Shown here: piece after piece, positions 1 through 64,000 of the stretch | Layout of the letters: every line of letters begins with the position of its first letter | Position numbering within the stretch: position 1 is the stretch's first letter | NCBI GenBank assembly: GCA_003151625.1 | Contig: PLYC01000021.1 | Location: 80,235-144,234, forward strand | Source of the DNA: Candidatus Doudnabacteria bacterium | Lineage (GTDB): Bacteria > Patescibacteriota > Doudnabacteria > UBA920 | Reading direction: 5' to 3' | DNA: 64,000 bases | Notes under the pieces: model-generated | What the model was told of the DNA's origin: nothing | The model's database searches: none | What the model saw: the letters and a program-made list of their open reading frames with translations, nothing else | Program-made: the position numbers and the translations under genes

Positions 1-80
1 CCGTGCGACCAGTTGGTTATGGTCTCCGGGCTGGCGAGTTTTAAGCGGACACCTTTGAAATCTTCGGTTTGGGTGAACAT
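1..80 (-). CDS. rpoC: DNA-directed RNA polymerase subunit beta' (RpoC), N-terminal 27 codons; the gene continues beyond the window start
   Basis: Reverse complement of 1-80 translates to MFTQTEDFKGVRLKLASPETITNWSHG. This matches the conserved beta' N-terminus (E. coli ..[24 protein letters not shown]). Sits downstream of rpoB on the same strand. Confidence 0.65.
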   Translation of the reverse strand, partial: MFTQTEDFKGVRLKLASPETITNWSH

Positions 81-364
81 GAAAATTAGTTATTAGTTAA
101 TATTGCTTAGTTTGTAGCGTGCCGATTTATCGGCTGTTTTCTTAATTAAATATTTTTAATTAGTTTAATTAACCTAATTGTTCTAATTATTCTAAATAAT
201 GTCTAATGCTTAAATGTCTAAATTCTGACATTGGATATTATGATTTGTTTAGGTCAATTAGACTAATTAGAGCAATTAGAATAATTTTTTAGCCTCTTTA
301 CAAACCTCTCTCTCTGTGGTATTTTTAGCTGTCCGATTCTTCGGCATGCAAAGGAGGTTCTATC

Positions 365-604
365 GTGGCAACGCACGACATCGATTGTGCTCTTAACTTC
401 GGGCAACTGACTGATTCTGAGCGGTGGGCTTACCTGGTCAGGCAAAATGCCTACTACATCTGGGAACGCCGGGTGAAAGCAGACACGCCTGGCACTCCAG
501 AAGAAGACTGGACAACAGCGGAAGCCGAGGTCGCCAAAGGCTGGAAAGTCTGGTTTACTGATGGATTTCTCGAATCGTTGCACCTACCAGCGGCCATCAC
601 ATAA
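365..604 (+). CDS. DUF2934-family small protein (GTG start), in a GC-rich patch
   Basis: 79-aa ORF preceded by AAAGGAGG 7 nt upstream of GTG. Sequence ..ERWAYLVRQNAYYIWERR..GTPEEDWTTAEAEV.. fits the DUF2934 pattern (AY.LWE.RG...G...DW..AE.EL). GC is noticeably higher than the flanks. Confidence 0.55.
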   Translation: MATHDIDCALNFGQLTDSERWAYLVRQNAYYIWERRVKADTPGTPEEDWTTAEAEVAKGWKVWFTDGFLESLHLPAAIT

Positions 605-609
605 ACTTC

Positions 610-700
610 GTCCTGATCGTCCGCACCCCGTGCCCTGTGCCGGTTAGTTTTCCGTCCGCCTTCCGCCAACTGGCGGATGAGGATTTGGAGCTAACGGTAC
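610..700 (+). terminator. Long hairpin followed by a T-run (rho-independent terminator-like) after the DUF2934 gene
   Basis: ccctgtgccggttag ... ctaacggtacaggg stem enclosing a CCGCCaactGGCGG mini-palindrome, followed by tcggttttttt. Confidence 0.5.
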
Positions 701-757
701 AGGGTCGGTTTTTTTATTGGAGGATATTTTAAGGTTCTTTGCATTATCTGCGGAGCT

Positions 758-883
758 TCCCCTCCTTCTTTAAGGAGGGGGTGTCCCGTCGGATGACGGG
801 ACGGGGTGGTGATACTTATCAACGCCGATTCATTCACCGCCTCCCCCGCCTGCGGCGGGTACTCCTCCTTAAAGAAGGAGGAG
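758..883. repeat. Composite GC-rich palindromic element between rpoB and rpoC; its ends are mutually inverted hairpins
   Basis: cccctccttctttaaggagggg (758-780), gtcccgtcggatgacgggac (783-802), ccgcctgcggcgg (846-858), ctcctccttaaagaaggaggag (862-883). The right half cctcccccgcctgcggcgggtactcctcctt... recurs almost identically in frame inside polA at 34745-34795. The element itself creates the spurious ORFs 739..930 and 924..1115. Confidence 0.7.
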
Positions 884-935
884 AGACTGCATTACGATTC
901 GTGTTCATTCGTCTGCAGTATTTGTGTTAATTAGT

Positions 936-3900
936 TTATTTTTTCTTTTCCTTCTTCGTCGGCTTCTTTTTAACCTCATCGTCAAACAAAGAAGTTTCAC
1001 TTACAATAGGCATTACTGGGGGGAGGTTTGGAACAATAATTTCCGGCTCTTCGGCGGCGGAGCTTACCGCGCCGTCCCGGCCGAGCAGTTCCACATCCAG
1101 ACAAAGCGACTGTAATTCTTTAACCAAGACTCTGAAACTTTCCGGAATATTTGGTTTTTTAATCGGTTCGCCTTTGACAATGGCTTCGTAAGTTTTTGAG
1201 CGTCCTACTACATCGTCCGATTTTATGGTCAGCATTTCCTGCAGAGTGTGGGCCGCGCCGTAACCTTCCAAAGCCCAGACTTCCATTTCCCCAAAACGCT
1301 GGCCACCGAACTGGGCTTTTCCGCCAAGCGGCTGTTGGGTAATAAGCGAGTACGGACCGGTGGAACGCGCGTGCATTTTGTCATCTACCAAATGGTGTAA
1401 TTTTAAGAAATACATTACGCCCACGGTAACTTTTTCATCAAACCTGTCGCCGGTTTTTCCGTCTATTAGATAGACCTTGCCGTCTTCCGGAATGCCGGCC
1501 TTTTTTAATTCTTCTTTAATTTTACTTTCGTGTACTCCGTCCAAAACCGGAGTCGCGACATGATAGCCCAAGCGTAAGGCGGCCATGCCCAAATGAGTCT
1601 CTAAAATCTGTCCGAGGTTCATACGGGACACCACGCCAAGAGGATTTAAAATAATATCCACGGGGGTGCCGTCTTCCATAAACGGCAAATCTTCCACCGG
1701 AATAATTTTGCTAATAACTCCTTTGTTTCCGTGGCGGCCGGCCATTTTGTCGCCGACCTGGACTTTGCGCAATACCGCGACTGAAACCTGAATACTGCGA
1801 ATAACGCCGCTCTGGAGCTTGTCTCCGGCTTCCCTGGTAAACTGGCGGATGTTTACAACTTTTCCGTATTCGCCGTGAGGCAAAGTCAAAGAGGTGTCTT
1901 TAACATCGCGGGACTTTTCACCAAAAATTACTCTTAAAAGTTTTTCTTCCGCGGTTAAATCCGTTTCGCCTTTTGGCGTAATCTTGCCGACTAAAATGTC
2001 CCCGGCTTTAACCTGGGCGCCAATGCGGATAATCCCGGTGTCGTCTAAATCCTTTAATTTTTCTTCGCCGACATTGGGAATGTCGCGGGTAACCTGCTCT
2101 GGTCCCAACTTAGTATCGCGCACATCTATTTTAAAATCATCAATATGAATACTGCTGTAGCGATCCTGCTGAACCACGCGCTCGGAGACCAAAATAGCGT
2201 CTTCGTAGTTACCGCCTTCCCAAGACATAAACGCCACCAAAACATTTTGGCCCAGAGCCAATTCGCCGTGTTCAGTAGAAGCTCCATCTGCCAACAAATC
2301 TCCTTTTTTTACAGTTTGTCCCTTATTTACACGGGCAATTTGGTTAATGGATGTGGCGGAGTTGGTTCGCAAAAATTTCAACAGCGGATATTCTTTCTTT
2401 TTGCCTTTTTCGCCGACCACAATAATTTTTTCGCCCATGACCGATGTTACGGTGCCGTCTTCTTCGGCCAAAACCACGGTGCCGGAATCACGCGCCGCTT
2501 TGCCTTCCATACCCGTGCCGACTATAGGCGCGTCGGGCTTTATGCAGGACACGGCCTGACGTTGCATGTTACTGCCCATTAACGCACGGTTGGCGTCATC
2601 GTGTTCCAAAAACGGAATCAACGATGTAGTTACGGAAATAATTTGTTTTGGAGAAACATCCAAAAAATCAATATCGTCCGTGGAAGCCATAGTCGGCACA
2701 GTGCGTACACGTACGCTGGCGCGGGGTTCCACAAAATACCCCTGCTCGTTTAAATTAATATTGCTTTGACCGATAATTAATTTTTCTTCCTGGTAAGCAT
2801 CCAAATAAACAATTTTTCCGGTGGCGCGGGGCTTAATTCGTACTTCCAATAGCTGATGATTTTTGGCCGCCTCTTTGGCTTTGCTCGCGCTGACGGTTTC
2901 TCCGGCCGGCACTATGACTTTGCCTTGTTCATCTTTAATATCGTAAAGGGAAATTTCTTCTTCTAAGTCTTTGCCGTCATTTTTGGCGGCTTTTTTTACC
3001 ACGCGGTACGGGGTTTCTATAAAACCAAAATCGTTGACGCGCGCGTAAGTTGCCAAGTGGGCCACGAGTCCGATGTTCGGTCCTTCCGGAGTGGTAATTG
3101 GGCAAAGCCGGCCGTAGTGGCTATGGTGCACATCGCGGACTTCAAATCCGGCGCGTTCTCTGGAAAGTCCTCCGGGACCCATGGCACTAAGGCGGCGCTT
3201 GTGTTCAAGCTCGGCCAACGGATTTGTCTGGTCCATAAACTGGGACAGCTGGGAAGAGGAAAAAAATTCCTGCATAGTGGCAACTATGGGGCGGACATGG
3301 ATAAGCTGGGCTGGAGTTACAGTATCTAAATCGGCCAAGGACATGCGGTCTTTGGCTATTCTAGCCATGCGGGCAAGGCCAACGCGAAAGCGGGCCTGGA
3401 TAAGTTCACCAACGGCTCTGACGCGGCGGTTTGCTAAGTGGTCTATGTCGTCCGGTATGCCCTGGGTATTGTTTAATTTAATAACTTCCCGAACAGCCAT
3501 AACCAAATCTTCTTTGGTCAAAATTTGGCTTTCGTTATTTTGTACGTTTAAGCGCTGGTTAAACTTATAACGGCCGACCGCGGAAATATCGTAGCGCTCG
3601 GTGTTAAAAAACATACCGGAAATTAAAGACTTGGCGTTGTCTACGGTAGCCAGGTCGCCTGGGCGAATTCTTTTATAGACTTCCTTGTAGCCTTCGTCGG
3701 CATTAGTGGAAGCGTCTTTTTCCAGAGTGTTTAAAATATATTTAGTGTCCGGGTCGGTATCTACGTCTGCAAAAGCGGCTAAAATTTCCTCGTTGCTGTT
3801 TAGACCGAAGACTCTTAAAAGGGCGGTTATGGGAATTCTTCTTTTGCGGTCGATTTTTACGCCAATTACTCCGGCGGCATCGGTATCCAGTTCCAGCCAA

Positions 3901-4433
3901 GCGCCGCGGTTAGGTATGATTTTCGCACCGTAATAATTTTTACCGCGCAAATTCTCGGCCGTAAAAAATACGCCCGGGGATTTAATAAGCTGGTTAACCA
4001 CAACGCGCTCCACGCCATTGATAATAAATGTGCCGCGCGGAGTCATTAACGGAAAATCTCCAAAATACACGTCTTGAGTCTTTACTTTGCCGGTTTGTTT
4101 GTTGACCAGCTTGGCGGAAACATACAGCGGGGCTTCGTAAGTGGTGTTTCTCTCGCGGGAAGTAAACTCGTCGTATTTGGACTTGTCAAAAAAGAAATCG
4201 CCAAAAAACATTTCCAGGTTTTTCCCGGTAAAGTCGCGAATCGGATTAATTTCTCCCAATAAGTCCTTAAGACCTTTTTCTACAAACCACTTATACGAAA
4301 TTAGCTGTACCTCTATTAAATTAGGCAGCAGCGCGGTTTCGTGGCTTGAGGTAAAAAACTTGCGTGGTGACAACTTGCTCTCGGGGAACTTAACCATGGC
4401 GGAGACGCCAACGGTTTTAGATTTAGTAGCCAT
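936..4433 (-). CDS. rpoB: DNA-directed RNA polymerase subunit beta
   Basis: 1165-aa ORF with a characteristic RpoB sequence throughout (e.g. ..[27 protein letters not shown].., ..[15 protein letters not shown]..). Confidence 0.97.
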
Positions 4434-5487
4434 TAAATAACCTAACTTAGGATTGCTGTTTTTTTAGAGACAACACTCCCTAGAGCCAAAAAACGCACTT
4501 TTTGGCTTATTTAAGGATAAAAACTAAATCCTATAAACCTCTTAACAAAAAGAGGTGTTACAATATTGAGCCATCCCCGGATTAAATCCGGGGAAAAAAT
4601 TGGCCAAAATTGTAAGACCGAAGAATATTCTACATCTTCTATCTCCCCGAAATCATGATTGAAGACGCAAAACATTCCCTTTTTCGCGTAAGCAAAAAAG
4701 GCCGATCCACAAAGGCTTATAGGCTTATTAAATTGTGCATATTAGGATTGTAGCAGTCAAGGAGAATTTGTCAAGTCCCAAACCGCAGGTTTGGGACTTA
4801 GCCCTGTACCGGAAGCCTTGGCGACTGGTACGGGGCAAGTCGATCATTTCATTTGTATCTCTATCCTACCACACTTACCCCCAAACTTCAAACAGTTAAT
4901 CCACAAGTTATTATTTTTCAGGCCACCAAGCTATTTTTCACCCCATCCCCTAACGAACGGGGCGGCAGGAAAAGAATAGAATGATGGCCTGGAAAATCGG
5001 GACGAACAAGGCGTAGTGCTTAGCCTGGTTCATCCCAAAGTGGTGCAATTTTTTTGTTTTTCCGGCGCCCCTGTTTGGTCAAGGCTGCCGGGCAAGTTTT
5101 GGAGAAGTTATTTTTTCCTCTTCTTCGAGTTTCTCCTTTCCAGCCGACGGCCTTGCTCAACGCCGAGCTGGACTGCCAGGTTGATTATGACCCACAGCAG
5201 ATCCCGACCCTCCTCCTCTTGTTGCTGGAGCATTTCGGGATCAAAAGTCCTGTAGGGCCGCGCACTCAACCTTCTCGCAAGGTTGGATTGAGTGGAGATA
5301 ACGTCCAACCCCTCATACACAAGGGTCTGGCGTTTTCTCCTTTGAAGCCGATAGCCCTGGCGGAGAGCCGACACCAAAGGGTCGACAATCCACTCAAGAA
5401 ACCTTACCGGCTGCTTTTTTGGCCACTCCACTTTTCTATTCACCTCCTTTATATGGTTTTTGTGGCCGGTTCCATCAACCGGTAATC

Positions 5488-5841
5488 TTATTTTTCGTCG
5501 GGAAGATTTTTACCCGACAACTCCCGAACATCGTCCGGGTCGTCGCCGAAGCAGTATTCCTCCGACCATACTTGGCGGTGAAGATCGGTCAGCGGTCCAA
5601 ACATCGGCCCGTCTGCCGAAACCAACAGCTCCATCGCCGTTTCAAAAGCGAGGAAGCCCTCCTGGCCGTACATCCGTACGGCCACGTACTCGCGTACCGT
5701 AGGTCCTCCCGCAAGACCGAGCGAAAAGCCGTTCACCAAAGCGGCCACCGCGTGGGCGAAGGCGAAGATACGGCCTTCGGAGGCCTCGGGGTTTCGTGCT
5801 CGGGCATATTCAAGTGCCCGCCCGAGAAAAAACTCCTCCAT
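5488..5841 (-). CDS. Hypothetical protein (GC-rich island)
   Basis: ORF 5488..5913. The likely true start is MEEFF at 5841, with a GGAAGAGG RBS about 10 nt upstream. It immediately follows the stop of the upstream ORF at 5844. No recognisable family. Confidence 0.45.
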   Translation of the reverse strand: MEEFFLGRALEYARARNPEASEGRIFAFAHAVAALVNGFSLGLAGGPTVREYVAVRMYGQEGFLAFETAMELLVSADGPMFGPLTDLHRQVWSEEYCFGDDPDDVRELSGKNLPDEK

Positions 5842-5843
5842 GG

Positions 5844-6473
5844 CTATTTTACCTCTTCCCCGCCTTGGCTGGGCGGAATTTCGACCGGCTGTTGGGGCTC
5901 CGAGGTGAGGCACAACAGCCCCACCATTGGCAGCCGCCGTAGTAGGCGAAAAACCACCTGTGACAGCTCGTCTACGAGGCTGATGACCGCCTCGATTTCG
6001 TCGTTGCTATACTCCGGCTTGGTGCCGGTCTTCTCCACGACGACCGAGAGGCCGCCCGCGGCGTTAAAGCCGTTGGAGTTGGGCGTAGCCGGGAAATCGC
6101 GGCCGTAGCCGCGATAGCCGATGTCCGTGGTGTCTACCAGGCCATCGACCGTATTTCCCGTGTCCGGGAAATTGCCTTCCGGTTCGGCCGGCTGCCACCC
6201 GCCCTGTTTGAGGAGGCCGACCACATGGTCGACCATTGCCGCCACGTCCCCATAGGGGCGGACGCGGCGGAATTCAAACCAGAAGCGGAGCTTCTGGTGG
6301 TCGGACAGCCCGGCTTGATCCGGGCATTCGGCCGTGGTCGCGTCGCCAATGAATGGCGCGGCCGGGCTGTCCACGTCTCCGTACAGACAGACGCGGACGC
6401 GATCCGTTCCCTGACTCTCGCCGCCGAAAGACAGGTCCAACGGCAGACCTTTAACGTAGGTTTGTGGTTCCAT
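5844..6473 (-). CDS. Hypothetical protein (GC-rich island)
   Basis: ORF 5844..6527. An internal start MEPQTYVKG at 6473 has AAAGGAG 11 nt upstream. Protein-like composition, unlike the R/S-rich opposite-strand ORFs. Confidence 0.45.
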   Translation of the reverse strand: MEPQTYVKGLPLDLSFGGESQGTDRVRVCLYGDVDSPAAPFIGDATTAECPDQAGLSDHQKLRFWFEFRRVRPYGDVAAMVDHVVGLLKQGGWQPAEPEGNFPDTGNTVDGLVDTTDIGYRGYGRDFPATPNSNGFNAAGGLSVVVEKTGTKPEYSNDEIEAVISLVDELSQVVFRLLRRLPMVGLLCLTSEPQQPVEIPPSQGGEEVK

Positions 6474-6720
6474 ACGTTTTTTACTCCTTTTAAAATTGGG
6501 TTTTCTGTTTCGTCCTTGCGGACTCATCAGCCTGGGACTTCTATACCCAAGGACAGAAAAATACTAAAAATTAAGCGTGTAGTGCAGGCCATCGGCCTGC
6601 TTTAAATAAAATCTTTGGGGAAAGGTTTGTGCAAAACCGTTTCCCCGTAGATTGAATGCGTTATACGTCTGCCCGTACAGTCTCGCCGTTTGTTGCTAAA
6701 ACGGTGACAAAATTCTGCCG

Positions 6721-7806
6721 CTACTTTGGCAACTTTGGAAGGCGGGTTTTGGCTTCAATCTCCCGTTCCCAGGAAATCATGTTGTTGCCGAAAAACTTCT
6801 CGGCAACTTCCTGGCGGGAAAGCCACTCGGCTCCCGGCTCGTCCTGTTGGGTGGAGTAAAGGACGAACGGGTGGCCGCAGACCGCCCGGAAAGCCTTCTC
6901 CACTTCCGCCTCCCCGACACGCGAACGCGTCGGGTGCGAGCCAACGTGTAGGTGGCGTTCCCAGAGCCCGACAATCCCTGGGTGGCCGGTGATTTGGAAA
7001 ATCCGGCCACCGACCCGAAAGTCGACGGTCAAACCCTTATCCACCAGGCACAACAACAGCCAAGGGATGGCCCACTTATGCTTTTCCGTGGGCAACGTCC
7101 ACGGACATTTCGTGGTCGCCGGCTCCTGCTCGTCCACTTCCTCGGAGCCCCACACGAACGCGTGGGTGTTCCAAAACTCCTCGGAGCAGGCAGTGGCCCG
7201 CTTGTCCCACGGCTGGGGCTCGGGCACCCCGCCAAAGAACGCGCCGAGGAGCAGGAACGTGTCCCCCTGCCGTTTCAAGACCACCGTTACCTCGGAGCTG
7301 GGCTCCGGCTGGCGGTTTTTGACGAACCGGCTCAAGCCTCGGTCTTTAGCGCCCAGCTTGCGCCGGGCATAAACCACAACCTCACCCTTCCCCTCCAAGT
7401 AGGGCCGGAACTCCTCCGGCGCCTCTTCGGCCAGGGGTTGAGCCGGCATGACCTCGTCGGGACGATGCTTCACCCAGGCTTTGGCGAAATGCTCGGCCTG
7501 GGTTTTTTTGGAGGCCTGCTCGTCCCGCCAAGCTCCCGCCCGTCGCTGGGCGTCGCGGATTTCGCCGTCACGCCTGGTGGCGACGACGTTGCTGTTGCCA
7601 ATCGGCCGACCAAAATCGACCGACTGGATAATCATCCCGACCTCACCAGCCGGGAATCCATCTTCTGGATTGTGCGCATTGACCCGCGCCAAAGCGCGGG
7701 CGAGGAACCGCGCGGTACCTTTGTACCGCTGTGATCCCTCGTTAGCCAGGACCGTCTCGCCGCTTGCGAGCGTCCCGACCTTCTTCATTTGTAGTGAAGA
7801 CGCCAT
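6721..7806 (-). CDS. Hypothetical 361-aa protein (GC-rich island)
   Basis: Long ORF with AAAGGAGAGGG RBS about 9 nt upstream of the ATG. No family confidently recognised. Confidence 0.5.
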   Translation of the reverse strand: MASSLQMKKVGTLASGETVLANEGSQRYKGTARFLARALARVNAHNPEDGFPAGEVGMIIQSVDFGRPIGNSNVVATRRDGEIRDAQRRAGAWRDEQASKKTQAEHFAKAWVKHRPDEVMPAQPLAEEAPEEFRPYLEGKGEVVVYARRKLGAKDRGLSRFVKNRQPEPSSEVTVVLKRQGDTFLLLGAFFGGVPEPQPWDKRATACSEEFWNTHAFVWGSEEVDEQEPATTKCPWTLPTEKHKWAIPWLLLCLVDKGLTVDFRVGGRIFQITGHPGIVGLWERHLHVGSHPTRSRVGEAEVEKAFRAVCGHPFVLYSTQQDEPGAEWLSRQEVAEKFFGNNMISWEREIEAKTRLPKLPK

Positions 7807-7920
7807 TGTTTTGCCCTCTCCTTTTGGGCTATCTATTTACTAGAGATTCTTCGCTCCGCTCAGAATGACGCCGAAAAAAACCTAACAAACACATAGCTCA
7901 AAAGAAAAAAGCCTCCTCCC

Positions 7921-8025
7921 CCGCCAAGCCGTAGCCTGTGGTCCACAGCCGGGCGGGGGAAGAGAGGAACAAAAAGTTGTGCAGACTTTTGTTCCCCTCG
8001 ACTTAAGTGCAAATGGCGATTAAGG
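7921..8025. repeat. Intergenic repeat copy A, homologous to 12570-12690
   Basis: Shares gccgtagcct, aaaagttgtgca[ga]acttt and cccc..c.t.agtgcaa blocks in the same order with the MoxR/vWA spacer. Contains nested hairpins (ccccgcc...ggcgggg, ggaacaaaaag...cttttgttcc). Confidence 0.55.
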
Positions 8026-10013
8026 CTCGCCGTGGGCCTCACCGGAGGTGGTGAATTTTTGTGTTTGGTATTTTTTCTCCGGTGGCAGCTATAGTACGAA
8101 TCCGTTCCTTTAGGCCAACAAGAGCACAAAGGCTCCCGTCGAAACGTATTCGTCTGCTTTGTCTTTCCCGCGCGCTTGCCGGCGCGGCCTTAAATAGGAG
8201 GTTTTACCTAACTTCAGGCTTCCTCCCGGCGCGATTCTCTTTTTTAGCATCCTGTTTTGTGACTTGTGGAAAATTGGTGATTGGTTAGGATGTTTCAAGA
8301 ACCGCGATTCGGCGTCCGTCTTGCCTGGATGGGCCAAAGCTGGTGGCTCTGGCAAAGACTAATCCCTGTGGCGAGCAGGAAAATTGTTTCCCCTCCTTAA
8401 ACAACCTGCAAACCGGCGTTTACAGGCCGCCTAATTCAGGCCAGGCAAAAATAAACTGCGACCTATCTTGGTGTTTGGTGAAAGATAGTGTTTGGTAATT
8501 TTTAGGTCGCAGGCGGATGGATATTAAAACCCGATAATTGCTTCGGGCTTCACTTAAACATTTAGTTCAATCCACCCCGGCCCTAAGCCAAGGCTGTTTA
8601 AGTTTTTGCGGCAGCCGTTGCCGACTTTTCCATCCTGACACTCCTTGGGGGCTTTTCGGCTGTTTAGTGGGTATATTTAGTAGCCAAAAAACCTTAACCC
8701 CTTAGAGCCGCTGTTGTGTATCTCCCAAACCGCCAGCTGGCAGCTTGGGTCTCGTGTAGCGTTTTTGATGAGCGAAAGAAGGTAAAACGCCTTCCACCGG
8801 GCCCTTAGCCCATAAAGATAAGTGGCGAATGTCGCCGCCAAACCTTTCCTTTCGCTGTTTGTTCTTCCCTCATTCTGCCGGGATTGTTTGCCGACAAACC
8901 TCTTGGGGCGCGCCTGCCCATTACCTTTCGGCAATAAACACAGTACAAACTTAAAACTGCTTGACGTGGGGTATTGTATATTAGCGCTTCTTACTGTGAC
9001 AATTTTTTACCCAATAGGAGATTACTCTCCGCACAGAGAAGCGGCTGGATTTTCTGTTGTGCTCACCTGTAGTACTCTCCAGCAAAACCTAAGATGAGCA
9101 TTAACCAGTTTGTAATTTGTATTTTGGATTCCACACTCTGGTAAAAAGAACCCAAAACAGGCAGTTGTATTTAGAGCGTTGGTAAAAACAATTAGCCAAA
9201 ATCTTACCAACGCCGGTGCTGCTTGTTAGCGGTAAATCAGGTGCAGTTTATTGAAACCTGCCTTACCGACTTCTTGCTCTAATGACAAAATACCGTGACA
9301 TCCAGCTGGCAATGTCCTGTAAGTACCCTGCCACCTACAAATTTAATGAGCGCCTGAAGCAGAAGCTCATTAAACCAGCCGCGTTGCTTAAACCTTTTCC
9401 GCCCTCAGCGCGAAAGCCCTGCGGAAAAGAAAAATTTTTCTGAATAGCCAGGCTCAAATGAATTTTTAAACATTTGAGCCGCCAGCGCCACTGGCCCCTC
9501 TAGCCAAACAAAATCAGCCGATGCAGTTTCTGGCGCGTCCGGTTTACTGATTCACCGGACCTTGTGCGATGGGAACACAAGAATTTTGTAACCCACCTTG
9601 CGCCTTTTTAACGCTCTTTACCGATTCTTAACATGCTTGCCTTACGGCAAGGGAACATAGGTCTATCTATCCTAAAACCTATGCCTTTCATGCTCAGCCA
9701 CCCCCGATGCGCCTTCCCGGTCATCTCGAGAGAAAATGAACCGCTTGTCAGGGTTTAAACCCTCTACGGTGCCCTTATCATTTTTGTCTTTCTCCTCTTC
9801 GAAAAATCCAAACCAACCAAGAACCTCTTCCCGGCTTATTTGGGAGTAACGTGATGTTTTACGTTCCTCTCAAAATTTTATAGTTTATACCTTGCCGACT
9901 CGTCCGCCATAGCTTTAGCGAATTTGGATTTATCGGCCAAAACATAACTAGAAAACTTTGAGAGGAAGAGGAAGCCTAGGCGGTGTGCAATCGCGGGGCT
10001 TCCTCTTTTAGTG

Positions 10014-10454
10014 CTATTTGCCAAGGGCTGCTAAAAATCCCTTGGCCTTGTTGTCGTCCCGCCAGCTCCGCCACTCGGCGGGGACATGGGCGGCTTTTCG
10101 GCCGCGGTACTCAAGCGCCGCCCCTGGATAACCGGAACTGCGGCCGCTTGTGGTGTCCCACATGGACACCGTCAGGTCACCAATAGTGACCTTTTTTGCC
10201 GAGGACGGAACGTCGCTCGGCCAGCCGGGTTTCAGGCAGTTGTCATTCCAACCACCCGTCCCCCGGAAAAGTTGCCGGAGGAGGTTGCGCGGGATTTTCA
10301 CCCGCTCTTTTTTGCCGCGAATGCGGCGGGCGGCGGCCAAAGTGCGCAGGGTGTGCTTTCCCTGGAACTTGGCTATCACCAGCTCAATCGACGGCTTTTC
10401 AATCTCGGCCACAAAGGTTGTGACCGAGTCGATCGGTTTCTTCACGTCGGCCAT
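10014..10454 (-). CDS. Hypothetical 146-aa protein, last gene of the Alba-MoxR-vWA operon
   Basis: Start MADVKK at 10454 with AAGAGGAG RBS. Sits 85 nt downstream of the vWA gene on the same strand. GC-rich. Confidence 0.5.
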   Translation of the reverse strand: MADVKKPIDSVTTFVAEIEKPSIELVIAKFQGKHTLRTLAAARRIRGKKERVKIPRNLLRQLFRGTGGWNDNCLKPGWPSDVPSSAKKVTIGDLTVSMWDTTSGRSSGYPGAALEYRGRKAAHVPAEWRSWRDDNKAKGFLAALGK

Positions 10455-10538
10455 TTTCTCTCCTCTTATGGACCGAAACGGATGGTGTTTTATTATTTGG
10501 TAACCATCCCCCAAACCCTTGTCCGGATTCTCACCGAA

Positions 10539-19314: not shown

Positions 19315-20050
19315 TTTTTGGCAGCTGTTTAAAGCCAACTTTAAAATGTTTTACCGGGAAAAGGAAGGCTTTTACTGGACCGTGCTAATGCCCGCGTTTA
19401 TTTATATTGCCCTTTCGGTTTTACCCATTGGAAAAGCCATAGGCAGCAACTTAAAATATTCCAGCTACGTTCTGCCGGGCATTATTGCCATGACCATTAT
19501 GCAGGGCGGGGTTTACAGCTTGGCTTACTGGATGGTGGACTTAAAAGCTCGGGGCATAATCAAGCGCCTGCTGGCTACCCCGTTAAAACAGTGGCAACTG
19601 GCATTAAGTCTGGTTTCCGCCCGTTTGGTTATAGTCATTATCCAGGTTATTATTTTAACCCTATTGGGAATTTTAGCCTTTGGCGCGAGCTTTGCCGGCA
19701 ATGTAATTTCAACACTAATTTTAGTTCTAATTGGAGGGGCAATATTTTTACTGGTCGGTTTACTCATTTCCACTTTCGCTAAAAGCTACGATGCCGCGGC
19801 ACCCATTACCTCGGCCATCGCTCTGCCTATGACTTTTTTGGGTAATATTTTTTATCCTATTGAGGCCCTACCCCACGCCCTTCAAATCTTCGCCCGCATG
19901 TTGCCCATAACTTACTTAGCCGACGGGCTTCGCCAGGCGTATTTATATCCATTTAATTTCGGTAAGATTGGTTTTGATATTCTTATCCTCGGCATTTGGC
20001 TGGCCGTGATGTTGGTTATTACACTGGCGGTGTTTAGGTTAAAAGAATAA
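19307..20050 (+). CDS. ABC-2 type transporter permease
   Basis: Six predicted TM segments. Overlaps the ATPase stop by 8 nt. Typical ABC-2 permease sequence. Confidence 0.8.
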   Translation: MNSFWQLFKANFKMFYREKEGFYWTVLMPAFIYIALSVLPIGKAIGSNLKYSSYVLPGIIAMTIMQGGVYSLAYWMVDLKARGIIKRLLATPLKQWQLALSLVSARLVIVIIQVIILTLLGILAFGASFAGNVISTLILVLIGGAIFLLVGLLISTFAKSYDAAAPITSAIALPMTFLGNIFYPIEALPHALQIFARMLPITYLADGLRQAYLYPFNFGKIGFDILILGIWLAVMLVITLAVFRLKE

Positions 20051-20136
20051 ACCGCTGAATGGACGCTGATATTTACGCTGAAAAAACGCTGAACACTTTT
20101 GTCAACATTTTTTTCAGTGTTCCAGTCGGCGATATA

Positions 20137-20454
20137 TCAGCGGATTTTAAAGAGATCTTTTCCCACAGCTTTCATCGGTATTTGCCATGCGAAAGCCAAA
20201 GCCATGGCAATGGTTACCCCAATGCGAACGCCAGTGTAACTTCCCGGCCCTTTATTTACAACAATTTTCTTAATTGGAAGAGGTGTCCCCTCTTTCAATT
20301 TAATTTTATTGTATAATAAAAAATTTTCCAGACAACCCAAAGTCTCATGGCTCTTATGCGGGTCAACTTTGTAGATTTTTTGCTGGACTTTTTCTCCGTC
20401 TGCCACAGCAAACATCACCTTATTAAAATCCGTTGTGTCTATATAAAGTACCAT
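20137..20454 (-). CDS. tsaB: TsaB (YeaZ)-like protein, N-terminal half only (105 aa; truncated or possibly pseudogene)
   Basis: ..KGPGSYTGVRIGVTIAMALAFAWQIP.. matches the TsaB/Kae1-like N-terminal motif. The protein ends about 100 aa short of typical TsaB. Confidence 0.5.
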   Translation of the reverse strand: MVLYIDTTDFNKVMFAVADGEKVQQKIYKVDPHKSHETLGCLENFLLYNKIKLKEGTPLPIKKIVVNKGPGSYTGVRIGVTIAMALAFAWQIPMKAVGKDLFKIR

Positions 20455-20467
20455 AAAAGGTTAGACG

Positions 20468-21823
20468 TCAATTGTTTCCGCCAAAGGCGGAGCCGCCTTT
20501 GGCGGTAATTGTTAATTGTTGCAAGACTTCTTTGACTACCCGAACTTCATCCCAATCAACCCTTTTGTTTCCGGGCAAAATCAAAAACTGCTCACTGCCC
20601 TTGCCGGTAATTAAAACGAGATCGTTTTCCCTTGCAAAAGATAAAGCCCGAAAAATGGCCTGCTGGCGATCCAAAATTATTTCGTATCGCGACTTTCTTA
20701 ATTTAAAACTGTTAATGCCGTCTTCGATATTTTTGGCAATTTCCCTGGGATCGGAATCGTAAATATCGTCGTTGGTAACAATAATAATGTCCGCATACTG
20801 CGCGGAGGCGTGGCCAAACACAAATCTTTTGCCGACGTCGCGGTGCCCGCCGGTACTGCCAAAAACGTGGATTAGCCGGTTATGCGGCAATTGCGCCGCT
20901 GATTCCAAAGCGGCTTTAAATGAAGCCGGCTCACAGCCATAATCCACAATTATTTGAAGTCCCCGATTATTTGGGACATTTTCCATCCTGCCCCGGATCC
21001 CGCTGAATTTTTTTAGAGCTCCGGCCGCTTTTTCCAAATCTACTTCCAGCATATTCGCGCAGGCAACCGCCAAGGCGGCATTCTGCGCGTTAAAATTACC
21101 AGGCAAATTTAAGGTAAATGTCGTATTCTCAATTTTAAATTCGGTCTGGCTGCCTTGTTTGGTTAAATCGACAAAAAAAACTTTTTGCGCATCGCTGACT
21201 TTAAGCCGCCGAAAACTCACCCCGAATTTTTTGTCGGCTGGAAAACTCAAAAAATACCCTGCCATGGGATCGTCTAAATTTATGCCGATAACTTTTTGCG
21301 GAAAAAAAGGTTTTTTCCTGTTCTTGCCGACTGCCGCAAACAGCTTGCCTTTAGCCTGCTGATAATTACCAAAACTGCCGTGCGCGTCTATATGAGCGCG
21401 CGAGAGATTTGTAAACACGGCCATATCAAAATTAATCCCCCAGTGGCGGTTTTGAGCCAGCCCCTCGGAAGTGCATTCTATAATTGCCACCCTGCACTTA
21501 TTTATTGCCATGGCGTGCAGCTGCCTCTGTAATTTAATTTCATTGGGCATTGAAAGCCCGTGCTTGTTAATAAAACTTTTTTGTCCGTCAAAAAAATCCA
21601 CGGTTGTAATATACCCTGTCTTAATTCCGGAATTATTTAAAATATGCGCCAATATGGCGGTAGTGGTGGACTTTCCGGCCGTCCCCGTTATGCCAATAAC
21701 AATAAGTTTGCTACTGGGCCGGTCATAATAAATATTGGCATCCCAAGCCAGCATGCCGTGGTACCAGGGTCGAATAAATTTTAGCAGATCCTCGGGAATT
21801 AATTTTTTTAATAAATTCTTCAT
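20468..21823 (-). CDS. Mur ligase family (MurE/MurF-like UDP-N-acetylmuramoyl-peptide ligase)
   Basis: GITGTAGKSTT P-loop in the Mur ligase central domain. C-terminal ..TAKGGSAFGGNN is encoded by the palindromic element ccgccaaaggcggagccgcctttggcgg (20478-20507). Confidence 0.8.
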   Translation of the reverse strand: MKNLLKKLIPEDLLKFIRPWYHGMLAWDANIYYDRPSSKLIVIGITGTAGKSTTTAILAHILNNSGIKTGYITTVDFFDGQKSFINKHGLSMPNEIKLQRQLHAMAINKCRVAIIECTSEGLAQNRHWGINFDMAVFTNLSRAHIDAHGSFGNYQQAKGKLFAAVGKNRKKPFFPQKVIGINLDDPMAGYFLSFPADKKFGVSFRRLKVSDAQKVFFVDLTKQGSQTEFKIENTTFTLNLPGNFNAQNAALAVACANMLEVDLEKAAGALKKFSGIRGRMENVPNNRGLQIIVDYGCEPASFKAALESAAQLPHNRLIHVFGSTGGHRDVGKRFVFGHASAQYADIIIVTNDDIYDSDPREIAKNIEDGINSFKLRKSRYEIILDRQQAIFRALSFARENDLVLITGKGSEQFLILPGNKRVDWDEVRVVKEVLQQLTITAKGGSAFGGNN

Positions 21824-21931
21824 AGTTTTAGCCCTCTTTTTAGAGATCCTTTACATTATAACCTAAATAGCCAAAATTCTAAAAGTGTCTTATAATAAAA
21901 GAAAGGTTTACCATCCGATACAAAAGGGTCT

Positions 21932-22852
21932 ATGCCCACAAAAATCAACAACAATCCCACAACCAAGCCGTCTCCGAATATAACAGGAACGTCTTTAAAA
22001 TACCACCCCACAAACTCTGCATGGGGTCTGGAGGCTTTTTTTGAAAGCTACCGGCTGGTTTTTCTCGGAGACTTTGCACTCAAGTTCACTGGAGCAAAAA
22101 AACTGCAAAAGTTTATAAATTTTTTTAAGCCCATTCCAAATAAAAATCCTGGCAGTATTGTGGCTAACGTAAATTTATACAACATGTTTAGCCAAAGCGC
22201 CAAGCACGCCTGGAGCCAGGCTTTTACCCTGGCGCAAATGCGCAGGAACCAAGTTGGGGTAGAAGATATCTTTTTGGCTCTGCTTGAGGAGCCTTCGGTT
22301 AAAAATTTGCTCACTCGCATTAAGGTTGACCCAAGGCAGGCAAAAATTTTTATTAATAACTACTTAAAACTTACCCCTCCTTTAACCGACGACACGGTTA
22401 AAAAAATCCCTTTTGAAGCCTTTGCTTTAGCGGTCCGTCTTCACAACCATAAAATCGGCAGCCTTATGCTGTTGGGCGGATTGCTTAAGGCCACGCCAAA
22501 CGACAATATTCTTCAGGCAATTTTTACCAATATCGGCCTAACCGCCGACAAGCTGGAATTGTTTTCTGTCTGGCTGCTCGATTTGGATTTCGAGTTTCCT
22601 GCGAGTTCCGCCAACAGTAAGTTACTGTTTTGCTTAAGGCAAGTCCAGGGGCTTGAAGAACACTTCGGCTATTTTTTTGAACTTCCGGCTATTGAAGTTG
22701 CGGTAAATTTAAGCCAAAACCAAACTCTAAAAGATTTACAACATCTTAAAGCTCTCCAACTCTTGGTTAAAGCCGGACTCTTGGGCAAAACCCGCGGCAC
22801 GAAAATTATTTCACAAAGCCTGGTGGAAAAGGCAGCTAAAAATAAAATATAA
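21932..22852 (+). CDS. Clp_N (Clp amino-terminal repeat) domain-containing protein
   Basis: ..AKHAWSQAFTLAQMRRNQVGVEDIFLALLEEPSVKNLLTRIKVDPRQA.. matches the ClpA/B N-domain repeat. Confidence 0.5.
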   Translation: MPTKINNNPTTKPSPNITGTSLKYHPTNSAWGLEAFFESYRLVFLGDFALKFTGAKKLQKFINFFKPIPNKNPGSIVANVNLYNMFSQSAKHAWSQAFTLAQMRRNQVGVEDIFLALLEEPSVKNLLTRIKVDPRQAKIFINNYLKLTPPLTDDTVKKIPFEAFALAVRLHNHKIGSLMLLGGLLKATPNDNILQAIFTNIGLTADKLELFSVWLLDLDFEFPASSANSKLLFCLRQVQGLEEHFGYFFELPAIEVAVNLSQNQTLKDLQHLKALQLLVKAGLLGKTRGTKIISQSLVEKAAKNKI

Positions 22853-22867
22853 AAAAATGCGCTTTGG

Positions 22868-23908
22868 CTAGTCAAAGCGCATTTTTTTAATGACCCTGTT
22901 TCCGAACCTCATCCCGGAATAAAATTTATACATAAAATTTTTTATTACCACATCGTACGCTCCTGCGTATTGCTGTTCTTTTCCGCCAAAGCCAAGCTTA
23001 AATCTCACAAACCCCGGCGTACTGCCCGAAGCGGTTTCTATTCCCCAAAAATCGTAAAAATTCAAACCCATAGACTTGGCGTCCCGCATGGCTGTCCAGT
23101 GCAAAAGATACGGAGCCATAACACTTTTATTTTCTTCCGAAGATCCGCCAAATAAAAATACGCGGGTTTGGCCAAAATCCACCATAATAGCCGAAGCCAA
23201 AATTTGGTTTTGGTAAACCGCCTTATAAATGCGGAGGTTTAAATCTCCGCGATTGCTTATGGCCAGAAAATCTATCAGCTTATTATAATAGCCACTCCCA
23301 TAGCCCTTAAACCCCTGTCGTTTTGCAGTCTCGGCAATTAACCCAACCGCTTCTTTGGCAAAAAGCCCATGCCCAATGGAGATATCAAATTCGTCTTTAA
23401 TTTCCACTCCGTGCTTTTGGGCAAGTTTGATGTTGTACCTTGTCTTATGGTGCATCTCGGACAAAAGCTGTTCTTCCGGTTTTGTGAGATCGATAAGTAA
23501 AGTCTTTCCCGGTTGAATATTTTTGGTTTTAATCAGGGGTGAGGGGTGAGGGGCGAGGGGTGAGTCTTTCGATTCAATACGAATAAATACGGCATTGATA
23601 AATTTTTCTTTTAAGCACCCCAGCAACCATTCATAATTCTTAATTCCAAATTCATAATTCTTGGCCCCTACGGGGCCGTATGGCGCGTACAAATAATACC
23701 TGCCAAACGGCAAAGGCATTTTTATAAGTTGAGTTGATGCAACTTGTTCCCCGCTATCATCTATAATTTTAAATCTACTAACTGTCCGCCCCAGGTGGGC
23801 TTGCCATTCCCCCCATTCCCAGGACTGCAAAAAAGAACCAGATGGGCTACTGGCCACAAACTGGTTATAGCTTTCCTTCTCCGTTAGGGCTAGCTCAGCT
23901 AAATTCAT
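22868..23908 (-). CDS. FemAB-family peptidoglycan interpeptide-bridge aminoacyltransferase
   Basis: N-terminal ..SFLQSWEWGEWQ.. is the FemAB signature. Contains an in-frame (GGGGTGA)x4-type insert at 23536-23564 coding SPLAPHPSPL. Confidence 0.75.
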   Translation of the reverse strand: MNLAELALTEKESYNQFVASSPSGSFLQSWEWGEWQAHLGRTVSRFKIIDDSGEQVASTQLIKMPLPFGRYYLYAPYGPVGAKNYEFGIKNYEWLLGCLKEKFINAVFIRIESKDSPLAPHPSPLIKTKNIQPGKTLLIDLTKPEEQLLSEMHHKTRYNIKLAQKHGVEIKDEFDISIGHGLFAKEAVGLIAETAKRQGFKGYGSGYYNKLIDFLAISNRGDLNLRIYKAVYQNQILASAIMVDFGQTRVFLFGGSSEENKSVMAPYLLHWTAMRDAKSMGLNFYDFWGIETASGSTPGFVRFKLGFGGKEQQYAGAYDVVIKNFMYKFYSGMRFGNRVIKKMRFD

Positions 23909-23924
23909 AAGTTGATATTAATAG

Positions 23925-24005
23925 ATATTGTTGATATTGGGATATTAAACGATATTTACGATTTCTCAATATCTTAATATCCAAATATCAATTAATATCT
24001 TTTTT
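23925..24005. promoter_or_regulatory. AATATC/GATATT box array upstream of femAB
   Basis: gatattgggatattaaacgatatttacgatttctcaatatcttaatatccaaatatcaattaatatc. The same box array is found upstream of tsaE and ruvB. Confidence 0.4.
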
Positions 24006-24008
24006 TGC

Positions 24009-24563
24009 TTATTTTTTTCCAAGAATTTGTAACGCTTGTTTTAACTGTTCCCCCTGCGGCTTTGCGCTGTCTATTTTGTTTATAACTTCCCGGACTTCTT
24101 TCTGGTTATAGCCTAAAGCCAGGAGCGCATCAAAAATTTCGCTTCCCGCTCCGGCAGAGCTGCCGCCCGGACCGACTTTGGATTTTAATTCAACAATAAT
24201 TTTCTCCGCGGTTTTTGTGCCAATGCCGGCAATTCTGGTAAAAGCCGCTGTGTCCTGGTTTCCTATGGCCTGGCGCACCGCGTCTACGGGTGCCGCGGAA
24301 AGTATTGCCAGCGCCGCTTTTGGACCGACCCCGGAAACCGTTATAAGCAATTCAAAAAACTGCAAAGTAGTAAAATCCTTTAGACCAAATAAACTTTGCC
24401 CGTCATCGCTGACTTTATGGTAAGTATAAAGCGCTACCGAATCGCCAATCCTGTTTTCCAAAACCTCTGGCGTCACAAAAACCTTGTAACCTATTCCTTG
24501 ATTCTCAAGAATAATGTAAGTCAACCCTTTCTCTAAAATTGTACCTTTTAAATAGGAGATCAT
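24009..24563 (-). CDS. ruvA: Holliday junction DNA helicase RuvA
   Basis: MISYLKGTI..GIGYKVFV.. OB-fold, then HhH motifs (LITVSGVGPKAALAILS, FTRIAGIGTKTAEKII). Confidence 0.9.
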   Translation of the reverse strand: MISYLKGTILEKGLTYIILENQGIGYKVFVTPEVLENRIGDSVALYTYHKVSDDGQSLFGLKDFTTLQFFELLITVSGVGPKAALAILSAAPVDAVRQAIGNQDTAAFTRIAGIGTKTAEKIIVELKSKVGPGGSSAGAGSEIFDALLALGYNQKEVREVINKIDSAKPQGEQLKQALQILGKK

Positions 24564-24742
24564 ATAGTTATTCTAGCATCATAAAAAGACGTTGACAAAG
24601 AGTATTTTTAAGCATAAGATTCTTTTACTCTCGGGAGAAACCGGCGGCAACCCTGCGATGGGTTGGATGCTGACAGGGGTCGACATTTGGTGTCTTATAG
24701 CGGCATCTCCGCTGGTTTAACCAGAACAAGGCAGGAGGAAGT

Positions 24743-25129
24743 GTGTTCAATATACGCTTACGAGTTCCACGCAAGCAGATGGAAAGCCGACGACTGAGGG
24801 CTGTACGCGAGATGAGGTTCCGCAAGGTCGACGAGAAGCTCGCCAAAAAACATGGGGTTGTTGTGAAGACCTTATGGAGATGGAAAGCAAAAGAACGGGA
24901 AGAAGGCATTGATTCCCTGCTCAGGAGGCCAACGCCGGGACGTCCTTCCCGTCTGAAAGATGAACAAATCCTTGCGGTTTACAAAAAGGGGCCTAAAAGC
25001 TACAACAAGAATGCGTCTCAATGGACCGGGCCACTTTTGGCAGAAGCCATCTTTCAGGAATGCGAGGTTCACTATACCACGAACTGGGCGCAACAACTAC
25101 TTCGAAAGTTTGAGGCTCAAGGGCGCTAA
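24743..25129 (+). pseudogene. IS630/Tc1-mariner-family transposase, N-terminal HTH domains only (no DDE domain; remnant or domesticated)
   Basis: ..RRPTPGRPSRLKDEQ..WTGPLLAEAIFQECEVHYTTNWAQQLLRK.. is typical of IS630 N-terminal paired HTH. Only 128 aa. GC-rich relative to flanks. Followed by a GC hairpin and T7 at about 25155-25200. Confidence 0.5.
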
Positions 25130-25233
25130 ACGACTCCGGAGCTCGACTTAAGAACTGCGCGGCCTCCTCGGTACCCACCGGGCGAGGTCGTTTTTTTCTT
25201 TATACTTTATACAAAATACTCTATACTTTTATT

Positions 25234-27324
25234 ATGAACAAATTCCAGTTAGTCTCAAAATTCAAACCTGCTGGCGACCAGCCGGCCGCCATAGAAGGCC
25301 TGCTTAAATCTCTGCAAAAAAAACGCCGCTACCAAACTTTGCTCGGAGTTACGGGAAGCGGGAAGACTTTTACTATGGCTAATATTATAGAAAAAATCCA
25401 AAAGCCGACTTTAATAATCAGCCACAACAAAACTTTGGCCGCGCAGTTGGCCGCGGAGTTCCAGGATTTTTTTCCGGACAATGCGGTGCACTATTTTGTT
25501 TCTTATTACGATTACTACCAACCCGAAGCCTATATCCCCCGCAGTGACACTTACATAGAAAAAGATACGCAAATTAACGAGGAAATAGACCGCCTGCGCA
25601 ATGCGGCCACGCAATCGCTCCTTTCAAGAAAAGATGTGCTGATTGTGGCCAGTGTTTCCTGCATTTATGGCTTGGGCAATCCGGCCAATTATTTGGAACT
25701 GTCTTTAAATTTAAAAAAGGGTGAAAGTTTTAAACGCGATAAACTGCTAAGAAGGCTCACGGACTTACAGTTTCATCGCAACGATATAGATTTGCAAAGA
25801 GCCACTTACCGCGTTCAGGGAGACGTGGTGGAGATTATTCTTTCTTCCGAAGACACAATTATCCGTATGGATTTTTTTGGCGACATATTGGAAAAAATTG
25901 AACGCCTGGATGCCGTAAGCGGCCATAAAATAGAAGAGCTCGAGGATTTCACTATATTCCCGGCCAAGCACTTTGTGACCCCGGAAGACAAACTAAAAGA
26001 AGCCACGGAAAACATCCGCCTGGAGCTTAACGACAGGCTAAGGGAACTAAGATTCCAGGGAAAAGTTCTGGAAGCCGCCAGACTGGAGCAGAGGACAAAC
26101 TTTGATTTGGAGATGCTGACCAACACCGGTTTTGTGGCCGGCATAGAAAACTATTCACGGGTACTTGAAGGCCGCGAGCCAGGCAGTCCTCCTTCCACGC
26201 TTATTGATTACTTCCCTGACGACTTTTTGCTGTTTTTGGACGAATCCCACCAGACCGTGCCGCAAATCGGCGCCATGTTTGAGGGCGACAAATCGCGCAA
26301 AACCACGCTGGTGGATTACGGCTTCCGTCTGCCCTCCGCTTTGGATAACCGCCCGCTTCGTTTTGCCGAATTCGAAAAAAAAATCCAACAGGTTATTTTT
26401 GTTTCCGCCACGCCGGCAGAGTTTGAAATCGAGCGGTCATTAACCCAAAAAGATACTAAATTTGTTACCAAATCCAAACGCACCGAGCTAGAACAAAGCA
26501 TTATTGACGCGCGCCCCGCCCTAAAGCAGATGAGGCCGCCATCAATCGTGGAACAGATTATCCGCCCTACGGGACTCGTAGACCCCACCATAGAAATAAA
26601 ACCCATAAAAAACCAGGTCGACGATTTGCTGGAAAGAATTAAAGAGCGCGTAAATAAACACCAGCGCGTCCTGGTCGCCACGCTTACCAAACGCATGGCC
26701 GAAGAGCTGACCGAATACTTAAAAGAAGACGGAGTTAAAGTCCAATATGTCCACAGCGATGTCGATACTTTTGAACGTCTGGAAATCTTGCGCGATTTGC
26801 GTTTGGGGGTTTACGATGTTTTAGTGGGAATTAATCTATTGAGGGAAGGACTGGACTTGCCCGAAGTCTCCCTGGTCGCAATATTAGATGCTGATAAAGA
26901 AGGCTTTCTAAGAAGCGAAACTTTTTTTATGCAAATGATGGGTCGCGCGGCCAGGCATCTTGAAGGCCACGTGGTTATGTACGCCGACAGGGTTACCGGC
27001 AGTATGGGCAAAGCCATAGACGAAACTAACCGTCGCCGAACTATCCAGCAGGCCTACAACAAAAAACATAACATTACTCCCCTTTCTATCCAAAAAGCTA
27101 TTGGTGACTCCAGAATGTCCGGAAGCAAAAAAACCATCGAGGACGAGCACGAACGCGCCATAGACCCGGCCAAAATGACCAAAGATGAAATTAAATTCTA
27201 TCTGGACGAGCTGGAACAGCAAATGGATTTAGCTGCAAAGAATTTGGAATTTGAACTCGCCGCAAAACTAAGGGACAGGATTGAAGAAATAAAAAAGATA
27301 AAAAAACTGCAAGGTAAAAAATGA
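25234..27324 (+). CDS. uvrB: Excinuclease ABC subunit B
   Basis: GVTGSGKTFTMANII.., helicase motifs and the C-terminal UvrB/UvrC interaction motif ..FELAAKLRDRI.. Confidence 0.95.
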   Translation: MNKFQLVSKFKPAGDQPAAIEGLLKSLQKKRRYQTLLGVTGSGKTFTMANIIEKIQKPTLIISHNKTLAAQLAAEFQDFFPDNAVHYFVSYYDYYQPEAYIPRSDTYIEKDTQINEEIDRLRNAATQSLLSRKDVLIVASVSCIYGLGNPANYLELSLNLKKGESFKRDKLLRRLTDLQFHRNDIDLQRATYRVQGDVVEIILSSEDTIIRMDFFGDILEKIERLDAVSGHKIEELEDFTIFPAKHFVTPEDKLKEATENIRLELNDRLRELRFQGKVLEAARLEQRTNFDLEMLTNTGFVAGIENYSRVLEGREPGSPPSTLIDYFPDDFLLFLDESHQTVPQIGAMFEGDKSRKTTLVDYGFRLPSALDNRPLRFAEFEKKIQQVIFVSATPAEFEIERSLTQKDTKFVTKSKRTELEQSIIDARPALKQMRPPSIVEQIIRPTGLVDPTIEIKPIKNQVDDLLERIKERVNKHQRVLVATLTKRMAEELTEYLKEDGVKVQYVHSDVDTFERLEILRDLRLGVYDVLVGINLLREGLDLPEVSLVAILDADKEGFLRSETFFMQMMGRAARHLEGHVVMYADRVTGSMGKAIDETNRRRTIQQAYNKKHNITPLSIQKAIGDSRMSGSKKTIEDEHERAIDPAKMTKDEIKFYLDELEQQMDLAAKNLEFELAAKLRDRIEEIKKIKKLQGKK

Positions 27325-27435
27325 CGCCACAATATTAATAATATTTACAGGGCGTCATCCCTTCACTTCGTTCAGTGCAGGTTCTGAACCCCGACTGCAT
27401 CGGAGGGCTGGAGGTTCCCTTATACAATTGCCAAG

Positions 27436-27480
27436 ATTAAATAGCACGATTTTAACGGCCGTTAAAATCGTGCTATTTTA
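27436..27480. terminator. Bidirectional hairpin terminator between uvrB (+) and the TrmB paralog (-)
   Basis: Perfect palindrome atagcacgattttaacggccgttaaaatcgtgctat flanked by T/A runs. Confidence 0.6.
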
Positions 27481-28219
27481 AAACCTTTTCATAAGGTTCC
27501 GCGGCCTGCCAGGCGTATTCAAATAAATTGCGGAGCGATTGGTAAATCCCTTTGCTTTTAATTTGGACCGCAAAAATATACGGCTGGAAACTAAAAAATA
27601 CTACATTACCATCGTACAAACAATTATCGGTTAAAAATTCCCCGTGCCCCATGGCAAAGCGCTGAACAAAATTTTCCCCATGCTCCATGGTTTTCGCGTA
27701 CGCAAAATCCGCCTCGCTCCTTGTTAACAATTCCCTAACTTTAACAGAACCCGACATGGCTTTATCGTTTAATTGTTTCGGGTAATCAGGATAAACGGTT
27801 AGAATGTCACGAATGGTGGAAAAAAATTCCACCTCTTTGGCCGCCAAAATCTTTTCGTACGCTTCCCTAACTGCTTCTTTGCCTTCAAACAGCAAAACTC
27901 CCGGCTTGTCTATTTTAGCGTTATAAAGCGCCATCATATTCGGCATAAACCGCTTAACCAATTCCTGTTTTTTATATAAATCACTGCTAAATTTTTCCGG
28001 ACTCTCCGCGGTATATAAAACTTTTTTCGCGCGCGGCACTACGCTAACCAAACCCTTAACTTGCAACTCTTCCAGAATTAAATAACACGTTGGCCGCTTT
28101 ATAGCCGCTTTAGTAGATATCGGATGAACCGTAGCCGTCCCCAACTCCAAAAGTGCCAAATAAACATTGGCTTGCTTTTCGTTTAATCCTATTTGATTAA
28201 GCACTTCCGTAATTTCCAT
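27473..28219 (-). CDS. TrmB-family winged-helix transcriptional regulator (paralog 2)
   Basis: LGLNEKQANVYLALLELGTATVHPISTKAAIKRPTCYLILEEL wHTH. The 5' leader carries a nested GC palindrome (28232-28276). Confidence 0.6.
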   Translation of the reverse strand: MEITEVLNQIGLNEKQANVYLALLELGTATVHPISTKAAIKRPTCYLILEELQVKGLVSVVPRAKKVLYTAESPEKFSSDLYKKQELVKRFMPNMMALYNAKIDKPGVLLFEGKEAVREAYEKILAAKEVEFFSTIRDILTVYPDYPKQLNDKAMSGSVKVRELLTRSEADFAYAKTMEHGENFVQRFAMGHGEFLTDNCLYDGNVVFFSFQPYIFAVQIKSKGIYQSLRNLFEYAWQAAEPYEKVLK

Positions 28220-28479
28220 GGTTTTTATAAGCTCTCCCCAATTTATGGGGAGGGTGCCCCGAAGGGGCGAGAGAGGTTAATATAAGCCTATTTGCATTAT
28301 GTTCCCATTTCTCAATTCTGTCAACTTTTCTGACAACAATTTAATAACTAACGAATATGCCTATTTTATAGGCTTTTCTTAATATTTTGCTAGTCAGTAT
28401 TATTGACTATTTATATAATTTATGTTATAGTTACCGGTTAAAACAAATCCAGTTTTAACAGTTCACTAAGGAGGAACTT

Positions 28480-29067
28480 ATGAAACTATACGCGATTACC
28501 GTCCTTTTGCTGGTGACTGACGCTTTCGGCCAAACACAGGTGACTGCCGACACAATGGGCAAGGGCAACGACGCGATGTTTATCTCGTCCAATGCTCTCG
28601 TAGTCAAAGACTACGGCACTCTCACGGTCACCACGCTGCAATACTGGCGTGGGCTGACCAACCGGGTTGATGCCTTTGCGGGCATTACACTCACCACAGC
28701 ATTCGGCCAACAGCAGGCCAGCGTTACCGGCGGAGCAAATATCAACTTGCTCAAAACCAAGTTGGTGAGCGTGTCAGCGTTCAACACGCTGGCCACGCCG
28801 CTCCATCGCCGGCAAGACGCAAGCGCCGCAACGTGGTTTGCCGCCGGGGTTGTTAGCCACGATTTCCATGTGGCGACGCTCTATACCGGCTACAGCGCCA
28901 CGGTGCCGATCGGCCACACGGCGGACAAACTGTTCACCCCTCCCAGCGTGGTGCACAATGTCCCGGTTGGCATCGCCATTCCTAAAGGCAAATTACTCGT
29001 CTTTGTGGAATACAATTTCGGCAAGGCGGTGCAAACCGCCGGACTCGGTGTCGCGTACACCTTTTAG
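28480..29067 (+). CDS. Secreted beta-rich protein (signal peptide; possible beta-barrel), GC-rich foreign gene
   Basis: N-terminal MKLYAITVLLLVTDAFGQTQV signal. Alternating hydrophobic pattern. C-terminal ..GLGVAYTF. Strong GGAGG RBS. Followed by a gggaga..tctccc hairpin and T-run terminator at about 29068-29100. Confidence 0.5.
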   Translation: MKLYAITVLLLVTDAFGQTQVTADTMGKGNDAMFISSNALVVKDYGTLTVTTLQYWRGLTNRVDAFAGITLTTAFGQQQASVTGGANINLLKTKLVSVSAFNTLATPLHRRQDASAATWFAAGVVSHDFHVATLYTGYSATVPIGHTADKLFTPPSVVHNVPVGIAIPKGKLLVFVEYNFGKAVQTAGLGVAYTF

Positions 29068-29221
29068 GGGAGATAGCACCTCTCCCCTCCCTTTTTTAAA
29101 CTTTGATTTATAAATCGAAATTTAAAAATTGGAAAACCCCTACTATTGCTTTTTTATTAAGGTTTTGATAAACTATGTTCACGTGTCGCAACAATCTTTA
29201 ATCTAATATCTTAAATCTAAT

Positions 29222-29485
29222 ATGCCAAATACCAAATCAGCCGCTAAGGCCATGAGACAGTCTATTAAGAGAAACCTAAGGAACGTAAAAGCTAAGGACA
29301 AATTCAAGGCCGCGGTTAAGGAAGTCAAAAGACTTATTACCGCTGGAAAAAAGTCCGAAGCCGCCAAGGCCATAGAAGCCGCCATGTCCGCCCTGGATAA
29401 AGCCGCCAAAACCCACGTCATTCACAAAAATACTGCATCCAGAAAAAAAAGCAGGCTGGCTAAAGCCATTGCGAAAATCAAATAA
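29222..29485 (+). CDS. rpsT: 30S ribosomal protein S20
   Basis: MPNTKSAAKAMRQSIKRNLRN..HKNTASRKKSRLAKAI.. is canonical S20. Followed by the aaaatcccgccactcggcgggatttt terminator (29490-29525). Confidence 0.95.
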   Translation: MPNTKSAAKAMRQSIKRNLRNVKAKDKFKAAVKEVKRLITAGKKSEAAKAIEAAMSALDKAAKTHVIHKNTASRKKSRLAKAIAKIK

Positions 29486-29530
29486 CTTACAAAATCCCGC
29501 CACTCGGCGGGATTTTGTAATTTTTTCTGC

Positions 29531-31438
29531 CTAGTGACTAGCAGACCCACTCCCTGCATCGGAGAGAGGGAAGGCCGCAGAGGTTGCAAAGCTTTCTAAA
29601 AATTTTACAATACGCTGGTCCAATAAAATGTCAGCCGGGTAAATTGGACGCTTTAGAGTCAGACCGACTAGGGTGCGGCATCGGGAAAGCGCGACGTAAA
29701 GCTGGCCATGTGCAAAAGTGCCGGAGGCTAAATCTATATAAACTTTATCAAAAGTTTTGCCTTGGGCTTTGTGAATAGTTACCGCCCAGGCTAATTTAAA
29801 CGGATATTGAGTATAGGTACCCATGGTTTTACTCTTTACCGTTTCGGTATATTTATCAAGCGTAAAACTGTACATTTCCCAAGTATATGGCTCAACGTTT
29901 ACAGTCTCGCCGGTTTCGAGTTCAACAATGATGGTATCGGGAGCATTGTTTTCTTCAATAGAAAAATCAGTGGTAAGGGGTTCCGATTCAGAGGCAGCAA
30001 ATGGATCGGCAGTATCGTAACTCCAACCACCCCGTCCCGCTCCGCGGGCCACCCCTCCTTGAAAAGGAGGGGAAACCACACCTAGATTAAATTTTTCTAT
30101 ACCAATAATTTTCCCCATTGTGCCATTGACCCAGCGCTTGCGCTGGTCGTTATTGAGCATCATAATTTGCGCGCCAACTTTTATTTGTAAGTGTAAATCC
30201 GTGGGAAGTTCGCGATCTTGAAAACTGCCGCGCGCGCTACCGGTATAAACCTTTGGCTCCGACTCAATACGCTCCAAAAAATAATTATTTACCCAACTTG
30301 CCCGTTTGTTGGTCGGAGTTAAATAAATGGAAAATCTCTCAAAGGAAAATTCTTTTTCTTGATCTTGGGCGCGCTGGTTTAATATTTGCAAATGGTCGGT
30401 ACTCGCGGCATTATTGCGAACCGCGTTCAAGATTTCCAAAAATACCCTCTCCTTTTGTCTGTACATTGTCTGAAGTTCAATGAATTTAAATTGTGAATTT
30501 TTAAAACTTCGGGAATCAAAAAAATAAGGGCTCGTATATTCTTTAATTAAAGCGCTAACCGAACCAAAATCCCGCTCAACCGGCGGAAGTTGATACAAGT
30601 CGCCGATAAATATCATTTGCAAACCGCCAAACGGCATATCCGACGCTGGTCCGTTTAGACGCAAAAATTTATCAACGAAATCCAAGAGGTCGGCTCTGAC
30701 CATGGAAATTTCGTCTATGATTATGGTGTTTAATTTTAAAAGCAGTTTTCTTTTTGGGGAAAATGGGGCCAACTTTTTAACCTTTTGCATGGTTATGTCC
30801 GGACCAAAAGCGCAAAAAGAATGAATTGTTTGGCCTTCCACATTTAAGGCAGCAACGCCTGTCGGAGCCAGAACAACAATATTTTTCTCCGTGGTGTGGC
30901 GAAAATGCTGTAAGAGAGTAGATTTCCCTGTACCAGCCTCACCGGTTAAAAATAAATTCTGTTGGGTATTTTGCATTAAATCCAAGGCTCTTTGAGCCTC
31001 GGGATTGTCGGAAAAATTGAATTGTGGCGGCATCGTATCGCCCGGCTTAACAGAACCACCCCGCCTACCTTCTAAGGAGGCCAAGGCATCGGAAGATAGG
31101 TAGGAAGACACCCTTCCTTCGTGAAGAGGGGAAACGGCGCTCCCGCTGTCCTTTTTGCTTTTTCTTTCTTCATCACGCTTTTTTTGGGCATCGTAATCCC
31201 AACCCGCAATATCAGGAAAATATTTAGCCAAGCGGCCTCGGATGCCGTTTGGTTTACGGCCAAATTTTTCGGCTGTTGCCTCCAAAAATATTTCAAAGCT
31301 TTCCGATCCTTCCGTTTTATGGCTATCATAAACGTCCAAAAGCGCCGTATCCTCCTCTTTTGTCCAGCGCATGAAGGCCTTCGGATGCGTTTTACGCAAT
31401 TCTTCAATATTGCTTATTTTTTGGGCTTGTTTGTCCAT
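29531..31438 (-). CDS. Pif1/RecD-like ATP-dependent DNA helicase with N-terminal extension
   Basis: Motif I LTGEAGTGKSTLL. Motif II IIIDEISMV. ..LQMIFIGDLYQLPPV.. In-frame palindromic insert at 30027-30077 coding GVVSPPFQGGVARGAGRGG. Confidence 0.8.
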   Translation of the reverse strand: MDKQAQKISNIEELRKTHPKAFMRWTKEEDTALLDVYDSHKTEGSESFEIFLEATAEKFGRKPNGIRGRLAKYFPDIAGWDYDAQKKRDEERKSKKDSGSAVSPLHEGRVSSYLSSDALASLEGRRGGSVKPGDTMPPQFNFSDNPEAQRALDLMQNTQQNLFLTGEAGTGKSTLLQHFRHTTEKNIVVLAPTGVAALNVEGQTIHSFCAFGPDITMQKVKKLAPFSPKRKLLLKLNTIIIDEISMVRADLLDFVDKFLRLNGPASDMPFGGLQMIFIGDLYQLPPVERDFGSVSALIKEYTSPYFFDSRSFKNSQFKFIELQTMYRQKERVFLEILNAVRNNAASTDHLQILNQRAQDQEKEFSFERFSIYLTPTNKRASWVNNYFLERIESEPKVYTGSARGSFQDRELPTDLHLQIKVGAQIMMLNNDQRKRWVNGTMGKIIGIEKFNLGVVSPPFQGGVARGAGRGGWSYDTADPFAASESEPLTTDFSIEENNAPDTIIVELETGETVNVEPYTWEMYSFTLDKYTETVKSKTMGTYTQYPFKLAWAVTIHKAQGKTFDKVYIDLASGTFAHGQLYVALSRCRTLVGLTLKRPIYPADILLDQRIVKFLESFATSAAFPLSDAGSGSASH

Positions 31439-31493
31439 GAACTTACTATATCAGCGCCGCCTTTAAATTAAAAGCGGCGCTGAAAAATTAGCT

Positions 31494-31730
31494 TTATTCG
31501 ATTGTTTTTACTTTTTCTTGCAGTTCCGCAACGGCCTGGCTAAACTGCTCCAAGTCATTTTTAAACACGGTTAGCGTGCTGCGATGACCCTGCCCGTCTC
31601 TTATCCAACTTTGGCTAATGCTCAAATACTTATTGCCGTTCTTTGCAGCCTTAACATCAAAAAAGTAAGTCTGCCCTTTGGTCTTGATGTTTTGCGAATA
31701 TATCACCGGCGTTTGTAATTCTTGTGGCAT
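31494..31730 (-). CDS. DUF3276 family PUR-alpha-like nucleic-acid-binding protein
   Basis: ..KGQTYFFDVKAAKNGNKYLSISQS..RSTLTVFKNDLEQF.. matches the bacterial PUR repeat (DUF3276). Confidence 0.6.
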   Translation of the reverse strand: MPQELQTPVIYSQNIKTKGQTYFFDVKAAKNGNKYLSISQSWIRDGQGHRSTLTVFKNDLEQFSQAVAELQEKVKTIE

Positions 31731-31860
31731 ATATTGTTAATTGGTTTATATTGTTTGCGACCTTTAATAAGATCTTTAAAGCTCACTAGAATGAGCTGGC
31801 AATCTTTTAAGAGATCCCTCCCCGCCAGAGGCGGATAGGGATGCCTCCGCTAGCGCGACA

Positions 31861-32880
31861 TCACTTTTTATTAATAAGATTTACAATTATTTTTATCATT
31901 ACATCTTTTTGCACCGGTTTGCTTTCCGCTACCAGCAAAGCTAACGCGACTAAAGCAGTGTCATTGACTTTGCGCTCCCCTTTTTTGTTATTGAGAAAAT
32001 TGTTTTCAATCAGAAATAACAAAAAGAGCAAACAGCCAATTCTTTTGTTGCCGTCTACAAATGGATGATCTTTAATGGCAAAATATAAAAGATGCGCCGC
32101 CTTTTCTTCCAAAGAAGGATATAGCTCTTTACCGCCGTAAGTTTGATAAATACTGCCGAGCACAGCCTCCAACTTTCCGCCTACTTCCTGGCCGAATAAA
32201 TCACTGACTTCTTTTTTCGCGGCCAAGCGCTGTTTAAACCGAATAATGGTTTTTTGAATTTCCGCGTGGTCTAATTTCCGCGAAGCTTTTTTACTGACAT
32301 CGGAAATTTCTAACTTGCCTTCATCGTATTCATGAAGGACTGTCCAAGTGTTGGCGTAATCTACGATGATATTCAAAAATTCTTTCTCATACCCTTCCGT
32401 CCTCCGCGCCTCTATAACATTCTGAAAAAGTTTTACCGTTTGCTGGAGTTCTTTAAGCTGGCTGTTATGTTCCTGCTTTAACTGATCCAGCCGATACTTA
32501 TTAACCGCATACCCCTGCAACAAATAGTCGCGCAGCCGTTGCGTAGCCCAAACCCTAAATTTTGTTGCAACCTTAGAACTTACTCTGTAACCGACAGATA
32601 TTATGGCATCTAAATTATAATATTCTATTTGCCTTTCAACCGCTCTACCCCCTTCAGATTGAACTGTTGCATTTTTTGCAACAGTTGGCCGTTGCTCTAA
32701 CTCCCCTTCTTTAAAGATTGTGCTTAAATGACGGGAGATTACAGATTTATCCCGTCCAAAAAAATCAGCTATTTGCTGTAAAGTCGCCCAAAATGTATCA
32801 CCCTCAAACCTAACCTGAATTTCAGAGCCCTCTTGAGCTTTATATATAATTATTTCTCCCTTTTTTGTTTTTTCTTCCAT
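31861..32880 (-). CDS. RhuM-family N-terminal domain fused to a Fic/Doc domain (Doc-type HxFxDGNKR motif)
   Basis: N-terminal ..IQVRFEGDTFWATLQQIADFFGRDKSVISRHLSTIFKEGEL..YNLDAIISVGYRVSS..FRVWATQRL is the RhuM domain. C-terminal ..HPFVDGNKRIG.. is the Doc/Fic motif. Flanked by CCGCC-N3-GGCGG hairpins in the 5' leader (32885-32935) and 3' end (31805-31850). Confidence 0.7.
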   Translation of the reverse strand: MEEKTKKGEIIIYKAQEGSEIQVRFEGDTFWATLQQIADFFGRDKSVISRHLSTIFKEGELEQRPTVAKNATVQSEGGRAVERQIEYYNLDAIISVGYRVSSKVATKFRVWATQRLRDYLLQGYAVNKYRLDQLKQEHNSQLKELQQTVKLFQNVIEARRTEGYEKEFLNIIVDYANTWTVLHEYDEGKLEISDVSKKASRKLDHAEIQKTIIRFKQRLAAKKEVSDLFGQEVGGKLEAVLGSIYQTYGGKELYPSLEEKAAHLLYFAIKDHPFVDGNKRIGCLLFLLFLIENNFLNNKKGERKVNDTALVALALLVAESKPVQKDVMIKIIVNLINKK

Positions 32881-33171
32881 AAATTCTCCTTTTGTTTTCC
32901 GCCGTAGGCGGATCCGCCTTTGGCGGAAAGCATACGAGAGCCCCTCGTATTGGCTTATTTATAAGCCTTTTAAGTTTGTTCCAAAATGGAACATACTGAA
33001 CTATTTCCATTTTGGAAACAGTTGATATTTATATAGTATACAATCGTTCACCTTATGTCAATCCCTTTAAAGATAAGGGTAAAATAAATTTCCGCCCGAG
33101 TTATCCACTGCTTTGTCCCGCCATGGCGGGACTTCGCAGTGCAAGCACGCCATACCGTTTTCTCGCAAAAT

Positions 33172-33837
33172 TTAAAATTCAAAAGTTTTAAGTTTTTCTT
33201 TAACTGGCGCAATGGCCTCCTCTGTAATATCCCCCGCCTTCATTTTACTGCTCCTAAAAATTTGTCTTTCAATTTCCCGTAAGCCGTTCTCAAACTCCGA
33301 CCGTGCCTCATCGTTGCCGCCCATCATATGGAATTTATTATTGTACCTGACCCGCAAGTCCGCCAGTCTTTCTTCCAAGCTAATAATTCCTCTTGGCCCG
33401 ACGCGCATATCGCTGTACGCGCAAATTTTTTTACCAAAATCTTCTGTCTCCGCATTAGTTCTACCATTATTGAAGCCAATACAGTCTATAAGCTCAATAA
33501 CTCTACCTGACGCGTCTGCTTCTTTTGCAATTATTAAAGCGGCCTGATGTTCGTCTGTACCATACTTTTGCCGGTATTCTTCCTTAACTTTTTCCCAAAA
33601 CTCCACATCAATATCTAAATTCATCACTGATTTGGTTTTGCGTAAATCAAACTTCAAAATATTCCCCATATCATGAAGCAAGCAAGCCAAAACTATATAC
33701 TCCCTCTCCCTCCGGGAGAGGGCTGGGGTGAGGGTTATATGCGCGCAGATTAAATCCGCCACCCCAGCCACCCTTAACTGGTGTTCGGCCAACTGCGGCA
33801 TTGTTTGATATTTTTTGTAAATTTCTAAAATGTTCAT
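33172..33837 (-). CDS. HD-domain phosphohydrolase
   Basis: ..LACLLHDMGN.. HD motif. In-frame GC insert at 33700-33748 coding TLTPALSRRERE. Confidence 0.6.
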   Translation of the reverse strand: MNILEIYKKYQTMPQLAEHQLRVAGVADLICAHITLTPALSRREREYIVLACLLHDMGNILKFDLRKTKSVMNLDIDVEFWEKVKEEYRQKYGTDEHQAALIIAKEADASGRVIELIDCIGFNNGRTNAETEDFGKKICAYSDMRVGPRGIISLEERLADLRVRYNNKFHMMGGNDEARSEFENGLREIERQIFRSSKMKAGDITEEAIAPVKEKLKTFEF

Positions 33838-33838
33838 A

Positions 33839-34288
33839 CTATTCCAAACAGTTTTTAATCATTTCTGACATTTCACCAAGCTCTTCGGAAGTCGCACGCT
33901 TGGCACGGTTAGGATCAAGATCATTGCCTTTATTTATAGGCACAAGATGCAAGTGAACATGATCAACGCCAAAACCCTCTACGGCCATACCAATTCGTTT
34001 TGCCTTAGTAACTTCTTGTAATGGCAAAGATAATTTTTTGGCAATCTCAAATATCTCCCGATACAAGTCATCAGGCAAATCAAAAATATAGCCATGATGC
34101 TGTTTAGGCACAATATCCAAATGCCCCGGATTAATTGGATTAATATCCAAAAAGGCAATAAAATTTTCATTTTCAAAAACTTTATGGTTTTCAATCTCTC
34201 CTTTTATAATTTTGCAAAATATGCAGTTTTCCATAAATCCGGCTATTCCGAGGGTAACCCTCGGAGTTTCATGTACTAAAATGTTCAT
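33839..34288 (-). CDS. HIT (histidine triad) family protein
   Basis: ..NPGHLDIVPK.. and ..VDHVHLHLVP.. (HxHxH). Confidence 0.8.
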   Translation of the reverse strand: MNILVHETPRVTLGIAGFMENCIFCKIIKGEIENHKVFENENFIAFLDINPINPGHLDIVPKQHHGYIFDLPDDLYREIFEIAKKLSLPLQEVTKAKRIGMAVEGFGVDHVHLHLVPINKGNDLDPNRAKRATSEELGEMSEMIKNCLE

Positions 34289-34593
34289 CTACTTTCAAAC
34301 AAAATTATATACAAAATTATCATTAGAATATTAAACCAAATACAATCTTTATTATAAATTTCATTTGCCTCTTTTCTTAAAACAACGACTGAAGATTTAA
34401 TTAAAGGAGGGAAATGTGCAATGGCGGGAACTAAAATAATCAACCAACTCCTTTTAGGGAAATACCAACCGGCAAAGACTAATAAAAACATTGACACAGA
34501 ACATATAAACCAAATTGCGTGGTTGGCATTTTTAAACCAACCTCTTTTTATAAACCATCCAATCAAAATCCCAGCTTCTCCATCTCCCCCCAA
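34285..34593 (-). CDS. Small membrane protein (3 predicted TM)
   Basis: Hydrophobic 102-aa ORF overlapping adjacent gene ends. Confidence 0.4.
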   Translation of the reverse strand: MGGDGEAGILIGWFIKRGWFKNANHAIWFICSVSMFLLVFAGWYFPKRSWLIILVPAIAHFPPLIKSSVVVLRKEANEIYNKDCIWFNILMIILYIILFESR

Positions 34594-37385
34594 TTATCTC
34601 CCGCCTTAACTTCCACTTTAATCGGAACGGAAAGTTTAATGGCTTCTTCCATCATTGGAATTAACTTTTTTGCCCAATATTCCACTTTGTCCTCCCGAAC
34701 TTCAAATACAAGTTCGTCGTGGACTTGTAAGAGCATTCGAATTTCACCACCTCCCCCGCCTGTGGCGGGTACTCCTCCTTTGAAAGGAGGAGAGCTCCGC
34801 AGCATTTCCTTGTGGATATTGATCATGGCTACCTTAATTACATCAGCGGCCAAAGACTGGATGGGAAAATTCACGGCCGCGCGTTCTGCCGCGGCACGGA
34901 TAAAGAATTGGGAGGATTTTATTTCCGGGAATTTGCGCATCCGGCCAAGCTCGTTGCGGACAAAGGCTTCTTCGTTGACCTGCAATTTAATTTGCTCAAT
35001 ATAATTTTCCACGGCCGGATAAGCGGCAAAATATTTTGCTATAAATTCTTTGGCCTCCGCGCGGCTTACTTCGCCAATGCGCGATGACAGCCCAAACGAC
35101 GACAGCCCGTATAAAATACCAAAGTTGATTGTCTTGGCGTCGCGCCTCATATCGGCCGTAACTTTGTCGTCCGTCACCCCAAAAATACTGACCGCGGTGT
35201 TGGTGTGGATGTCTTCATTATTCTTAAACACCCGGAGCATATTTTCATCTTTGGCCAAATGCGCCACAATGCGCAATTCAATTTGGCTGTAGTCAATAGA
35301 TAAAAGCTTATAGCCCGCCTCCGCCACAAACGCCTGCCTAATTTTACTCCCCAAGCCTTGCCCCCGAATTGGAATATTCTGCAAGTTCGGGTCGGTGGAA
35401 CTAAGTCTACCCGTTGCCGCAATGGTTTGGTTATAGTTAGTATGAATCCGTCCGGTTTTTTTATTTACCAATTCCGGCAGCGCCAGCAAATAAGTTGATT
35501 GCAGCTTAGCCAATTCCCTATATTCCAAAATTTTATCAATTACCGGATGCTGGCCTTTCATTTTTTCCAGCTCGCCGGCGGCCGTAGACAGGCCGGTTTT
35601 GGTTTTACGATTTTGCACCGGCTCTAGTTTCATTTTTTCAAATAAAACCTCCTTCATCTGCTTTGGAGAATTCAAATTAAATTCCTCGCCGGTTAATTTA
35701 TAAATTTTACTTTCCAAATCCTTAATATCAATTTCTGCTTCCGCGGATAACTTGTTTAAAAATTTGCTGTCCAGTTTAATGCCATTTAACTCCATGCTTG
35801 CCAGCACTTCCACCAGCGGCATTTCAATGTCGTAAAAAACTTTTTCCAAACCTTCTTTTTTCAATTGGGGTTCAAAAAGTTCTTTAAGACGTAAAGTCAT
35901 GTCCACGTCTTCACAGCAGTACCAGCTCACTTTAGCCGGCTCCCCTTTATCCATTGTTATCTGATTTTTTCCTTTACCTATTAAATCCTCTATTGGCTGC
36001 ATTTGATAGCCGAGCTCGTTAAAAGCCAGGGCGTCTAAACCATGCTGGCGCGTGCCGGCATTTAGGAGATAGGAGGCTATCATGGTATCAAAATCAGTTG
36101 TAAGTTGTAAGTTGTAAGTTGTAAAAACCTCCAAGTCGTATTTTATGTTGTGGCCGATTTTTTTGATTTTAACATCGGATAATATTTTTTTTAATTCTTC
36201 AGATGCCAAAAATAAATCCGCGGCTACATAATACGCTACCCCTGGCTTTACACAAAGTCCCACCCCTACTAATTTTGCGTTTATTGTGTCGAGACTGGTA
36301 GTTTCCGTGTCGATGGTTATTTCTTTTGCCGCTGACAAACCCTTCAAAATCTTTTCCAATTTTTCTTCCGTGTCTATAAACTGGTAATCCTGTTTGCCAA
36401 TACTCGCAGCGCCCTCCGCCTTATTTGTAGGATTTTCTGACAATAATTCTTCATTAATCGCCCCTGCACCCTCACCCCTGACCCCTTTTTCCTTTGGCAG
36501 CTTCCCAATCAGCGTCCTAAACTCCAATTCCTGAAACAACTTCACTGTACCCTGCAAATGCGCGGCATCAAAATCATAAGCAACAATATTTATTTCCAAA
36601 GGAACTTTGCAGTCAATTTGTGAAAGCTGATAAGACATTATCGCTTCTTTTTCCTGTGACTTAAGCAATTCCAAAATCCTCGGCTTAATTTTACTGCCGG
36701 TTAAGCCTTCTTTAATCGCTGTATATAATCCATCAAACGATTTAAAATCTTGAATTAATTCCGAAGCGGTTTTCTCGCCTATTCCCTTTACCCCCGGAAT
36801 ATTATCGGAAGGGTCGCCGCGCAAAGCCTTATAGCTTACCATTTGGTCTGGGTTAAGCCCGTAGCGCGCTCGAACGGCTTTGGCGTCGTAAATTACCACA
36901 TCGGTAATACCTTTGCGCATGGTATAAACTTTTATAACGTGATTGACTAATTGCAAGGTGTCTAAGTCGCCTGTCACAATAATTACTTCTGCTTCCGGGT
37001 CTTTTTTATGCAAAGTTAAAGCCAGTGTACCAAGACAATCATCCGCCTCAAAACCCTGTTTTTCAAAAATAAGAATATTTAACGCGCGCACCACTTCTTT
37101 AACGCGCGGAATTTGGTCGTAAAGTTCCTGGTCGGCCTTAACGCGCGTGCCTTTATATTCCTTATACTGCACGTGCCTAAAAGTCGGGCCGGCCAAATCA
37201 AAGGTGCAGGCAATATGCGTGGGCTTAATGTCTGCAATGGCTTTAAGCAAAATCAAGCTAAAACCATAAACCGCGTTGGTCTGCTCCCCGCTTTTGGTGT
37301 TTAAAACCGGAATAGCGTGATACCCGCGGTGAATTAGCGCGTTGCCGTCTATTAACATATAGCGCGATTGTTTTGGAGGCGTCAT
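34563..37385 (-). CDS. polA: DNA polymerase I
   Basis: 5'-3' exonuclease N-terminus (..LIDGNALIHRGYHA..). Polymerase motifs A/B/C (..LSIDYSQIELRIVAHL.., ..RRDAKTINFGILYG.., ..QVHDELVFEV). Two in-frame GC inserts (34745-34795 and 36460-36487) and a 7-bp x4 tandem repeat at 36096-36123. Confidence 0.95.
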   Translation of the reverse strand: MTPPKQSRYMLIDGNALIHRGYHAIPVLNTKSGEQTNAVYGFSLILLKAIADIKPTHIACTFDLAGPTFRHVQYKEYKGTRVKADQELYDQIPRVKEVVRALNILIFEKQGFEADDCLGTLALTLHKKDPEAEVIIVTGDLDTLQLVNHVIKVYTMRKGITDVVIYDAKAVRARYGLNPDQMVSYKALRGDPSDNIPGVKGIGEKTASELIQDFKSFDGLYTAIKEGLTGSKIKPRILELLKSQEKEAIMSYQLSQIDCKVPLEINIVAYDFDAAHLQGTVKLFQELEFRTLIGKLPKEKGVRGEGAGAINEELLSENPTNKAEGAASIGKQDYQFIDTEEKLEKILKGLSAAKEITIDTETTSLDTINAKLVGVGLCVKPGVAYYVAADLFLASEELKKILSDVKIKKIGHNIKYDLEVFTTYNLQLTTDFDTMIASYLLNAGTRQHGLDALAFNELGYQMQPIEDLIGKGKNQITMDKGEPAKVSWYCCEDVDMTLRLKELFEPQLKKEGLEKVFYDIEMPLVEVLASMELNGIKLDSKFLNKLSAEAEIDIKDLESKIYKLTGEEFNLNSPKQMKEVLFEKMKLEPVQNRKTKTGLSTAAGELEKMKGQHPVIDKILEYRELAKLQSTYLLALPELVNKKTGRIHTNYNQTIAATGRLSSTDPNLQNIPIRGQGLGSKIRQAFVAEAGYKLLSIDYSQIELRIVAHLAKDENMLRVFKNNEDIHTNTAVSIFGVTDDKVTADMRRDAKTINFGILYGLSSFGLSSRIGEVSRAEAKEFIAKYFAAYPAVENYIEQIKLQVNEEAFVRNELGRMRKFPEIKSSQFFIRAAAERAAVNFPIQSLAADVIKVAMINIHKEMLRSSPPFKGGVPATGGGGGEIRMLLQVHDELVFEVREDKVEYWAKKLIPMMEEAIKLSVPIKVEVKAGDNWGEMEKLGF

Positions 37386-37407
37386 ATACCTTAATTATAA
37401 TCAATTT

Positions 37408-48164: not shown

Positions 48165-49208
48165 TTACTGGTTGACGGTCGGGGGAGTCAGTGGTTCAAA
48201 GATGTCCTGCACCCCATAAACCGCCTCATCATAAGCCACACCGAACGGCGACAGCACAGTAACACGAAGGCGAGCGCCGTCGTGCAGGTTGTTCAGATCG
48301 TAATCCACACGTCGATCAAACCTCTGCAAAGCGGGTTGCCCTGCGACAAAGGGCTGAGGAGGGAAGACGCCGATCACGGATTGCGAGTTGAGCATATCCG
48401 TGATATTGTCGTGCCCGTCGGCAAGCCACATTGTCGTAACTTCGGATGGGCCGCCCAACGACGAAATGCTGGCCACTAGCTGAAAGCGCGATGACTTGCC
48501 AACCAAGCGATACAAAGTCTGGCTCGGCGGCAAGTTAACGCTCAGCGTTGTCGGGATAGTCACGTAACCGGTCTCCGGGAAAACAATTTTGGTCTGGCCG
48601 TCGCGCTTGTCGTACATATAGAACGCAATTCCAGCCGGACGGCCTTCGTTGCCGATGTCGGAGTTGACGAGCGTGAAAGTGAAGGTATTAACGCCGTCAA
48701 AAACAAAGTCGACGGGCTGCCTGTTAGGGTTGTCCCCCAACAGATACAACCACGCGCCATTGACATCAATTGAACCGGAACGATCAAAACGTTCCATCGG
48801 ACGTAGCAGTCCCCCGTTGTAATAAAGCGTAAAGGACTCAACGTGGCTCGGAGTGCCGGAGTTCTGAATATAGTACTCAATGCCGGCGTCATACGGGTCG
48901 CTGACTTGAACCCGAAACTTGGTCACGAGCCCGTTGGACTGCAAGCAGAATGCCTGCAAGGTTACCTGCTGAACCGACGGCAACGGCGTGCCGGTGGGGG
49001 TAGACGTACTCGTCTGCTGCGGAGTGACGCACACCGGCGTCGGATCCGGCAGGTTGAAGATCCCAACCTGATTGAGCGCAACGGCCAACGGCCGAGGCTC
49101 GGTCTGGGCTAAAGCGGCAGTTGCAAAGATGGCCGCTAGTACTACGATGATCCCGAAAAACCGTTTAGTGGTAAACATTTTTGTCCTCATCCTAAAATAC
49201 ATCACCAA
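48165..49208 (-). CDS. Secreted hypothetical protein (GC-rich foreign gene); start uncertain (probably MFTTKRFF at 49178)
   Basis: N-terminal hydrophobic signal ..FFGIIVVLAAIFATAALAQTEP. Thr/Pro-rich linker. Visibly GC-rich versus flanks. Confidence 0.5.
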   Translation of the reverse strand: MVMYFRMRTKMFTTKRFFGIIVVLAAIFATAALAQTEPRPLAVALNQVGIFNLPDPTPVCVTPQQTSTSTPTGTPLPSVQQVTLQAFCLQSNGLVTKFRVQVSDPYDAGIEYYIQNSGTPSHVESFTLYYNGGLLRPMERFDRSGSIDVNGAWLYLLGDNPNRQPVDFVFDGVNTFTFTLVNSDIGNEGRPAGIAFYMYDKRDGQTKIVFPETGYVTIPTTLSVNLPPSQTLYRLVGKSSRFQLVASISSLGGPSEVTTMWLADGHDNITDMLNSQSVIGVFPPQPFVAGQPALQRFDRRVDYDLNNLHDGARLRVTVLSPFGVAYDEAVYGVQDIFEPLTPPTVNQ

Positions 49209-49484
49209 GAAATCCTCGAGAAGTTCCCTGGGCGCAGATAAAGCATCACAAATGACGCCCTAACTTCGCCCAAGGAACACAATATTTTCTTCTCTTGTAT
49301 CCCGACTTTTTACGTCGGGGTTAATTAATATATCCTCCAAACAATTTTAAAGAGCTAAAAGTTAGCCTGCCACAAAATATGCAGATTAACCTACTATTAT
49401 ACATTTTTTTAAGATTTTTGTCAATATCTCCAAACAAAAAACCGCTTAATTTAGCGGTTTGACCATCTACCAATTACCAATTTT

Positions 49485-49555
49485 TTACGGATATACAGAT
49501 TACTGCAGTAATCTGTATATCCGTATGGTTTATCCGTAATCCGTAGATGAACTTA
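49485..49555. repeat. Left flank direct repeat of the GxxExxY cassette (contains the perfect palindrome acggatatacagattactgcagtaatctgtatatccgt)
   Basis: Shares ttacggatatac.gat.ctgca and atccgtaatccgtagatgRact with the right flank at 49935-50035. Confidence 0.6.
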
Positions 49556-49930
49556 ATACAGGTTCAAAATTCGTTTAAACTTAACCCCTCCGCCAGTAAA
49601 GTTGGCCAGTATTGCCAACTGGAGATTCATACTTTTTAAATAACTTTTTGTTTGTTCTATATGTTGACGCGAAAAAAGGTTATCTTTTTTTATTTCCAAT
49701 ATAACTTTATTATCAATAACAAAATCAGCTTGCCTTCTTCCAATAAACACTCCTTTATATTCAAGCAAAACAGAAACCTGCTCTTTGAATGAAATCCCCC
49801 TACTCTTAAATTCCGCCGCTAGTGCTCGTTGGTAATACTTTTCCAATAGTCCACTACCCAATTGATTATGGACTTCAAAAAGTGCACCAATAATTTGCCT
49901 TGAAAGTTCTTTATGTATTAATTCCGTCAT
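49553..49930 (-). CDS. GxxExxY family protein (PD-(D/E)XK nuclease-like)
   Basis: ..GSGLLEKYYQRAL.. contains G-x-x-E-x-x-Y. About 125 aa, typical for the family. Flanked by direct repeats. Confidence 0.65.
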   Translation of the reverse strand: MTELIHKELSRQIIGALFEVHNQLGSGLLEKYYQRALAAEFKSRGISFKEQVSVLLEYKGVFIGRRQADFVIDNKVILEIKKDNLFSRQHIEQTKSYLKSMNLQLAILANFTGGGVKFKRILNLY

Positions 49931-49934
49931 AGAT

Positions 49935-50035
49935 CATCTACTAATTACGGATTTGTTACGGATATACGGATACTGCACAGCCCTTCATAGATTGGTATAT
50001 TGGTAATGCATCCGTAATCCGTAGATGGACTCCTA
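49935..50035. repeat. Right flank direct repeat of the GxxExxY cassette
   Basis: gttacggatatacggatactgcac ... atccgtaatccgtagatggact, homologous to 49485-49555. Abuts the stop of the PilB-like gene. Confidence 0.6.
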
Positions 50036-51709
50036 GCCTTCTCCTGCCACCCTAAACACTTCCTCTACATCTGTCATGCCCTGCAAAGCTTTTAGCAGGC
50101 CGTCTTGGACCATGGTTATCATACCCTGAGACACGGCGACTTTTTTAAACTCGGCCATAGAAGAATTTTCTTTTAAAATTAGAGCCTGAACCGCTTCGGT
50201 ATTTTCCAAAACTTCGTAAATGCCCACGCGGCCTTTGTAGCCTAAATTATGGCATTGGTCACAGCCGGCGGAATGGAAAAACAACAGCTCCTTTGGCAGT
50301 TCCACATTTGCAACTTTTGGAATTTGGTTTAAAATGTACTGGATTTTTTCCATAACCGTGGGCGAAAGCTGAGCGGGTTTTTTACAGCTTTGGCACAGGC
50401 GCCTCACTAACCGCTGCGCGAGTACCGCCGACAAAGCGGGCGCGGCCACAAACGGCTTAATGCCCATATTCAGCAAGCGCGGAATGGCGCCGGCGGCATC
50501 GTTGGTGTGAAGTGTGGAAAAAACCAAGTGGCCGGTCAGCGCGGCCTGAAGCGCGGTCTCCGCGGTTTCCTGGTCGCGGATTTCACCCACCATTACAATG
50601 TCAGGATCTTGCCGCAATATGGCGCGCAGGCCTTTGGCAAAATCAAAATCGTGCGTATGGTCTATTGGCGTTTGAACAATCCCCTCCAATTTGTATTCCA
50701 CCGGATCTTCCAGAGTAATAATTTTTACTCCCGGCTGGTTGAGCTCATTTAAAAACGCGTAAAGCGAAGTGGTTTTACCGGAGCCGGTTGGGCCGGTGGT
50801 AATAACCATACCGTTGGGTTTTTGCAACATCCTCTCTACTACTTCCAAAGCCTGGGTGGAAAAACCCAAATCTTTTAACTTTAAAGTACTGGCTCCGGTA
50901 CCGAGCAAACGCATAACAATTTCTTCGCCGTACGCGCTGGGCAAAATGGAAACACGAACGTCAATAGGCTTTTGCAGATAGTAAAAAGTTATACGCCCAT
51001 CCTGAGGCACGTCTTCCACGTTCAGTTTTAATTTAGACAAAATTTTAATGCGGGTAACTATGGATCTCTGTAGGTCTTTGCTAATGTGCAACATATCCTG
51101 GAGTACGCCGTCCACGCGAAAACGCAATTTAAAAAAATGCTCCTCCGGCTCCATGTGAATGTCGGAAGATTTATAAAACATTCCCGCGCCAAAAATAATT
51201 TCCAAAAGTCGGCTGGCATTTTTGGCCTTTTGTTCCGTCTCGCTTTCCATGGACTTTAATAGATCAGCGTAGTTTTCCTCTTTTTCCACTTTTAAAACTT
51301 CTTCCGATGCCAATTTCGGCCTTAATACTTTACTGTAAAATCTCAAAGTCTGCAGCAAACTCATTTTGGAAATAAAATATAATTTAACTTTATGGTTTAG
51401 CGCCAGCTCTTTTATTTTCTCCTGGAGCAGCGGGTGGTTTGGCTGGATGGTGGCAATGCGCAGGTCGGTTAAATCTTTATAAAAAGGCACAGCGCTCATT
51501 TCTTTGGCCTCGGCTTCGGTAAACATACCCAAAACGGCCAAGTCCACCGGAAAATTATGCAAATCTATATATGGCAAATTTAAAGAGCCGGCTTGAGCTT
51601 GCGCTTCTTCCTCTTCCATTTTGCGGTTGAGCTCATTTAAGCCTTCCTGCAGTTCCTGGGGTGAACTCGCTAAAAATTTATTGGACATAAAATATTGGTA
51701 GAAAAACAC
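50033..51709 (-). CDS. Type II/IV secretion-system ATPase (GspE/PilB family), likely type IV pilus assembly ATPase
   Basis: Walker A GPTGSGKTTSL. Asp box and His box regions. C-terminal Zn-binding ..CQSC..CDQC... Confidence 0.85.
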   Translation of the reverse strand: MFFYQYFMSNKFLASSPQELQEGLNELNRKMEEEEAQAQAGSLNLPYIDLHNFPVDLAVLGMFTEAEAKEMSAVPFYKDLTDLRIATIQPNHPLLQEKIKELALNHKVKLYFISKMSLLQTLRFYSKVLRPKLASEEVLKVEKEENYADLLKSMESETEQKAKNASRLLEIIFGAGMFYKSSDIHMEPEEHFFKLRFRVDGVLQDMLHISKDLQRSIVTRIKILSKLKLNVEDVPQDGRITFYYLQKPIDVRVSILPSAYGEEIVMRLLGTGASTLKLKDLGFSTQALEVVERMLQKPNGMVITTGPTGSGKTTSLYAFLNELNQPGVKIITLEDPVEYKLEGIVQTPIDHTHDFDFAKGLRAILRQDPDIVMVGEIRDQETAETALQAALTGHLVFSTLHTNDAAGAIPRLLNMGIKPFVAAPALSAVLAQRLVRRLCQSCKKPAQLSPTVMEKIQYILNQIPKVANVELPKELLFFHSAGCDQCHNLGYKGRVGIYEVLENTEAVQALILKENSSMAEFKKVAVSQGMITMVQDGLLKALQGMTDVEEVFRVAGEG

Positions 51710-51954
51710 AAAAAGATAGAATCAATTTGCTGTTTTGATGATTGTTTGTTTCAAAAATTTAACTCACTAATAGTATTATTATACCATTTGTGTGGAAATA
51801 AAGAAATTCCCAATAAAGATTTCCCCGCCGCAAGCAGCGGGGTATTACTGCAAGGACATTTCTGTAAATTCGCGGCAAGCCGTGAGGTATTAAACCTTTC
51901 TTAGCTCCTTGCCTCGTCTTGCCAGGGCGGGATCTCGCCTACGTCGCGAATAAA

Positions 51955-51998
51955 AAATAGTGGGAACCTTTTGGTGCCCACTATTTTGCCCTTGGTCT
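51955..51998 (-). terminator. Rho-independent terminator downstream of the DHH-family gene
   Basis: Minus-strand reading: caaaatagtgggcaccaaaaggttcccactatttttt (8-bp stem plus T-run). Confidence 0.55.
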
Positions 51999-52003
51999 TT
52001 TAG

Positions 52004-53149
52004 CTACTTTTTTAAAACTTCCAACAGCCTTTGTTCTAAATTTTCCAGACTTTGGTTTTCGAAATTTTGTTCAATTATTTTGTAGTTTCCCAAGTCCTGG
52101 TTTAAAATTTGCGCGCCGGAACCCAAGGACTCCTTAAATTTTTCCGCGGAGATTTGTTCATTTACCGCGAAAAGCAAACGCTCGGAATTCTGGACAGGCT
52201 CGGCTAGTATGGCAATAATTTTATGTCCGCTAATATTGTCTATAAATTCTGCCAATACCGGCAGAAGTTCACTTGCGGTCGCAGCGGCCTTTTCAAAATC
52301 TACCGAAGTCAAAACTGAATAAATTATTTTTTCGTCTTCCAATATTTTCATTCTGGCCAAAGCCCGACCCCAAAGTTTAAGCAGCGGCAAAGGCTTGGTT
52401 TTATAGATATGTCTGATTATTTCCTGCTGGCGAGCTCCCAAAACCACGAGTTCGCTGGCTTTTAAAAAAGCTTTAGGCGTAGTTTGCACGTGCTGAAAAC
52501 TGCGGGTGGAGGAAATTATTCCCAAAAGCAGGCATGTGGCAATATCCTGATCCACCAGCTGTTGTTCGTATTTTTGTAAAACCCCGGCCAGTATTTCGGC
52601 TAGCGAACTTACGGTAATATCCACCAAATTCAGCTGGCCAAAATATTCATTGTCCGGATGGTTGTCTACGTTAATTTTTGGCGTCTCGAAAAATAAATCG
52701 GTGTTTTGTTCGTAAAGCCTACCCAAGTCTTCCAGTGACCGCGCGCCCAATACAAAAATTAAATCTACCGGAAATTTTTCGGTGGAAAAACTTAAATCCT
52801 GGGGCGTAAATTCCTCGCCTTTGGCCTTTAAATAAATTTGAGCCTTGTCGTCGGCTGTCTGATAGCTGATTTCTTCCAATTTTTTTACTGTAGTGTCAAC
52901 CGTTACCACCAAACTTTTGCGCGCGCTTATTTGGCTGGTTACGGTTTCCGCTCCCGGTAAAAATTTTAAATTCTCCGGCGCCAAACCCGCACTTGCCACT
53001 AAAACATCTTTTTGTAATTTATTTAAAAACAACCTCAAACCTAAAGCGGTGGCCAAGCCGTCCGCCAAAACATTTTGGGGTAAAACAATCAGAATTTTGT
53101 TGGATTTTCTGATTTGCTCAAATACTTGCTGGGTAATGTCAAGTTCCAT
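52004..53149 (-). CDS. DHH-family phosphoesterase-like protein (NrnA-like architecture, motifs degenerate)
   Basis: N-terminal ..ILIVLPQNVLADGLATALGL.. and ..VDNHPDNEYFG.. resemble the DHH motifs. C-terminal DHHA1-like region. Confidence 0.45.
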   Translation of the reverse strand: MELDITQQVFEQIRKSNKILIVLPQNVLADGLATALGLRLFLNKLQKDVLVASAGLAPENLKFLPGAETVTSQISARKSLVVTVDTTVKKLEEISYQTADDKAQIYLKAKGEEFTPQDLSFSTEKFPVDLIFVLGARSLEDLGRLYEQNTDLFFETPKINVDNHPDNEYFGQLNLVDITVSSLAEILAGVLQKYEQQLVDQDIATCLLLGIISSTRSFQHVQTTPKAFLKASELVVLGARQQEIIRHIYKTKPLPLLKLWGRALARMKILEDEKIIYSVLTSVDFEKAAATASELLPVLAEFIDNISGHKIIAILAEPVQNSERLLFAVNEQISAEKFKESLGSGAQILNQDLGNYKIIEQNFENQSLENLEQRLLEVLKK

Positions 53150-53439
53150 GAAATTAGTCGATAACTAATAATTGATAACTTATAACAGTGCAAAACTAAT
53201 AATAAAGGTTCGCTCTCCGCAGAGCTCCGAGGTGCTGAACCTGTATTAGCTCCTCGGCTCGGAATATTGTCTGCCGGAGGCAGATAATATTCTCTCGCTC
53301 TACGTCGCAAATAAACTATCAATTAAATATTATCAGTTAATTCAACGATTTATCAGTATAATCCATTTTACTTTAGGCGTCAATACAGTGTAAAATGATA
53401 AATAGATATTGAATGATGTGGGGAAATTAAGATATTTGG

Positions 53440-53486
53440 TGCCGCTTGGTTAATATCAATCAATATCCCAATATCTTAATATCCTT
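53440..53486 (+). promoter_or_regulatory. AATATC box array immediately upstream of tsaE
   Basis: ttaatatcaatcaatatcccaatatcttaatatccttttgATG. Near-identical to 55197-55242 upstream of ruvB. No SD sequence. Confidence 0.45.
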
Positions 53487-53885
53487 TTGATGAAAAAAGT
53501 ACAATACGTCACTTTACAACAAATTCCATCAGTAGCTAAAGCCGTTGCCAAAAATCTAAAAGGCGGGGAAATTTTTGCACTTATTGGCTCTTTGGGCAGC
53601 GGCAAAACCACTTTTGTCCAGGCTTTGGGCAGGGAGCTAAAAATTAGGAAAAAAATTACCAGCCCGACCTTTATTCTGCTCCAGGCTTTCCCGTTCCAGT
53701 CAAAAGCCAAAAAAGAAGTCTGGCTATACCATCTGGATTTATATCGCACCAAAAATTTTAGGGAAGTTAAAACTTTAGGGCTTTTGGAAGTTTGGGGCAA
53801 ACCCGACACAGTTACACTAATTGAATGGGCAGATAAAATAAAAAAATATCTGCCGAAAAAAAGTATAATTATCAAGTTTTTATAG
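53487..53885 (+). CDS. tsaE: tRNA threonylcarbamoyladenosine biosynthesis protein TsaE
   Basis: ..LIGSLGSGKTTFVQALGREL.. P-loop. Size about 130 aa. Confidence 0.8.
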   Translation: MMKKVQYVTLQQIPSVAKAVAKNLKGGEIFALIGSLGSGKTTFVQALGRELKIRKKITSPTFILLQAFPFQSKAKKEVWLYHLDLYRTKNFREVKTLGLLEVWGKPDTVTLIEWADKIKKYLPKKSIIIKFL

Positions 53886-53890
53886 TATAA

Positions 53891-55111
53891 ATGATGAGGG
53901 ACAAAACATACTTAACAATTTTAATTTTTATCTTCCTGGTTTTTCTTCCCGGCAAAGCCGTTTTTGCCGCAACCGCAAACAGTCCGTTTTCTTTTTCTTA
54001 CAACGGGCAAGTTTTTAATGTCAGTCAGGACGCATTTAACCTCTGGCAGGGCACCAGCACCATAGCTCCCAACCCGGCTTTGGCTTCCCCGCCGGTTGAT
54101 TTTAACTCCTACCTTTTAAATTTTCTAGGGCAAGATTCACCGGTGCAAAATTCCGCGCAAACTTACCATTACAGCTTAAGCGCCATTTACAGTTACATTA
54201 AAAATTTATCGACCCAAATAAATATAAAATCCCAGGAACCGGAACTCGAAATTCAAAATAACCGCGTCACAAAATTTATCCCGCCACAGACCGGGCTTAG
54301 CCTGGACGTTTTGACCAGTTCGCTTGATGCGTTAAATGCACTAACAGCAAACGCAAGTTCCAGCGAGCTTACCGTTTATCAAACGCCGCCGCAAACCTCC
54401 CTGGCCCAAACAAATAACTTGGGAATTAACCAACTGATTGCCGAAGGTGTTTCCGGATTTAAAGGCAGTCCCAATAACCGCCGTCATAACATAGCCGTAG
54501 GTATTGAAAAATTTCAGGGCTTAATAATCCCCCAGGGCGCGGAATTTAGTTTTGACGACAACCTGGGTCCGGTAACCGCCGAAGCCGGGTTTTTACCGGA
54601 GTTGGTTATTAAAGGCAGTGAGGGCACCATTCCGGAACTGGGAGGCGGCTTATGTCAGGTTTCCACCACAACTTTTAGAGCGGCTATGGCCGCCGGCTTG
54701 CCCATAACCGCGCGTCGCAACCACGCTTACGCCGTACAGTATTACTCGCCCCAGGGAACCGACGCCACTATATATCCGGGTTCGGCCGATTTAAAGTTTA
54801 TTAACAACACTCCCGGCGCCATACTTGTATGGCCTTACGAAAAAGACAAAAATACTTTAGTTTACGATTTTTACGGGACTAATGATGGCCGGAAAGTTAC
54901 TTTAAAAAAACCGGTGGTGTATGACCGCCTACCCGATGGCTCAATGAAAGCGACCTGGACGCGGCTGGTCACCTTAAACGGGGAAACCTCAACTTCAACA
55001 TTCAAGTCCGTCTACCAGCCCCCCGCTCTGTTCCACAAAACCGAAACTTTTATTTCCGCGTCCGGCACCCAAACCAGCGGCTTAAAAATCCCTGCCTCCA
55101 AAACCCCGTAA
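53891..55111 (+). CDS. VanW-family protein with N-terminal membrane anchor
   Basis: ..GGGLCQVSTTTFRAAMAAGLPITARRNHAYAVQYY..GTDATI.. is the VanW core. Confidence 0.75.
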   Translation: MMRDKTYLTILIFIFLVFLPGKAVFAATANSPFSFSYNGQVFNVSQDAFNLWQGTSTIAPNPALASPPVDFNSYLLNFLGQDSPVQNSAQTYHYSLSAIYSYIKNLSTQINIKSQEPELEIQNNRVTKFIPPQTGLSLDVLTSSLDALNALTANASSSELTVYQTPPQTSLAQTNNLGINQLIAEGVSGFKGSPNNRRHNIAVGIEKFQGLIIPQGAEFSFDDNLGPVTAEAGFLPELVIKGSEGTIPELGGGLCQVSTTTFRAAMAAGLPITARRNHAYAVQYYSPQGTDATIYPGSADLKFINNTPGAILVWPYEKDKNTLVYDFYGTNDGRKVTLKKPVVYDRLPDGSMKATWTRLVTLNGETSTSTFKSVYQPPALFHKTETFISASGTQTSGLKIPASKTP

Positions 55112-55194
55112 TTCTTTAATCTTTAAGGCAACTCCCAAGTTCGGTTTATTCGCAAACATTGGCTAAATATAGTAAAATTATAGATATCGGTTTT

Positions 55195-55242
55195 TGCCTG
55201 ATTAATATCAATTAATATCCAAATATCTATAATATCCTTCAA
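55195..55242 (+). promoter_or_regulatory. AATATC box array immediately upstream of ruvB
   Basis: gattaatatcaattaatatccaaatatctataatatccttcaaATG. Confidence 0.45.
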
Positions 55243-56286
55243 ATGATTACATCAAGCAACAAACAAGACGCTCCATTGCAAGCCGAACCCGAAGATCAGG
55301 AGGAAATAATTATCGAACAAACTTTGCGACCGCAGAGTCTTTTGGAGTACGTGGGACAAACGGGCGTCAAAAATAATTTAAATATAATTATTCAGGCGGC
55401 CAAGCAGCGGGGGGATGTTTTGGAACATTTACTGTTTTACGGGCCGCCGGGCCTGGGCAAAACCACGCTGGCGTTTATTGTGGCGCGCGAAATGGGCGGC
55501 AACATTAAAGTCACTTCAGGTCCGGCCATTGAACGCGCCGGAGATTTAGCCAGCCTGCTCACCAACTTAAGCGAAGGCGATGTGTTATTTATAGACGAAA
55601 TTCACCGGCTCAATAAAGCCGTGGAGGAAGTTTTATACCCGGCTATGGAAGACCACGTACTTGATATAGTTTTAGGCAAAGGCCCAGGCGCGCGTTCTAT
55701 CCGAATGGATTTGCCTAGGTTCACGCTAATTGGCGCGACTACCAGAATCGGACTAATTTCTTCCCCCCTGCGCGACCGCTTTGGCGCCACCTACCGTTTG
55801 GAGTATTATCCGGAAAAAGATTTGCAAACCATTATAAACCGAAACAGTAAAATCCTTCAGGCAAATATTATAGACGAAGCTTCGGCCGAACTTTCCAAGC
55901 GCTCGCGCTTTACCCCGCGCATTGCCAACCGCCTTTTAAAGCGGGTGCGTGATTTTGCCCAAGTCCATGGCCATGATACAATTAATTTACAAACGGCCAA
56001 ACAGGCCTTGGAATTATTGGAAATAGACGGTTTGGGTCTGGATAAAAACGATCGCCGGGTATTGGAAACTTTAATCCATAAATTTTCCGGGAAGCCCGTG
56101 GGACTAAACACGCTGGCCGCGGCCACCGGTGAAGAGGAAGACACCATAACCGATGTCCACGAACCGTTTTTAATCCGCCTGGGGCTTTTGTCCAAAACCC
56201 CCAAAGGCCGACAGGCCACGGAAGCGGCTTATAAGCACCTGGGACTAACTCCGCCTATCGATCCTCAGCAAAAACCCCTTTTATAA
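55243..56286 (+). CDS. ruvB: Holliday junction DNA helicase RuvB
   Basis: ..[15 protein letters not shown].., ..LFIDEIHRL.., sensor motifs. Confidence 0.95.
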
Positions 56287-56386
56287 TTAAATAAAATTGA
56301 CAAAATTAAGTAAAATTAAATAAAAATTACTGCAACAAATTTTGTTCAATTTTACTTAATTTTATTTAATTCTGGTCAATCCCCTT

Positions 56387-56599
56387 ATGAACTCTTCCTC
56401 TCCCACCAACTTACTAATCTCCGGCATCTATTATGTCCTGGTCGGACTTATGGGATTTTTTTCGCTGTTCGGGGTTTATGTTTTAATCCGCTACGGAAAA
56501 TCCATAATCTTTGCCTTTATTTTAGCGGCTCTTTACGCAATATTCTTCTTACAAATTTTAGCCGAGAGCTACGCCACTCTACACACCTTACTAAGTTAA
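56387..56599 (+). CDS. Small membrane protein (2 TM)
   Basis: 70-aa hydrophobic ORF. Confidence 0.4.
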   Translation: MNSSSPTNLLISGIYYVLVGLMGFFSLFGVYVLIRYGKSIIFAFILAALYAIFFLQILAESYATLHTLLS

Positions 56600-56713
56600 A
56601 AGTTATAGGTTATAGAAGCCAGTGTGGTCATAAGGTATTGGTAATAAGTACCAAAACCTTATTACTTATTACCATACCGGCCTCTACAACTTATAACCAA
56701 TCACTCTATAAAT

Positions 56714-57265
56714 ATGGGTCATAAACTCTTTCCCAGCCAACAAGACGACGAAACAATTTATTTGGTGGTGCGCGAGCACTGGGTTCATTTACTGTTGAAA
56801 GTTTTAATTTGGGCTTTTTTTGCCGCAATTTTGATTCTTTTTAACCGGTTTTCCCAATCCACTCTTCCGGGACTAACACAGGGAATCCTGGGACAGGGAA
56901 CTTTACTGGTAGCTCAAATTTACACTATGCTCTTAGTTTTGAGCCTCTTTTTGATTTTTGTTTTCTACTATCTAAATATTCAAGTCATTACCAGCATCCG
57001 GGTAGTGGAAGTAACCCAGGAGGGACTGTTTGACCACGTTGTTTCCGAACTGCACATAGACAAGATAGAAGACGCCACCAGTCAAACCGTCGGTATTTTA
57101 GGCACAATTTTTAATTATGGGGATGTTTTTGTCCAGACCGCGGGCACAGTGGACCGCTTTGAATTTCACAACGTACCCAATCCCGGAGGCATAGAAAAAA
57201 TGGTTTTGGATCTTTACGAAAAGAACTCAAACTTTGTGAAAGACGCTGCGACGGGTAACCGATAA
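56714..57265 (+). CDS. Membrane protein, possible bacterial PH (YdbS/YdbT-like) domain
   Basis: ..DETIYLVVREHWVHLLLKVLIWAFFAAILILF.. followed by a second TM. Weak family assignment. Confidence 0.4.
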   Translation: MGHKLFPSQQDDETIYLVVREHWVHLLLKVLIWAFFAAILILFNRFSQSTLPGLTQGILGQGTLLVAQIYTMLLVLSLFLIFVFYYLNIQVITSIRVVEVTQEGLFDHVVSELHIDKIEDATSQTVGILGTIFNYGDVFVQTAGTVDRFEFHNVPNPGGIEKMVLDLYEKNSNFVKDAATGNR

Positions 57266-57282
57266 ATAATAATTGATATTTT

Positions 57283-57723
57283 ATGACAACTGTCGCAATC
57301 TCCGGGGGCTTTGACCCGGTACATATTGGCCACATAGAAATGATGAAGGAAGCCAAAGACCTTGGGGACAAGCTTGTGGTAATAGTTAACAATGACAACT
57401 GGCTAAAAAAGAAAAAGAGTTTTGCATTTATGAACGAAAAGGAACGCAAGGCCATTATTGAAGCCATCCGGTATGTTGATGAAGTTATACTTACCGGCCA
57501 CAAAGAAAACACCGACGATATGTCGGTCTGTAAAGAACTGGAAGCCTTAAAACCCGATATTTTTGCCAACGGCGGCGACCGCCACCCCGCCGGCGATCCC
57601 GTCCCCGAAGTGGAACTCTGCGAACGCTTGGGCATTAAAATGGTCTATAACATCGGCAAGAGCGGCAAAATTCAAAGCTCCAGCGATTTGGTAAAACGAG
57701 TACGTGAAATAGGTAAAAAATAA
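57283..57723 (+). CDS. Cytidylyltransferase-like nucleotidyltransferase (RfaE domain II / TagD-like)
   Basis: ..ISGGFDPVHIGHIEMM.. (HxGH) and ..FANGGDR... Confidence 0.7.
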   Translation: MTTVAISGGFDPVHIGHIEMMKEAKDLGDKLVVIVNNDNWLKKKKSFAFMNEKERKAIIEAIRYVDEVILTGHKENTDDMSVCKELEALKPDIFANGGDRHPAGDPVPEVELCERLGIKMVYNIGKSGKIQSSSDLVKRVREIGKK

Positions 57724-57786
57724 AGCTTCAAAAAAATTATAGCCGGTATGGATAAGTGCAAATCCATACCGGCTTTTTGTTGGCGC

Positions 57787-58335
57787 TCATTTTAGGCTCC
57801 AACGAACGCCGATGACAGAGCGAAGAGTCTGTTTGTAGACGAGCGGGGCAAACCACAGCTTGAGAACTGTGTGCGGCACCGAAAATTCAATTTTCGGACC
57901 GCTGCCCTTAAAGCGTTCGGAAAGGCTGCCGACTCCTAATGTCTTGCTGATCTGGTAGTTGGTTTCCGCCTTGTGCCAGAAGCCGCTGCCCCCGTCCTCA
58001 AACACACCGAGAGCGGAGAGCCTGGCTTTGCCGATCCAAACGTAGGAACCGATGCGCGCCGGGCGTTTGTCCTCTTCCAAGCCAGCGCCTAAAGCGAACT
58101 GCACCCAAGGCTTGGGGCTGTAAGTAGCGCCGCCATAGGCCTGGGAATAGCCCTGCTGAACCTGGAACCAGACAAAGCTTCCTATTTGCCCCTTGATCGG
58201 CTGTGTCAGTAGCCCGTCGATTCTGGGTGTTGCTCCCTGCGGTGTCACATATGTCCGCTCCTCTACCCAGCTTTGTCCAAACGCCAATTTGCCTAACATA
58301 AAAATAACAAACGTCGCCACTTTCATACTCTTCAT
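57787..58335 (-). CDS. Secreted beta-rich hypothetical protein (GC-rich foreign gene)
   Basis: Signal peptide MKSMKVATFVIFMLGKLAFGQ. Gly/aromatic-rich. GC-rich versus flanks. Confidence 0.5.
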   Translation of the reverse strand: MKSMKVATFVIFMLGKLAFGQSWVEERTYVTPQGATPRIDGLLTQPIKGQIGSFVWFQVQQGYSQAYGGATYSPKPWVQFALGAGLEEDKRPARIGSYVWIGKARLSALGVFEDGGSGFWHKAETNYQISKTLGVGSLSERFKGSGPKIEFSVPHTVLKLWFAPLVYKQTLRSVIGVRWSLK

Positions 58336-58563
58336 TGTCTTATCCTCCTAAGATCGCGTTTATCCTCGCCAGGAGTTTTTGTTTTAACCAATAACTTTAC
58401 CAGAAATTTGATTAGTTGTCAATAATATTTCAACTTAATAAGAATTAAGTTTCATTTAGACTCTATATCTATTGAATTATTGTCTGTTGACAATTTTCTA
58501 ACAACATGCTATCATTTTGAATGAATAAACGGATCCAATGGGCACCATTGGTAAAAAACTTCT

Positions 58564-59331
58564 ATGGTCAACGACCTGCTTAAACAATTAGGTTTTGGCG
58601 ATAAAGAAATAACTATTTATTTAACGTTGCTCCAACACGGGAAACTATCCCCCGCTTCTTTAGCCAAGATAGTAAAACTAAACCGCACCACAGTTTACAG
58701 TATTGCCAAGGAACTGGCGGCCAAAGGAGTAATTGCGGAAGATATTGGCAGCGCCAGTATGTTATTGGTTGCTAAACCGCCGCAAGATTTATCTTTACTT
58801 GCGGAAAAAGAGGAAAAGCAGCTGGAAGAAAAAAGGGCCATAATAAAAAACGTCGTGGAGGAACTCCAGACAATTGCCAAACCAACGCAATACACGGTTC
58901 CAAAAATTGTTTTTGTTGCCCAAGATGAGGTAAATAACCACCTTTACACCCAAACGCCGGTTTGGGATAAAAGCATTTTGGAATACGACGGCACCTGGTG
59001 GGGTTTTCAGGACCATACTTTTGTGCAAGATTACGAAAAATGGATAGACTGGTACTGGGAAAAAGGTTCCAATCCCAAAACCAAATTAAAACTGCTCAGC
59101 AATGAAACCGCGGAGCAAATAAAAAAGAAAAAATTTGAGCGCAGGCAAATCCGCTTTTGGAGCCAAAGCCACAACTTCCAGGCTACCACCTGGATACTCG
59201 GTGATTACGTAGTAATGATTGTTACCAACCAAAAGCCCCACTACCTGGTGGAAATCCACGACAAAATTCTCGCCCACGATATGCGCGAAGTGTTTAAAGG
59301 AATTTGGAATACGCAAATTGAGCCAAAATAA
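58564..59331 (+). CDS. TrmB-family winged-helix transcriptional regulator (paralog 3)
   Basis: LGFGDKEITIYLTLLQHGKLSPASLAKIVKLNRTTVYSIAKEL wHTH. Same architecture as the other two paralogs. Confidence 0.6.
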   Translation: MVNDLLKQLGFGDKEITIYLTLLQHGKLSPASLAKIVKLNRTTVYSIAKELAAKGVIAEDIGSASMLLVAKPPQDLSLLAEKEEKQLEEKRAIIKNVVEELQTIAKPTQYTVPKIVFVAQDEVNNHLYTQTPVWDKSILEYDGTWWGFQDHTFVQDYEKWIDWYWEKGSNPKTKLKLLSNETAEQIKKKKFERRQIRFWSQSHNFQATTWILGDYVVMIVTNQKPHYLVEIHDKILAHDMREVFKGIWNTQIEPK

Positions 59332-59367
59332 ACACTCATTTTATCTAATATCACAAAAGGAGGACCT

Positions 59368-59580
59368 ATGTCTGCATCGCACACCGCGCCCGAACCGGCA
59401 GAAGCCCCCATCGACAGCGATGGTTTCGTGCTTTGCCCAAATATCCAGCAGGGGATGTTTGTAAATTGGGGCACGATGTGTGCCCACAAAAAGAACGTCA
59501 ACGGCAAACCCGGGCGGTACACTTGCCAATCCTGCGGTAACGCTTTTTTGGCTCTCGCCGCCAAGGCCGCCAACGCCTGA
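59368..59580 (+). CDS. Small GC-rich Cys-containing protein (possible zinc ribbon)
   Basis: AAAGGAGG RBS 6 nt upstream. ..C..CAHKK..CQSCGN... 70 aa. Confidence 0.4.
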   Translation: MSASHTAPEPAEAPIDSDGFVLCPNIQQGMFVNWGTMCAHKKNVNGKPGRYTCQSCGNAFLALAAKAANA

Positions 59581-59663
59581 AGCACAACCACAAAAGGGCG
59601 ATACTACCGGACTACAGTCCCGTATGTATCGCCTTCGTTTTTATTTCAGTAAGAAAAAAATTT

Positions 59664-60392
59664 TTATCTTATTACTTTCCATTCCTTACTGTGGGATTTG
59701 TCAAAGACTGTGGCGTGGAGGGAGTTGGTAAACCATTCCCACAGGAGTTTTGGCCAGCCGATTTTGTGGGGGCGGCGGCCGGTATGGTAAATTAACAACT
59801 TTGGGTTGGTCTTGGTGCGGCCAATTTTGGAGATCCTGTAAAATAAATCTTTATCCTCACCTATGGTAAAGTGTTCCTTGTACCCGCCGAGTTTTCTAAA
59901 TACGTCGGCTTTAATCATTTGAAACTCGCCACAGGTTGCGCCGTACCCTAAAATGTTATTTTGAATATAAAACATCCAATCCGAAACCATAACATAGCCA
60001 AAATAATCCGCCCAAGTTTCCATTTCGGGAAAAACCCTGACCCAACCACTAAGACCCAATAAATCGGGATTGGTTTTAAAATCCTCAAGTGCCCGTGACA
60101 AAAATTTATCTGGCTCTGGAATATAAACATCGGCGTCCAAAAAAATCAGAAAATCCCCGCTGGCTACTTTGGCTCCCTGATTGCGGCCAATAGCAATGGT
60201 CTGTCGCTCTCCCGTCCTGTTCTCAACAATCTTGTCCGTATACTTTTTGGCAATGTCCAAAGTCTTGTCTTTACTGCCGCCGTCGGAAACAATAATTTCA
60301 TAATCAAACGCGGTTATTGTCCTAAGATTTTTTAAAATCTTTTCAATAACCAATTCTTCCTGCAGTGTGGGAATTATAAACGAAGGTTTCAT
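59664..60392 (-). CDS. Family 2 glycosyltransferase
   Basis: ..IIPTLQEE..YEIIVSDGGSKDKTLDIA..FLDADV.. (DxD). Confidence 0.8.
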   Translation of the reverse strand: MKPSFIIPTLQEELVIEKILKNLRTITAFDYEIIVSDGGSKDKTLDIAKKYTDKIVENRTGERQTIAIGRNQGAKVASGDFLIFLDADVYIPEPDKFLSRALEDFKTNPDLLGLSGWVRVFPEMETWADYFGYVMVSDWMFYIQNNILGYGATCGEFQMIKADVFRKLGGYKEHFTIGEDKDLFYRISKIGRTKTNPKLLIYHTGRRPHKIGWPKLLWEWFTNSLHATVFDKSHSKEWKVIR

Positions 60393-61000
60393 AATTTATT
60401 TTTAAGCAGCAGTGTTTTAAAATACCGGCCGCCGCCATAAAGCAGTCCAATCATTAGAATCGCCAGCCCGATTATAAACATGACTTTAAAGCCTTTGTTG
60501 AGTACGGCATAAAGATTACCAAAAAAATACCCCAAACCCAAAAGAATTCCGGTCCAAATAAATCCGCCCAAAAAATTAAACAGGGCGTATTTTTTAAACG
60601 GCACGCGGACAAGCCCGGCGGTAAACAATGTGGCGACCGCAAAACCAAACCCCATGGTAATTTTAGAAATGAACAAAATTTTGTCCTGATGCTTGTGAAA
60701 AAAAGTCTCAATTTTTTCCAGCACATCGGGGGTCAAGCTAAAATATTTGCCAAAACGATCCACAAAACTTCGCCCCCCATAAAAACCAACCCAGTACCAG
60801 GCTAAGTCGGCGGTAAAATCGCCGAGCATTAGGGACAGGTAAATGGGCCAAAAATAAAAAAAGTTCAGCCGTAATAAAATACCGCTGGCCACCATAACCA
60901 TGGGCCCTTCAACAATGGCTAAAACAAAAATTAATATATATCTGTAATACGACAACCCCGATAAAAACCCAGATAAAAAATTTTGAATATTCATAACCAC
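60389..61000 (-). CDS. DedA/VTT-family membrane protein
   Basis: ..AIVEGPMVMVASGILL.. and ..LGDFTADLAWYWVGFYGGRSFVDRFG.. are typical DedA. Confidence 0.75.
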   Translation of the reverse strand: MVMNIQNFLSGFLSGLSYYRYILIFVLAIVEGPMVMVASGILLRLNFFYFWPIYLSLMLGDFTADLAWYWVGFYGGRSFVDRFGKYFSLTPDVLEKIETFFHKHQDKILFISKITMGFGFAVATLFTAGLVRVPFKKYALFNFLGGFIWTGILLGLGYFFGNLYAVLNKGFKVMFIIGLAILMIGLLYGGGRYFKTLLLKNKL

Positions 61001-61015
61001 AATTAAAGGCTTCCA

Positions 61016-61432
61016 TTAAACCTCAACATAAATAGCGTAAACCACCCTCTTTCCCAACAATTCGTTTAGCGCCTCAATAATTCGCACGGCCATAAGCTTT
61101 ATTTTGTAGGCCGCTTCTCGGGACAAACAGGCCACAGTTAAAACCCCTTTATTAAAATCCACCGCCTGGGTCTTATCCTGATCTTCCTCTAAAAATCCAG
61201 AAATAACTTTTTGCCAATTTTTTAAGGTTTGATGGCGGTAAAGAGCGTTTTCCAGACAGTACTCCTTGGCGGTATTTTTTAAAAGCTTATCTATTGGGGT
61301 AAACCCCGTTAGAGAACAAAAGGAGGCCTTTGTTAACTTTCGGTTTCGTAATAATTCTTTTTCACTGCCATCTTCATTTTTGGCTTTCTCTGACGGGGTA
61401 AACCCCTTGCGAAAATTTTGTTTCGGAGGCAT
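61016..61432 (-). CDS. DUF721-family protein downstream of recF
   Basis: Gene-order context dnaN-recF-DUF721. ..EAAYKIKLMAVRIIEALNELLG.. C-terminal pattern. Confidence 0.55.
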   Translation of the reverse strand: MPPKQNFRKGFTPSEKAKNEDGSEKELLRNRKLTKASFCSLTGFTPIDKLLKNTAKEYCLENALYRHQTLKNWQKVISGFLEEDQDKTQAVDFNKGVLTVACLSREAAYKIKLMAVRIIEALNELLGKRVVYAIYVEV

Positions 61433-61473
61433 TTTAATGTTTTTAGTTTAATTAGACTTTTGCTGCCTAAGGC

Positions 61474-62568
61474 TTAACTCGCTTGCACTTCTTCTTCCTC
61501 CAGTGCCGGCGTTAAAGTTATGTGCTGAGCCGGCATTTCCAACGGGTGGGTGGTGGTAATAAACGTCTGAAATTTACCCTGCAAATATTTGAGCAAAAAT
61601 GTTCGGCGGGTTTCATCCAGCTCGGAGAGCACGTCGTCTAAAAGCAAGATTGGTTTCTCGTTGCCGTTGCTTAAATATTCCAGTTCCAGAATTTTTAAAG
61701 CCAGAACCTGGCTTCGCAGCTCGCCCCGCGAAGAAAACGGGGAAAGAAATAACCCGTCGCTCTTTAATAAAAAATCGTCGCGGTGGGGTCCGGCCAGACA
61801 GGTCGCCAAAAAAGCCTCTTTTTTTGCGACTGCCTCCAACTTCTCCTGGAAACTTTGCGCAATTTCCTCCAGGCTGTCGCCCTGCAAAGTATCATAGGCT
61901 ACTTCCACCGGACGGTGAAAACCGGAAATAGTTGTGTAAATTTCTGCAATACTGATATTTAAAAAACTAATTAGTTTTTTTCTTTCCAAAATTATAAAGC
62001 TTCCCAGGGCAATTAGTTGTTCATTCCACTCCGCCAAGTCTTCCCCTTGGCTTCTCCCGGCCTTAACATCCTGCAGCAGGCGCGTTTTTTGAAATAAAAC
62101 TTTTTTATATTTTCCCAACGCGTCCAAGTATTCCAGATTTTTTTGCGCTAAAACCATATTTAAATACTTACGGCGGGAGTCAGGCGACTTGGTAAACATA
62201 TCCACGTCTGTTGGATCAAAAATAACCACACTCAAAAAACCCTGGGCGTCCCGGCGCTTCTTTTTAACACCATCGATTAAAAAGTTGGCGTAAATTTTGT
62301 CGCGTTTTTCTAAAAATATCTCTAGTGTGTGCAACTCCCCCGCCTTTTCCAGCTCCAATTTTAACTCAAGGTTCAAAGCGTCTTTTAAAAAAATATATTC
62401 CGTGTCATCGCGAAAAGATTTAAACAGCGAAGCAAAATAAACAGACTCAAGCAGATTGGTCTTTCCCACAGCGTTTGGCCCAGTTAACACAACGGTATCG
62501 CTTTTAATCTCAATGTTTAAATCCGGATAATTTCTAAAGTTTTTAATTCCTATGCTTTTTATTCTCAT
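61474..62568 (-). CDS. recF: DNA replication and repair protein RecF
   Basis: MRIKSIGIKNFRNY.. and ..VVLTGPNAVGKTNLLESV.. Walker A. ..LLLDDVLSELD.. Walker B. Confidence 0.9.
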   Translation of the reverse strand: MRIKSIGIKNFRNYPDLNIEIKSDTVVLTGPNAVGKTNLLESVYFASLFKSFRDDTEYIFLKDALNLELKLELEKAGELHTLEIFLEKRDKIYANFLIDGVKKKRRDAQGFLSVVIFDPTDVDMFTKSPDSRRKYLNMVLAQKNLEYLDALGKYKKVLFQKTRLLQDVKAGRSQGEDLAEWNEQLIALGSFIILERKKLISFLNISIAEIYTTISGFHRPVEVAYDTLQGDSLEEIAQSFQEKLEAVAKKEAFLATCLAGPHRDDFLLKSDGLFLSPFSSRGELRSQVLALKILELEYLSNGNEKPILLLDDVLSELDETRRTFLLKYLQGKFQTFITTTHPLEMPAQHITLTPALEEEEVQAS

Positions 62569-62649
62569 ATTGTCCTCTAATCACAAATTTACACAAATAG
62601 GAACAAATAGAACCGCCTGATTTGCAGTATTTGTCTTTAATTTGTGATT

Positions 62650-62658
62650 TGTGGATAA
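62650..62658. promoter_or_regulatory. Perfect DnaA box (TGTGGATAA) in the recF-dnaN spacer
   Basis: Exact reverse complement of TTATCCACA. Confidence 0.5.
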
Positions 62659-63759
62659 TTAGCTTTTTATCGGCATTACTAAATAAATATAATCGTTTTT
62701 ATCTTCCGGTACAACCAAGCTTGGTGAATTGTCGTCAATCATTTTTATTACAACATTTGGTGAATCAATTCCACCCAAACAATCCAATAAATAATGGTGG
62801 TTTAACAGCAGGGAACCGCCAGCCCCTTCAATTTTCGCCGGTAGCTCAACCGAGCTCTTTCCCAAATCGGACGACTCTGCGGTTAAAACTATCTGTTGTT
62901 TTTCTTCAGAGAAAACCACACTTACACTATTGCTGTTCTGCCCAAAAATTGCTACCGCGCGCAGTGCGTTAACCAAAGGCGTCTTTTCTGTGGCCGCGGT
63001 GGTGGTAAAACTAGTGGGGATTATTTGCCTGTAGTCCGGGTACTGCCCGTCCACCAACCGGCTTATAACATGGGCTTCGTTGAAATCAACGGAAACCTGT
63101 GTTCCTGAAAACTGCATTTCCAGCGTTCCTTTTTGGTTACCAATAATTTTAGAGAGTTCCAAGCAGGTTTTTTGTGGAATTATTACTTCCTGGCTCTCGT
63201 TGTTGTTTTGTAAAACATCCATCTTTCTCTCCGCTAATCGGTAACGGTCGGTGGCGGCCACTCTTAAGCTGTTTTTCTCCCAGGCAAACAAAACCCCAGA
63301 AATCTCTGGTTGGGTCTGGTTAGTTGAAGCGGCAAAAACCACCTGATCAAGCACCCCCCTAAATATTTGGGCGTCTACTTTTAACACATTTTTCCCCTCC
63401 ACCTCCGGAATTAAAGGAAACTCCTCTGCGGGTAAGGTTTTTATGTTTGTGTGGTAATTTTCGGTTTCAATAAAAAGCTGTCCTTCTTTACTATAAAGGG
63501 TGATGTTTTTATTTGGTAGGTTGTTAACCAAATCTATTAAGATTTTACTAGCAACTGTTAAAGCACCATCCTCCTCCACCTTACACCTTATATTGTTGGT
63601 GGTAGCGATCTCTAGGTTTGTAGAAGAAACTTTTAATAACCCATTCTCTGTTTTTAAAAGAAGGTTGTTTAGGATTGGAAGTGTGTGGGAAGAGGAAATA
63701 ATTCTACCTACCACCAATAATCCGGATTTTAGATTTTCTTGTGTGCAGATTATTTTCAT
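62659..63759 (-). CDS. dnaN: DNA polymerase III beta sliding clamp
   Basis: MKIICTQENLKSGLLVVGRI..TLPILNNLLL.. is typical DnaN. 366 aa. Confidence 0.9.
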   Translation of the reverse strand: MKIICTQENLKSGLLVVGRIISSSHTLPILNNLLLKTENGLLKVSSTNLEIATTNNIRCKVEEDGALTVASKILIDLVNNLPNKNITLYSKEGQLFIETENYHTNIKTLPAEEFPLIPEVEGKNVLKVDAQIFRGVLDQVVFAASTNQTQPEISGVLFAWEKNSLRVAATDRYRLAERKMDVLQNNNESQEVIIPQKTCLELSKIIGNQKGTLEMQFSGTQVSVDFNEAHVISRLVDGQYPDYRQIIPTSFTTTAATEKTPLVNALRAVAIFGQNSNSVSVVFSEEKQQIVLTAESSDLGKSSVELPAKIEGAGGSLLLNHHYLLDCLGGIDSPNVVIKMIDDNSPSLVVPEDKNDYIYLVMPIKS

Positions 63760-64000
63760 GCGGTTAATAAATTAATCTTAAGTTTAAATAATTAATTATG
63801 TTAATAAGGGTGGTTGATTTGTGGATAAGGGTTAAAAGATAATAAAAGTTGCTGATTTTAAAATTAAGACTGTTGTTTTAATGGGGAGAAGTGTTGGGGG
63901 GTGGTGGAAAAAGGTTTATCGTTTTGGTTTGAGTGGGGGTGGTAATTGGTTATTAACCAACCCAGGTAATTATATAAACAGTTTATCCAAAATTAAATCC
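63760..64000. promoter_or_regulatory. oriC-like region upstream of dnaN with DnaA boxes
   Basis: Perfect TGTGGATAA at 63820-63828. TTATCCAAA (1 mismatch) at 63983-63991. AT-rich stretch. tggttattaaccaa palindrome at 63945-63958. Confidence 0.5.

What the first reader, a model, noticed from the sequence alone, without database searches (positions are those of the whole stretch)
80..935. rpoB-rpoC operon is split by an ~850-bp insertion carrying an oppositely oriented GC-rich DUF2934 gene
rpoB ends at 936 and rpoC starts at 80. In most bacteria these are separated by tens of bp. Here the spacer contains three things:
- An AT-rich stretch with ctaatt/aattag repeats and the gccgatttatcggc palindrome.
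- A GC-rich 79-aa DUF2934-like gene on the opposite strand, with its own strong RBS and hairpin terminator.
- The composite palindromic element.

Insertion of foreign DNA into the core transcription operon is unusual. It implies rpoC now needs its own promoter.
Basis: partly seen in the sequence, partly recalled or inferred. Interest (0 to 1): 0.55.

Follow-up and report, generated by a model that had tools for sequence, protein, structure and literature searches.

The report
Variable small-gene slot between rpoB and rpoC
In this uncultured Patescibacteria genome the two largest RNA-polymerase genes are separated by 855 bp instead of the usual few dozen. The gap holds a backward-facing small-gene unit whose gene differs even between near-identical strains, plus mobile hairpin repeats, so it is a real and recent insertion hot spot in a normally rigid operon.

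Summary
rpoB ends at 936, rpoC starts at 80, and the spacer is 855 bp, against a median of 39 bp in 149 other loci. The 79-aa opposite-strand ORF passes Pfam's DUF2934 threshold and has a promoter, a ribosome-binding site and a strong terminator.

Close relatives change the interpretation.
- A relative with 94-95% identical RpoB has only a 90-bp spacer, an empty site, so the expansion is derived.
- A same-species strain from another sample has the same architecture, so it is not an assembly error. Its ORF is an unrelated 85-aa gene.
- A third species has the same ~45-nt promoter with a third, unrelated 57-aa ORF.
- A fourth has only the palindromic doublet.

The spacer is therefore a polymorphic hot spot: a conserved antisense promoter with an exchangeable small ORF. 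The "composite palindrome" is an inverted doublet of a ~60-nt two-hairpin repeat. Single copies of that repeat also sit in frame in polA, a PIF1-like helicase and a Wzy-like gene. The gccgatttatcggc palindrome is an older, GTAG-tagged repeat-like hairpin.

All convincing terminators face the cassette direction and none faces rpoB→rpoC. Read-through transcription of rpoC therefore remains possible, and "rpoC needs its own promoter" is not established. The function of the DUF2934-like protein is unknown.

The parts
1..80 (-). 5' end of rpoC (ATG at 80-78); the gene continues beyond the left edge of the window
   Evidence: Translation MFTQTEDFKGVRLKLASPETITNWSH. The full 1298-aa gene with Rpb1 domains 1-5 is in the parent contig.
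81..134 (.). Older, rpoC-proximal part of the spacer. It includes the GTAG-tagged, REP-like palindrome (+ strand 114-134, GTAGCGTGCCGATTTATCGGC; palindrome proper 121-134) and a 7-bp tandem repeat, ATTAGTT x2, at 85-99.
   Evidence: The palindrome lies at the orthologous place in the 90-bp 'empty' spacer of L173 and in L174, and is split by a 30-nt insertion in L172. The last ~25 nt before the ATG differ from the sequence TAATCACTAACCACTTCCCCCT, which L172 and L173 share exactly.
141..294 (.). AT-rich divergent region between rpoC and the cassette promoter. It carries 9-bp-phased TAATT(A/G) arrays in inverted orientation (157-195 and 256-286) and an 8-bp array at 198-223.
   Evidence: It is 94% identical to L172 over 135 nt, against 15% synonymous divergence in the flanking genes (p = 7e-4). 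It is absent from L173, L174 and L175. A weak promoter-like site faces rpoC at 205-177 (-).
295..364 (+). Conserved expression 'shell' of the cassette: -35 TTTACA (297-302), 17-nt spacer, extended -10 TGgTATTTT (317-325), a 5' UTR with a small hairpin CCGAttctTCGG, and the ribosome-binding site AAAGGAGG (350-357).
   Evidence: Promoter scan. The shell is 97.6% identical to L172. A ~45-nt core (CTCTCTCTGTG[G/C]TATTTTTAGCTGTCCGA plus the -35) is nearly identical in L174 although dS is about 1. Among 1.78 Mb of fetched loci it is found only in rpoB-rpoC spacers.
365..604 (+). 79-aa DUF2934-like gene, the exchangeable cargo of the slot. It is convergent with rpoB and divergent from rpoC.
   Evidence: Pfam PF11154, 29.5 bits against 22. 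Only 17 relatives at E<1e-3 among 1.84 billion representatives; the best are 61%, 55% and 50% identical. AlphaFold model pLDDT 90, four helices, no PDB fold match. Replaced by unrelated ORFs in L172 and L174.
628..715 (+). Intrinsic terminator of the cassette: a long imperfect hairpin (628-708) followed by seven T (709-715).
   Evidence: Fold and sequence. The outer stem and T-run are conserved in L172 while the inner part is replaced. The equivalent site in L172 is called by the terminator scan.
716..747 (.). Downstream shell of the cassette (…ggatattttaaggttctttgcattat…).
   Evidence: 98% identical to L172 over 54 nt (window 700-753). The core 'aaccttaaa(a)tatcc' also occurs in L174.
748..891 (.). 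REPIN/BIME-like inverted doublet of a ~60-nt two-hairpin repeat: unit A at 748-812 (+), a ~20-nt linker, and unit B at 834-893 (-). The outer ends are CTGCGG…ACTGCA.
   Evidence: The same doublet sits at the same site in L172 and L175/L176, and in L175 it is the only insert. In 9 units, 141 of 143 stem positions pair, with compensatory changes.
886..935 (.). rpoB-proximal stretch: hairpin ACTGCA…TGCAGT (886-919) enclosing two ACGAAT repeats, then a T-rich run on the + strand. The 8-mer AATTAGTT (929-936) also occurs at 84-91.
   Evidence: The corresponding stretch in L172, L174 and L175 carries 3-4 ACGCG(A/G)A repeats. The 8-mer repeat is roughly a 1-in-10 chance event in AT-rich sequence (my estimate), so it is only a weak hint of a target duplication.
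936..4433 (-). rpoB, 1165 aa (stop codon at 938-936).
   Evidence: 99.6% identical to P0023; 94-95% to P0024, P0025 and P0026.

Best explanation
The rpoB-rpoC spacer of this Patescibacteria lineage has become a strain-variable insertion hot spot. It is not a single foreign insert.

**Shown.**
- The ancestral-type spacer was about 90 bp and held a small GTAG-tagged, REP-like palindrome.
- In some members of the genus it has grown to 226-941 bp by nested additions:
  1. An inverted doublet of a ~60-nt two-hairpin repeat lies just after rpoB. Single copies of the same repeat family sit in frame in polA, a PIF1-like helicase and a Wzy-like gene.
  2. A self-contained expression unit points back toward rpoB. 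It has a sigma-70-type promoter, a 5' UTR, a strong ribosome-binding site, a small ORF and a strong terminator.
  3. AT-rich 9-bp-phased repeat arrays lie between that promoter and rpoC.
- The promoter and terminator shell is conserved. The ORF inside it is exchanged: DUF2934-like (79 aa) here, an unrelated 85-aa ORF in a same-species strain, and a third, 57-aa ORF in another species.

**Inferred.**
- REP-type hairpins and the very conserved flanking genes make this spacer a place where insertions land. Inserts can then be moved between relatives by homologous recombination, and they are shielded from deletion because both neighbours are essential.
- The cassette is transcribed convergently with rpoB. 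It is stopped by its own terminator and then by the hairpin doublet, which insulates rpoB from antisense transcription.
- No terminator faces the rpoB→rpoC direction. rpoC is therefore probably still reached by read-through from the strong rpoB promoter, possibly supplemented by a weak promoter in the AT-rich region.
- The DUF2934-like protein is a small four-helix cytoplasmic accessory protein of unknown role. It is probably unrelated to RNA polymerase.
For: **Outlier length.**
- 855 bp against a median of 39 bp in 149 loci.

**Empty site and graded states in close relatives.**
- L173: 90 bp with the palindrome only.
- L175/L176: 226 bp with the doublet only.
- L172: 941 bp.
- L174: 860 bp.

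**Independent confirmation.**
- L172 comes from a different sample. It is 96-97% identical in rpoB and rpoC at the nucleotide level and shares every module.

**ORF swap.**
- Window 358-699 has no similarity to L172 4342-4665, while both flanks are 94-98% identical.
- L174 shares only the ~45-nt promoter core.

**Constraint on the non-coding modules.**
- They diverge less than synonymous sites (pS 0.153): 2 differences in 85 nt and 8 in 135 nt (p = 1e-4 and 7e-4).
- Against L174, about 40 of 43 shell positions match where pS is 0.56.

**The cargo family is not tied to this locus.**
- Homologues lie between uvrC-like and secG, between divIC and lepA, and on a short contig. Each has its own ribosome-binding site and terminator.

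**Repeat family.**
- Five copies in about 80 kb; nine units in three species all keep both hairpins.
- The polA copy coincides with a 13-aa gap relative to Klenow fragment.

**Other support.**
- Terminator-like sites fall on the cassette-sense strand in all three long spacers.
- Published REP biology matches: dimers, location downstream of genes, and intragenic copies in replication and repair genes (PMC3733652; REPIN/RAYT PMC3116915).
Against: - No transcript data exist, so the promoter, the terminators and read-through are predictions from consensus scans and folding.
- The five lineages are nearly equidistant (83-86% nucleotide identity), so gains cannot be told from losses.
- The 85-aa and 57-aa ORFs have no family support. 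They could be spurious, although each has a strong ribosome-binding site and a terminator.
- No REP-associated transposase (Y1/RAYT) appears among the precomputed Pfam hits over about 80 kb.
- Generic 'GTAG + hairpin' matches in the window are at chance level (5 against 4.0 expected).
- Conservation of the shell could reflect recent transfer rather than selection.
Confidence: 0.7

Rival explanations
1. One piece of foreign GC-rich DNA carrying a DUF2934 gene was inserted into the rpoBC operon. It broke co-transcription, so rpoC now depends on a new promoter in the AT-rich stretch.
For: - The insertion is derived.
- The AT-rich region resembles native promoter regions of this genome, which also carry short tandem arrays next to start codons.
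- A weak promoter-like site faces rpoC at 205-177.
- The AT-rich region is more conserved against L172 than synonymous sites are.
- The strong ribosome-binding site of the cassette is atypical for native genes.
Against: - The spacer is a mosaic assembled in steps: doublet only in L175, cassette without doublet in L174.
- The repeat units belong to a family resident in native genes.
- GC content is only modestly raised.
- No rpoBC-sense terminator is present.
- The candidate rpoC promoter matches only 9 of 12 consensus positions, and such matches are close to chance frequency (3 found against 1.4 expected).
Confidence: 0.3
2. The long spacer with its antisense slot is ancestral to this genus. 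It was secondarily lost in L173 and reduced in L175, so it is an old and stable feature rather than a recent insertion.
For: - The promoter core is shared by two species lineages whose dS is about 1.
- The five lineages are nearly equidistant.
- L172 and L174 share 46 nt just after rpoB at 91% identity.
Against: - More distant relatives (L083, L084) have 21-23 bp, and 149 loci have a median of 39 bp.
- In L174 the insert lies on the other side of the palindrome compared with the window and L172. It lacks both the arrays and the doublet, which suggests separate events.
- L173, slightly the closest to L174, is empty.
Confidence: 0.25
3. The DUF2934-like protein is functionally tied to RNA polymerase, for example as a small accessory subunit or regulator, and that explains its position.
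For: Position only. It is a small helical protein with a confident model.
Against: - None of its homologues lies next to rpoB or rpoC.
- The same slot holds unrelated ORFs in sister genomes.
- There is no fold match to known polymerase-binding proteins.
Confidence: 0.05
4. An integron-like system: a resident promoter with site-specifically exchanged ORF-plus-hairpin cassettes.
For: - The promoter is conserved while the ORF and the inner part of the downstream hairpin are exchanged.
- The swap boundary lies right after the ribosome-binding site and inside the hairpin.
Against: - No integrase lies within about 10 kb on either side.
- There are no GTTRRRY or RYYYAAC core sites in 340-760.
- Only one cassette is present per locus.
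Confidence: 0.03
5. Assembly artefact: a chimeric join inside the spacer.
For: The source is a metagenome contig with patchy composition.
Against: - The same architecture was assembled independently in another project (L172), and a similar one in L174.
- rpoB and rpoC are both intact at the edges.
- The repeat units are about 60 nt and too divergent to mislead a k=141 assembly (inference).
- The spacer repeats belong to a family embedded in native genes of the same contig.
Confidence: 0.02

Closest known systems
REP / BIME / REPIN elements (repetitive extragenic palindromes; REP doublets thought to be mobilised by RAYT transposases; PMC3116915, PMC3337134, PMC3733652)
   Same: - Short palindromic repeat units lie just downstream of a gene.
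- They are arranged as an inverted doublet with a short linker that can fold into one long hairpin.
- The hairpins are kept through compensatory changes.
- One palindrome (114-134) carries a GTAG tag.
- Intragenic copies occur in replication and repair genes, as reported for REPs.
   Different: - The unit is about 60 nt with two hairpins and has no GTAG or CGTC tag.
- Three of five copies lie in coding sequence.
- No RAYT was found in the ~80 kb available.
- To my knowledge such repeats have not been described in Patescibacteria.
Rickettsia palindromic elements (RPE; cited from memory: Ogata et al. 2000; summarised in PMC3733652)
   Same: - Palindromic repeats are inserted in frame into functional protein genes, adding a short peptide at a tolerated loop.
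- The same family also occurs in intergenic DNA.
   Different: - The sequence is unrelated and shorter (19-20 codons).
- The encoded peptide is Pro/Gly-rich (SPPF[KQ]GGV…GGGGG).
- The phylum is different.
Canonical bacterial rplKAJL-rpoBC operon; fused rpoBC of Helicobacter and Wolbachia (textbook knowledge)
   Same: The rpoB→rpoC order and orientation are kept. rpoB has a strong promoter and a long conserved leader.
   Different: - The spacer is 855 bp with a convergent gene, instead of tens of bp.
- No ribosomal protein genes lie upstream of rpoB.
- Some other Patescibacteria (L003, L013) appear to have a fused rpoB-rpoC reading frame.
Pfam DUF2934 (PF11154)
   Same: The AYxxWexR…G.P…DW..AE helix-turn-helix-like motif scores above the gathering threshold.
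   Different: - It belongs to a rare sub-family with extra N- and C-terminal helices.
- Only 17 relatives were found in 1.84 billion representatives.
- The one named relative is from a Patescibacteria MAG; the others come from unnamed metagenome contigs, including a groundwater assembly.
- The family has no known function.
Integron gene cassettes
   Same: A resident promoter expresses an exchangeable, promoterless ORF that is followed by an imperfect hairpin.
   Different: There is no integrase, no attC core sites, and only a single cassette.

Membership tests
rpoB / rpoC (RNA polymerase beta and beta' subunits) | Full set of Rpb2 (beta) and Rpb1 (beta') Pfam domains, adjacent and on the same strand | tested here: met
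   Precomputed Pfam hits for the 1165-aa and 1298-aa products. 60-99% identity to RpoB of many bacteria.
Pfam DUF2934 (PF11154) | Score at or above the curated gathering threshold (22 bits) | tested here: met
   29.5 bits, E=5.9e-7, residues 25-57 against profile positions 6-36 of 37.
Intrinsic (Rho-independent) terminator | GC-rich hairpin immediately followed by a T-run on the transcribed strand | tested here: met
   Hairpin 628-708 followed by T7 at 709-715 on the + strand. The equivalent site in L172 is called by the scan. Function was not tested.
REP / REPIN | Short palindromic unit repeated at several places in the genome | tested here: met
   Five copies in about 80 kb of the contig, plus orthologous copies in L172 and L175.
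REP / REPIN | Two units in inverted orientation separated by a short spacer (doublet) | tested here: met
   Units A (748-812) and B (834-893) with a ~20-nt linker. The same doublet is present in L172 and L175.
REP / REPIN | Unpaired GTAG (or CGTC) tag at one end of the unit | tested here: not met
   The ~60-nt units start with (G)TGCAGT or CTGCGG and have no GTAG or CGTC tag. The separate small palindrome at 114-134 does carry GTAG.
REP / REPIN | A cognate RAYT (Y1 transposase) gene in the genome | not testable with these tools
   None appears among the precomputed Pfam hits over about 80 kb. The rest of the genome is not available.
RPE-like intragenic palindromic elements | In-frame insertion in otherwise intact, conserved protein genes | tested here: met
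   - polA: a 13-aa gap relative to Klenow exactly at copy C.
- PIF1-like helicase: copy D lies inside an intact ORF.
- Wzy_C gene: copy E.
- All three are in the same frame and orientation.
RPE-like intragenic palindromic elements | Sequence homology to the Rickettsia RPE families | not tested
   No RPE reference sequences were available. Rfam gave no hit. The sequences are presumably unrelated.
Integron cassette | Linked IntI integrase and attC core sites (RYYYAAC … GTTRRRY) | tested here: not met
   No core sites in 340-760. No integrase among the neighbouring genes.

The most novel reading that the evidence does not exclude
The conserved ~45-nt antisense promoter between rpoB and rpoC may be a maintained device rather than baggage. 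There are two versions of this reading.

1. Convergent transcription from it, colliding with rpoB read-through, tunes how much rpoC is made relative to rpoB. The ORFs would then be interchangeable passengers.
2. The site is a dedicated 'safe-harbour' expression slot. Small accessory genes are swapped into it by recombination between the ultra-conserved rpoB and rpoC flanks, without any dedicated recombinase.

Either version would be a previously undescribed way of organising the core transcription operon in reduced genomes.
Probability: 0.15. Interest if true: 0.75.

Novelty: new variant of a known kind. Interest (0 to 1): 0.5.

Why it matters
- **A rigid junction broken.** rpoB-rpoC is among the most conserved gene junctions in bacteria. 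Here it tolerates an 855-bp spacer with a backward-facing gene that differs between strains of one species. The junction is therefore less constrained than assumed, at least in Patescibacteria.
- **A natural experiment.** It bears on how the two largest polymerase subunits stay balanced when their genes are pulled apart.
- **Repeat biology in a new phylum.** REP/RPE-type hairpin repeats, including in-frame copies in replication and repair genes, are shown here in a phylum where I know of no earlier description.
- **Practical use.** The rpoB-rpoC spacer could serve as a strain-typing marker for this genus. It is also a place to look for new small accessory proteins.

Tried and rejected
**Searches that found nothing.**
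- Rfam on the spacer (E-value mode) and on the whole window (gathering threshold): nothing credible. No tRNA or tmRNA.
- PHROGs, PADLOC and NCBIfam gave no hit for the DUF2934-like protein.
- Foldseek against the PDB: no match at E<=0.001. The afdb50 library was unavailable.
- The first word-based protein search found only the query itself.
- Viral-contig scans for the promoter shell, the DUF2934 family and the repeat unit were all empty.
- The literature has only incidental mentions of DUF2934. I found no report of in-frame palindromic elements in Patescibacteria.

**Searches that fell short.**
- The GTDB and JGI scans with RpoB fragments were swamped by universally conserved motifs. They returned relatives no closer than ~86% identical over the C-terminal 450 residues of RpoB. 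The close relatives came only from the full-length RpoB search.

**Ideas considered and dropped.**
- Transposon with terminal inverted repeats and a target duplication. The 8-mer AATTAGTT at both edges is roughly a 1-in-10 chance event in AT-rich DNA, and the ends are not inverted repeats.
- TAATTAG as a genome-wide motif. It is at chance frequency outside the spacer.
- The arrays as operators for the ORF's own product. The window and L172 share the arrays but not the ORF.
- Integron model.
- 'TACAAA' after the palindrome as a -10 box. It is better explained as the complement of the GTAG tag.
- General enrichment of GTAG hairpins in the window: 5 found against 4.0 expected.
Full report
**1. 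What is there**

The window comes from a 246,769-bp metagenome contig (ENA ERZ27254241, k141_694420). The organism is a Patescibacteria (CPR) bacterium. The best named RpoB matches are Patescibacteria MAGs, and dnaN and dnaA lie at the right edge of the window, so this is chromosome.

rpoB is 936..4433 on the minus strand (1165 aa). The rpoC ATG is at 80, and the gene is complete in the contig at 1298 aa. The spacer 81-935 is 855 bp.

Read in the cassette direction (+ strand), the spacer contains these parts:
- An older rpoC-proximal stretch with the palindrome at 121-134.
- An AT-rich region (19-26% GC) with 9-bp-phased TAATT(A/G) arrays in inverted orientation, at 157-195 and 256-286.
- A promoter, TTTACA-N17-TGgTATTTT, at 297-325.
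- A 5' UTR and the ribosome-binding site AAAGGAGG at 350-357.
- A 79-aa ORF, 365-604, with a GTG start that matches the N-termini of its homologues.
- A long hairpin at 628-708 followed by T7 at 709-715.
- A 144-nt composite palindrome at 748-891.
- A last hairpin at 886-919, next to the rpoB stop codon.

The ORF passes Pfam's DUF2934 threshold (29.5 bits against 22).

**2. Is the spacer unusual?**

I measured the rpoB-rpoC gap in 149 loci fetched from GTDB species genomes and JGI metagenomes.
- The median is 39 bp.
- Apart from one 607-bp case, the largest is 271 bp.
- The 607-bp case is L088, a high-GC organism with a same-strand, ankyrin-like ORF.
- Two Patescibacteria loci (L003, L013) appear to have a fused rpoB-rpoC reading frame.

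At 855 bp, and with an opposite-strand gene, the window is the extreme of this sample.

**3. Close relatives**

A full-length RpoB search found much closer relatives. I fetched four of them.

| Locus | Source | RpoB identity to the window (/) | Spacer | Content |
|---|---|---|---|---|
| L172 | JGI 3300076763 | 99% / 99.6% | 941 bp | Same modules as the window, but a different 85-aa ORF |
| L173 | JGI 3300037086 | 95% / 94.2% | 90 bp | Only a short AT-rich stretch and the palindrome GCCGATCCATCGGC |
| L174 | ENA ERZ27248448 | 94% / 93.7% | 860 bp | Same promoter core, a third 57-aa ORF, no doublet, no TAATTAG arrays |
| L175/L176 | JGI 3300031344 / ENA ERZ27245409 | 94% / 94.1% | 226 bp | Only the palindromic doublet, flanked by TGCAGT…ACTGCA |

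More detail on each:
- **L172** is at same-species level: rpoB is 96.3% and rpoC 97.4% identical at the nucleotide level, with synonymous difference pS 0.153. It shares the same doublet, the same promoter and 5' UTR, the same AT-rich arrays and the same outer terminator stem.
  - The segment from just after the ribosome-binding site to the inner terminator (window 358-699) is replaced by unrelated sequence encoding the 85-aa ORF.
  - L172 also carries three extra 30-40-nt hairpin insertions. One of them splits the palindrome.
- **L173** is an empty site.
- **L174** has its insert on the other side of the palindrome compared with the window and L172.
- **L175/L176** have no ORF and no small palindrome.

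Three conclusions follow.
- The expansion is derived.
- It is real, because it was assembled independently in other projects.
- It is polymorphic, and the DUF2934-like gene is only one of at least three alternative occupants of one slot.

**4. The conserved parts look constrained**

Between the window and L172 the non-coding modules differ less than synonymous sites do:
- 2 differences in 85 nt for the promoter shell plus the right-hand array.
- 8 differences in 135 nt for the AT-rich region.
- 1 difference in 54 nt for the stretch downstream of the terminator.
- The binomial probabilities at pS 0.153 are 1e-4, 7e-4 and 1e-3.

Against L174, where pS is 0.56, about 40 of 43 positions of the promoter core match (p about 1e-11). 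Among 1.78 Mb of fetched loci this core occurs only in rpoB-rpoC spacers. The conservation could come from purifying selection or from recent exchange. These data cannot separate the two.

**5. The palindromes**

The 'composite palindromic element' is two inverted copies of a ~60-nt unit joined by a ~20-nt linker. Unit A is 748-812 and unit B is 834-893. Each unit has two hairpins, C(Y)CCTCCTT-loop-AAGGAGG(R)G and then a GC hairpin, followed by GG(R)GG(Y)GGTGA.

The same family occurs three more times in about 80 kb of the contig, each time in frame inside an intact gene and always in the same frame and orientation:
- polA: …LRSSPPFKGGVPATGGGGGEI…. This coincides with a 13-residue gap relative to Klenow fragment.
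- A PIF1-like helicase: …VSPPFQGGVARGAGRGGW….
- A Wzy_C-type gene just beyond the window: …AVSPPSQGEVPAAGGGGGW….

In nine units from three species, 141 of 143 stem positions pair. Compensatory changes occur at two positions of hairpin 1, and hairpin 2 has five different self-complementary versions. The relatives' rpoBC loci outside this genus contain no copies.

The small palindrome reads GTAGCGTGCCGATTTATCGGC on the + strand (114-134), so it is a GTAG-tagged REP-type hairpin. It sits at the orthologous place in L173 and L174. A second GTAG family (GTAG-TGCAGGCCATYGGCCTGC) occurs at window 6579 and twice in L174, in inverted orientation, bracketing that genome's cassette. However, generic GTAG-hairpin matches in the window are at chance level (5 against 4.0 expected).

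All of this matches published REP biology. That includes dimers in opposite orientation, location downstream of coding regions, and intragenic copies in DNA synthesis and repair genes that encode 20-30 residues (PMC3733652). It also includes REP doublets as the mobile unit (PMC3116915). A cognate transposase was not seen in the ~80 kb available.

**6. The cargo gene**

- The protein has only 17 relatives at E<1e-3 among 1.84 billion representatives.
- The closest are 61%, 55% and 50% identical.
  - The one with a source name is from a 'Candidatus Pacebacteria' MAG, and another lies on a Hainich groundwater contig.
  - Where their contexts could be read, they are unrelated to rpoBC: between uvrC-like and secG, between divIC and lepA, and on a short contig. 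Each of those copies has its own AAAGGAGG-type ribosome-binding site and terminator.
- The AlphaFold model is confident (pLDDT 90) and has four helices. It has no PDB fold match.
- No function is known for DUF2934.
- Composition is only mildly atypical (GC 54%, GC3 56%).
- A better sign of non-native origin is the strong ribosome-binding site. It is shared with the genes of a GC-rich island upstream of rpoB (7 of 7), against 7 of 30 native genes (p = 3e-4). Many native genes instead have a TATAAT box 7-10 nt before the ATG.

**7. How it probably works (inference)**

- The cassette is a self-contained unit transcribed toward rpoB. It is stopped first by its own terminator and then meets the hairpin doublet and a final hairpin with a T-rich tail. 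All of these act on the + strand.
- In the rpoB→rpoC direction no hairpin is followed by a U-run in the window. The only sense-strand site in the relatives is one weak call inside the L174 ORF.
- rpoB has a strong promoter, TTGACA…TACAAT, near 4772-4742.
- I therefore favour continued read-through into rpoC, at about 60%. A weak promoter in the AT-rich region could contribute or take over, at about 40%.
- The hairpin doublet at the rpoB 3' end would be expected to stabilise rpoB mRNA and dampen downstream expression. This is established for REP elements in E. coli operons and is inferred here.
- The reason this spot became a hot spot is also inferred:
  - REP hairpins attract insertions, and L172 shows one inside the palindrome.
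  - The near-invariant flanking genes give long homology arms for exchange between relatives.
  - Deletions that stray into either essential gene would be lethal.

**8. Context**

Relative to L173 and L174, where an ABC-transporter gene lies about 400 bp upstream of rpoB, the window genome also has about 13.5 kb of extra DNA upstream of rpoB. This includes a GC-rich island at about 4.9-14 kb with hypothetical genes and a MoxR-like AAA+/VWA pair. A methyltransferase-MutH pair lies downstream of rpoC and is absent in L172. The whole rpoBC neighbourhood is therefore plastic in this lineage.

**9. Verdict**

The spacer is a derived insertion, but it is a stepwise mosaic with an exchangeable gene, and the operon is not necessarily broken.
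- I rate it a new variant of known kinds: REP-type repeats and a strain-variable accessory islet, in an unusual and highly conserved location.
- Interest is moderate.

Noticed in passing
window 34743-34800 (polA), 30020-30082 (PIF1-like helicase); L169:5150-5208 (Wzy_C-like gene, just beyond the right edge of the window): Three in-frame copies of the ~60-nt two-hairpin repeat sit inside intact genes, all in the same frame and orientation. They encode Pro/Gly-rich peptides (SPPF[KQ]GGV…GGGGG). The polA copy coincides with a 13-aa gap relative to Klenow fragment. This is RPE/intragenic-REP-like behaviour in a Patescibacteria genome.
   Followed up: yes
window ~4900-14000: A GC-rich island (55-65% GC) lies directly upstream of rpoB. 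It carries hypothetical genes with strong ribosome-binding sites and a MoxR-like AAA_5 + VWA gene pair. It is absent in L173 and L174, where an ABC-transporter gene abuts rpoB. No ribosomal protein genes precede rpoB.
   Followed up: partly
window 7860-10000: About 2.1 kb with no ORF longer than 91 aa, no Rfam hit and no tRNA, inside the GC-rich island. Its content is unexplained.
   Followed up: no
window 4600-4745 (-), upstream of rpoB: The rpoB leader is about 90% conserved across four species whose synonymous sites are saturated, and 99% identical to L172. It includes a hairpin, CCTTTTTTGC-n4-GCGAAAAAGG, with one compensatory pair, and the conserved start of a possible small ORF (4511-4675, MFCVFNHDFGEIE…). 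It may be a regulatory leader or a leader peptide. Rfam gives no hit.
   Followed up: partly
window 81-105 versus L172:4993-5014 and L173:11567-11588: The 22 nt before the rpoC ATG (TAATCACTAACCACTTCCCCCT) are identical in L172 and L173 despite dS of about 1. In the window they are replaced by an AT-rich stretch with a 7-bp tandem duplication (ATTAGTT x2). The effect on rpoC translation start is unknown.
   Followed up: partly
L172:4260-4290, 4767-4806, 4942-4971: The sister strain has three extra 30-40-nt hairpin insertions in the spacer. They belong to a second mini-repeat family, GACTTCGCTAAAGCTTCGTCGG. One of them lies exactly in the centre of the REP-like palindrome.
   Followed up: partly
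window 6579-6600; L174:11593-11615 and 12289-12310: A GTAG-tagged REP family (GTAG-TGCAGGCCATYGGCCTGC) is shared between species. In L174 two inverted copies bracket the whole antisense cassette.
   Followed up: partly
window, AT-rich promoter regions (for example 23911-24001, 25198-25229, 53160-53186, 55201-55237, 56285-56371): Many native intergenic regions carry short tandem arrays (period 7-10) directly next to start codons. Many genes have a TATAAT box 7-10 nt before the ATG and no ribosome-binding site, which suggests widespread leaderless or near-leaderless mRNAs.
   Followed up: partly
L003 and L013 (Patescibacteria MAGs): The rpoB reading frame runs on for about 3.7-3.9 kb past the position where RpoC homology begins. 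This suggests fused rpoB-rpoC genes, as in Helicobacter.
   Followed up: no
L088:540-1146: This is the only other locus of the 149 with a gene between rpoB and rpoC. It is a ~198-aa, ankyrin-repeat-like ORF on the same strand, in a 68%-GC organism.
   Followed up: no
L174:1-59 (gene running off the locus): The uvrB gene of this relative carries an intein (Intein_splicing + LAGLIDADG_3 Pfam hits; 1226 aa against 696 aa in the window genome).
   Followed up: no
L165:6283-6440: Downstream of the DUF2934-like homologue in a Pacebacteria MAG, a ~40-bp perfect inverted repeat flanks a GC-rich centre. One arm overlaps the 3' end of lepA.
   Followed up: no
window 62659-63759 and beyond (L169): dnaN lies at the right edge of the window. 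dnaA, rnpA and yidC lie just beyond it, so the replication origin region is about 65 kb from rpoBC.
   Followed up: no

What the first reader, a model, noticed from the sequence alone, without database searches (positions are those of the whole stretch)
758..883. About 125-bp composite palindromic element in the rpoB-rpoC spacer with mutually inverted terminal hairpins (MITE-like)
The termini cctccttctttaaggagg (761-778) and cctccttaaagaaggagg (864-881) are exact reverse complements of each other. Internal hairpins gtcccgtcggatgacgggac and ccgcctgcggcgg lie between them.

Pieces of this element recur at polA (34745), the helicase (30052), 31822, 32893/32908 and 20478/20495. That suggests a dispersed, possibly mobile, miniature element family in this AT-moderate genome.
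Basis: seen in the sequence. Interest (0 to 1): 0.6.

Follow-up and report, generated by a model that had tools for sequence, protein, structure and literature searches.

The report
Inverted pair of REP-like hairpin repeats
The 125-bp palindrome between rpoB and rpoC is two inverted copies of a ~50-nt two-hairpin repeat that also sits in-frame inside the DNA polymerase I and helicase genes, and near-identical copies occur in at least eight bacterial phyla and in viral contigs.

Summary
The palindrome at 758-884 is real: the 18-nt termini are exact reverse complements, and it folds far better than shuffles as RNA or ssDNA. It is not one 125-bp element. It is a head-to-head pair of two ~50-nt units. 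Each unit has a tag (A)ACCACC, a variable GC hairpin, and a fixed hairpin CYCCTCCTT-loop-AAGGAGGRG.

Full copies lie in-frame in polA (34746-34792) and in a Pif1-like helicase (30026-30072). A decayed copy is at 31054-31136.

Relatives (Candidatus Doudnabacteria) have a 14-25 nt rpoB-rpoC spacer, against 855 nt here. None of the other 119 listed polA homologs carries the insertion at that site.

I found no target-site duplications, no transposase and no Rfam match.

The same unit, tag included, occurs in eight bacterial phyla and in viral contigs, mostly near gene ends and often as head-to-head or tail-to-tail pairs.

Best reading: a REP/RPE-like non-autonomous palindromic repeat, not a classical MITE. 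It would act as a stable RNA/DNA hairpin between the convergent rpoB and DUF2934 genes. Its mobilising agent is unknown. The cross-phylum conservation is the surprising part.

The parts
758..884 (.). Composite palindrome: a head-to-head heterodimer of two repeat units. With the CPR-specific 3' extensions it spans about 748-891.
   Evidence: Inverted arms 758-778 / 864-884. Exact 18-mers. Folds at z = -8.8 as RNA and -7.6 as DNA.
759..810 (-). Left unit, subtype v1. On the + strand: fixed hairpin hp2 759-780, variable hairpin hp1 783-802, tag GGTGGT 805-810.
   Evidence: nhmmer 814-752 (-) E 3e-11. Independent HMM 810-757 E 3e-7. Regex parse.
811..835 (.). 25-nt spacer between the two facing tags.
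   Evidence: Head-to-head spacers in the family range from 18 to 101 nt.
836..883 (+). Right unit, subtype v2: tag ACCGCC 836-841, hp1 CCCGCCTGCGGCGGG 845-859, hp2 862-883. A 3' extension AGACTGCA follows.
   Evidence: nhmmer 832-893 E 9e-15. Independent HMM E 2e-10.
34746..34802 (+). v2 unit plus the AGCTCCGCAG extension, inside polA and antisense to the gene. It is read in frame as SSPPFKGGVPATGGGGG.
   Evidence: A 13-aa net insertion against Klenow, about 8 residues before QVHDE. None of the other 119 listed homologs matched the element-peptide patterns at this site; the 29 closest were also inspected in an alignment.
30026..30072 (+). v1 unit inside the Pif1-like helicase gene, antisense to it. 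It is read in frame as SPPFQGGVARGAGRGGW.
   Evidence: It lies in a 49-aa insert relative to PDB 8bns. The orthologous site is occupied in 8 of the 24 nearest homologs.
31054..31136 (+). Decayed fifth unit in the helicase N-terminal linker. The tag is intact, hp2 is degenerate and hp1 is long.
   Evidence: Weak nhmmer hits to the tag (31054-31066) and hp2 (31109-31133). The sequence, and a clean v2 unit at the same site in ortholog L234.
365..604 (+). Context: a small orphan DUF2934 gene inside the rpoB-rpoC spacer, convergent with rpoB. The dimer lies between the two gene ends.
   Evidence: Pfam PF11154, 29.5 bits against a cut-off of 22. Called as a gene in the source contig. No homologs by word search.
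936..4433 (-). Context: rpoB. Its stop codon is 52 nt from the dimer.
20478..20505 (.). Not a member. Doublet of the generic CCGCC-N3-GGCGG hairpin, overlapping the 3' end of ORF 20468-21823.
32899..32926 (.). Not a member. Doublet of the generic CCGCC-N3-GGCGG hairpin, intergenic.
31822..31834 (.). Not a member. Single generic CCGCC-N3-GGCGG hairpin, intergenic.

Best explanation
The 125-bp palindrome is a head-to-head pair of two subtypes (v1 and v2) of a ~50-nt, non-autonomous, REP/RPE-like repeat unit.

The unit reads 5'-(A)ACCACC-YCS-[variable GC hairpin hp1]-YAC-[fixed hairpin hp2: YCCTCCTT-loop-AAGGAGGRG]-A-R(-TTT). Units disperse as single copies or as inverted pairs. They land near gene ends and, in open reading orientation, inside tolerant loops of proteins.

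Here the pair lies in a lineage-specific 855-nt insertion that split rpoB from rpoC. It sits between the 3' ends of rpoB and a convergent DUF2934 gene.

Shown:
- the anatomy of the unit and the pair;
- membership in the family;
- presence/absence differences among orthologs;
- in-frame insertions;
- absence of target-site duplications.

Inferred:
- When transcribed from either side, the pair folds into a ~21-bp closing stem plus three hairpins. This would act as a 3'-end protector, a transcription barrier or a double-strand RNase target, insulating the convergent transcripts.
- Spread depends on an unidentified factor acting in trans on single-stranded hairpins, by analogy with REP-associated tyrosine transposases (RAYTs) acting on REPs.
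- Copies are homogenised by replacement or gene conversion.
For: Anatomy and membership:
- The two halves align with each other and with the polA and helicase copies.
- An HMM built from 106 units of other genomes, with no window sequence, finds exactly these four copies (E 3e-12 to 3e-7). It finds nothing in 450 kb of rpoBC loci from 80 relatives.

Family:
- 126 of about 137 hp2 cores carry the unforced ACCACC tag upstream. I estimate about 6% by chance.
- Organisms with full units span Bacteroidota, Ignavibacteriota, Acidobacteriota, beta- and gamma-Pseudomonadota, Desulfobacterota, Nitrospirota, Verrucomicrobiota and Patescibacteria, plus viral contigs.

REP-like behaviour:
- Gene ends flank the units more often than gene starts (89 against 53), often within 60 nt.
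- 72 of 155 units are in pairs: 20 head-to-head (10 of them v1+v2, spacers 18-101 nt), 15 tail-to-tail, only 3 head-to-tail. This matches the REP dimer patterns in PMC3733652.
- hp1 keeps a stem through 62 different stem sequences (mean stem 5.0 against 3.5 in shuffles).

Insertion polymorphism:
- The rpoB-rpoC spacer is 14-25 nt in the nearest relatives, against 855 nt here.
- The polA insertion at this site was found in none of the other 119 listed homologs. Four others carry unit-derived peptides at a different site.
- The helicase sites are occupied, empty or decayed in different orthologs.
- Near-identical copies occur within single genomes and viral contigs.

Intragenic REPs, notably in polA and in UvrD/Rep helicases, are documented (PMC3733652).
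Against: - No mobilising enzyme was found. A crude tblastn with an IS200 TnpA sequence recalled from memory found nothing in the window. An all-against-all comparison of ORFs in 120 loci gave only housekeeping families. The rest of the genome could not be searched.
- The canonical REP tag (GT[AG]G at the 5' foot) is not present in that arrangement. REP families are normally specific to a species or genus, whereas this core is nearly invariant across phyla. That points to functional constraint or frequent transfer rather than simple selfish spread.
- None of the four window copies has a U-tract after hp2, so classical intrinsic termination here is doubtful.
- Family statistics come from loci selected by a pattern that fixed hp2, so its conservation is partly ascertainment.
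- No expression data exist.
Confidence: 0.7

Rival explanations
1. Classical MITE. The 125-bp element would be a deletion derivative of an insertion sequence, moved as one piece by a DDE transposase that recognises the 18-21-nt terminal inverted repeats.
For: Perfect 18-nt inverted termini. Typical MITE size. A 7-nt direct repeat TGCATTA lies near both ends (740-746 and 889-895, read).
Against: - The termini are themselves hairpins and belong to two separable units. Those units occur singly elsewhere: in polA, in the helicase, and as 83 of 155 family units.
- The right-hand TGCATTA overlaps the unit's own 3' extension (AGACTGCA, compare AGCTCCGCAG in polA).
- No excess of target-site duplications in 133 units.
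- No transposase found in the window (crude test).
Confidence: 0.07
2. A dedicated cis-regulatory RNA of the rpoBC operon. It would be an attenuator, a processing site or an rpoC leader that only resembles repeats elsewhere.
For: Very stable, well-defined four-way fold on both strands. The location is between rpoB and rpoC. hp2 pairs an anti-SD-like CCUCCUU with an SD-like AAGGAGG.
Against: - It is absent from the rpoB-rpoC spacers of all 80 relatives. Their spacers are mostly 14-60 nt and contain no unit.
- The same units lie inside coding sequences and in unrelated intergenic regions in many phyla.
- It lies more than 670 nt from the rpoC start, with an antisense gene in between.
- No Rfam match.
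Confidence: 0.07
3. A portable functional module rather than selfish DNA. This would be a conserved two-hairpin terminator or insulator RNA, or a protein-binding site, kept by selection and spread by phages. Its cross-phylum conservation would reflect a universal partner such as the ribosome's anti-SD end, RNA polymerase or an RNase.
For: - About 30 nt are nearly invariant across eight phyla, while hp1 varies with compensating changes.
- The loops are strand-asymmetric: hp2 loop GAA 23 against TTC 4, and hp1 loops mostly TNC.
- T-runs follow hp2 in 35% of units and in 52% of viral copies. In some viral contigs a unit occurs every 2-3 kb, just after stop codons.
- At one orthologous helicase site, relatives carry v1 or v2 with coordinated changes, and the hairpin arms are better conserved than the flanking codons.
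Against: - Copies occur in both orientations relative to genes, and inside ORFs.
- Some copies decay (31054-31136).
- The window copies lack U-tracts.
- No partner has been identified.
- Part of the conservation is imposed by the search pattern.
Confidence: 0.14

Closest known systems
REP / BIME / REPIN elements (repetitive extragenic palindromes, mobilised by RAYT/TnpA-REP Y1 HuH enzymes)
   Same: - Short GC-rich hairpins with an unpaired conserved tag.
- High copy number, mostly just downstream of genes.
- Inverted head-to-head or tail-to-tail dimers, often heterodimers of two subtypes, that can fold into one long hairpin.
- No target-site duplication.
- Occasional in-frame copies in polA and helicase genes (PMC3733652; PMC6006769).
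   Different: - The unit has two hairpins, one variable and one fixed.
- The tag is (A)ACCACC. Its complement GTGG lies at the 3' foot of the hairpin, not the 5' foot.
- No RAYT was found.
- The sequence is conserved across at least eight phyla, whereas REP families are usually specific to a species or genus.
Rickettsia palindromic elements (RPE)
   Same: Palindromic repeats inserted in frame into essential protein-coding genes, adding a short peptide in a tolerated loop. They also occur in intergenic regions.
   Different: RPE-1 is about 100-150 bp and is confined to Rickettsia (my own knowledge; PMC3733652 equates RPE-4 and RPE-6 with CGTC REPs). I did not test for sequence relationship. The host here is a CPR bacterium.
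CGTC-tagged REPs (Di Nocera et al. 2013)
   Same: Mostly head-to-head dimers, many heterodimers, no associated transposase, and copies inside genes. Some v1 units contain CCGTC at the hp1 foot.
   Different: CGTC REPs have an unpaired CGTC tag, 8-9-bp stems that begin with A-T pairs, and a CCA tail. Here GTC is paired, the stems are GC-only and of variable length, and a second fixed hairpin follows.
Bacterial MITEs (for example Correia, ERIC, RUP, Nezha)
   Same: Small, non-autonomous, dispersed elements with inverted termini. They can carry terminators or be co-transcribed.
   Different: MITEs have inverted repeats matching a parent IS, and target-site duplications. Neither was found here.

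Membership tests
MITE | Terminal inverted repeats that delimit one mobile unit | tested here: not met
   Inverted 21-nt ends exist. They are the fixed hairpins of two independent units, which occur singly in polA, in the helicase and in 83 of 155 family units.
MITE | Target-site duplications flanking copies | tested here: not met
   In 133 units, direct repeats of 4 nt or more at the borders are as frequent as in shuffled pairings.
MITE | A cognate IS or transposase with matching ends in the genome | tested here: inconclusive
   Nothing in the 64-kb window by tblastn with an IS200 TnpA sequence recalled from memory. The termini occur nowhere else in the window. The rest of the 246.8-kb contig and genome was not available.
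REP/REPIN (RAYT-associated) | Short GC-rich imperfect palindrome, many copies, mainly extragenic near 3' gene ends | tested here: met
   Five copies in 64 kb here.
REP/REPIN (RAYT-associated) | Inverted dimers (head-to-head or tail-to-tail) predominate over head-to-tail; heterodimers are common | tested here: met
   20 head-to-head, 15 tail-to-tail, 3 head-to-tail. 10 of the 20 head-to-head pairs are v1+v2.
REP/REPIN (RAYT-associated) | Conserved GT[AG]G tetranucleotide at the 5' foot of the hairpin | tested here: not met
   The tag is ACCACC at the 5' side of hp1. Read on the other strand, GTGG lies at the 3' foot. Definition taken from PMC6006769.
REP/REPIN (RAYT-associated) | A RAYT gene flanked by the repeats (REPtron) | not testable with these tools
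   This needs the whole genome. The window search was negative, and no recurrent nuclease family appeared in 120 loci.
CGTC-tagged REP | Unpaired CGTC tag, 8-9-bp stem starting with A-T pairs, CCA tail | tested here: not met
   Unit sequences compared with the description in PMC3733652.
Rickettsia palindromic elements | In-frame insertion in protein-coding genes without disrupting conserved domains | tested here: met
   polA: 13-aa net insertion before motif QVHDE. Helicase: within a 49-aa insert between two matched domains. The ORFs stay open.
Rickettsia palindromic elements | Sequence homology to RPE-1 to RPE-8 | not tested
   No RPE sequences were at hand.
Intrinsic terminator | GC-rich hairpin followed directly by a U-tract | tested here: not met
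   0 of 4 window units have a T-run after hp2. 35% of family units and 52% of viral copies do. The terminator scan found nothing at 740-900.
Any Rfam family | Match to a curated covariance model | tested here: not met
   No hit at the gathering threshold in the window or on the units in 17 loci. The only E-value hit is sub-threshold (anti-hemB, 23 bits against 49.5).

The most novel reading that the evidence does not exclude
The unit defines an undescribed superfamily of repeats, each with a tag and two hairpins, shared by at least eight bacterial phyla and their viruses. Its about 30-nt core and its two co-varying subtypes (v1 and v2) are actively maintained. The evidence for active maintenance is that orthologous sites switch subtype through coordinated changes in tag, linker and hairpin. 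This would imply a widespread, sequence-specific machinery for mobilisation, gene conversion or binding, distinct from the RAYT-GTAG and CGTC REP systems. That machinery can write short peptides into essential genes such as polA and Pif1.
Probability: 0.3. Interest if true: 0.75.

Novelty: new variant of a known kind. Interest (0 to 1): 0.6.

Why it matters
- Ultra-small CPR genomes, usually seen as streamlined, carry active or recently active palindromic repeats. These remodel an essential operon and add peptides to replication proteins.
- A REP-like unit with a nearly invariant core across many phyla and in phages does not fit the view that such repeats are lineage-specific. It points to a common partner (enzyme, ribosome, polymerase or RNase) or to frequent virus-borne transfer.
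- The unit is short, sharply defined and easy to search for. Its distribution, its associated genes and its effect on transcripts are directly testable.
- It is also a source of spurious ORFs and of odd insertions in annotated proteins, which is worth flagging in annotation pipelines.

Tried and rejected
- **Rfam.** Searches at the gathering threshold on the window and 17 loci, and at E-value threshold on 600-1000, gave nothing relevant.
- **BLAST.** blastn of 745-900 against the plasmid and phage collections gave no match. The query is short and low in complexity.
- **Literature.** Searches with sequence strings and keywords found no description of this unit. Only the general REP papers were useful.
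- **Covariance model.** I did not build one. MAFFT put the loop-length gaps of hp2 at the end of the alignment and shifted the 3' arm. Hairpin statistics were computed in Python instead.
- **Recurrent neighbouring gene.** An all-against-all comparison of 674 ORFs found only ABC transporters, AMP-binding enzymes and TPR proteins.
- **tRNA-like, attC-like and 16S 3'-end-mimic readings.** I dropped these. They rest on a few matching bases, and the CCUGCGG match to helix 45 of 16S rRNA is specific to one copy's loop.
- **SD use by downstream genes.** Only 2 of 25 downstream starts lie within 10 nt of hp2.
- **Archaeal and Firmicutes hits.** These pattern hits lack the tag and were treated as chance.
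- **DUF2934 ORF.** A homolog search returned only the query itself.

Full report
**Observation**

The sequence at 758-884 is as described. CCTCCTTCTTTAAGGAGG occurs at 761-778 on the + strand and at 864-881 on the - strand with no mismatch. It occurs nowhere else in the window even with 3 mismatches (0.04 expected). The complementary arms run for 21 nt. The hairpins GTCCCGTCGGATGACGGGAC (783-802) and CCCGCCTGCGGCGGG (845-859) lie between them.

The region folds into a long closing stem around three hairpins:
- RNA, + strand: -89.5 kcal/mol, z = -8.8.
- RNA, - strand: z = -8.3.
- Single-stranded DNA: -43.2 kcal/mol, z = -7.6.

rpoB is 936-4433 (-). The first 26 codons of rpoC end at position 80. 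The element is therefore in the rpoB-rpoC spacer.

**Anatomy**

The element is not a single unit. Its right half (836-883, +) aligns with a stretch in polA (34746-34792). The reverse complement of its left half (759-810) aligns with a stretch in a Pif1-like helicase gene (30026-30072).

Each unit reads 5'-(A)ACCACC, three bases, a GC hairpin (hp1), YAC, then a second hairpin (hp2) YCCTCCTT-loop-AAGGAGGRG.

There are two subtypes:
- v1: ACCACC-CCG ... CAC-CCCTCCTT ... AAGGAGGGG.
- v2: ACCACC-TCC ... TAC-TCCTCCTT ... AAGGAGGAG.

The spacer element is a v1 unit and a v2 unit placed head-to-head, tags facing, 25 nt apart. The 'mutually inverted terminal hairpins' are simply the two hp2 hairpins.

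**Copies in the window**

A profile of the four copies finds only those four. An HMM built from 106 units of other genomes, with no window sequence, finds the same four at E 3e-12 to 3e-7. It also gives two weak hits that mark a decayed fifth copy at 31054-31136. That HMM finds nothing in 450 kb of rpoB-rpoC loci from 80 relatives.

That mini-hairpin is over-represented: 7 copies against 0.08 expected, and 3 against 0.09 for the N4 form. One copy, at 29497-29510, has T-runs on both sides and looks like an ordinary bidirectional terminator. I treat these as a separate, generic class.

**In-frame copies**

- **polA (34563-37385, -).** The unit is read as SSPPFKGGVPATGGGGG. This is a 13-residue net insertion relative to Klenow fragment, just before the catalytic QVHDE motif.
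- **Helicase (29531-31438, -).** The unit is read as SPPFQGGVARGAGRGGW. It lies inside a 49-residue insert between two segments that match solved Pif1-like structures.

**Source organism and polymorphism**

Homologs of polA and the helicase that carry names are from Candidatus Doudnabacteria / Patescibacteria.

- **polA.** Among the 120 listed polA proteins (query included), only the window's protein matched the element-peptide patterns at the C-terminal site. The 29 closest homologs were also inspected in an alignment. Four other homologs carry unit-derived peptides (TPPQQGGE, SPPFQGGVPERSEGEV) in the linker near residue 320.
- **rpoB-rpoC spacer.** In the closest rpoB relatives (84-87% identity) the spacer is 14-21 nt, and in most others under 60 nt. 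Here it is 855 nt. The whole spacer is therefore a lineage-specific insertion. It contains:
  - AT-rich TAATTAG-type repeats;
  - an antisense DUF2934 gene at 365-604;
  - the hairpin pair, which sits between the convergent ends of that gene and rpoB.
- **Helicase.** The site is occupied in 8 of the 24 nearest homologs. At the DNA level the window and L234 carry v1 there, while L233 and L235 carry v2. The changes in the hp2 pair, the linker and the tag are coordinated, and the hp1 stems differ. The flanking codons are poorly conserved. This indicates replacement, re-insertion or gene conversion rather than neutral drift.
- **Helicase N-terminal linker.** This site holds a decayed unit here, a clean v2 unit in L234, and a different palindrome in L233.

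**The family elsewhere**

Of about 137 hp2 cores in those loci and the window, 126 carry the unforced ACCACC tag at the right distance. I estimate roughly 6% by chance.

Loci with full units come from Bacteroidota (including isolates of Bacteroides, Hymenobacter, Salegentibacter, Mesonia and Leeuwenhoekiella), Ignavibacteriota, Acidobacteriota, beta- and gamma-Pseudomonadota (three loci in Thiorhodospira sibirica), Geobacter and Trichlorobacter, Nitrospirota, Verrucomicrobiota and Patescibacteria. The archaeal and Firmicutes hits lack the tag and are probably chance.

Viral contigs carry the unit too, in some cases one every 2-3 kb.

Because the pattern fixed hp2, the invariance of hp2 is partly ascertainment. 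The tag, the linker and the trailing A-R are not.

**Behaviour of the family**

- hp1 keeps a stem through 62 different stem sequences (mean longest stem 5.0 against 3.5 in shuffles).
- The loops are strand-asymmetric: hp2 loop GAA 23 against TTC 4, and hp1 loops mostly TNC.
- Units lie next to gene ends more often than gene starts (89 against 53), often within 60 nt. About a quarter fall in long ORFs. Examples are three units in one acidobacterial AMP-binding/acyltransferase gene and more in another AMP-binding gene.
- 72 of 155 units are paired: 20 head-to-head (10 of them v1+v2, spacers 18-101 nt), 15 tail-to-tail and 3 head-to-tail.
- A T-run follows hp2 in 35% of units, in 52% of viral copies and in none of the four window copies.
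- There is no excess of flanking direct repeats.
- No recurrent neighbouring gene appears.
- No Y1 transposase was found in the window.
- There is no Rfam match.

**Comparison with known systems**

The behaviour matches what is described for REPs: location downstream of genes, head-to-head and tail-to-tail dimers, frequent heterodimers, large hairpins formed by dimers, and in-frame copies in DNA polymerase I and helicase genes (PMC3733652; PMC6006769). It also recalls the Rickettsia palindromic elements.

It fails the defining sequence features of both REP superfamilies. There is no GT[AG]G at the 5' foot, and no unpaired CGTC with A-T-initiated stems and a CCA tail. It also differs in having two hairpins and in its cross-phylum conservation.

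It fails the MITE criteria of unit inverted repeats, target-site duplication and a parent IS.

**Mechanism**

Shown: it is a dispersed, polymorphic, hairpin-forming repeat that tolerates translation.

Inferred:
- Spread probably uses single-stranded hairpin intermediates and a factor acting in trans.
- In this locus the pair forms a stem of about 21 bp with three hairpins in transcripts coming from rpoB or from the DUF2934 gene. It would act as a barrier, a 3'-end protector or a double-strand RNase target between the convergent genes.
- rpoC would then depend on read-through or on a promoter in the AT-rich 81-300 region.

The absence of U-tracts and of any expression data keeps this part tentative.

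**Verdict**

The MITE interpretation is only partly right. The element is a head-to-head heterodimer of a REP/RPE-like two-hairpin repeat. The striking result is that the same unit is shared across many phyla and viruses and is not in Rfam or in the papers I could search. I cannot exclude a description in literature that was not searchable here.

Noticed in passing
window 81-935: The rpoB-rpoC spacer is 855 nt, against 14-25 nt in the closest relatives. The operon is split by an antisense, orphan DUF2934 gene (365-604, +), which found no homologs in the word-index search.
   Followed up: partly
window 140-200 and 245-290: AT-rich arrays of TAATTAG-like motifs at 9-bp spacing. They form two mutually inverted blocks (42-nt arms, 74% complementary) just upstream of rpoC and of the DUF2934 gene. 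They could be regulator binding sites or a promoter region.
   Followed up: no
window about 5000-14000: High-GC island (0.53-0.62, against 0.40-0.48 elsewhere) directly upstream of rpoB. Most ORFs have no Pfam match. It includes an AAA_5 (MoxR-like) ATPase (12731-13915, -) and a weak VWA protein (10539-12416, -). No ORF of 100 aa or more lies in 7850-10010. It may be horizontally acquired.
   Followed up: partly
window 663-676, 10068-10081, 20478-20505, 29497-29510, 31822-31834, 32899-32926: CCGCC-N3/4-GGCGG mini-hairpins are strongly over-represented (10 copies against about 0.2 expected). Two are doublets. One (29497) has T-runs on both sides, like a bidirectional terminator. The same stem forms hp1 of the two v2 units.
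   Followed up: partly
L233:7318-7372, L234:7330-7383, L235:3040-3084, against window 30026-30072: At one orthologous helicase site, relatives carry either subtype v1 or subtype v2 of the unit. The changes in tag, linker and hairpin pair are coordinated, and the hp1 stems differ. This suggests concerted replacement.
   Followed up: partly
protein P0123 (helicase ortholog): A second insertion is nested inside the hp2 loop of the unit (SPPF-SAIGGSAYGG-QGGV).
   Followed up: no
L233:6270-6400 (helicase N-terminal linker): A different palindrome with GTAG...CTAC ends (CGTAGCGTGCC...GGCACGCTAC) occupies the site where the window has a decayed unit and L234 a clean one. This disordered linker seems to be a hot spot for palindromic insertions.
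   Followed up: no
L123, L126, L122/L128/L132/L149, L135 (IMG/VR contigs 3300005979_000001/2 and 3300006000_000003/10): Viral contigs carry a v2-type unit every 2-3 kb. Most are followed by AGTTTTT, and several lie 2-12 nt after a stop codon, so they behave like standard terminators.
   Followed up: partly
L006, L018, L037, L052 (Balneola): An hp2-like hairpin without the ACCACC tag recurs with identical flanks. In L006 it lies near a Y1-transposase-like ORF (1105-1446). It is probably an IS200/IS605 end and a separate family.
   Followed up: no
L104:2-3007 and L118:1785-4043: Acidobacterial AMP-binding enzyme genes contain several units in frame. L104 has three: one inside the AMP-binding domain and two in the linker before the acyltransferase domain. 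L118 has at least two.
   Followed up: partly

What the first reader, a model, noticed from the sequence alone, without database searches (positions are those of the whole stretch)
30027..30077. In-frame palindromic insert in the Pif1/RecD-like helicase, encoding an 'SPPFQGG' peptide like the polA insert
ccaccccgtcccgctccgcgggccacccctccttgaaaaggaggggaaacc contains the hairpins cccgctccgcggg and cccctccttgaaaaggagggg. The second hairpin is the same family as 758-780 cccctccttctttaaggagggg.

In the helicase frame it reads GVVSPPFQGGVARGAGRGGW. The SPPF[KQ]GG peptide is shared with the polA insert, because both derive from the CTCCTCCTTT.AAAGGAGG hairpin read in the same phase.
Basis: seen in the sequence. 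Interest (0 to 1): 0.6.

Follow-up and report, generated by a model that had tools for sequence, protein, structure and literature searches.

The report
In-frame triplex-motif DNA repeat in helicase
The 51-base palindromic insert in this candidate-phyla-radiation bacterium's Pif1-like helicase gene is real. It is an in-frame copy of a dispersed DNA repeat laid out like the known bacterial 'intrastrand triplex' (BoxC/PIT) motifs, which have so far been described between genes.

Summary
Window 30023-30073 is a 17-codon in-frame insert (SPPFQGGVARGAGRGGW) in a Pif1-like helicase of a Patescibacteria (CPR) genome. It has two perfect hairpins. It is alignable with three other copies in the window: polA, read in the same phase, and an inverted pair in the rpoB-rpoC spacer.

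The element is more than a double palindrome. On the sense strand it reads pyrimidine arm CCCCTCCTT, loop, purine arm AAGGAGGGG, an 18-nt GC hairpin, then GGGGTGGTT. The last block is the mirror image of the purine arm with A replaced by T. That is the layout of a class II purine-motif intrastrand triplex, known as BoxC/PIT/TMECO (Holder et al. 2015).

The mirror rule holds for 33 of 43 other arm sequences. It also covaries three ways at the orthologous helicase site and in 87 elements from other phyla.

In the relatives examined, 45 of 52 such motifs lie in frame in genes. In E. coli the TMECO motif is reported as always intergenic. Near-identical linker hairpins at non-homologous sites, patchy presence among orthologs, and nesting all point to a dispersing repeat tolerated in disordered loops.

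I rate it a new variant (hairpin-bridged, intragenic) of a known kind. Triplex formation and the mode of spread are inferred, not shown.

The parts
30064..30072 (-). Pyrimidine (Y) arm CCCCTCCTT on the sense strand. It encodes part of S-P-P-F.
   Evidence: Perfect 9-bp Watson-Crick stem with 30052-30060.
30061..30063 (-). Loop 1 (TTC on the sense strand).
30052..30060 (-). Purine (R) arm AAGGAGGGG on the sense strand. It encodes Q-G-G.
30034..30051 (-). Linker (loop 2) TGGCCCGCGGAGCGGGAC. It contains hairpin 1, CCCGC-GGA-GCGGG, and encodes V-A-R-G-A-G.
   Evidence: The stem is kept in orthologs through different sequences: CCGCCC/GGGCGG, CCGCC/GGCGG, CCCCCGA/TCGGGGG.
30025..30033 (-). Mirror block GGGGTGGTT, the putative reverse-Hoogsteen third strand. 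It is the mirror image of AAGGAGGGG with A replaced by T, and it encodes R-G-G-W.
   Evidence: 0 mismatches. Covariation. Left unpaired in the Watson-Crick fold.
30023..30073 (-). The whole in-frame insert: 17 codons, helicase aa 456-472.
   Evidence: Lies in the pLDDT<50 segment 451-497, between strands 441-448 and 502-507 of the model.
29531..31438 (-). Host gene, a Pif1-like SF1 helicase of 635 aa.
34745..34792 (-). Sister copy in polA (ORF 34563..37385): CTCCTCCTT-tca-AAGGAGGAG-tacccgccacaggcgggg-GAGGTGGTG. Peptide SSPPFKGGVPATGGGGG, just before the LQVHDE motif.
759..811 (+). Intergenic copy A in the rpoB-rpoC spacer: CCCCTCCTT-cttt-AAGGAGGGG-(hairpin)-GGGGTGGTG.
835..883 (-). Intergenic copy B, inverted relative to A. 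Its linker differs from the polA copy's linker by 1 nt.
33702..33734 (+). Short-linker relative, CCCTCTCCC-tcc-GGGAGAGGG-ctg-GGGTGAGGG. It fits the published TMECO/BoxC pattern and is read antisense in frame in an HD-domain ORF (LTPALSRRERE).
   Evidence: Up to 97% identical over 33 nt to unannotated sites in 4301 of 5426 E. coli genomes. Pattern from PMC4666352.

Best explanation
**What it is.** The insert is a copy of a dispersed small DNA repeat of the intrastrand-triplex-motif class: class II, purine motif, the class that includes E. coli BoxC/PIT/TMECO. On one strand it carries, in order:
- a homopyrimidine arm;
- a 3-nt loop;
- the complementary homopurine arm;
- a linker that is itself a GC hairpin;
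- a G/T block that mirrors the purine arm.

When that strand is single-stranded, the arms can form a 9-bp hairpin. The G/T block can then fold back into its major groove through G*G:C and T*A:T (or A*A:T) reverse-Hoogsteen triplets. The small hairpin would serve as the turn.

**Why it sits in a gene.** In this Patescibacteria lineage such repeats have landed and persisted inside genes. Two things make that tolerable:
- Arms made only of C/T, only of A/G, or only of G/T cannot contain a stop codon.
- The copies that survive lie in disordered loops and linkers.

The Pro/Gly-rich peptide (SPPFQGG...GRGGW) is therefore a by-product of the DNA element.

**What is shown and what is inferred.**
- Shown: the architecture; the family relationship; the mirror rule and its covariation; the patchy distribution among orthologs; the sharing of subfamilies between unrelated sites.
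- Inferred: that a triplex really forms in vivo, and how copies spread. The candidates are transposition of single or doublet units, or gene conversion between copies.
For: **Architecture.**
- 9/9 mirror match in the helicase copy; 8/9, 8/9 and 7/9 in the other three window copies.

**The mirror rule is general.**
- Of 247 perfect pyrimidine/purine hairpins in about 0.9 Mb, 165 have a perfect mirror tail on one strand and 25 have a perfect direct copy.
- For arms that were not part of the search pattern and are not mirror-symmetric: 65 perfect mirror tails, 9 direct copies, and 1.3 expected in shuffled flanks. 33 of 43 distinct arms obey the rule.

**Three-way covariation.**
- At the orthologous helicase site the types are C/G/G (window, L005) and T/A/A (L002, L004, L006, L147).
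- Across 87 distinct elements from other phyla, where the tail was not part of the scan pattern: 71 C/G/G, 11 T/A/A, 5 other.

**Constraint.** The arms are 85-100% identical between orthologs, while third codon positions of the flanking helicase sequence are only 47-76% identical.

**Known class.** Holder et al. 2015 describe Y-R-RH class II motifs and BoxC/PIT/TMECO, with triplex formation of the single strand shown in vitro by CD and NMR.

**Dispersal.**
- The polA copy and a spacer copy in the window have linkers differing by 1 nt. The L005 helicase copy's linker is identical to the L008 polA-linker copy's. Orthologous-site copies have different linkers.
- Presence and absence are interleaved on a helicase tree.
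- The polA site and the HD-gene site carry different motif variants or reading phases in different genomes, or none.
- L004 has a nested palindrome.

**Tolerance in genes.**
- 45 of 52 motifs in 390 kb of related CPR DNA lie inside long ORFs, in both orientations.
- The helicase insert falls in a low-confidence loop of the model.
Against: - No experiment here shows a triplex. For TMECO itself, Holder et al. found no stable triplex in duplex DNA and none by in vivo DMS footprinting.
- An 18-nt structured loop 2 lies outside the loop range used in published motif searches (1-6 or 0-10 nt). Its compatibility with folding is untested.
- No transposase, target-site duplication or terminal inverted repeat was found, so mobility is indirect.
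- The covariation counts include copies related by descent.
- The tree is an unbootstrapped NJ tree.
- Two of the four window copies have imperfect tails.
- The structure model is weak overall (mean pLDDT 61.9).
Confidence: 0.67

Rival explanations
1. It is a plain palindromic repeat of the REP/REPIN, MITE or Rickettsia-RPE type. Its hairpins are all that matter, for example as the recognition structure of a single-strand transposase. The GGGGTGGTT block is just a conserved element end, and no triplex is involved.
For: - Two hairpins dominate the predicted fold.
- Inverted doublets with a central palindrome (AGCTCCGCAG..CTGCGGAGCT) resemble REPIN/BIME units (window copies A and B).
- Subfamilies are shared between unrelated sites.
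- No stable triplex was seen in vivo for TMECO.
Against: - A fixed end sequence would not change in step with the arms. Yet the tail mirrors 33 of 43 different arm sequences and covaries three ways.
- Direct-repeat and shuffled controls are far lower.
- Duplex-binding proteins and replication errors are not known to generate or read mirror repeats (general knowledge).
Confidence: 0.15
2. The insert was selected for what it encodes: a Pro/Gly/Arg-rich flexible loop (SPPFQGG...GRGGW, RGG-like) that adds nucleic-acid contacts to DNA enzymes such as Pif1 and Pol I.
For: - Both hosts in the window are DNA enzymes.
- The same reading phase is the most frequent among sense copies, 18 of 29.
- The peptide is retained in five close orthologs.
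Against: - The same DNA element lies between genes and, in other phyla, mostly outside long ORFs.
- It is read in other phases and in antisense in other genes: HD hydrolase, TrmD-, Fmt-, TruB- and UvrC-like ORFs.
- Closely related helicases and Pol I proteins lack it.
- Nucleotide-level conservation of the arms exceeds what this variable loop would need.
Confidence: 0.05
3. It acts at the RNA level. The mRNA hairpin pairs an anti-Shine-Dalgarno-like CCUCCUU with an SD-like AAGGAGG, and a second SD-like GGAGGUG follows in the type II copies. This could pause ribosomes, mask internal start signals or set mRNA stability.
For: - AAGGAGG and GGAGGTG are strong SD-like strings (sequence; SD consensus from general knowledge).
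- Sense orientation is commoner than antisense in genes, 29 against 16.
Against: - Related families use arms unlike SD (GGGAGAGGG, AAGGGGAGG, AAAGGGGGA) and obey the same mirror rule.
- Antisense and intergenic copies are common.
- The mirror block has no Watson-Crick partner in the fold.
- Purine-motif triplexes are reported not to form in RNA.
Confidence: 0.05
4. The motifs are not mobile. They arise and are reshaped locally in low-complexity loop-coding DNA, by slippage and template-switch 'palindrome correction'. Similar products arise independently because the chemistry favours them.
For: - Template switching is an established way to perfect quasi-palindromes (general knowledge).
- The same permissive sites carry very different variants in related genomes.
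Against: - Template switching cannot copy a sequence in mirror orientation.
- Identical 18-nt linker hairpins at non-homologous sites in different genomes are not expected from local origin.
- Cross-phylum identity of whole 45-50-nt elements is not expected from local origin either.
Confidence: 0.08

Closest known systems
BoxC / PIT elements / TMECO: class II purine-motif intrastrand triplex motifs (Hoyne et al. 2000 as cited in, and Holder et al. 2015, PMC4666352)
   Same: - Same order of blocks on one strand: pyrimidine arm, loop, purine arm, loop, mirror G/T(A) arm.
- 9-nt arms and a G/C-rich composition.
- Multi-copy and dispersed, sometimes as inverted pairs.
- Window 33702-33734 fits the TMECO pattern itself and matches E. 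coli sites at up to 97%.
   Different: - Loop 2 of the finding is an 18-nt GC hairpin.
- The arms are CCCCTCCTT/AAGGAGGGG, not CCCTCNCCC/GGGNGAGGG.
- The copies sit in frame inside genes, whereas TMECO in E. coli MG1655 is 'always located intergenically'.
Rickettsia palindromic elements (RPE; Ogata et al. 2000, from memory; mentioned in PMC1779305 and PMC10969869)
   Same: Palindromic repeats inserted in frame in protein-coding genes, including essential ones, and tolerated at surface sites of proteins.
   Different: RPEs are about 100-150 bp and restricted to Rickettsia. No homopurine/homopyrimidine arms or mirror third block have been reported for them. No sequence relation was tested here.
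REP / REPIN / BIME elements moved by RAYT transposases (PMC3116915)
   Same: Short GC-rich hairpin repeats. Inverted doublets look like the unit. Discrete subfamilies occur within a genome.
   Different: REPs are extragenic and have no mirror block. A RAYT gene was not looked for systematically and none was seen.
Double-hairpin elements and GC clusters of fungal and algal organelle genomes (one search lists papers; details from memory)
   Same: Very small two-hairpin elements that occur between genes, in rRNA and in frame in coding regions, with nesting.
   Different: They are organellar, with different sequences. No triplex-type mirror block has been described for them.

Membership tests
Class II purine-motif intrastrand triplex motif (Holder et al. 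2015) | Block order 5'-pyrimidine arm, purine arm, reverse-Hoogsteen arm-3' on one strand | tested here: met
   Sense strand reads CCCCTCCTT ... AAGGAGGGG ... GGGGTGGTT. Definition.
Class II purine-motif intrastrand triplex motif (Holder et al. 2015) | Homopurine arm fully Watson-Crick paired with the homopyrimidine arm (stem 6-15 nt) | tested here: met
   9-bp perfect stem. It is the minimum-free-energy fold as single-stranded DNA.
Class II purine-motif intrastrand triplex motif (Holder et al. 2015) | Third arm antiparallel to the purine arm, giving G*G:C and A*A:T or T*A:T triplets with at most one mismatch | tested here: met
   9/9 in the helicase copy; 8/9, 8/9 and 7/9 in the other window copies. 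The rule is supported by 33 of 43 other arms and by three-way covariation.
Class II purine-motif intrastrand triplex motif (Holder et al. 2015) | Short loops (1-6 nt in ITxF; 0-10 nt in Hoyne et al.) | tested here: not met
   Loop 1 is 3 nt. Loop 2 is 18 nt and forms its own hairpin. This is a search criterion of those studies and not a physical requirement. 121 of 192 motifs in other phyla have such long linkers.
Class II purine-motif intrastrand triplex motif (Holder et al. 2015) | The single strand actually folds into a triplex (CD, NMR, polymerase stop) | not testable with these tools
   Shown only for TMECO in vitro.
TMECO / BoxC proper | Consensus CCCTCNCCC N3-6 GGGNGAGGG N3 GGGNGAGGG | tested here: not met
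   The finding has different arms. The neighbouring element at window 33702-33734 does meet it.
TMECO / BoxC proper | Intergenic location | tested here: not met
   The finding is in frame in a helicase ORF. 45 of 52 motifs in related CPR DNA are in long ORFs. The E. coli statement is.
Rickettsia palindromic elements | 100-150-bp palindromic repeat of Rickettsia, inserted in frame | tested here: not met
   51 nt, in Patescibacteria. Only the in-frame behaviour is shared.
REP/REPIN-RAYT | Associated RAYT (Y1 transposase) gene in the genome | not tested
   Only 13 window ORFs were scanned against Pfam. None was a transposase. The rest of the 246.8-kb contig and the genome were not available.
MITE | Terminal inverted repeats plus target-site duplication | tested here: inconclusive
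   Flanks of the copies were inspected by eye. No consistent duplication was seen. The recurring 5' CTGCGGAGCT is half of the central palindrome of doublets.

The most novel reading that the evidence does not exclude
The triplex-type repeats are kept by selection as DNA-level signals inside essential genes of Patescibacteria and many other phyla. They could act on the transiently single-stranded template during replication or transcription, or be read by a structure-specific enzyme. The three-way covariation seen inside coding sequence would then be the first comparative evidence that purine-motif intrastrand triplexes form and matter in vivo. The hairpin-bridged form would be a distinct, cross-phylum structural module that earlier searches, limited to short loops, would not have detected.
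Probability: 0.2. Interest if true: 0.85.

Novelty: new variant of a known kind. Interest (0 to 1): 0.62.

Why it matters
BoxC/PIT triplex motifs have been known since the 1990s, and no function or mode of spread has been established for them.

- **A natural test bed.** Copies inside conserved genes of many related uncultured bacteria can be compared with saturated synonymous sites next to them. Here the third-strand block is kept and changes in step with the hairpin arms. That is hard to explain unless the three blocks interact.
- **A gap in earlier searches.** A common form with a hairpin in the second loop falls outside the loop limits those searches used.
- **Practical consequences.** These stop-free repeats add Pro/Gly-rich segments to CPR proteins. 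They confuse alignments and domain boundaries, and they put strong Shine-Dalgarno-like strings inside genes.

Tried and rejected
- **Rfam.** No family matched at gathering threshold on the window. At E<=1 on seven element-bearing loci, the only matches were chance hits to miRNA families, far below their gathering scores. No tRNAs were found in the window.
- **Scan contaminants.** A few genome-scan hits were tRNA-Thr anticodon arms and were set aside.
- **Literature.** Searches for Patescibacteria or CPR together with palindromic in-frame repeats found nothing relevant.
- **Tail as a direct repeat of the purine arm.** Rejected: 25 perfect direct copies against 165 mirror copies, and 9 against 65 in the independent set.
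- **Tail pairing by Watson-Crick with the first 4-5 nt of the pyrimidine arm.** Considered. It would explain only GGGG/GGAG and not the TGGTT part. The fold leaves the tail unpaired.
- **Target-site duplications.** None was consistent.
- **Intein, intron or assembly artefact.** Rejected. The element is 51 nt, in frame, and present in independent ENA and JGI assemblies and in cultured isolates such as Hymenobacter translucens and Ancylomarina salipaludis.
- **Technical failures.** One script failed on file layout, one did nothing, and one literature query was malformed.
Full report
**1. The observation**

The quoted sequence is at window 30027-30077. On the + strand, CCCGC-TCC-GCGGG lies at 30036-30048 and CCCCTCCTT-GAA-AAGGAGGGG at 30052-30072.

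The region lies in ORF 29531..31438 on the minus strand. This ORF encodes a 635-aa protein with PIF1, AAA_30, UvrD_C_2 and Pif1_2B domains. In that frame it reads GVVSPPFQGGVARGAGRGGWS. The insert itself is 17 codons, aa 456-472, window 30023-30073.

The arm words are strongly over-represented:
- CCCCTCCTT: 6 occurrences against 0.65 expected.
- CTCCTCCTT: 5 occurrences against 0.33 expected.
- No shuffle reached either count.

Four copies of one roughly 50-nt element align end to end:
- A: 759-811 (+).
- B: 835-883 (-).
- C: the finding.
- D: 34745-34792 (-), in the polA ORF 34563..37385.

A and B lie in the roughly 850-nt space between the rpoB stop (936) and the rpoC start near position 80. 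C and D are read in the same orientation and phase, which gives SPPFQGG and SPPFKGG. As single-stranded DNA all four fold into the two hairpins, with z-scores of -3.4 to -5.4.

**2. The organism and the orthologs**

The closest helicase homologues are unnamed metagenome proteins. Among more distant ones (49-55% identical), the few that carry a source name are labelled Candidatus Doudnabacteria or Patescibacteria group. The window comes from a 246.8-kb ENA contig.

In an alignment of 29 orthologs:
- The four closest distinct orthologs (71-74% identical) carry VSPPFQGGV...GRGGGWS at the same place.
- Many others have unrelated sequence or nothing there.

I fetched the DNA of six of them. Every ortholog with the peptide has both palindromes at the DNA level.

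The hairpin-1 stem differs between orthologs but always pairs: CCCGC/GCGGG, CCGCCC/GGGCGG, CCGCC/GGCGG, CCCCCGA/TCGGGGG. In L004 a 30-nt perfect palindrome is nested in the loop of hairpin 2.

**3. The missed third block**

Downstream of hairpin 1 on the sense strand lies GGGGTGGTT (window, L005) or GAGGTGGTT (L002, L004, L006, L147). This is the mirror image of the purine arm, AAGGAGGGG or AAGGAGGAG, with A written as T. It changes together with the C/T and G/A change in the two hairpin arms.

I tested whether this is general, using all perfect pyrimidine-arm/purine-arm hairpins in the window plus 126 fetched loci (about 0.9 Mb):
- 165 of 494 strand-instances, about two thirds of the 247 hairpins, have a perfect mirror copy within 45 nt 3' of the purine arm.
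- 25 have a perfect direct copy.

I then restricted the test to arms that were not part of any search pattern and are not mirror-symmetric. That set has 43 distinct arms and 170 strand-instances:
- 65 perfect mirror tails.
- 9 direct copies.
- 1.3 expected in shuffled flanks.
- 33 of the 43 arms obey the rule, for example AAGGGGAGG with GGTGGGGTA and AGGAGAGGGG with GGGGAGAGGT.

Opposite an A of the purine arm, the third block has T 361 times and A 120 times.

The linker between purine arm and mirror block is of two kinds. It is either 2-5 nt or a whole GC hairpin, as in the finding.

**4. Comparison with what is known**

This layout is the class II purine-motif intrastrand triplex motif of Holder et al. 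2015 (PMC4666352). That class includes E. coli BoxC, also called PIT elements (Hoyne et al. 2000, as cited there) and TMECO: CCCTCNCCC N3-6 GGGNGAGGG N3 GGGNGAGGG.

What those authors report:
- The isolated strand forms a stable triplex in vitro.
- There is no stable triplex in duplex DNA and none by in vivo DMS footprint.
- There is no promoter or terminator activity.
- There is no link to mobile elements.
- In E. coli MG1655 the location is strictly intergenic.
- The motif is associated with local genomic variability.
- They note that purine-motif triplexes are reported not to form in RNA.

The finding therefore shares the three-block logic. It fails the loop criterion, because loop 2 is 18 nt and structured. 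It also differs in the TMECO consensus and in location.

A neighbouring element at window 33702-33734 does fit the TMECO pattern. It is read in frame, antisense, in an HD-domain ORF. It matches unannotated sites in 4301 of 5426 E. coli genomes at up to 97% over 33 nt.

**5. Distribution**

I scanned one genome per species for CCTCCTT N3-4 AAGGAGGRG N2-4 CC, a pattern that does not include the tail. Apart from a few tRNA-Thr anticodon arms, the hits show the same composite element, often with a linker hairpin and GGGGTGGTT or GAGGTGGTT. They come from:
- Bacteroidota;
- Acidobacteriota;
- Beta- and Gammaproteobacteria;
- Verrucomicrobiota;
- Rhodothermales;
- Kuenenbacteria, Doudnabacteria and other Patescibacteria;
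- cultured isolates, among them Hymenobacter translucens and Ancylomarina salipaludis.

Among 87 distinct elements the three covarying positions are C/G/G 71 times, T/A/A 11 times and other combinations 5 times.

In these loci, 121 of 192 motifs have a linker of 10 nt or more. Of those, 86 have at least a 4-bp hairpin in the linker. Most motifs are outside long ORFs.

**6. In-frame copies are the rule in this lineage**

In 390 kb from the window and its CPR relatives, 45 of 52 motifs lie inside long ORFs. Of these, 29 are sense and 16 antisense.

- **polA site.** The site just before LQVHDE carries a bridged copy in the window. It carries three different short-linker variants in L002, L005 and L008, and another bridged variant in L133. 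L007, L131 and L136 have none.
- **HD-gene site.** It carries motifs read in three different phases in different genomes.
- **Other Patescibacteria.** They carry in-frame copies in TrmD-, Fmt-, TruB- and UvrC-like ORFs (protein identities judged by eye, not scanned).

Blocks made only of C/T, only of A/G or only of G/T cannot contain a stop codon. This follows directly from the sequence and explains the tolerance in any phase.

In an AlphaFold2 model of modest quality (mean pLDDT 61.9), the insert lies in a pLDDT<50 segment, 451-497, between two strands of the 2B domain.

**7. Constraint and spread**

Between orthologs, the three arms are 85-100% identical. The only differences are the coordinated triple change and one tail end. 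Third codon positions in the flanking 100 codons are only 47-76% identical.

Linker hairpins tell a different story:
- The polA copy and spacer copy B in the window differ by 1 nt.
- The L005 helicase copy has the same linker as the L008 polA-linker copy, and differs by 1 nt from the L002 copy.
- The L006 helicase copy differs by 1 nt from an L133 polA copy.
- Copies at the orthologous helicase site have different linkers.

On a rough NJ tree of helicase cores, element-bearing and element-free orthologs are interleaved. The two type I copies are not sisters. A distant ortholog, L147, has a type II copy plus an antisense copy in the same loop.

Divergent inverted pairs joined by AGCTCCGCAG..CTGCGGAGCT occur in several genomes. 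Window copies A and D carry half of that central palindrome at their 5' side.

Together these features indicate dispersing subfamilies, with repeated gain, loss or replacement at a few permissive sites. The mechanism, transposition or gene conversion, is not shown. No transposase, terminal repeat or target duplication was identified.

**8. Verdict**

The best explanation is an in-frame copy of a triplex-motif repeat of the BoxC/PIT class, in a hairpin-bridged form. The peptide is a passenger.

Triplex formation in vivo, any function, and the mode of spread remain inferred.

I rate it a new variant of a known kind. The class and its chemistry are published. I did not find the following in the library searched:
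- the bridged architecture;
- its cross-phylum spread;
- its intragenic life in Patescibacteria;
- the comparative evidence for constraint on the third strand.

Noticed in passing
window 584-935: The rpoB-rpoC spacer is unusually long, about 850 nt from the rpoB stop at 936 to the rpoC start near 80. Besides the inverted element pair A/B, it contains a GC-rich stretch at about 620-700 and a doubtful 106-aa ORF (263..583) with no Pfam match.
   Followed up: partly
window 4500-14500: An island of 57-59% GC in a 40-47% GC background. It has many overlapping ORFs on both strands, an AAA_5 (MoxR/McrB-like) ATPase ORF (12731..13915) and a weak VWA match (10539..12416). It is possibly foreign DNA or a defence-type locus.
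   Followed up: partly
window 20478-20505; L004 helicase loop: A second palindrome family, CCGCCAAAGGCGGAGCCGCCTTTGGCGG, encodes AKGGSAFGG at the C-terminus of a Mur ligase ORF. A close relative, TCCGCCATAGGCGGATCCGCCTATGGCGGA, is nested inside the loop of hairpin 2 of the L004 helicase element.
   Followed up: partly
window 31030-31140: The N-terminal linker of the same helicase (SPLHEGRVS...EGRRGGS) looks like a decayed, expanded copy of the same element, ending in CGGGGTGGTT. Orthologs L130 and L007 have better copies there, and L133 has one read in another phase.
   Followed up: partly
window 15155-15192: A degenerate triplex-type motif, CCCTCCCCT-cccg-AGGGGAGGG-ttg-GGCAGAGGT, lies in frame near the N-terminus of a TrmB-family ORF (peptide PSPREGRE).
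   Followed up: partly
L002, L005, L008, L133 polA, just upstream of the triplex motif: A further in-frame palindromic segment encodes KLISESANQQIS (CTGATAAGCGAATCAGCCAATCAGCAAATCAG). It is absent from the window's polA and from L007.
   Followed up: no
window 12531-12597, 28234-28275, 29066-29088: More pyrimidine/purine hairpins occur outside clear genes: TCTCCCCC-tct-GGGGGAGA, CTCCCCAATTTATGGGGAG followed by a second hairpin, and AGGGGAGATAGCACCTCTCCCCT. Part of the linker sequence at 12550-12590 (ccgtagccttggcgaagg) recurs inside the L133 polA element.
   Followed up: no
window 22850-22889, 27439-27478, 49486-49525, 29487-29520: Long perfect AT-rich or mixed hairpins (15-18-bp stems) at gene ends. 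They are probably bidirectional terminators and are unrelated to the triplex-type family.
   Followed up: no
L110 (Patescibacteria) Fmt-like and TruB-like ORFs: The same sense-plus-antisense element pair, encoding ILPFRRGG...VIGNDNHP..., sits in frame in two different genes of one contig.
   Followed up: partly

What the first reader, a model, noticed from the sequence alone, without database searches (positions are those of the whole stretch)
34745..34795. Palindromic GC element inserted in frame in DNA polymerase I immediately before catalytic motif C
The sequence cctcccccgcctgtggcgggtactcctcctttgaaaggaggag (34745-34795) is near-identical to the right half of the intergenic composite element at 841-883. 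It contains the CCGCCtgtGGCGG and CTCCTCCTTtgAAAGGAGGAG hairpins.

On the coding (minus) strand it encodes SSPPFKGGVPATGGGGGE. It is inserted between ..INIHKEML and RMLLQVHDELVFEV (motif C). E. coli Pol I has only about 10 residues in that position (AWLQAEQPRV).

So a mobile-looking palindromic element has expanded a loop next to the catalytic aspartates of an essential enzyme without breaking the frame. This recalls Rickettsia palindromic elements that insert in frame into genes.
Basis: partly seen in the sequence, partly recalled or inferred. Interest (0 to 1): 0.8.

Follow-up and report, generated by a model that had tools for sequence, protein, structure and literature searches.

The report
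Triplex-forming DNA repeat inside polA
A roughly 50-base copy of a known class of bacterial repeat, in which one DNA strand can fold into a hairpin plus a third strand, sits in frame in a disordered surface loop of the DNA polymerase I gene of a Doudnabacteria (candidate phyla radiation) genome; in this lineage such repeats lie mostly inside genes, which I did not find described for this class.

Summary
Window 34743-34795 lies in polA (ORF 34563-37385, minus strand). It repeats intergenic 833-885: 36/38 ungapped, then a second hairpin with a 1-nt indel. It adds 14 residues between a long helix and the motif C strand.

The element is more than a palindrome. On the coding strand it reads:
- pyrimidine arm CTCCTCCTT
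- loop
- purine arm AAGGAGGAG
- an 18-nt loop holding a GC hairpin
- tail GAGGTGGTG, the mirror image of the purine arm (G opposite G, T/A opposite A)

This is the code of a class II purine-motif intrastrand DNA triplex, the published BoxC / PIT / TMECO repeats (Holder 2015).

The window holds six such elements, four of them inside ORFs. One (33702-33734) matches the TMECO pattern exactly.

In Doudnabacteria loci, 31 of 36 elements are inside genes; in other low-GC genomes, 16 of 97. Four related polA genes carry four different such elements in this same loop.

At an orthologous helicase site, all three blocks co-vary through synonymous changes. This indicates nucleic-acid-level constraint or gene conversion.

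Triplex formation and the copying mechanism are inferred, not shown.

The parts
34743..34795 (-). Whole repeat copy inside polA (segment shared with 833-885). It encodes S865-E882, SSPPFKGGVPATGGGGGE, of the 940-aa PolA.
34784..34792 (-). Pyrimidine arm CTCCTCCTT (5' block on the coding strand)
34772..34780 (-). Purine arm AAGGAGGAG, Watson-Crick partner of the pyrimidine arm (loop TCA between them)
34755..34769 (-). GC hairpin CCCGCC-ACA-GGCGGG, which fills most of the 18-nt second loop (long-loop variant)
34745..34753 (-). G/T-rich tail GAGGTGGTG, mirror image of the purine arm (8 of 9 positions obey G*G, A*A or T*A); the putative reverse-Hoogsteen third strand
34563..37385 (-). polA (DNA polymerase I, 940 aa), host gene; catalytic motifs intact
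833..885 (-). Intergenic sister copy, about 95% identical; tail GAGGCGGTG, 7 of 9 triplets. It is the right half of an inverted doublet just 3' of rpoB (936-4433, minus strand).
759..811 (+). Left half of the doublet, other subtype: CCCCTCCTT cttt AAGGAGGGG [GC hairpin] GGGGTGGTG
30025..30072 (-). In-frame copy in a PIF1-type helicase (ORF 29531-31438, minus strand): CCCCTCCTT ttc AAGGAGGGG [hairpin] GGGGTGGTT; peptide SPPFQGGVARGAGRGGW
33702..33734 (+). Short-loop copy that matches the published TMECO pattern exactly. It is antisense and in frame in an HD-domain gene (33172-33837, minus strand); peptide TLTPALSRRERE.
15167..15192 (+). Weak or partial member (CCCTCCC ctc GGGAGGG ga GGGAGCG) in the N-terminal tail of a TrmB-like regulator ORF
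36384..36500 (-). polA inter-domain linker with a probable decayed relic (GGGGTCAGGGGTGAGGGTGCAGGGG, no pyrimidine arm). Relatives carry intact elements at this site.

Best explanation
The polA insert is a copy of a dispersed repeat of the intrastrand-triplex-motif class, known as BoxC / PIT / TMECO (class II, purine motif). It is a variant whose second loop is long and carries its own GC hairpin.

Shown:
- The three-block code (pyrimidine arm, complementary purine arm, mirror-image G/T tail) is present here and in five other places in the window.
- The code is strongly enriched over controls.
- The code is kept across at least 27 different arm sequences.
- The code is maintained even at synonymous codon positions inside genes.
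- In Doudnabacteria these elements lie mostly within ORFs, in variable loops and linkers.
- The pre-motif C loop of polA has received four different elements in four related genomes.

Inferred:
- When the G-rich strand is single-stranded (replication, repair or recombination), it folds into a hairpin whose purine arm binds the tail by reverse-Hoogsteen pairing. The GC hairpin closes the long connecting loop.
- New copies arise by an unidentified copy or gene-conversion process that acts on this structure.
- Copies persist in genes when they are in frame and fall in disordered, low-constraint loops, where they are read as Ser/Pro/Gly/Arg/Glu-rich peptides.
- For PolA the peptide is most likely a passenger with no catalytic role.
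For: Identity and enrichment:
- The family pattern hits 4 window loci and 0 in 100 shuffles.
- Strict and relaxed scans find 6 window loci and 0 in 20 and 10 shuffles.
- In sequence not chosen by the pattern, 26 of 90 pyrimidine/purine hairpins have a perfect mirrored tail. Controls give 1 of 90 (shuffled downstream) and 1 of 90 (upstream).
- In that same set, opposite G the tail has G in 202 of 206 cases. Opposite A it has T 47, A 36, other 5. There are 27 distinct triples.

Known class:
- Window 33702-33734 fits the TMECO pattern exactly (pattern from PMC4666352).
- Inverted doublets of two different types occur here (759-885), as reported in E. coli.

Long-loop variant:
- Loop 2 length is bimodal, at 3 nt or 13-23 nt.
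- Among 246 long loops there are 202 distinct sequences. A perfect stem of at least 5 bp occurs in 128 of 246, against 14 of 246 after shuffling.

Genic location:
- 31 of 36 elements are inside genes in Doudnabacteria loci.
- 16 of 97 are inside long ORFs in other genomes below 46% GC.

Hot spot:
- Window, L202, L203 and L246 carry four different elements at the same polA loop.
- The closest element-free relatives show an empty loop.

Nucleic-acid-level constraint:
- At one helicase site, two genomes have TCC CCT CCT / GGA GGG GTG / CGG GGT GGT. Three genomes have TCT CCT CCT / GGA GGA GTA / GGA GGT GGT.
- Third codon positions are identical in all five orthologues in 5 of 7 element codons, against 16 of 116 elsewhere (p = 0.0016).

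Permissive site:
- AlphaFold gives mean pLDDT 87.9. The insert is coil 865-881, with pLDDT below 50 at 869-878.
Against: - No experiment shows that this sequence forms a triplex.
- Even for E. coli TMECO, the triplex was seen only in single-stranded oligonucleotides and not in vivo.
- The 18-nt second loop exceeds the loop limits used in published searches (1-6 or 0-10 nt).
- One of the nine triplets is a mismatch.
- The G-rich blocks could instead form a G-quadruplex.
- No copying mechanism, target-site duplication or trans-acting enzyme was found.
- The Doudnabacteria sample is centred on polA and helicase neighbourhoods, and several sites are orthologous, so counts are not independent.
- Gene calls for the non-Doudnabacteria comparison are ORF-length heuristics.
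- Near-identical subfamily copies occur in unrelated GC-rich viral contigs. The 95% match between the two window copies is therefore not proof of a recent event within this genome.
Confidence: 0.75

Rival explanations
1. It is a transposase-mobilised palindromic element of the RPE, MITE or REP/REPIN kind that transposed into polA.
For: - Near-identical copies lie at two unrelated loci.
- Close relatives differ in presence or absence.
- An inverted doublet resembles a REPIN.
- The in-frame outcome resembles RPEs.
Against: - No terminal inverted repeats or target-site duplication were found.
- There is no GTAG/CGTC tag.
- The size is about 50 nt; by recollection, RPEs are roughly 100-150 bp.
- No transposase or Y1 domain appeared in 30 window ORFs.
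- The conserved feature is a mirror repeat, which these families lack.
- The literature finds no link between the class and mobile elements.
Confidence: 0.1
2. The functional fold is a G-quadruplex or a hairpin/G-quadruplex switch formed by the purine arm plus the tail, not a triplex.
For: - Related archaeal and E. coli repeats interconvert between hairpin, triplex and G4 in vitro.
- The short form GGGAGAGGG-CTG-GGGTGAGGG has four G3 tracts.
Against: - Non-G positions of the tail mirror the A positions of the arm as A or T in 83 of 88 cases. A G4 does not require this.
- Several variants (GGGAGAAG / GATGAGGG, AAAGGGGG / GGGGGATT) lack four proper G tracts.
Confidence: 0.15
3. It acts as RNA: strong in-ORF hairpins that pause ribosomes at domain boundaries, stabilise mRNA or terminate transcription.
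For: - Hairpins are stable.
- Sense orientation is somewhat commoner in genes (21 against 10).
- Many intergenic copies in other phyla are followed by T runs on the complementary strand.
Against: - Both orientations occur in genes.
- An RNA hairpin does not explain the mirrored tail.
- Purine-motif triplexes are reported not to form in RNA, and PIT elements showed no promoter or terminator activity.
- No Rfam family matches.
Confidence: 0.1
4. The insert is an adaptive protein feature of PolA, a functional Gly-rich loop near the active site, and the DNA repeat is incidental.
For: It is in frame, and the gene is intact with conserved motifs.
Against: - It is present in very few close relatives, each with a different sequence.
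- Model confidence is low.
- The same DNA is repeated in an intergenic region.
- Constraint is visible at synonymous sites rather than at the peptide level.
Confidence: 0.04
5. It is an assembly or chimera artefact.
For: The source is a metagenome assembly.
Against: - The frame is preserved.
- The same protein is on record in two sources.
- Independent assemblies from other samples carry analogous elements at the same loop.
Confidence: 0.01

Closest known systems
TMECO / BoxC / PIT elements (class II purine-motif intrastrand triplex repeats; Hoyne & Maher 2000, 2002; Holder et al. 2015, PMC4666352)
   Same: - Same three-block code and order: pyrimidine arm, purine arm, mirror G/T tail.
- About 9-nt blocks and a 3-6-nt first loop.
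- Singles and inverted doublets of two different types both occur.
- No strand bias and no link to neighbouring gene function.
- One window copy fits the published pattern exactly.
   Different: - The polA copy has an 18-nt second loop containing a GC hairpin, where the published form has 3 nt.
- The arm sequence is CTCCTCCTT rather than CCCTCNCCC.
- The host is a Patescibacteria lineage rather than Proteobacteria.
- Copies here are mostly in frame inside genes, whereas E. coli TMECO is reported as always intergenic.
Rickettsia palindromic elements (RPE)
   Same: Both are dispersed repeats found in frame inside conserved, essential genes, where they add a peptide to a tolerant surface region without destroying function.
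   Different: - No sequence relationship to RPEs was established; none was tested for here.
- By recollection, RPEs are about two to three times longer and plainly palindromic, with no mirror third block.
- RPEs are known from a different phylum.
REP / REPIN elements mobilised by RAYT transposases
   Same: Both are short GC-rich hairpin repeats, often in inverted doublets, and abundant in some genomes.
   Different: - There is no GTAG/CGTC tag.
- No RAYT was seen in the window.
- REPs are extragenic by definition and have no mirror tail.
Archaeal repetitive PQS / triplex motifs (PMC8044849) and the E. coli G4-hairpin-duplex switch (Kaplan 2016, as cited there)
   Same: Both are G-rich mirror blocks next to a complementary C-rich block, and can adopt hairpin, antiparallel triplex or G4 folds in vitro.
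   Different: - The block order is opposite (class I).
- All copies are reported as intergenic.
- No embedded loop hairpin is described.

Membership tests
Intrastrand triplex motif, class II purine type (TMECO / PIT / BoxC) | 5' homopyrimidine block followed by a complementary homopurine block (hairpin, first loop 3-6 nt) | tested here: met
   CTCCTCCTT-TCA-AAGGAGGAG is 9 of 9 Watson-Crick and folds at -16 kcal/mol as DNA.
Intrastrand triplex motif, class II purine type (TMECO / PIT / BoxC) | 3' third block antiparallel to the purine block, with G opposite G and A or T opposite A (at most one mismatch) | tested here: met
   GAGGTGGTG against the mirrored purine arm GAGGAGGAA gives 8 of 9. Across the family, G*G is 202 of 206 and A/T opposite A is 83 of 88.
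Intrastrand triplex motif, class II purine type (TMECO / PIT / BoxC) | Short second loop (3 nt in TMECO; 1-6 nt in ITxF; 0-10 nt in Hoyne & Maher) | tested here: not met
   Loop 2 is 18 nt in polA. It contains its own 6-bp hairpin, which would bring its ends together. Long loops with hairpins are a recurrent second mode. The window copy 33702-33734 does meet this feature.
Intrastrand triplex motif, class II purine type (TMECO / PIT / BoxC) | TMECO consensus CCCTCNCCC N3-6 GGGNGAGGG N3 GGGNGAGGG | tested here: not met
   The polA copy has different arm sequences. Only 33702-33734 matches in the window.
Intrastrand triplex motif, class II purine type (TMECO / PIT / BoxC) | The single strand actually forms a triplex (CD / NMR) | not testable with these tools
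   Shown in vitro for TMECO only.
Intrastrand triplex motif, class II purine type (TMECO / PIT / BoxC) | Intergenic location (reported as invariable in E. coli MG1655) | tested here: not met
   The polA, helicase and HD-gene copies are inside ORFs. In Doudnabacteria loci 31 of 36 are genic.
Rickettsia palindromic elements | Element of roughly 100-150 bp (size recalled, not checked here), homologous to an RPE family | tested here: not met
   Length was the only feature measured: the element is 48-53 nt. Homology to RPE families was not tested.
Rickettsia palindromic elements | In-frame insertion in conserved genes at tolerant sites | tested here: met
MITE | Terminal inverted repeats plus target-site duplication | tested here: inconclusive
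   No direct repeat flanks the copy. The empty-site alleles are too diverged to fix the boundaries.
REP / REPIN-RAYT | GTAG or CGTC tag next to the hairpin; extragenic; RAYT gene in the genome | tested here: not met
   There is no such tag at either end and copies are genic. No Y1 transposase domain appeared in 30 window ORFs. The rest of the genome was not searched.
Curated RNA families (Rfam 15) | Match at the gathering threshold | tested here: not met
   There were 0 matches in the window. Only chance-level hits below threshold appeared at 700-950.

The most novel reading that the evidence does not exclude
In Doudnabacteria, and probably in other Patescibacteria, triplex-code repeats are not passive debris. 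They would be a nucleic-acid signal kept by selection inside coding sequence.
- All three blocks co-vary through synonymous changes at orthologous sites.
- The same protein loops are re-occupied by different family members.

This would imply a genome-wide single-strand DNA function (for example in replication, priming, repair or recombination), or a self-propagating, structure-directed conversion process. That process would overlay the genetic code and repeatedly remodel loops of core enzymes such as PolA.
Probability: 0.25. Interest if true: 0.85.

Novelty: new variant of a known kind. Interest (0 to 1): 0.6.

Why it matters
Intrastrand triplex repeats have been known for about 25 years, yet they have no assigned function or mechanism of spread, and they are described as intergenic.

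This case adds four things:
- a lineage in which they sit mainly inside genes;
- a second architecture (a hairpin in the connecting loop) found across many phyla and in viral contigs;
- orthologous coding sites where the three-block code is preserved by coordinated synonymous changes;
- a practical note: such repeats are a source of lineage-specific loop insertions in core candidate-phyla-radiation proteins, and can be mistaken for protein-level innovations.

The coding sites give a natural test bed. Protein-level and DNA-level constraints can be separated there, so the question of whether the triplex code is under selection becomes directly testable from sequence data.

Tried and rejected
- Rfam at gathering and at permissive thresholds found nothing relevant.
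- A literature search by raw sequence strings returned only unrelated primer hits. A search for Patescibacteria in-frame repeats found nothing relevant.
- The idea that every variant of the polA loop is a palindromic insertion was rejected. Most relatives carry short tandem repeats there (8-nt AAATCAGC x4, 7-nt units, CTACAAC x4), which is a different process.
- A neighbour-joining tree was built to decide between one ancestral and several independent insertions. Each element-bearing polA pairs with an element-free one, but the tree is star-like and the same loop alleles recur in different clades. I do not rely on it.
- The search for a target-site duplication or exact boundaries failed because the loop is too diverged.
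- The explanation that the elements are tolerated because they lack stop codons is only weakly supported: 4.45 against 3.83 open frames out of 6.
- The transposase search in the window was negative for 30 ORFs.
It did not return the source genome, so I could not make a whole-genome census of this organism.
- The ORF-span heuristic for coding status is unreliable in GC-rich genomes. I restricted it to genomes below 46% GC.
Full report
**1. The observation**

It lies inside a 940-aa minus-strand ORF (34563-37385). That ORF is a complete DNA polymerase I with 5'-nuclease, 3'-5' exonuclease and polymerase domains.

The match to the intergenic site is real:
- A 31-mer from the insert finds only 840-870 (one mismatch) and itself, with no matches in 100 shuffles.
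- The repeat finder pairs 833-870 with 34743-34780 at 95%.
- The shared segment is 52 nt in polA and 53 nt in the intergenic copy.

The organism is a Candidatus Doudnabacteria (Patescibacteria). The contig is a 246,769-bp ENA metagenome assembly.

**2. It is an insertion**

- From ADxIK to QVHDEL there are 46 residues here. There are 30-34 in about 50 diverse PolA loci and up to 38 in close relatives.
- Klenow fragment aligns with a 13-residue gap opposite the insert.
- Among 114 aligned Doudnabacteria-type PolA, only this protein, P0002 and P0006 have a repeat-like peptide in this loop. A further relative, L246, also has one.
- Motifs A, B and C are intact.
- An AlphaFold model (mean pLDDT 87.9) places the insert as coil 865-881. 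It lies between helix 827-864 and strand 882-888, with pLDDT below 50 at 869-878.
- The catalytic H889-D890 sit at the far end of that strand. The insert is therefore adjacent to the active site in sequence rather than in space; this last step is inferred from strand geometry.

**3. What the element is**

A census of GC-rich hairpins showed similar stems elsewhere in the window, including inside other ORFs. On the polA coding strand the blocks are:

| Block | Sequence |
|---|---|
| Pyrimidine arm | CTCCTCCTT |
| Loop 1 | TCA |
| Purine arm | AAGGAGGAG |
| Loop 2 (18 nt, with hairpin) | TA-CCCGCC-ACA-GGCGGG-G |
| Tail | GAGGTGGTG |

The tail is the purine arm read backwards, with A kept or replaced by T.

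The same relation holds with different sequences:
- CCCCTCCTT / AAGGAGGGG / GGGGTGGTT in a helicase gene
- CCCTCTCCC / GGGAGAGGG / GGGTGAGGG in an HD gene
- CCCCTCTCCT / AGGAGAGGGG / GGGGAGAGGT in a relative's polA

I tested this on DNA that had not been chosen with the pattern (the window plus polA loci of many bacteria):
- 26 of 90 pyrimidine/purine hairpins have a perfect mirrored tail within 32 nt.
- Controls give 1 of 90 (shuffled downstream sequence) and 1 of 90 (upstream sequence).
- Opposite G the tail has G in 202 of 206 cases.
- Opposite A it has T 47 times, A 36 times and another base 5 times.
- There are 27 distinct triples.

This is the pairing code of an antiparallel purine-motif triple helix: G*G-C, A*A-T, T*A-T.

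**4. This class is already known**

A literature search found Holder et al. 2015 (PMC4666352). It builds on the BoxC repeats and on the 'potential intrastrand triplex' elements of Hoyne and Maher. The paper reports:
- It describes class II intrastrand triplex motifs and the E. coli type, CCCTCNCCC N3-6 GGGNGAGGG N3 GGGNGAGGG.
- It found 3610 copies in 262 proteobacterial genomes.
- In E. coli MG1655 the copies are always intergenic, show no strand bias, and are sometimes in inverted pairs of two different types.
- The copies are not linked to transposons, phages or plasmids, and have no promoter or terminator activity.
- They form a triplex as a single strand in vitro, but this was not detected in vivo.
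- They are associated with local sequence instability.

The link to the window is direct:
- Window 33702-33734 matches that pattern exactly, with none expected by chance.
- The intergenic composite at 759-885, just 3' of rpoB, is an inverted pair of two different subtypes. This is the arrangement reported in E. coli.

A related paper describes archaeal repeats that switch between hairpin, triplex and G-quadruplex in vitro, again all intergenic. Rfam has no matching family.

**5. What differs from the published class: the second loop**

The polA copy has a long second loop with its own hairpin.
- Loop 2 length is bimodal, at 3 nt or 13-23 nt.
- The 246 long loops have 202 different sequences.
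- 128 of 246 contain a perfect stem of at least 5 bp, against 14 of 246 after shuffling.

- Acidobacteriota
- Bacteroidota
- Gamma- and Betaproteobacteria
- Nitrospirota
- Chlamydiota
- Patescibacteria

It also found 40 stretches in viral contigs. Some of those copies are nearly identical to the polA copy, and in those GC-rich phage contigs they lie between genes.

**6. What differs from the published class: location inside genes**

The window has six elements, with none in shuffles. Four are inside ORFs:

| Host ORF | Orientation | Peptide |
|---|---|---|
| polA | sense | SSPPFKGGVPATGGGGGE |
| PIF1-type helicase | sense | SPPFQGGVARGAGRGGW |
| HD-domain protein | antisense | TLTPALSRRERE |
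| TrmB-like regulator | sense | weak copy |

- Across Doudnabacteria loci, 31 of 36 strict elements are inside genes.
- In other genomes below 46% GC, only 16 of 97 lie in long ORFs.
- Related polA genes carry up to five elements each. These cluster in the linker before the 3'-5' exonuclease domain, after residue 741, and in the pre-motif C loop.
- The window's own linker has a decayed relic.
- The helicase loop that hosts an element is 10-95 residues long in 111 orthologues, so it is a low-constraint linker.
- Sense-oriented copies are read in frames that give Ser/Pro then Gly/Arg/Glu, never the Leu-rich frame.

**7. History at the polA loop**

Four related genomes have four different elements at the same place. 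All are in sense orientation and directly before (E/D)I(R/K)MLLQVHDE:

| Locus | Element |
|---|---|
| Window | CTCCTCCTT with loop hairpin |
| L202 | CCCCTCCT / AGGAGGGG / GGGGAGGT |
| L203 | CCCCTCTCCT / AGGAGAGGGG / GGGGAGAGGT |
| L246 | CCCCCTCTTT / AAAGAGGGGG / GGGGGAGTTA |

- The nearest relatives by PolA sequence lack any element there, but the tree is too poorly resolved to count events.
- No target-site duplication is visible.

The data fit either repeated insertion at a hot spot or replacement of an older copy by gene conversion. I cannot separate the two.

**8. Evidence for constraint at the nucleic-acid level**

The helicase element is shared by five orthologues (71-74% protein identity to the window helicase).

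| Genomes | Pyrimidine block | Purine block | Tail block |
|---|---|---|---|
| Two (W, L202) | TCC CCT CCT | GGA GGG GTG | CGG GGT GGT |
| Three (L246, L247, L248) | TCT CCT CCT | GGA GGA GTA | GGA GGT GGT |

- All three blocks change together, mostly through synonymous substitutions.
- The loop hairpin has a different sequence in each genome but always pairs.
- Among four-fold codons with a conserved amino acid, 16 of 116 share the third base in all five genes. Inside the element 5 of 7 do, and the other two split by subtype (Fisher p = 0.0016).

This points either to selection on the DNA (or RNA) structure or to concerted evolution with other copies. It argues against a neutral passenger peptide evolving freely.

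**9. Mechanism and verdict**

Shown:
- membership of the triplex-code repeat class by sequence logic
- enrichment over controls
- genic location in this lineage
- a permissive structural position in PolA
- co-variation at synonymous sites

Inferred:
- folding of the G-rich single strand into hairpin plus third strand, with the loop hairpin as connector
- an unknown, structure-directed copy or conversion process
- persistence of copies that are in frame and lie in disordered loops
- no catalytic role for the PolA peptide

The published association with local instability fits the extreme variability of the host loops, but I did not test it.

The analogy to Rickettsia palindromic elements holds for the outcome, not for the family.

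Classification: a new variant, in a new genomic context, of a known kind of repeat.

Noticed in passing
L122:8780-8840, L124, L125, L151, L204 (polA pre-motif C loop of relatives): In relatives without the triplex-type element, the same polA loop holds short tandem repeats. Their unit length is not a multiple of three: AAATCAGC x4 (read as KSANQQIS), GCAACTC, CTACAAC x4. The overall loop length still keeps the frame. L202, L203 and L246 have both the 8-mer array and a triplex-type element side by side.
   Followed up: partly
window 20475-20508, 32893-32932, 33106-33141, 662-677; L247 about 2410-2440: There is a second hairpin family built on CCGCC-N3-GGCGG, often as back-to-back doublets. One overlaps the last codons of a Mur ligase gene (TAKGGSAFGGNN*). 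In L247 a doublet is nested inside loop 1 of the helicase triplex-type element. The stem resembles the loop hairpin of the polA copy.
   Followed up: partly
L206-L245 (IMG/VR viral contigs), e.g. L207 and L211: The long-loop triplex-type repeat occurs in 40 viral-contig stretches, with up to 3-4 copies per 12-27 kb contig of 57-62% GC. The copies lie between large ORFs, and some are almost identical to the polA copy. Holder et al. reported no association of the E. coli type with phages.
   Followed up: partly
window about 4500-14200: A stretch of 57-59% GC sits in an otherwise 40-47% GC window. It encodes an AAA_5 (MoxR-like) ATPase and a weak VWA-domain protein. About 2.1 kb (7850-10000) has no ORF over 91 aa and no Rfam or tRNA hit. 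A 52-nt repeat lies at 7966-8017 and 12643-12694. It may be an acquired island.
   Followed up: partly
PolA alignment A2, after query residue 230: Fourteen related PolA carry a different inserted peptide in the 5'-nuclease region. Many are of the form (A/I)G(L/V)(K/E)IPNDKYQIPNKFQI, which suggests yet another repeat-derived insertion.
   Followed up: no
L204:12954-13682 (HD gene of a relative) and window 33172-33837: The loop just before the HD motif of the HD-domain protein is also a recurrent insertion site. The window and L203 have a TMECO-type element there, L204 has a longer different insert, and L205 has none.
   Followed up: partly
window 38889-43895 and 44091-47816: Two very large minus-strand ORFs (1668 and 1241 aa) contain internal diverged repeats (families D1-D6). 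Precomputed Pfam hits on the larger product include PKD, CARDB and He_PIG, so they are probably surface proteins.
   Followed up: no
window 27439-27478 and 49486-49525: Perfect AT-rich palindromes of 40 nt (22-nt overlapping arms at 27439-27478; two adjacent 20-nt arms at 49486-49525) lie in intergenic DNA. They are unrelated to the GC-rich elements.
   Followed up: no

What the first reader, a model, noticed from the sequence alone, without database searches (positions are those of the whole stretch)
49485..50035. GxxExxY (PD-(D/E)XK-like) gene flanked by ~70-bp direct repeats: a cassette inserted just downstream of pilB
Both flanks contain ttacggatatac[ag]gat.ctgca and atccgtaatccgtagatg[ag]act (49488-49554 and 49948-50031). 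The left flank also holds a perfect 38-bp palindrome acggatatacagattactgcagtaatctgtatatccgt.

The enclosed 125-aa ORF has the G-x-x-E-x-x-Y signature (GLLEKYY). GxxExxY genes are known to occur in small selfish insertions. Repeat-bounded organisation suggests recent mobility or a duplicated target.
Basis: partly seen in the sequence, partly recalled or inferred. Interest (0 to 1): 0.6.

Follow-up and report, generated by a model that had tools for sequence, protein, structure and literature searches.

The report
Nuclease gene bracketed by heptad-repeat palindromes
A small nuclease gene sits between two conserved palindromes in a variable slot after pilB, and related genes in several bacterial phyla carry similar heptamer-repeat arms, which suggests an undescribed kind of selfish gene cassette.

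Summary
A 125-aa GxxExxY / PDDEXK_3 nuclease gene (49553-49930, minus strand) lies between two ~95-nt imperfect palindromes (49461-49553 and 49932-50031). The palindromes are direct copies of each other. Each arm holds four TACGGAT-like heptads.

The module fills the gap between the pilB stop codon and the operon terminator in a probable Candidatus Doudnabacteria (CPR) chromosome.

Among relatives with pilB at least 85% identical, this slot varies:
- the same gene class;
- a different GxxExxY class (63% identical, although pilB is 98% identical);
- a truncated copy;
- no gene at all.

A further lineage (pilB 81% identical) carries the gene inverted.

pilB identity between the window and its nearest relative falls from 98% to 85% towards the cassette. 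This shows replacement by homologous recombination.

In 38 GxxExxY loci from several phyla, 79% have inverted flanks that beat the neighbour-gene 95th percentile (p = 3e-13). The flanks are built of 3-5 (T)ACGAA-like units. The arms are 85-97% conserved where third codon positions are 41-52% identical.

I found no description of this architecture in the paper library.

Best reading: a selfish nuclease cassette whose arms are recognition sites. That the nuclease itself binds or cuts the arms is inferred, not shown. The flanking repeats are not target-site duplications.

The parts
50033..51709 (-). pilB-like type IV pilus / T2SS assembly ATPase. Homologues and gene callers use the 551-aa form starting at 51688. 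Its stop codon lies 1-4 nt from the cassette.
   Evidence: PF00437 T2SSE E 1.1e-120; TIGR02538 PilB E 3.5e-147, below the equivalog cut-off. Orthologues of 62-98% identity are listed.
49932..50031 (.). Palindrome R, the pilB-proximal copy of the repeat. Arms are 49935-49967 and 49995-50027 (33 nt, 79% complementary) with a 27-nt centre. Each arm holds four TACNRAT units at 7 / 11 / 8 nt spacing.
   Evidence: (I1, D1, D2).
49553..49930 (-). GxxExxY / PDDEXK_3 gene, 125 aa, with the catalytic signature E30, D69, E79-x-K81 intact.
   Evidence: AF2 model pLDDT 94.6 with a PD-(D/E)XK fold. dN/dS is 0.06-0.17 where it can be computed.
49461..49553 (.). Palindrome L, the terminator-proximal copy of the repeat. 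It has a perfect 40-nt palindrome at 49486-49525 with a CTGCAG centre, outer arms at 49464-49477 and 49536-49549, and four units per arm.
   Evidence: I3, I7, D1, D2; z -8.4.
49439..49460 (-). Intrinsic terminator of the pilB-GxxExxY transcript (AAACCGC..GCGGTTT followed by a T-run), directly after palindrome L.
   Evidence: The same terminator type follows pilB directly in sites without the gene.
49396..49424 (-). Consensus promoter TTGACA-17-TATAAT (12 of 12) for the downstream 347-aa gene. It marks the right-hand conserved border of the variable slot.
   Evidence: It is near-identical in L009.
49461..50031 (-). The whole cassette (palindrome R, ORF, palindrome L), 571 bp, 35% GC.

Best explanation
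The region is a compact nuclease cassette. It consists of a GxxExxY PD-(D/E)XK nuclease gene together with conserved arms made of tandem TACGGAT-type heptads.

It is a variant of an architecture shared across the GxxExxY family. In the usual form the gene lies between convergent arrays: (TACGAAN)x3-5, gene, (NTTCGTA)x3-5. In the window the two outer arms sit where those canonical arms sit, and each has acquired a complementary partner on the gene side. The gene therefore lies between two complete palindromes.

The cassette occupies a slot between the pilB stop codon and the operon terminator. No promoter was predicted inside it, so it is probably co-transcribed with pilB.

Shown:
- The slot is hypervariable among close relatives.
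- Cassettes are swapped between lineages by homologous recombination, with tracts that extend into the 3' end of pilB.
- The gene is under purifying selection.
- The arm sequences are conserved far beyond neutral expectation.

Inferred:
- The arms are multi-site recognition elements for the encoded nuclease, which probably acts as a dimer or higher oligomer.
- Binding or cleavage at or near the arms promotes recombination. This would keep and spread the cassette in a homing-like, selfish way, and would account for its loss, replacement and inversion.
For: Family and fold:
- HMM matches, intact E..D..ExK signature, confident PD-(D/E)XK model.

Slot variation among lineages with pilB at least 85% identical:
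- Class A gene in the window.
- Class B gene, 63% identical, in L009, whose pilB is 98% identical; also in L025.
- Palindrome plus a 14-codon stump of class A in L065.
- No gene in L010, L012, L066 and L067.

Inversion in a further lineage (pilB 81% identical):
- In L003-L006 the ORF is inverted. Both junctions support this, and the contigs come from four independent assemblies.

Recombination:
- pilB nucleotide identity between the window and L009 falls 98, 96, 90, 85% towards the cassette. It returns to about 98% in the promoter beyond it.
- GxxExxY and pilB identities are discordant (Spearman rho 0.25).

Family-wide arms:
- In 38 loci from Patescibacteria, Bacteroidota, Saganbacteria and Gammaproteobacteria MAGs, the median inverted-flank score is 37, against 16 for 83 neighbour ORFs. 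79% exceed the control 95th percentile; Mann-Whitney p = 3e-13.
- The best 5-mer unit occurs at least twice on both sides in 30 of 38 loci, against 5 of 86 controls.
- In 24 of 28 canonical loci scanned, unit clusters lie only next to the gene, '+' upstream and '-' downstream. The only extra cluster in the 189 kb scanned (which also covered three comparison loci without the gene) is in L014, one of those comparison loci.

Selection on the arms:
- Arms are 85-97% identical where proteins are 50-80% identical and third codon positions 41-52%.
- Class A palindromes are 80-89% identical against 42-54% at third positions.

Other:
- The window arms follow the same plan of two units, a spacer, then two units.
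- Many family members are fused two-domain proteins, which fits a dimeric enzyme.
- Two paralogous elements in one genome carry different units (L021 TACGGAT, L035 TACGAAC). The arms therefore travel with the gene rather than with the host.
Against: - There is no direct evidence that the protein binds or cuts the arms.
- I saw no target-site duplication, no second copy in the 64-kb window and no clean insertion boundary. Sites without the gene carry a different 40-45-nt spacer of other tandem heptads rather than a precise empty site.
- The traced exchange needs only ordinary homologous recombination of conserved flanks after DNA uptake, with no element-encoded activity.
- The gene-pilB linkage is old (10 of 44 loci lie next to a T2SSE ATPase). 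This could reflect a host function linked to pili or DNA uptake.
- Arms are sometimes better conserved than the protein (L037 against L054: protein 50%, 5' arm 94%). That would also fit recognition by a conserved host factor.
- The two-palindrome layout of the window is not explained by any simple insertion model.
Confidence: 0.5

Rival explanations
1. The gene is a resident accessory gene of the pilB operon. It is inherited vertically and sometimes deleted. The palindromes or long-range stem act in RNA, as RNase III processing or stabilising stems like those between phage T7 genes or at the ends of rRNA intervening sequences, and release a stable monocistronic mRNA.
For: - The cassette lies between the pilB stop codon and the shared terminator, with no internal promoter predicted.
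- The linkage with pilB is conserved over lineages with 62-98% pilB identity.
- Synonymous sites are saturated within a gene class.
- Both the local palindromes and the canonical 5'/3' arms would give dsRNA stems of about 35 bp.
Against: - G:U-type mismatches show no strand bias: 26 on the sense strand against 20 on the antisense.
- A stem requirement alone does not explain tandem heptads of conserved sequence across phyla.
- The class switch between genomes with 98% identical pilB, and the recombination gradient, are not vertical inheritance.
- In L003 the gene is antisense to pilB.
- No Rfam family matches.
Confidence: 0.2
2. This is a REP/RAYT-like arrangement. The ~90-nt palindromes are a dispersed family of non-autonomous intergenic elements, and the GxxExxY gene flanked by them is the single-copy enzyme that spreads or maintains them.
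For: - L014 carries two solo palindromes (3812-3898 and 4583-4650) of the same family. They flank an unrelated 193-aa gene next to an H+-pyrophosphatase gene, with no GxxExxY gene on the 10-kb contig.
- The palindromes are conserved beyond neutral expectation.
- L065 keeps the palindrome after losing the gene.
Against: - There are only two copies in the 64-kb window, both at the gene.
- An exact 18-mer scan of 241 million metagenome records found only one further true locus.
- In 24 of 28 canonical loci scanned, unit clusters occur only beside the gene.
- The protein is not a HUH Y1 transposase.
Confidence: 0.12
3. The segment is an invertible (phase-variable) element. The inverted arms are recombination sites, and flipping the ORF switches its expression relative to the pilB transcript.
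For: - Both orientations exist at the same locus in related lineages.
- Inverted repeats of 22-33 nt bracket the ORF.
Against: - The two orientations are fixed in different lineages whose ORFs are only 77% identical. They were not seen within one population.
- No recombinase gene is adjacent, and the listed Pfam families for the window's other ORFs include none.
Confidence: 0.05
4. It is an integron-type gene cassette bounded by attC-like imperfect palindromes.
For: - A promoterless small ORF is flanked by direct copies of 93-100-nt imperfect palindromes.
- The slot shows presence, absence and replacement.
Against: - The palindrome ends read CATCTAC / GTAGATG, not RYYYAAC / GTTRRRY.
- There is one cassette only.
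- No integrase appears among the listed families.
- Across the family the arms are inverted around the gene, not direct.
Confidence: 0.03

Closest known systems
GxxExxY protein family (NCBIfam TIGR04256; Pfam PF13366 PDDEXK_3)
   Same: The ORF is a full-length member (E about 1e-32), with the GxxExxY glutamate and the D..ExK catalytic residues. The size is typical. Steczkiewicz et al. 2012 (PMC3424549) list the family as of unknown function with multiple horizontal transfers.
   Different: In the paper library I found no description of flanking heptad arrays, of a pilB-linked slot, or of any activity. Only 3 papers mention GxxExxY, and none deals with its context.
Free-standing or intron-encoded homing endonuclease genes, including the PD-(D/E)XK enzyme I-Ssp6803I (from my own knowledge)
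   Same: - A small nuclease gene occupies a fixed site next to a conserved host gene.
- The site shows presence/absence polymorphism among close relatives.
- Identity in the flanking gene falls towards the element, as in a co-conversion tract.
   Different: - Homing endonuclease genes are not known to carry conserved inverted arrays of tandem heptads.
- The sites without the gene here are not precise.
- Cleavage of such a site is untested.
REP / RAYT (REPIN) systems and IS200/IS605 ends
   Same: The enzyme gene is flanked by palindromic hairpin-forming elements of the same family as solo intergenic palindromes (L014).
   Different: The enzyme is a PD-(D/E)XK nuclease, not a HUH Y1 transposase. 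Copy number is very low. In most family loci the arms occur only at the gene.
Transposon ends with several subterminal transposase-binding repeats (Tn7, Mu, Ac/Ds) (from my own knowledge)
   Same: Each end carries 3-5 direct copies of a short unit, the two ends are inverted relative to each other, and the outermost unit is distinct (CTAC.../...GTAG).
   Different: The element is only about 0.5 kb and encodes one 125-aa nuclease domain. I saw no target-site duplication and no evidence of transposition.
Integron gene cassettes with attC sites
   Same: A small ORF is bounded by direct copies of imperfect palindromes of about 60-140 nt, and cassette content varies at a fixed site.
   Different: There are no attC core sites, no integrase and no cassette array, and the gene orientation is not uniform.
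23S rRNA intervening sequences carrying a small ORF (four-helix-bundle 'S23p' genes) (from my own knowledge)
   Same: A small ORF of about 120 aa is enclosed by terminal inverted repeats that can form a long stem, and it is scattered and sporadic among relatives.
   Different: The element is not in rRNA, the protein fold is different, and the arms are tandem heptads.

Membership tests
GxxExxY / PDDEXK_3 (TIGR04256, PF13366) | Profile match above the curated cut-off over the full length | tested here: met
   PF13366: 113.6 bits against a cut-off of 22. TIGR04256: 112.8 bits against a cut-off of 35.
GxxExxY / PDDEXK_3 (TIGR04256, PF13366) | GxxExxY motif plus the PD-(D/E)XK catalytic D...ExK | tested here: met
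   G27-L-L-E30-K-Y-Y33. D69, E79 and K81 are invariant in 34 sequences.
GxxExxY / PDDEXK_3 (TIGR04256, PF13366) | PD-(D/E)XK alpha-beta-beta-beta-alpha-beta fold | tested here: met
   AF2 pLDDT 94.6. The best Foldseek PDB hits are LHK-Exo, Cas4 SSO0001 and lambda exonuclease (E 3e-5 to 1e-3).
GxxExxY / PDDEXK_3 (TIGR04256, PF13366) | Nuclease activity | not testable with these tools
   No member is characterised in the library searched.
Heptad-array-flanked GxxExxY element (architecture defined here) | An array of at least 3 (T)ACNRA-type units upstream and its complement downstream of the ORF | tested here: met
   The outer arms (50023-49997 '+' and 49500-49474 '-') fit, and align with the arms of L009. 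The window also has inner arms of opposite polarity, so it is a variant.
Homing endonuclease gene | Presence/absence polymorphism at one homologous site | tested here: met
   Occupied: the window, L009, L025, L021-L026. Without the gene: L010, L012, L066, L067.
Homing endonuclease gene | Co-conversion of flanking markers | tested here: inconclusive
   The identity gradient of 98 to 85% into the pilB 3' end fits, but ordinary recombination gives the same pattern.
Homing endonuclease gene | The enzyme cleaves the unoccupied site | not testable with these tools
   Needs biochemistry.
TIR transposon / MITE | Terminal inverted repeats | tested here: met
TIR transposon / MITE | Target-site duplication and several copies per genome | tested here: not met
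   By eye I saw no TSD at the window or in the printed canonical loci. The 64-kb window has a single locus. Where a genome has two elements, their units differ (L021 and L035).
REP/RAYT or IS200/IS605 | HUH Y1 transposase | tested here: not met
   The protein is PD-(D/E)XK.
REP/RAYT or IS200/IS605 | Palindromes dispersed in many intergenic sites | tested here: inconclusive
   L014 has two solo copies. There are none elsewhere in the window, and none in the other loci scanned (189 kb in all). The whole genome was not available.
Integron cassette (attC) | R''/R' core sites RYYYAAC ... GTTRRRY | tested here: not met
   The ends read CATCTAC ... GTAGATG.
Integron cassette (attC) | Integron integrase or an array of attC sites nearby | tested here: inconclusive
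   There is no array. No integrase is among the 25 families listed out of 71 hit by the window's 46 other ORFs. The list was cut, so absence is not proven.
Invertible (phase-variation) segment | Both orientations within one population, and a dedicated recombinase | not tested
   Both orientations were seen only between lineages. Reads were not available, and no recombinase gene is adjacent.
Known structured RNA (Rfam 15) | Covariance-model match | tested here: not met
   Nothing reached the gathering score in the window. In the E-value searches of the window region and 11 loci there were only sub-threshold matches far below the gathering scores: generic hairpin hits on the window palindromes, and two stray hits elsewhere in the loci.

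The most novel reading that the evidence does not exclude
GxxExxY genes with their convergent arrays of (T)ACGAA-type heptads may be a widespread, undescribed class of minimal selfish DNA elements of about 0.5 kb. Their only protein would be a 125-aa PD-(D/E)XK nuclease that recognises its own arms and drives recombination-based spread. In Doudnabacteria they would also have spawned gene-less palindromic derivatives, analogous to REPINs and RAYTs but with a different enzyme. The family has about 24,700 cluster representatives at 50% identity.
Probability: 0.3. Interest if true: 0.85.

Novelty: new variant of a known kind. Interest (0 to 1): 0.68.

Why it matters
- GxxExxY/PDDEXK_3 is a large family: about 24,700 cluster representatives at 50% identity. 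It is annotated in thousands of genomes and has no known function.
- A conserved, sequence-specific pair of repeat arrays that travels with the gene is a concrete candidate substrate. It turns 'unknown nuclease' into a testable protein-nucleic-acid pair.
- If the nuclease acts on the arms, this would be a new minimal mobile or homing element, and possibly a compact sequence-programmed nuclease.
- It also documents a recombination hotspot next to the pilus ATPase in CPR bacteria. CPR bacteria are thought to depend on pili for DNA uptake (my own knowledge, not tested here).
- Even on the ordinary reading, annotators should treat these arrays as part of the gene's unit.

Tried and rejected
- **Viral contigs.** A scan with the GxxExxY alignment found no relative. 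The palindrome 18-mer in viral contigs gave only chance hits.
- **Metagenome 18-mer scan.** Five loci were returned, but only L014 and L016 are true. L015 and L017 are chance hits, and L018 is an unrelated GC-rich tandem-heptad tract.
- **Known RNA families.** Rfam gave nothing useful at the gathering score or in the E-value searches.
- **Defence and phage libraries.** PADLOC gave only weak Cas4 core similarity, and PHROGs gave nothing.
- **False literature lead.** The P. gingivalis 77-bp inverted repeat paper (PMC3969353) matched only through oligo ends and is unrelated.
- **RNA-stem test.** G:U strand bias came out negative, 26 against 20.
- **Target-site duplications.** I found none by inspecting the printed flanks.
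- **Simple models for the two-palindrome layout.** Circle integration, nested insertion and circular permutation do not reproduce which arm ends face the ORF.
- **Promoter in the 5' arm.** The fit to consensus is poor, and the same arms occur in Bacteroidota, whose promoters differ (my own knowledge), so I dropped it.
- **Assembly artefact for the inverted ORF.** Rejected: four assemblies from different samples agree, both junctions are covered, and k = 141 exceeds the arm length.
- **First genome scan.** The resulting sample is biased towards Patescibacteria-like members.

Full report
**1. The observation**

The region 49461-50031 contains a 125-aa ORF on the minus strand (49553-49930).

It is flanked by two repeat units of 93 nt (49461-49553) and 100 nt (49932-50031). 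These are direct copies of each other. The first 40 nt are 85% identical and the last 22 nt are 95% identical.

The 18-mer ATCCGTAATCCGTAGATG occurs only at these flanks in the 64-kb window. The chance expectation is 0.01 matches.

Each unit is also a long imperfect palindrome:
- The left unit contains a perfect 40-nt palindrome (49486-49525) and folds at -45.8 kcal/mol, z = -8.4.
- The right unit has 33-nt arms that are 79% complementary.

Because the units are palindromic, the ORF is also bracketed by inverted repeats.

**2. The gene**

- The ORF matches PF13366 PDDEXK_3 (E 8.5e-33) and TIGR04256 GxxExxY (E 1.1e-32).
- In an alignment of 34 relatives, E30 (of GxxExxY), D69, E79 and K81 are invariant. 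This is the PD-(D/E)XK catalytic set.
- An AlphaFold model (pLDDT 94.6) has the expected fold. Its best PDB matches are LHK-Exo, Cas4 SSO0001 and lambda exonuclease, with archaeal Hjc much weaker.
- No solved structure matches by sequence.
- Within each gene class, synonymous sites are saturated and dN/dS is 0.06-0.17 where computable, so the protein is under purifying selection.
- The family is large: 24,663 cluster representatives at 50% identity with E up to 1e-3. Many are ~265-aa proteins with two fused domains, which suggests a dimeric unit.
- The paper library holds only three papers that mention GxxExxY. The 2012 PD-(D/E)XK survey lists PDDEXK_3 as of unknown function with multiple transfers.

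**3. Setting**

The window is chromosomal. It carries rpoB, polA, dnaN and ruvB among other genes. Named pilB and GxxExxY relatives place it in Candidatus Doudnabacteria, Patescibacteria.

On the minus strand the order is:
1. pilB-like ATPase (50033-51709);
2. palindrome R;
3. the GxxExxY gene;
4. palindrome L;
5. an intrinsic terminator (49460-49439);
6. a perfect TTGACA-17-TATAAT promoter (49424-49396);
7. an orphan 347-aa gene.

No promoter is predicted inside the cassette. The gene is therefore probably co-transcribed with pilB.

**4. The same slot in relatives**

All loci are written in the pilB direction.

| Locus | pilB identity to window | Content of the slot |
|---|---|---|
| L009 | 98% (aa) | A different GxxExxY class (63% identical) lying inside one palindrome: 5' arm (TACAGAT x3), gene, 3' arm |
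| L025, L026, L023, L024 | 68-85% (tblastn) | Also class B |
| L021, L008, L007, L002 | 63% in L021; only part of pilB is held for the others | Class A (65-89% identical to one another). A full palindrome upstream; downstream only a 3' arm, or no recognisable arm (L007) |
| L003-L006 | 81% (last 228 aa) | Class A with two full palindromes, as in the window, but the ORF is inverted. Both junctions support this, in four assemblies |
| L065 | 88% | The palindrome and 14 codons of a class A gene, then unrelated DNA |
| L010, L012, L066, L067-L069 | 85-90% | No gene. A 40-45-nt spacer of other tandem heptads, for example (GAAAGTT)n, then the terminator |

The slot is hypervariable. The pilB linkage is old, yet the content is not inherited in step with pilB (Spearman rho 0.25).

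**5. How the content changes**

Between the window and L009, pilB nucleotide identity is 98, 96, 90 and 85% in four successive segments. Over the last 250 nt the two are as different as separate lineages. The cassette itself is 62-73% identical. Identity returns to about 98% from the terminator T-run through the promoter.

This is the footprint of a homologous-recombination tract that replaced the cassette together with the 3' end of pilB. It shows exchange. It does not show transposition.

**6. A family-wide architecture**

A scan of one genome per species with a GxxExxY alignment returned 44 loci. They come from Patescibacteria classes, Bacteroidota, Saganbacteria, Margulisiibacteriota and Gammaproteobacteria MAGs.

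- *Inverted flanks.* In 38 usable loci, I aligned the 150-nt upstream flank to the reverse complement of the downstream flank. The median score is 37, against 16 for 83 neighbouring ORFs. 79% exceed the control 95th percentile; p = 3e-13.
- *Direct flanks.* Direct-repeat scores are not enriched overall.
- *Unit structure.* The arms are built of 3-5 tandem units, nearly always (T)ACGAA(N) or a variant differing by 1-2 nt (ACTAA, TACAA, ACAGA, CACAG; ACGGA in the window). The usual plan is two units, a 3-5-nt spacer, then two units, and the outer ends often read TCTAC...GTAGA.
- *Specificity to the gene.* The best unit occurs at least twice on both sides in 30 of 38 loci, against 5 of 86 controls. 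In 24 of 28 canonical loci scanned, clusters of at least 3 units occur only just upstream ('+') and just downstream ('-') of the gene. The scan covered 189 kb in all, including three comparison loci without the gene, and the only extra cluster was in one of these, L014.
- *Conservation.* Arm sequence is far better conserved than the gene. L037 against L054: protein 50%, third positions 44%, 5' arm 94%. Four other pairs: arms 91-97% against third positions 41-52%. The class A palindromes behave the same way.
- *Arms follow the gene.* Two elements in one genome carry different units (L021 TACGGAT, L035 TACGAAC).

The window fits this plan. Each of its four arms has four TACNRAT units at spacings of 7, 11-13 and 8 nt. 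Its outer arms align with the two arms of L009. Its peculiarity is that each canonical arm has a complementary partner on the gene side.

**7. Solo palindromes**

An exact 18-mer scan of metagenome contigs found one more true locus, L014/L016. It holds two gene-less palindromes of the same family, flanking an unrelated 193-aa gene beside an H+-pyrophosphatase gene. In at least one Doudnabacteria genome, therefore, the palindromes exist on their own.

**8. Mechanism**

Shown:
- a functional nuclease gene;
- arms under sequence-level selection that travel with the gene;
- a hypervariable slot;
- replacement by homologous recombination;
- inversion between lineages.

Inferred:
- The tandem, sequence-conserved units are multi-site recognition elements, most simply for the encoded oligomeric nuclease.
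- Its action at or near them stimulates recombination that maintains, spreads, deletes or flips the cassette.

The RNA-stem alternative is not supported. G:U-type mismatches show no strand bias (26 against 20), and a stem requirement alone does not explain tandem units. It is not excluded.

No Rfam family, defence-system model or phage family matches.

I could not derive the two-palindrome layout from a simple insertion model. The spacer-less perfect 40-nt palindrome in unit L hints at a recent hairpin or fold-back intermediate. That is speculation.

**9. Verdict**

- The interpretation as a selfish, repeat-bounded cassette is partly supported. The repeats are functional palindromic arms, not a duplicated target. 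The pilB linkage is ancient, with recurrent replacement and loss.
- The gene is a new member of a known family.
- I did not find the heptad-array architecture or the pilB slot dynamics described in the library, so I rate the finding a new variant of a known kind.

Limits:
- The family sample is biased towards Patescibacteria-like members.
- The rest of the source genome was not available.
- Nothing here tests biochemistry.

Noticed in passing
window 53152-53342: A second intergenic inverted repeat, upstream of the DHH-family gene. It has 32-nt arms with GATAAC-type repeated units, enclosing a 127-nt GC-rich centre with no ORF. It may be another small arm-bounded element.
   Followed up: partly
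window 56282-56380: An intergenic palindrome built of tandem AAATTAAGT/AAATTAAAT units, directly after the ORF that ends at 56286. This is another periodic-unit hairpin in the same genome.
   Followed up: partly
L012 4660-4700; L067 3160-3200; L066 3160-3190; L010 4660-4695: Where the gene is absent, the pilB-terminator spacer is itself made of tandem heptads of unrelated sequence: AAAGTAT/AAAGAAG/AAAGTAG, (GAAAGTT)n, CAATTAA/CGATTAA. I do not know whether these are decayed single arms or something else.
   Followed up: partly
L014 3812-3898 and 4583-4650: Two solo palindromes of the window's family flank an unrelated 193-aa secreted-protein gene that has its own promoter and terminator, next to an H+-pyrophosphatase gene.
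   Followed up: yes
L030 2880-3000 and 3390-3510 (Saganbacteria MAG): This GxxExxY gene is flanked by ~110-nt direct repeats (score 80) instead of inverted heptad arrays. It is a different architecture within the family.
   Followed up: no
one search hit list (for example P0182, P0183, P0186, P0188): Many family members are ~260-270-aa proteins with two complete GxxExxY domains in tandem. This suggests the functional unit is a dimer.
   Followed up: no
L021-L026, L050, L060, L034, L051: 10 of 44 GxxExxY loci lie next to a T2SSE-family ATPase gene. Four of them are next to a paralogue only 38-43% identical to pilB. This could mean a target preference or a functional link with pilus or secretion ATPases.
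   Followed up: partly
window 49215-49300; L007 680-760; L009 2520-2590; L012 4890-5030; L010 4760-4900; L067 3410-3520: The 5' leader of the gene downstream of the slot carries a conserved stem (CCTTGGGCGAA...CGCCCAAGGAA). In some relatives its centre holds MITE-like inserts (GTCATTCCGG...CCGGAAT...).
   Followed up: no
L012 2304-2982; L065 4079-4656: Relatives carry other small accessory modules around pilB: an MNT/HepT toxin-antitoxin pair between the DHH gene and pilB, and an AbiEii gene downstream of the truncated cassette. The neighbourhood is a general hotspot for accessory genes.
   Followed up: no
window 44091-47816 and 48165-49208: Two large orphan genes (1241 aa, with a PT-repeat linker, and 347 aa, with a signal-like N-terminus) have no Pfam match. 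The 347-aa gene diverges very fast: it is about 50-70% identical to L009 at the nucleotide level, where pilB is 95-99% identical over its 5' two-thirds.
   Followed up: partly
L018 about 3878-3930: An unrelated GC-rich metagenome contig has an intergenic tandem heptad run: TACGGAT TACGGAT TGCGGAT TGCAGAT TGCGGAA.
   Followed up: no
L003 1-33: The contig starts with an Illumina TruSeq adapter sequence (TGACTGGAGTTCAGACGTGTGCTCTTCCGATCT) joined inside the palindrome. This is a public-assembly artefact. It does not affect the orientation call, which three other contigs support.
   Followed up: yes
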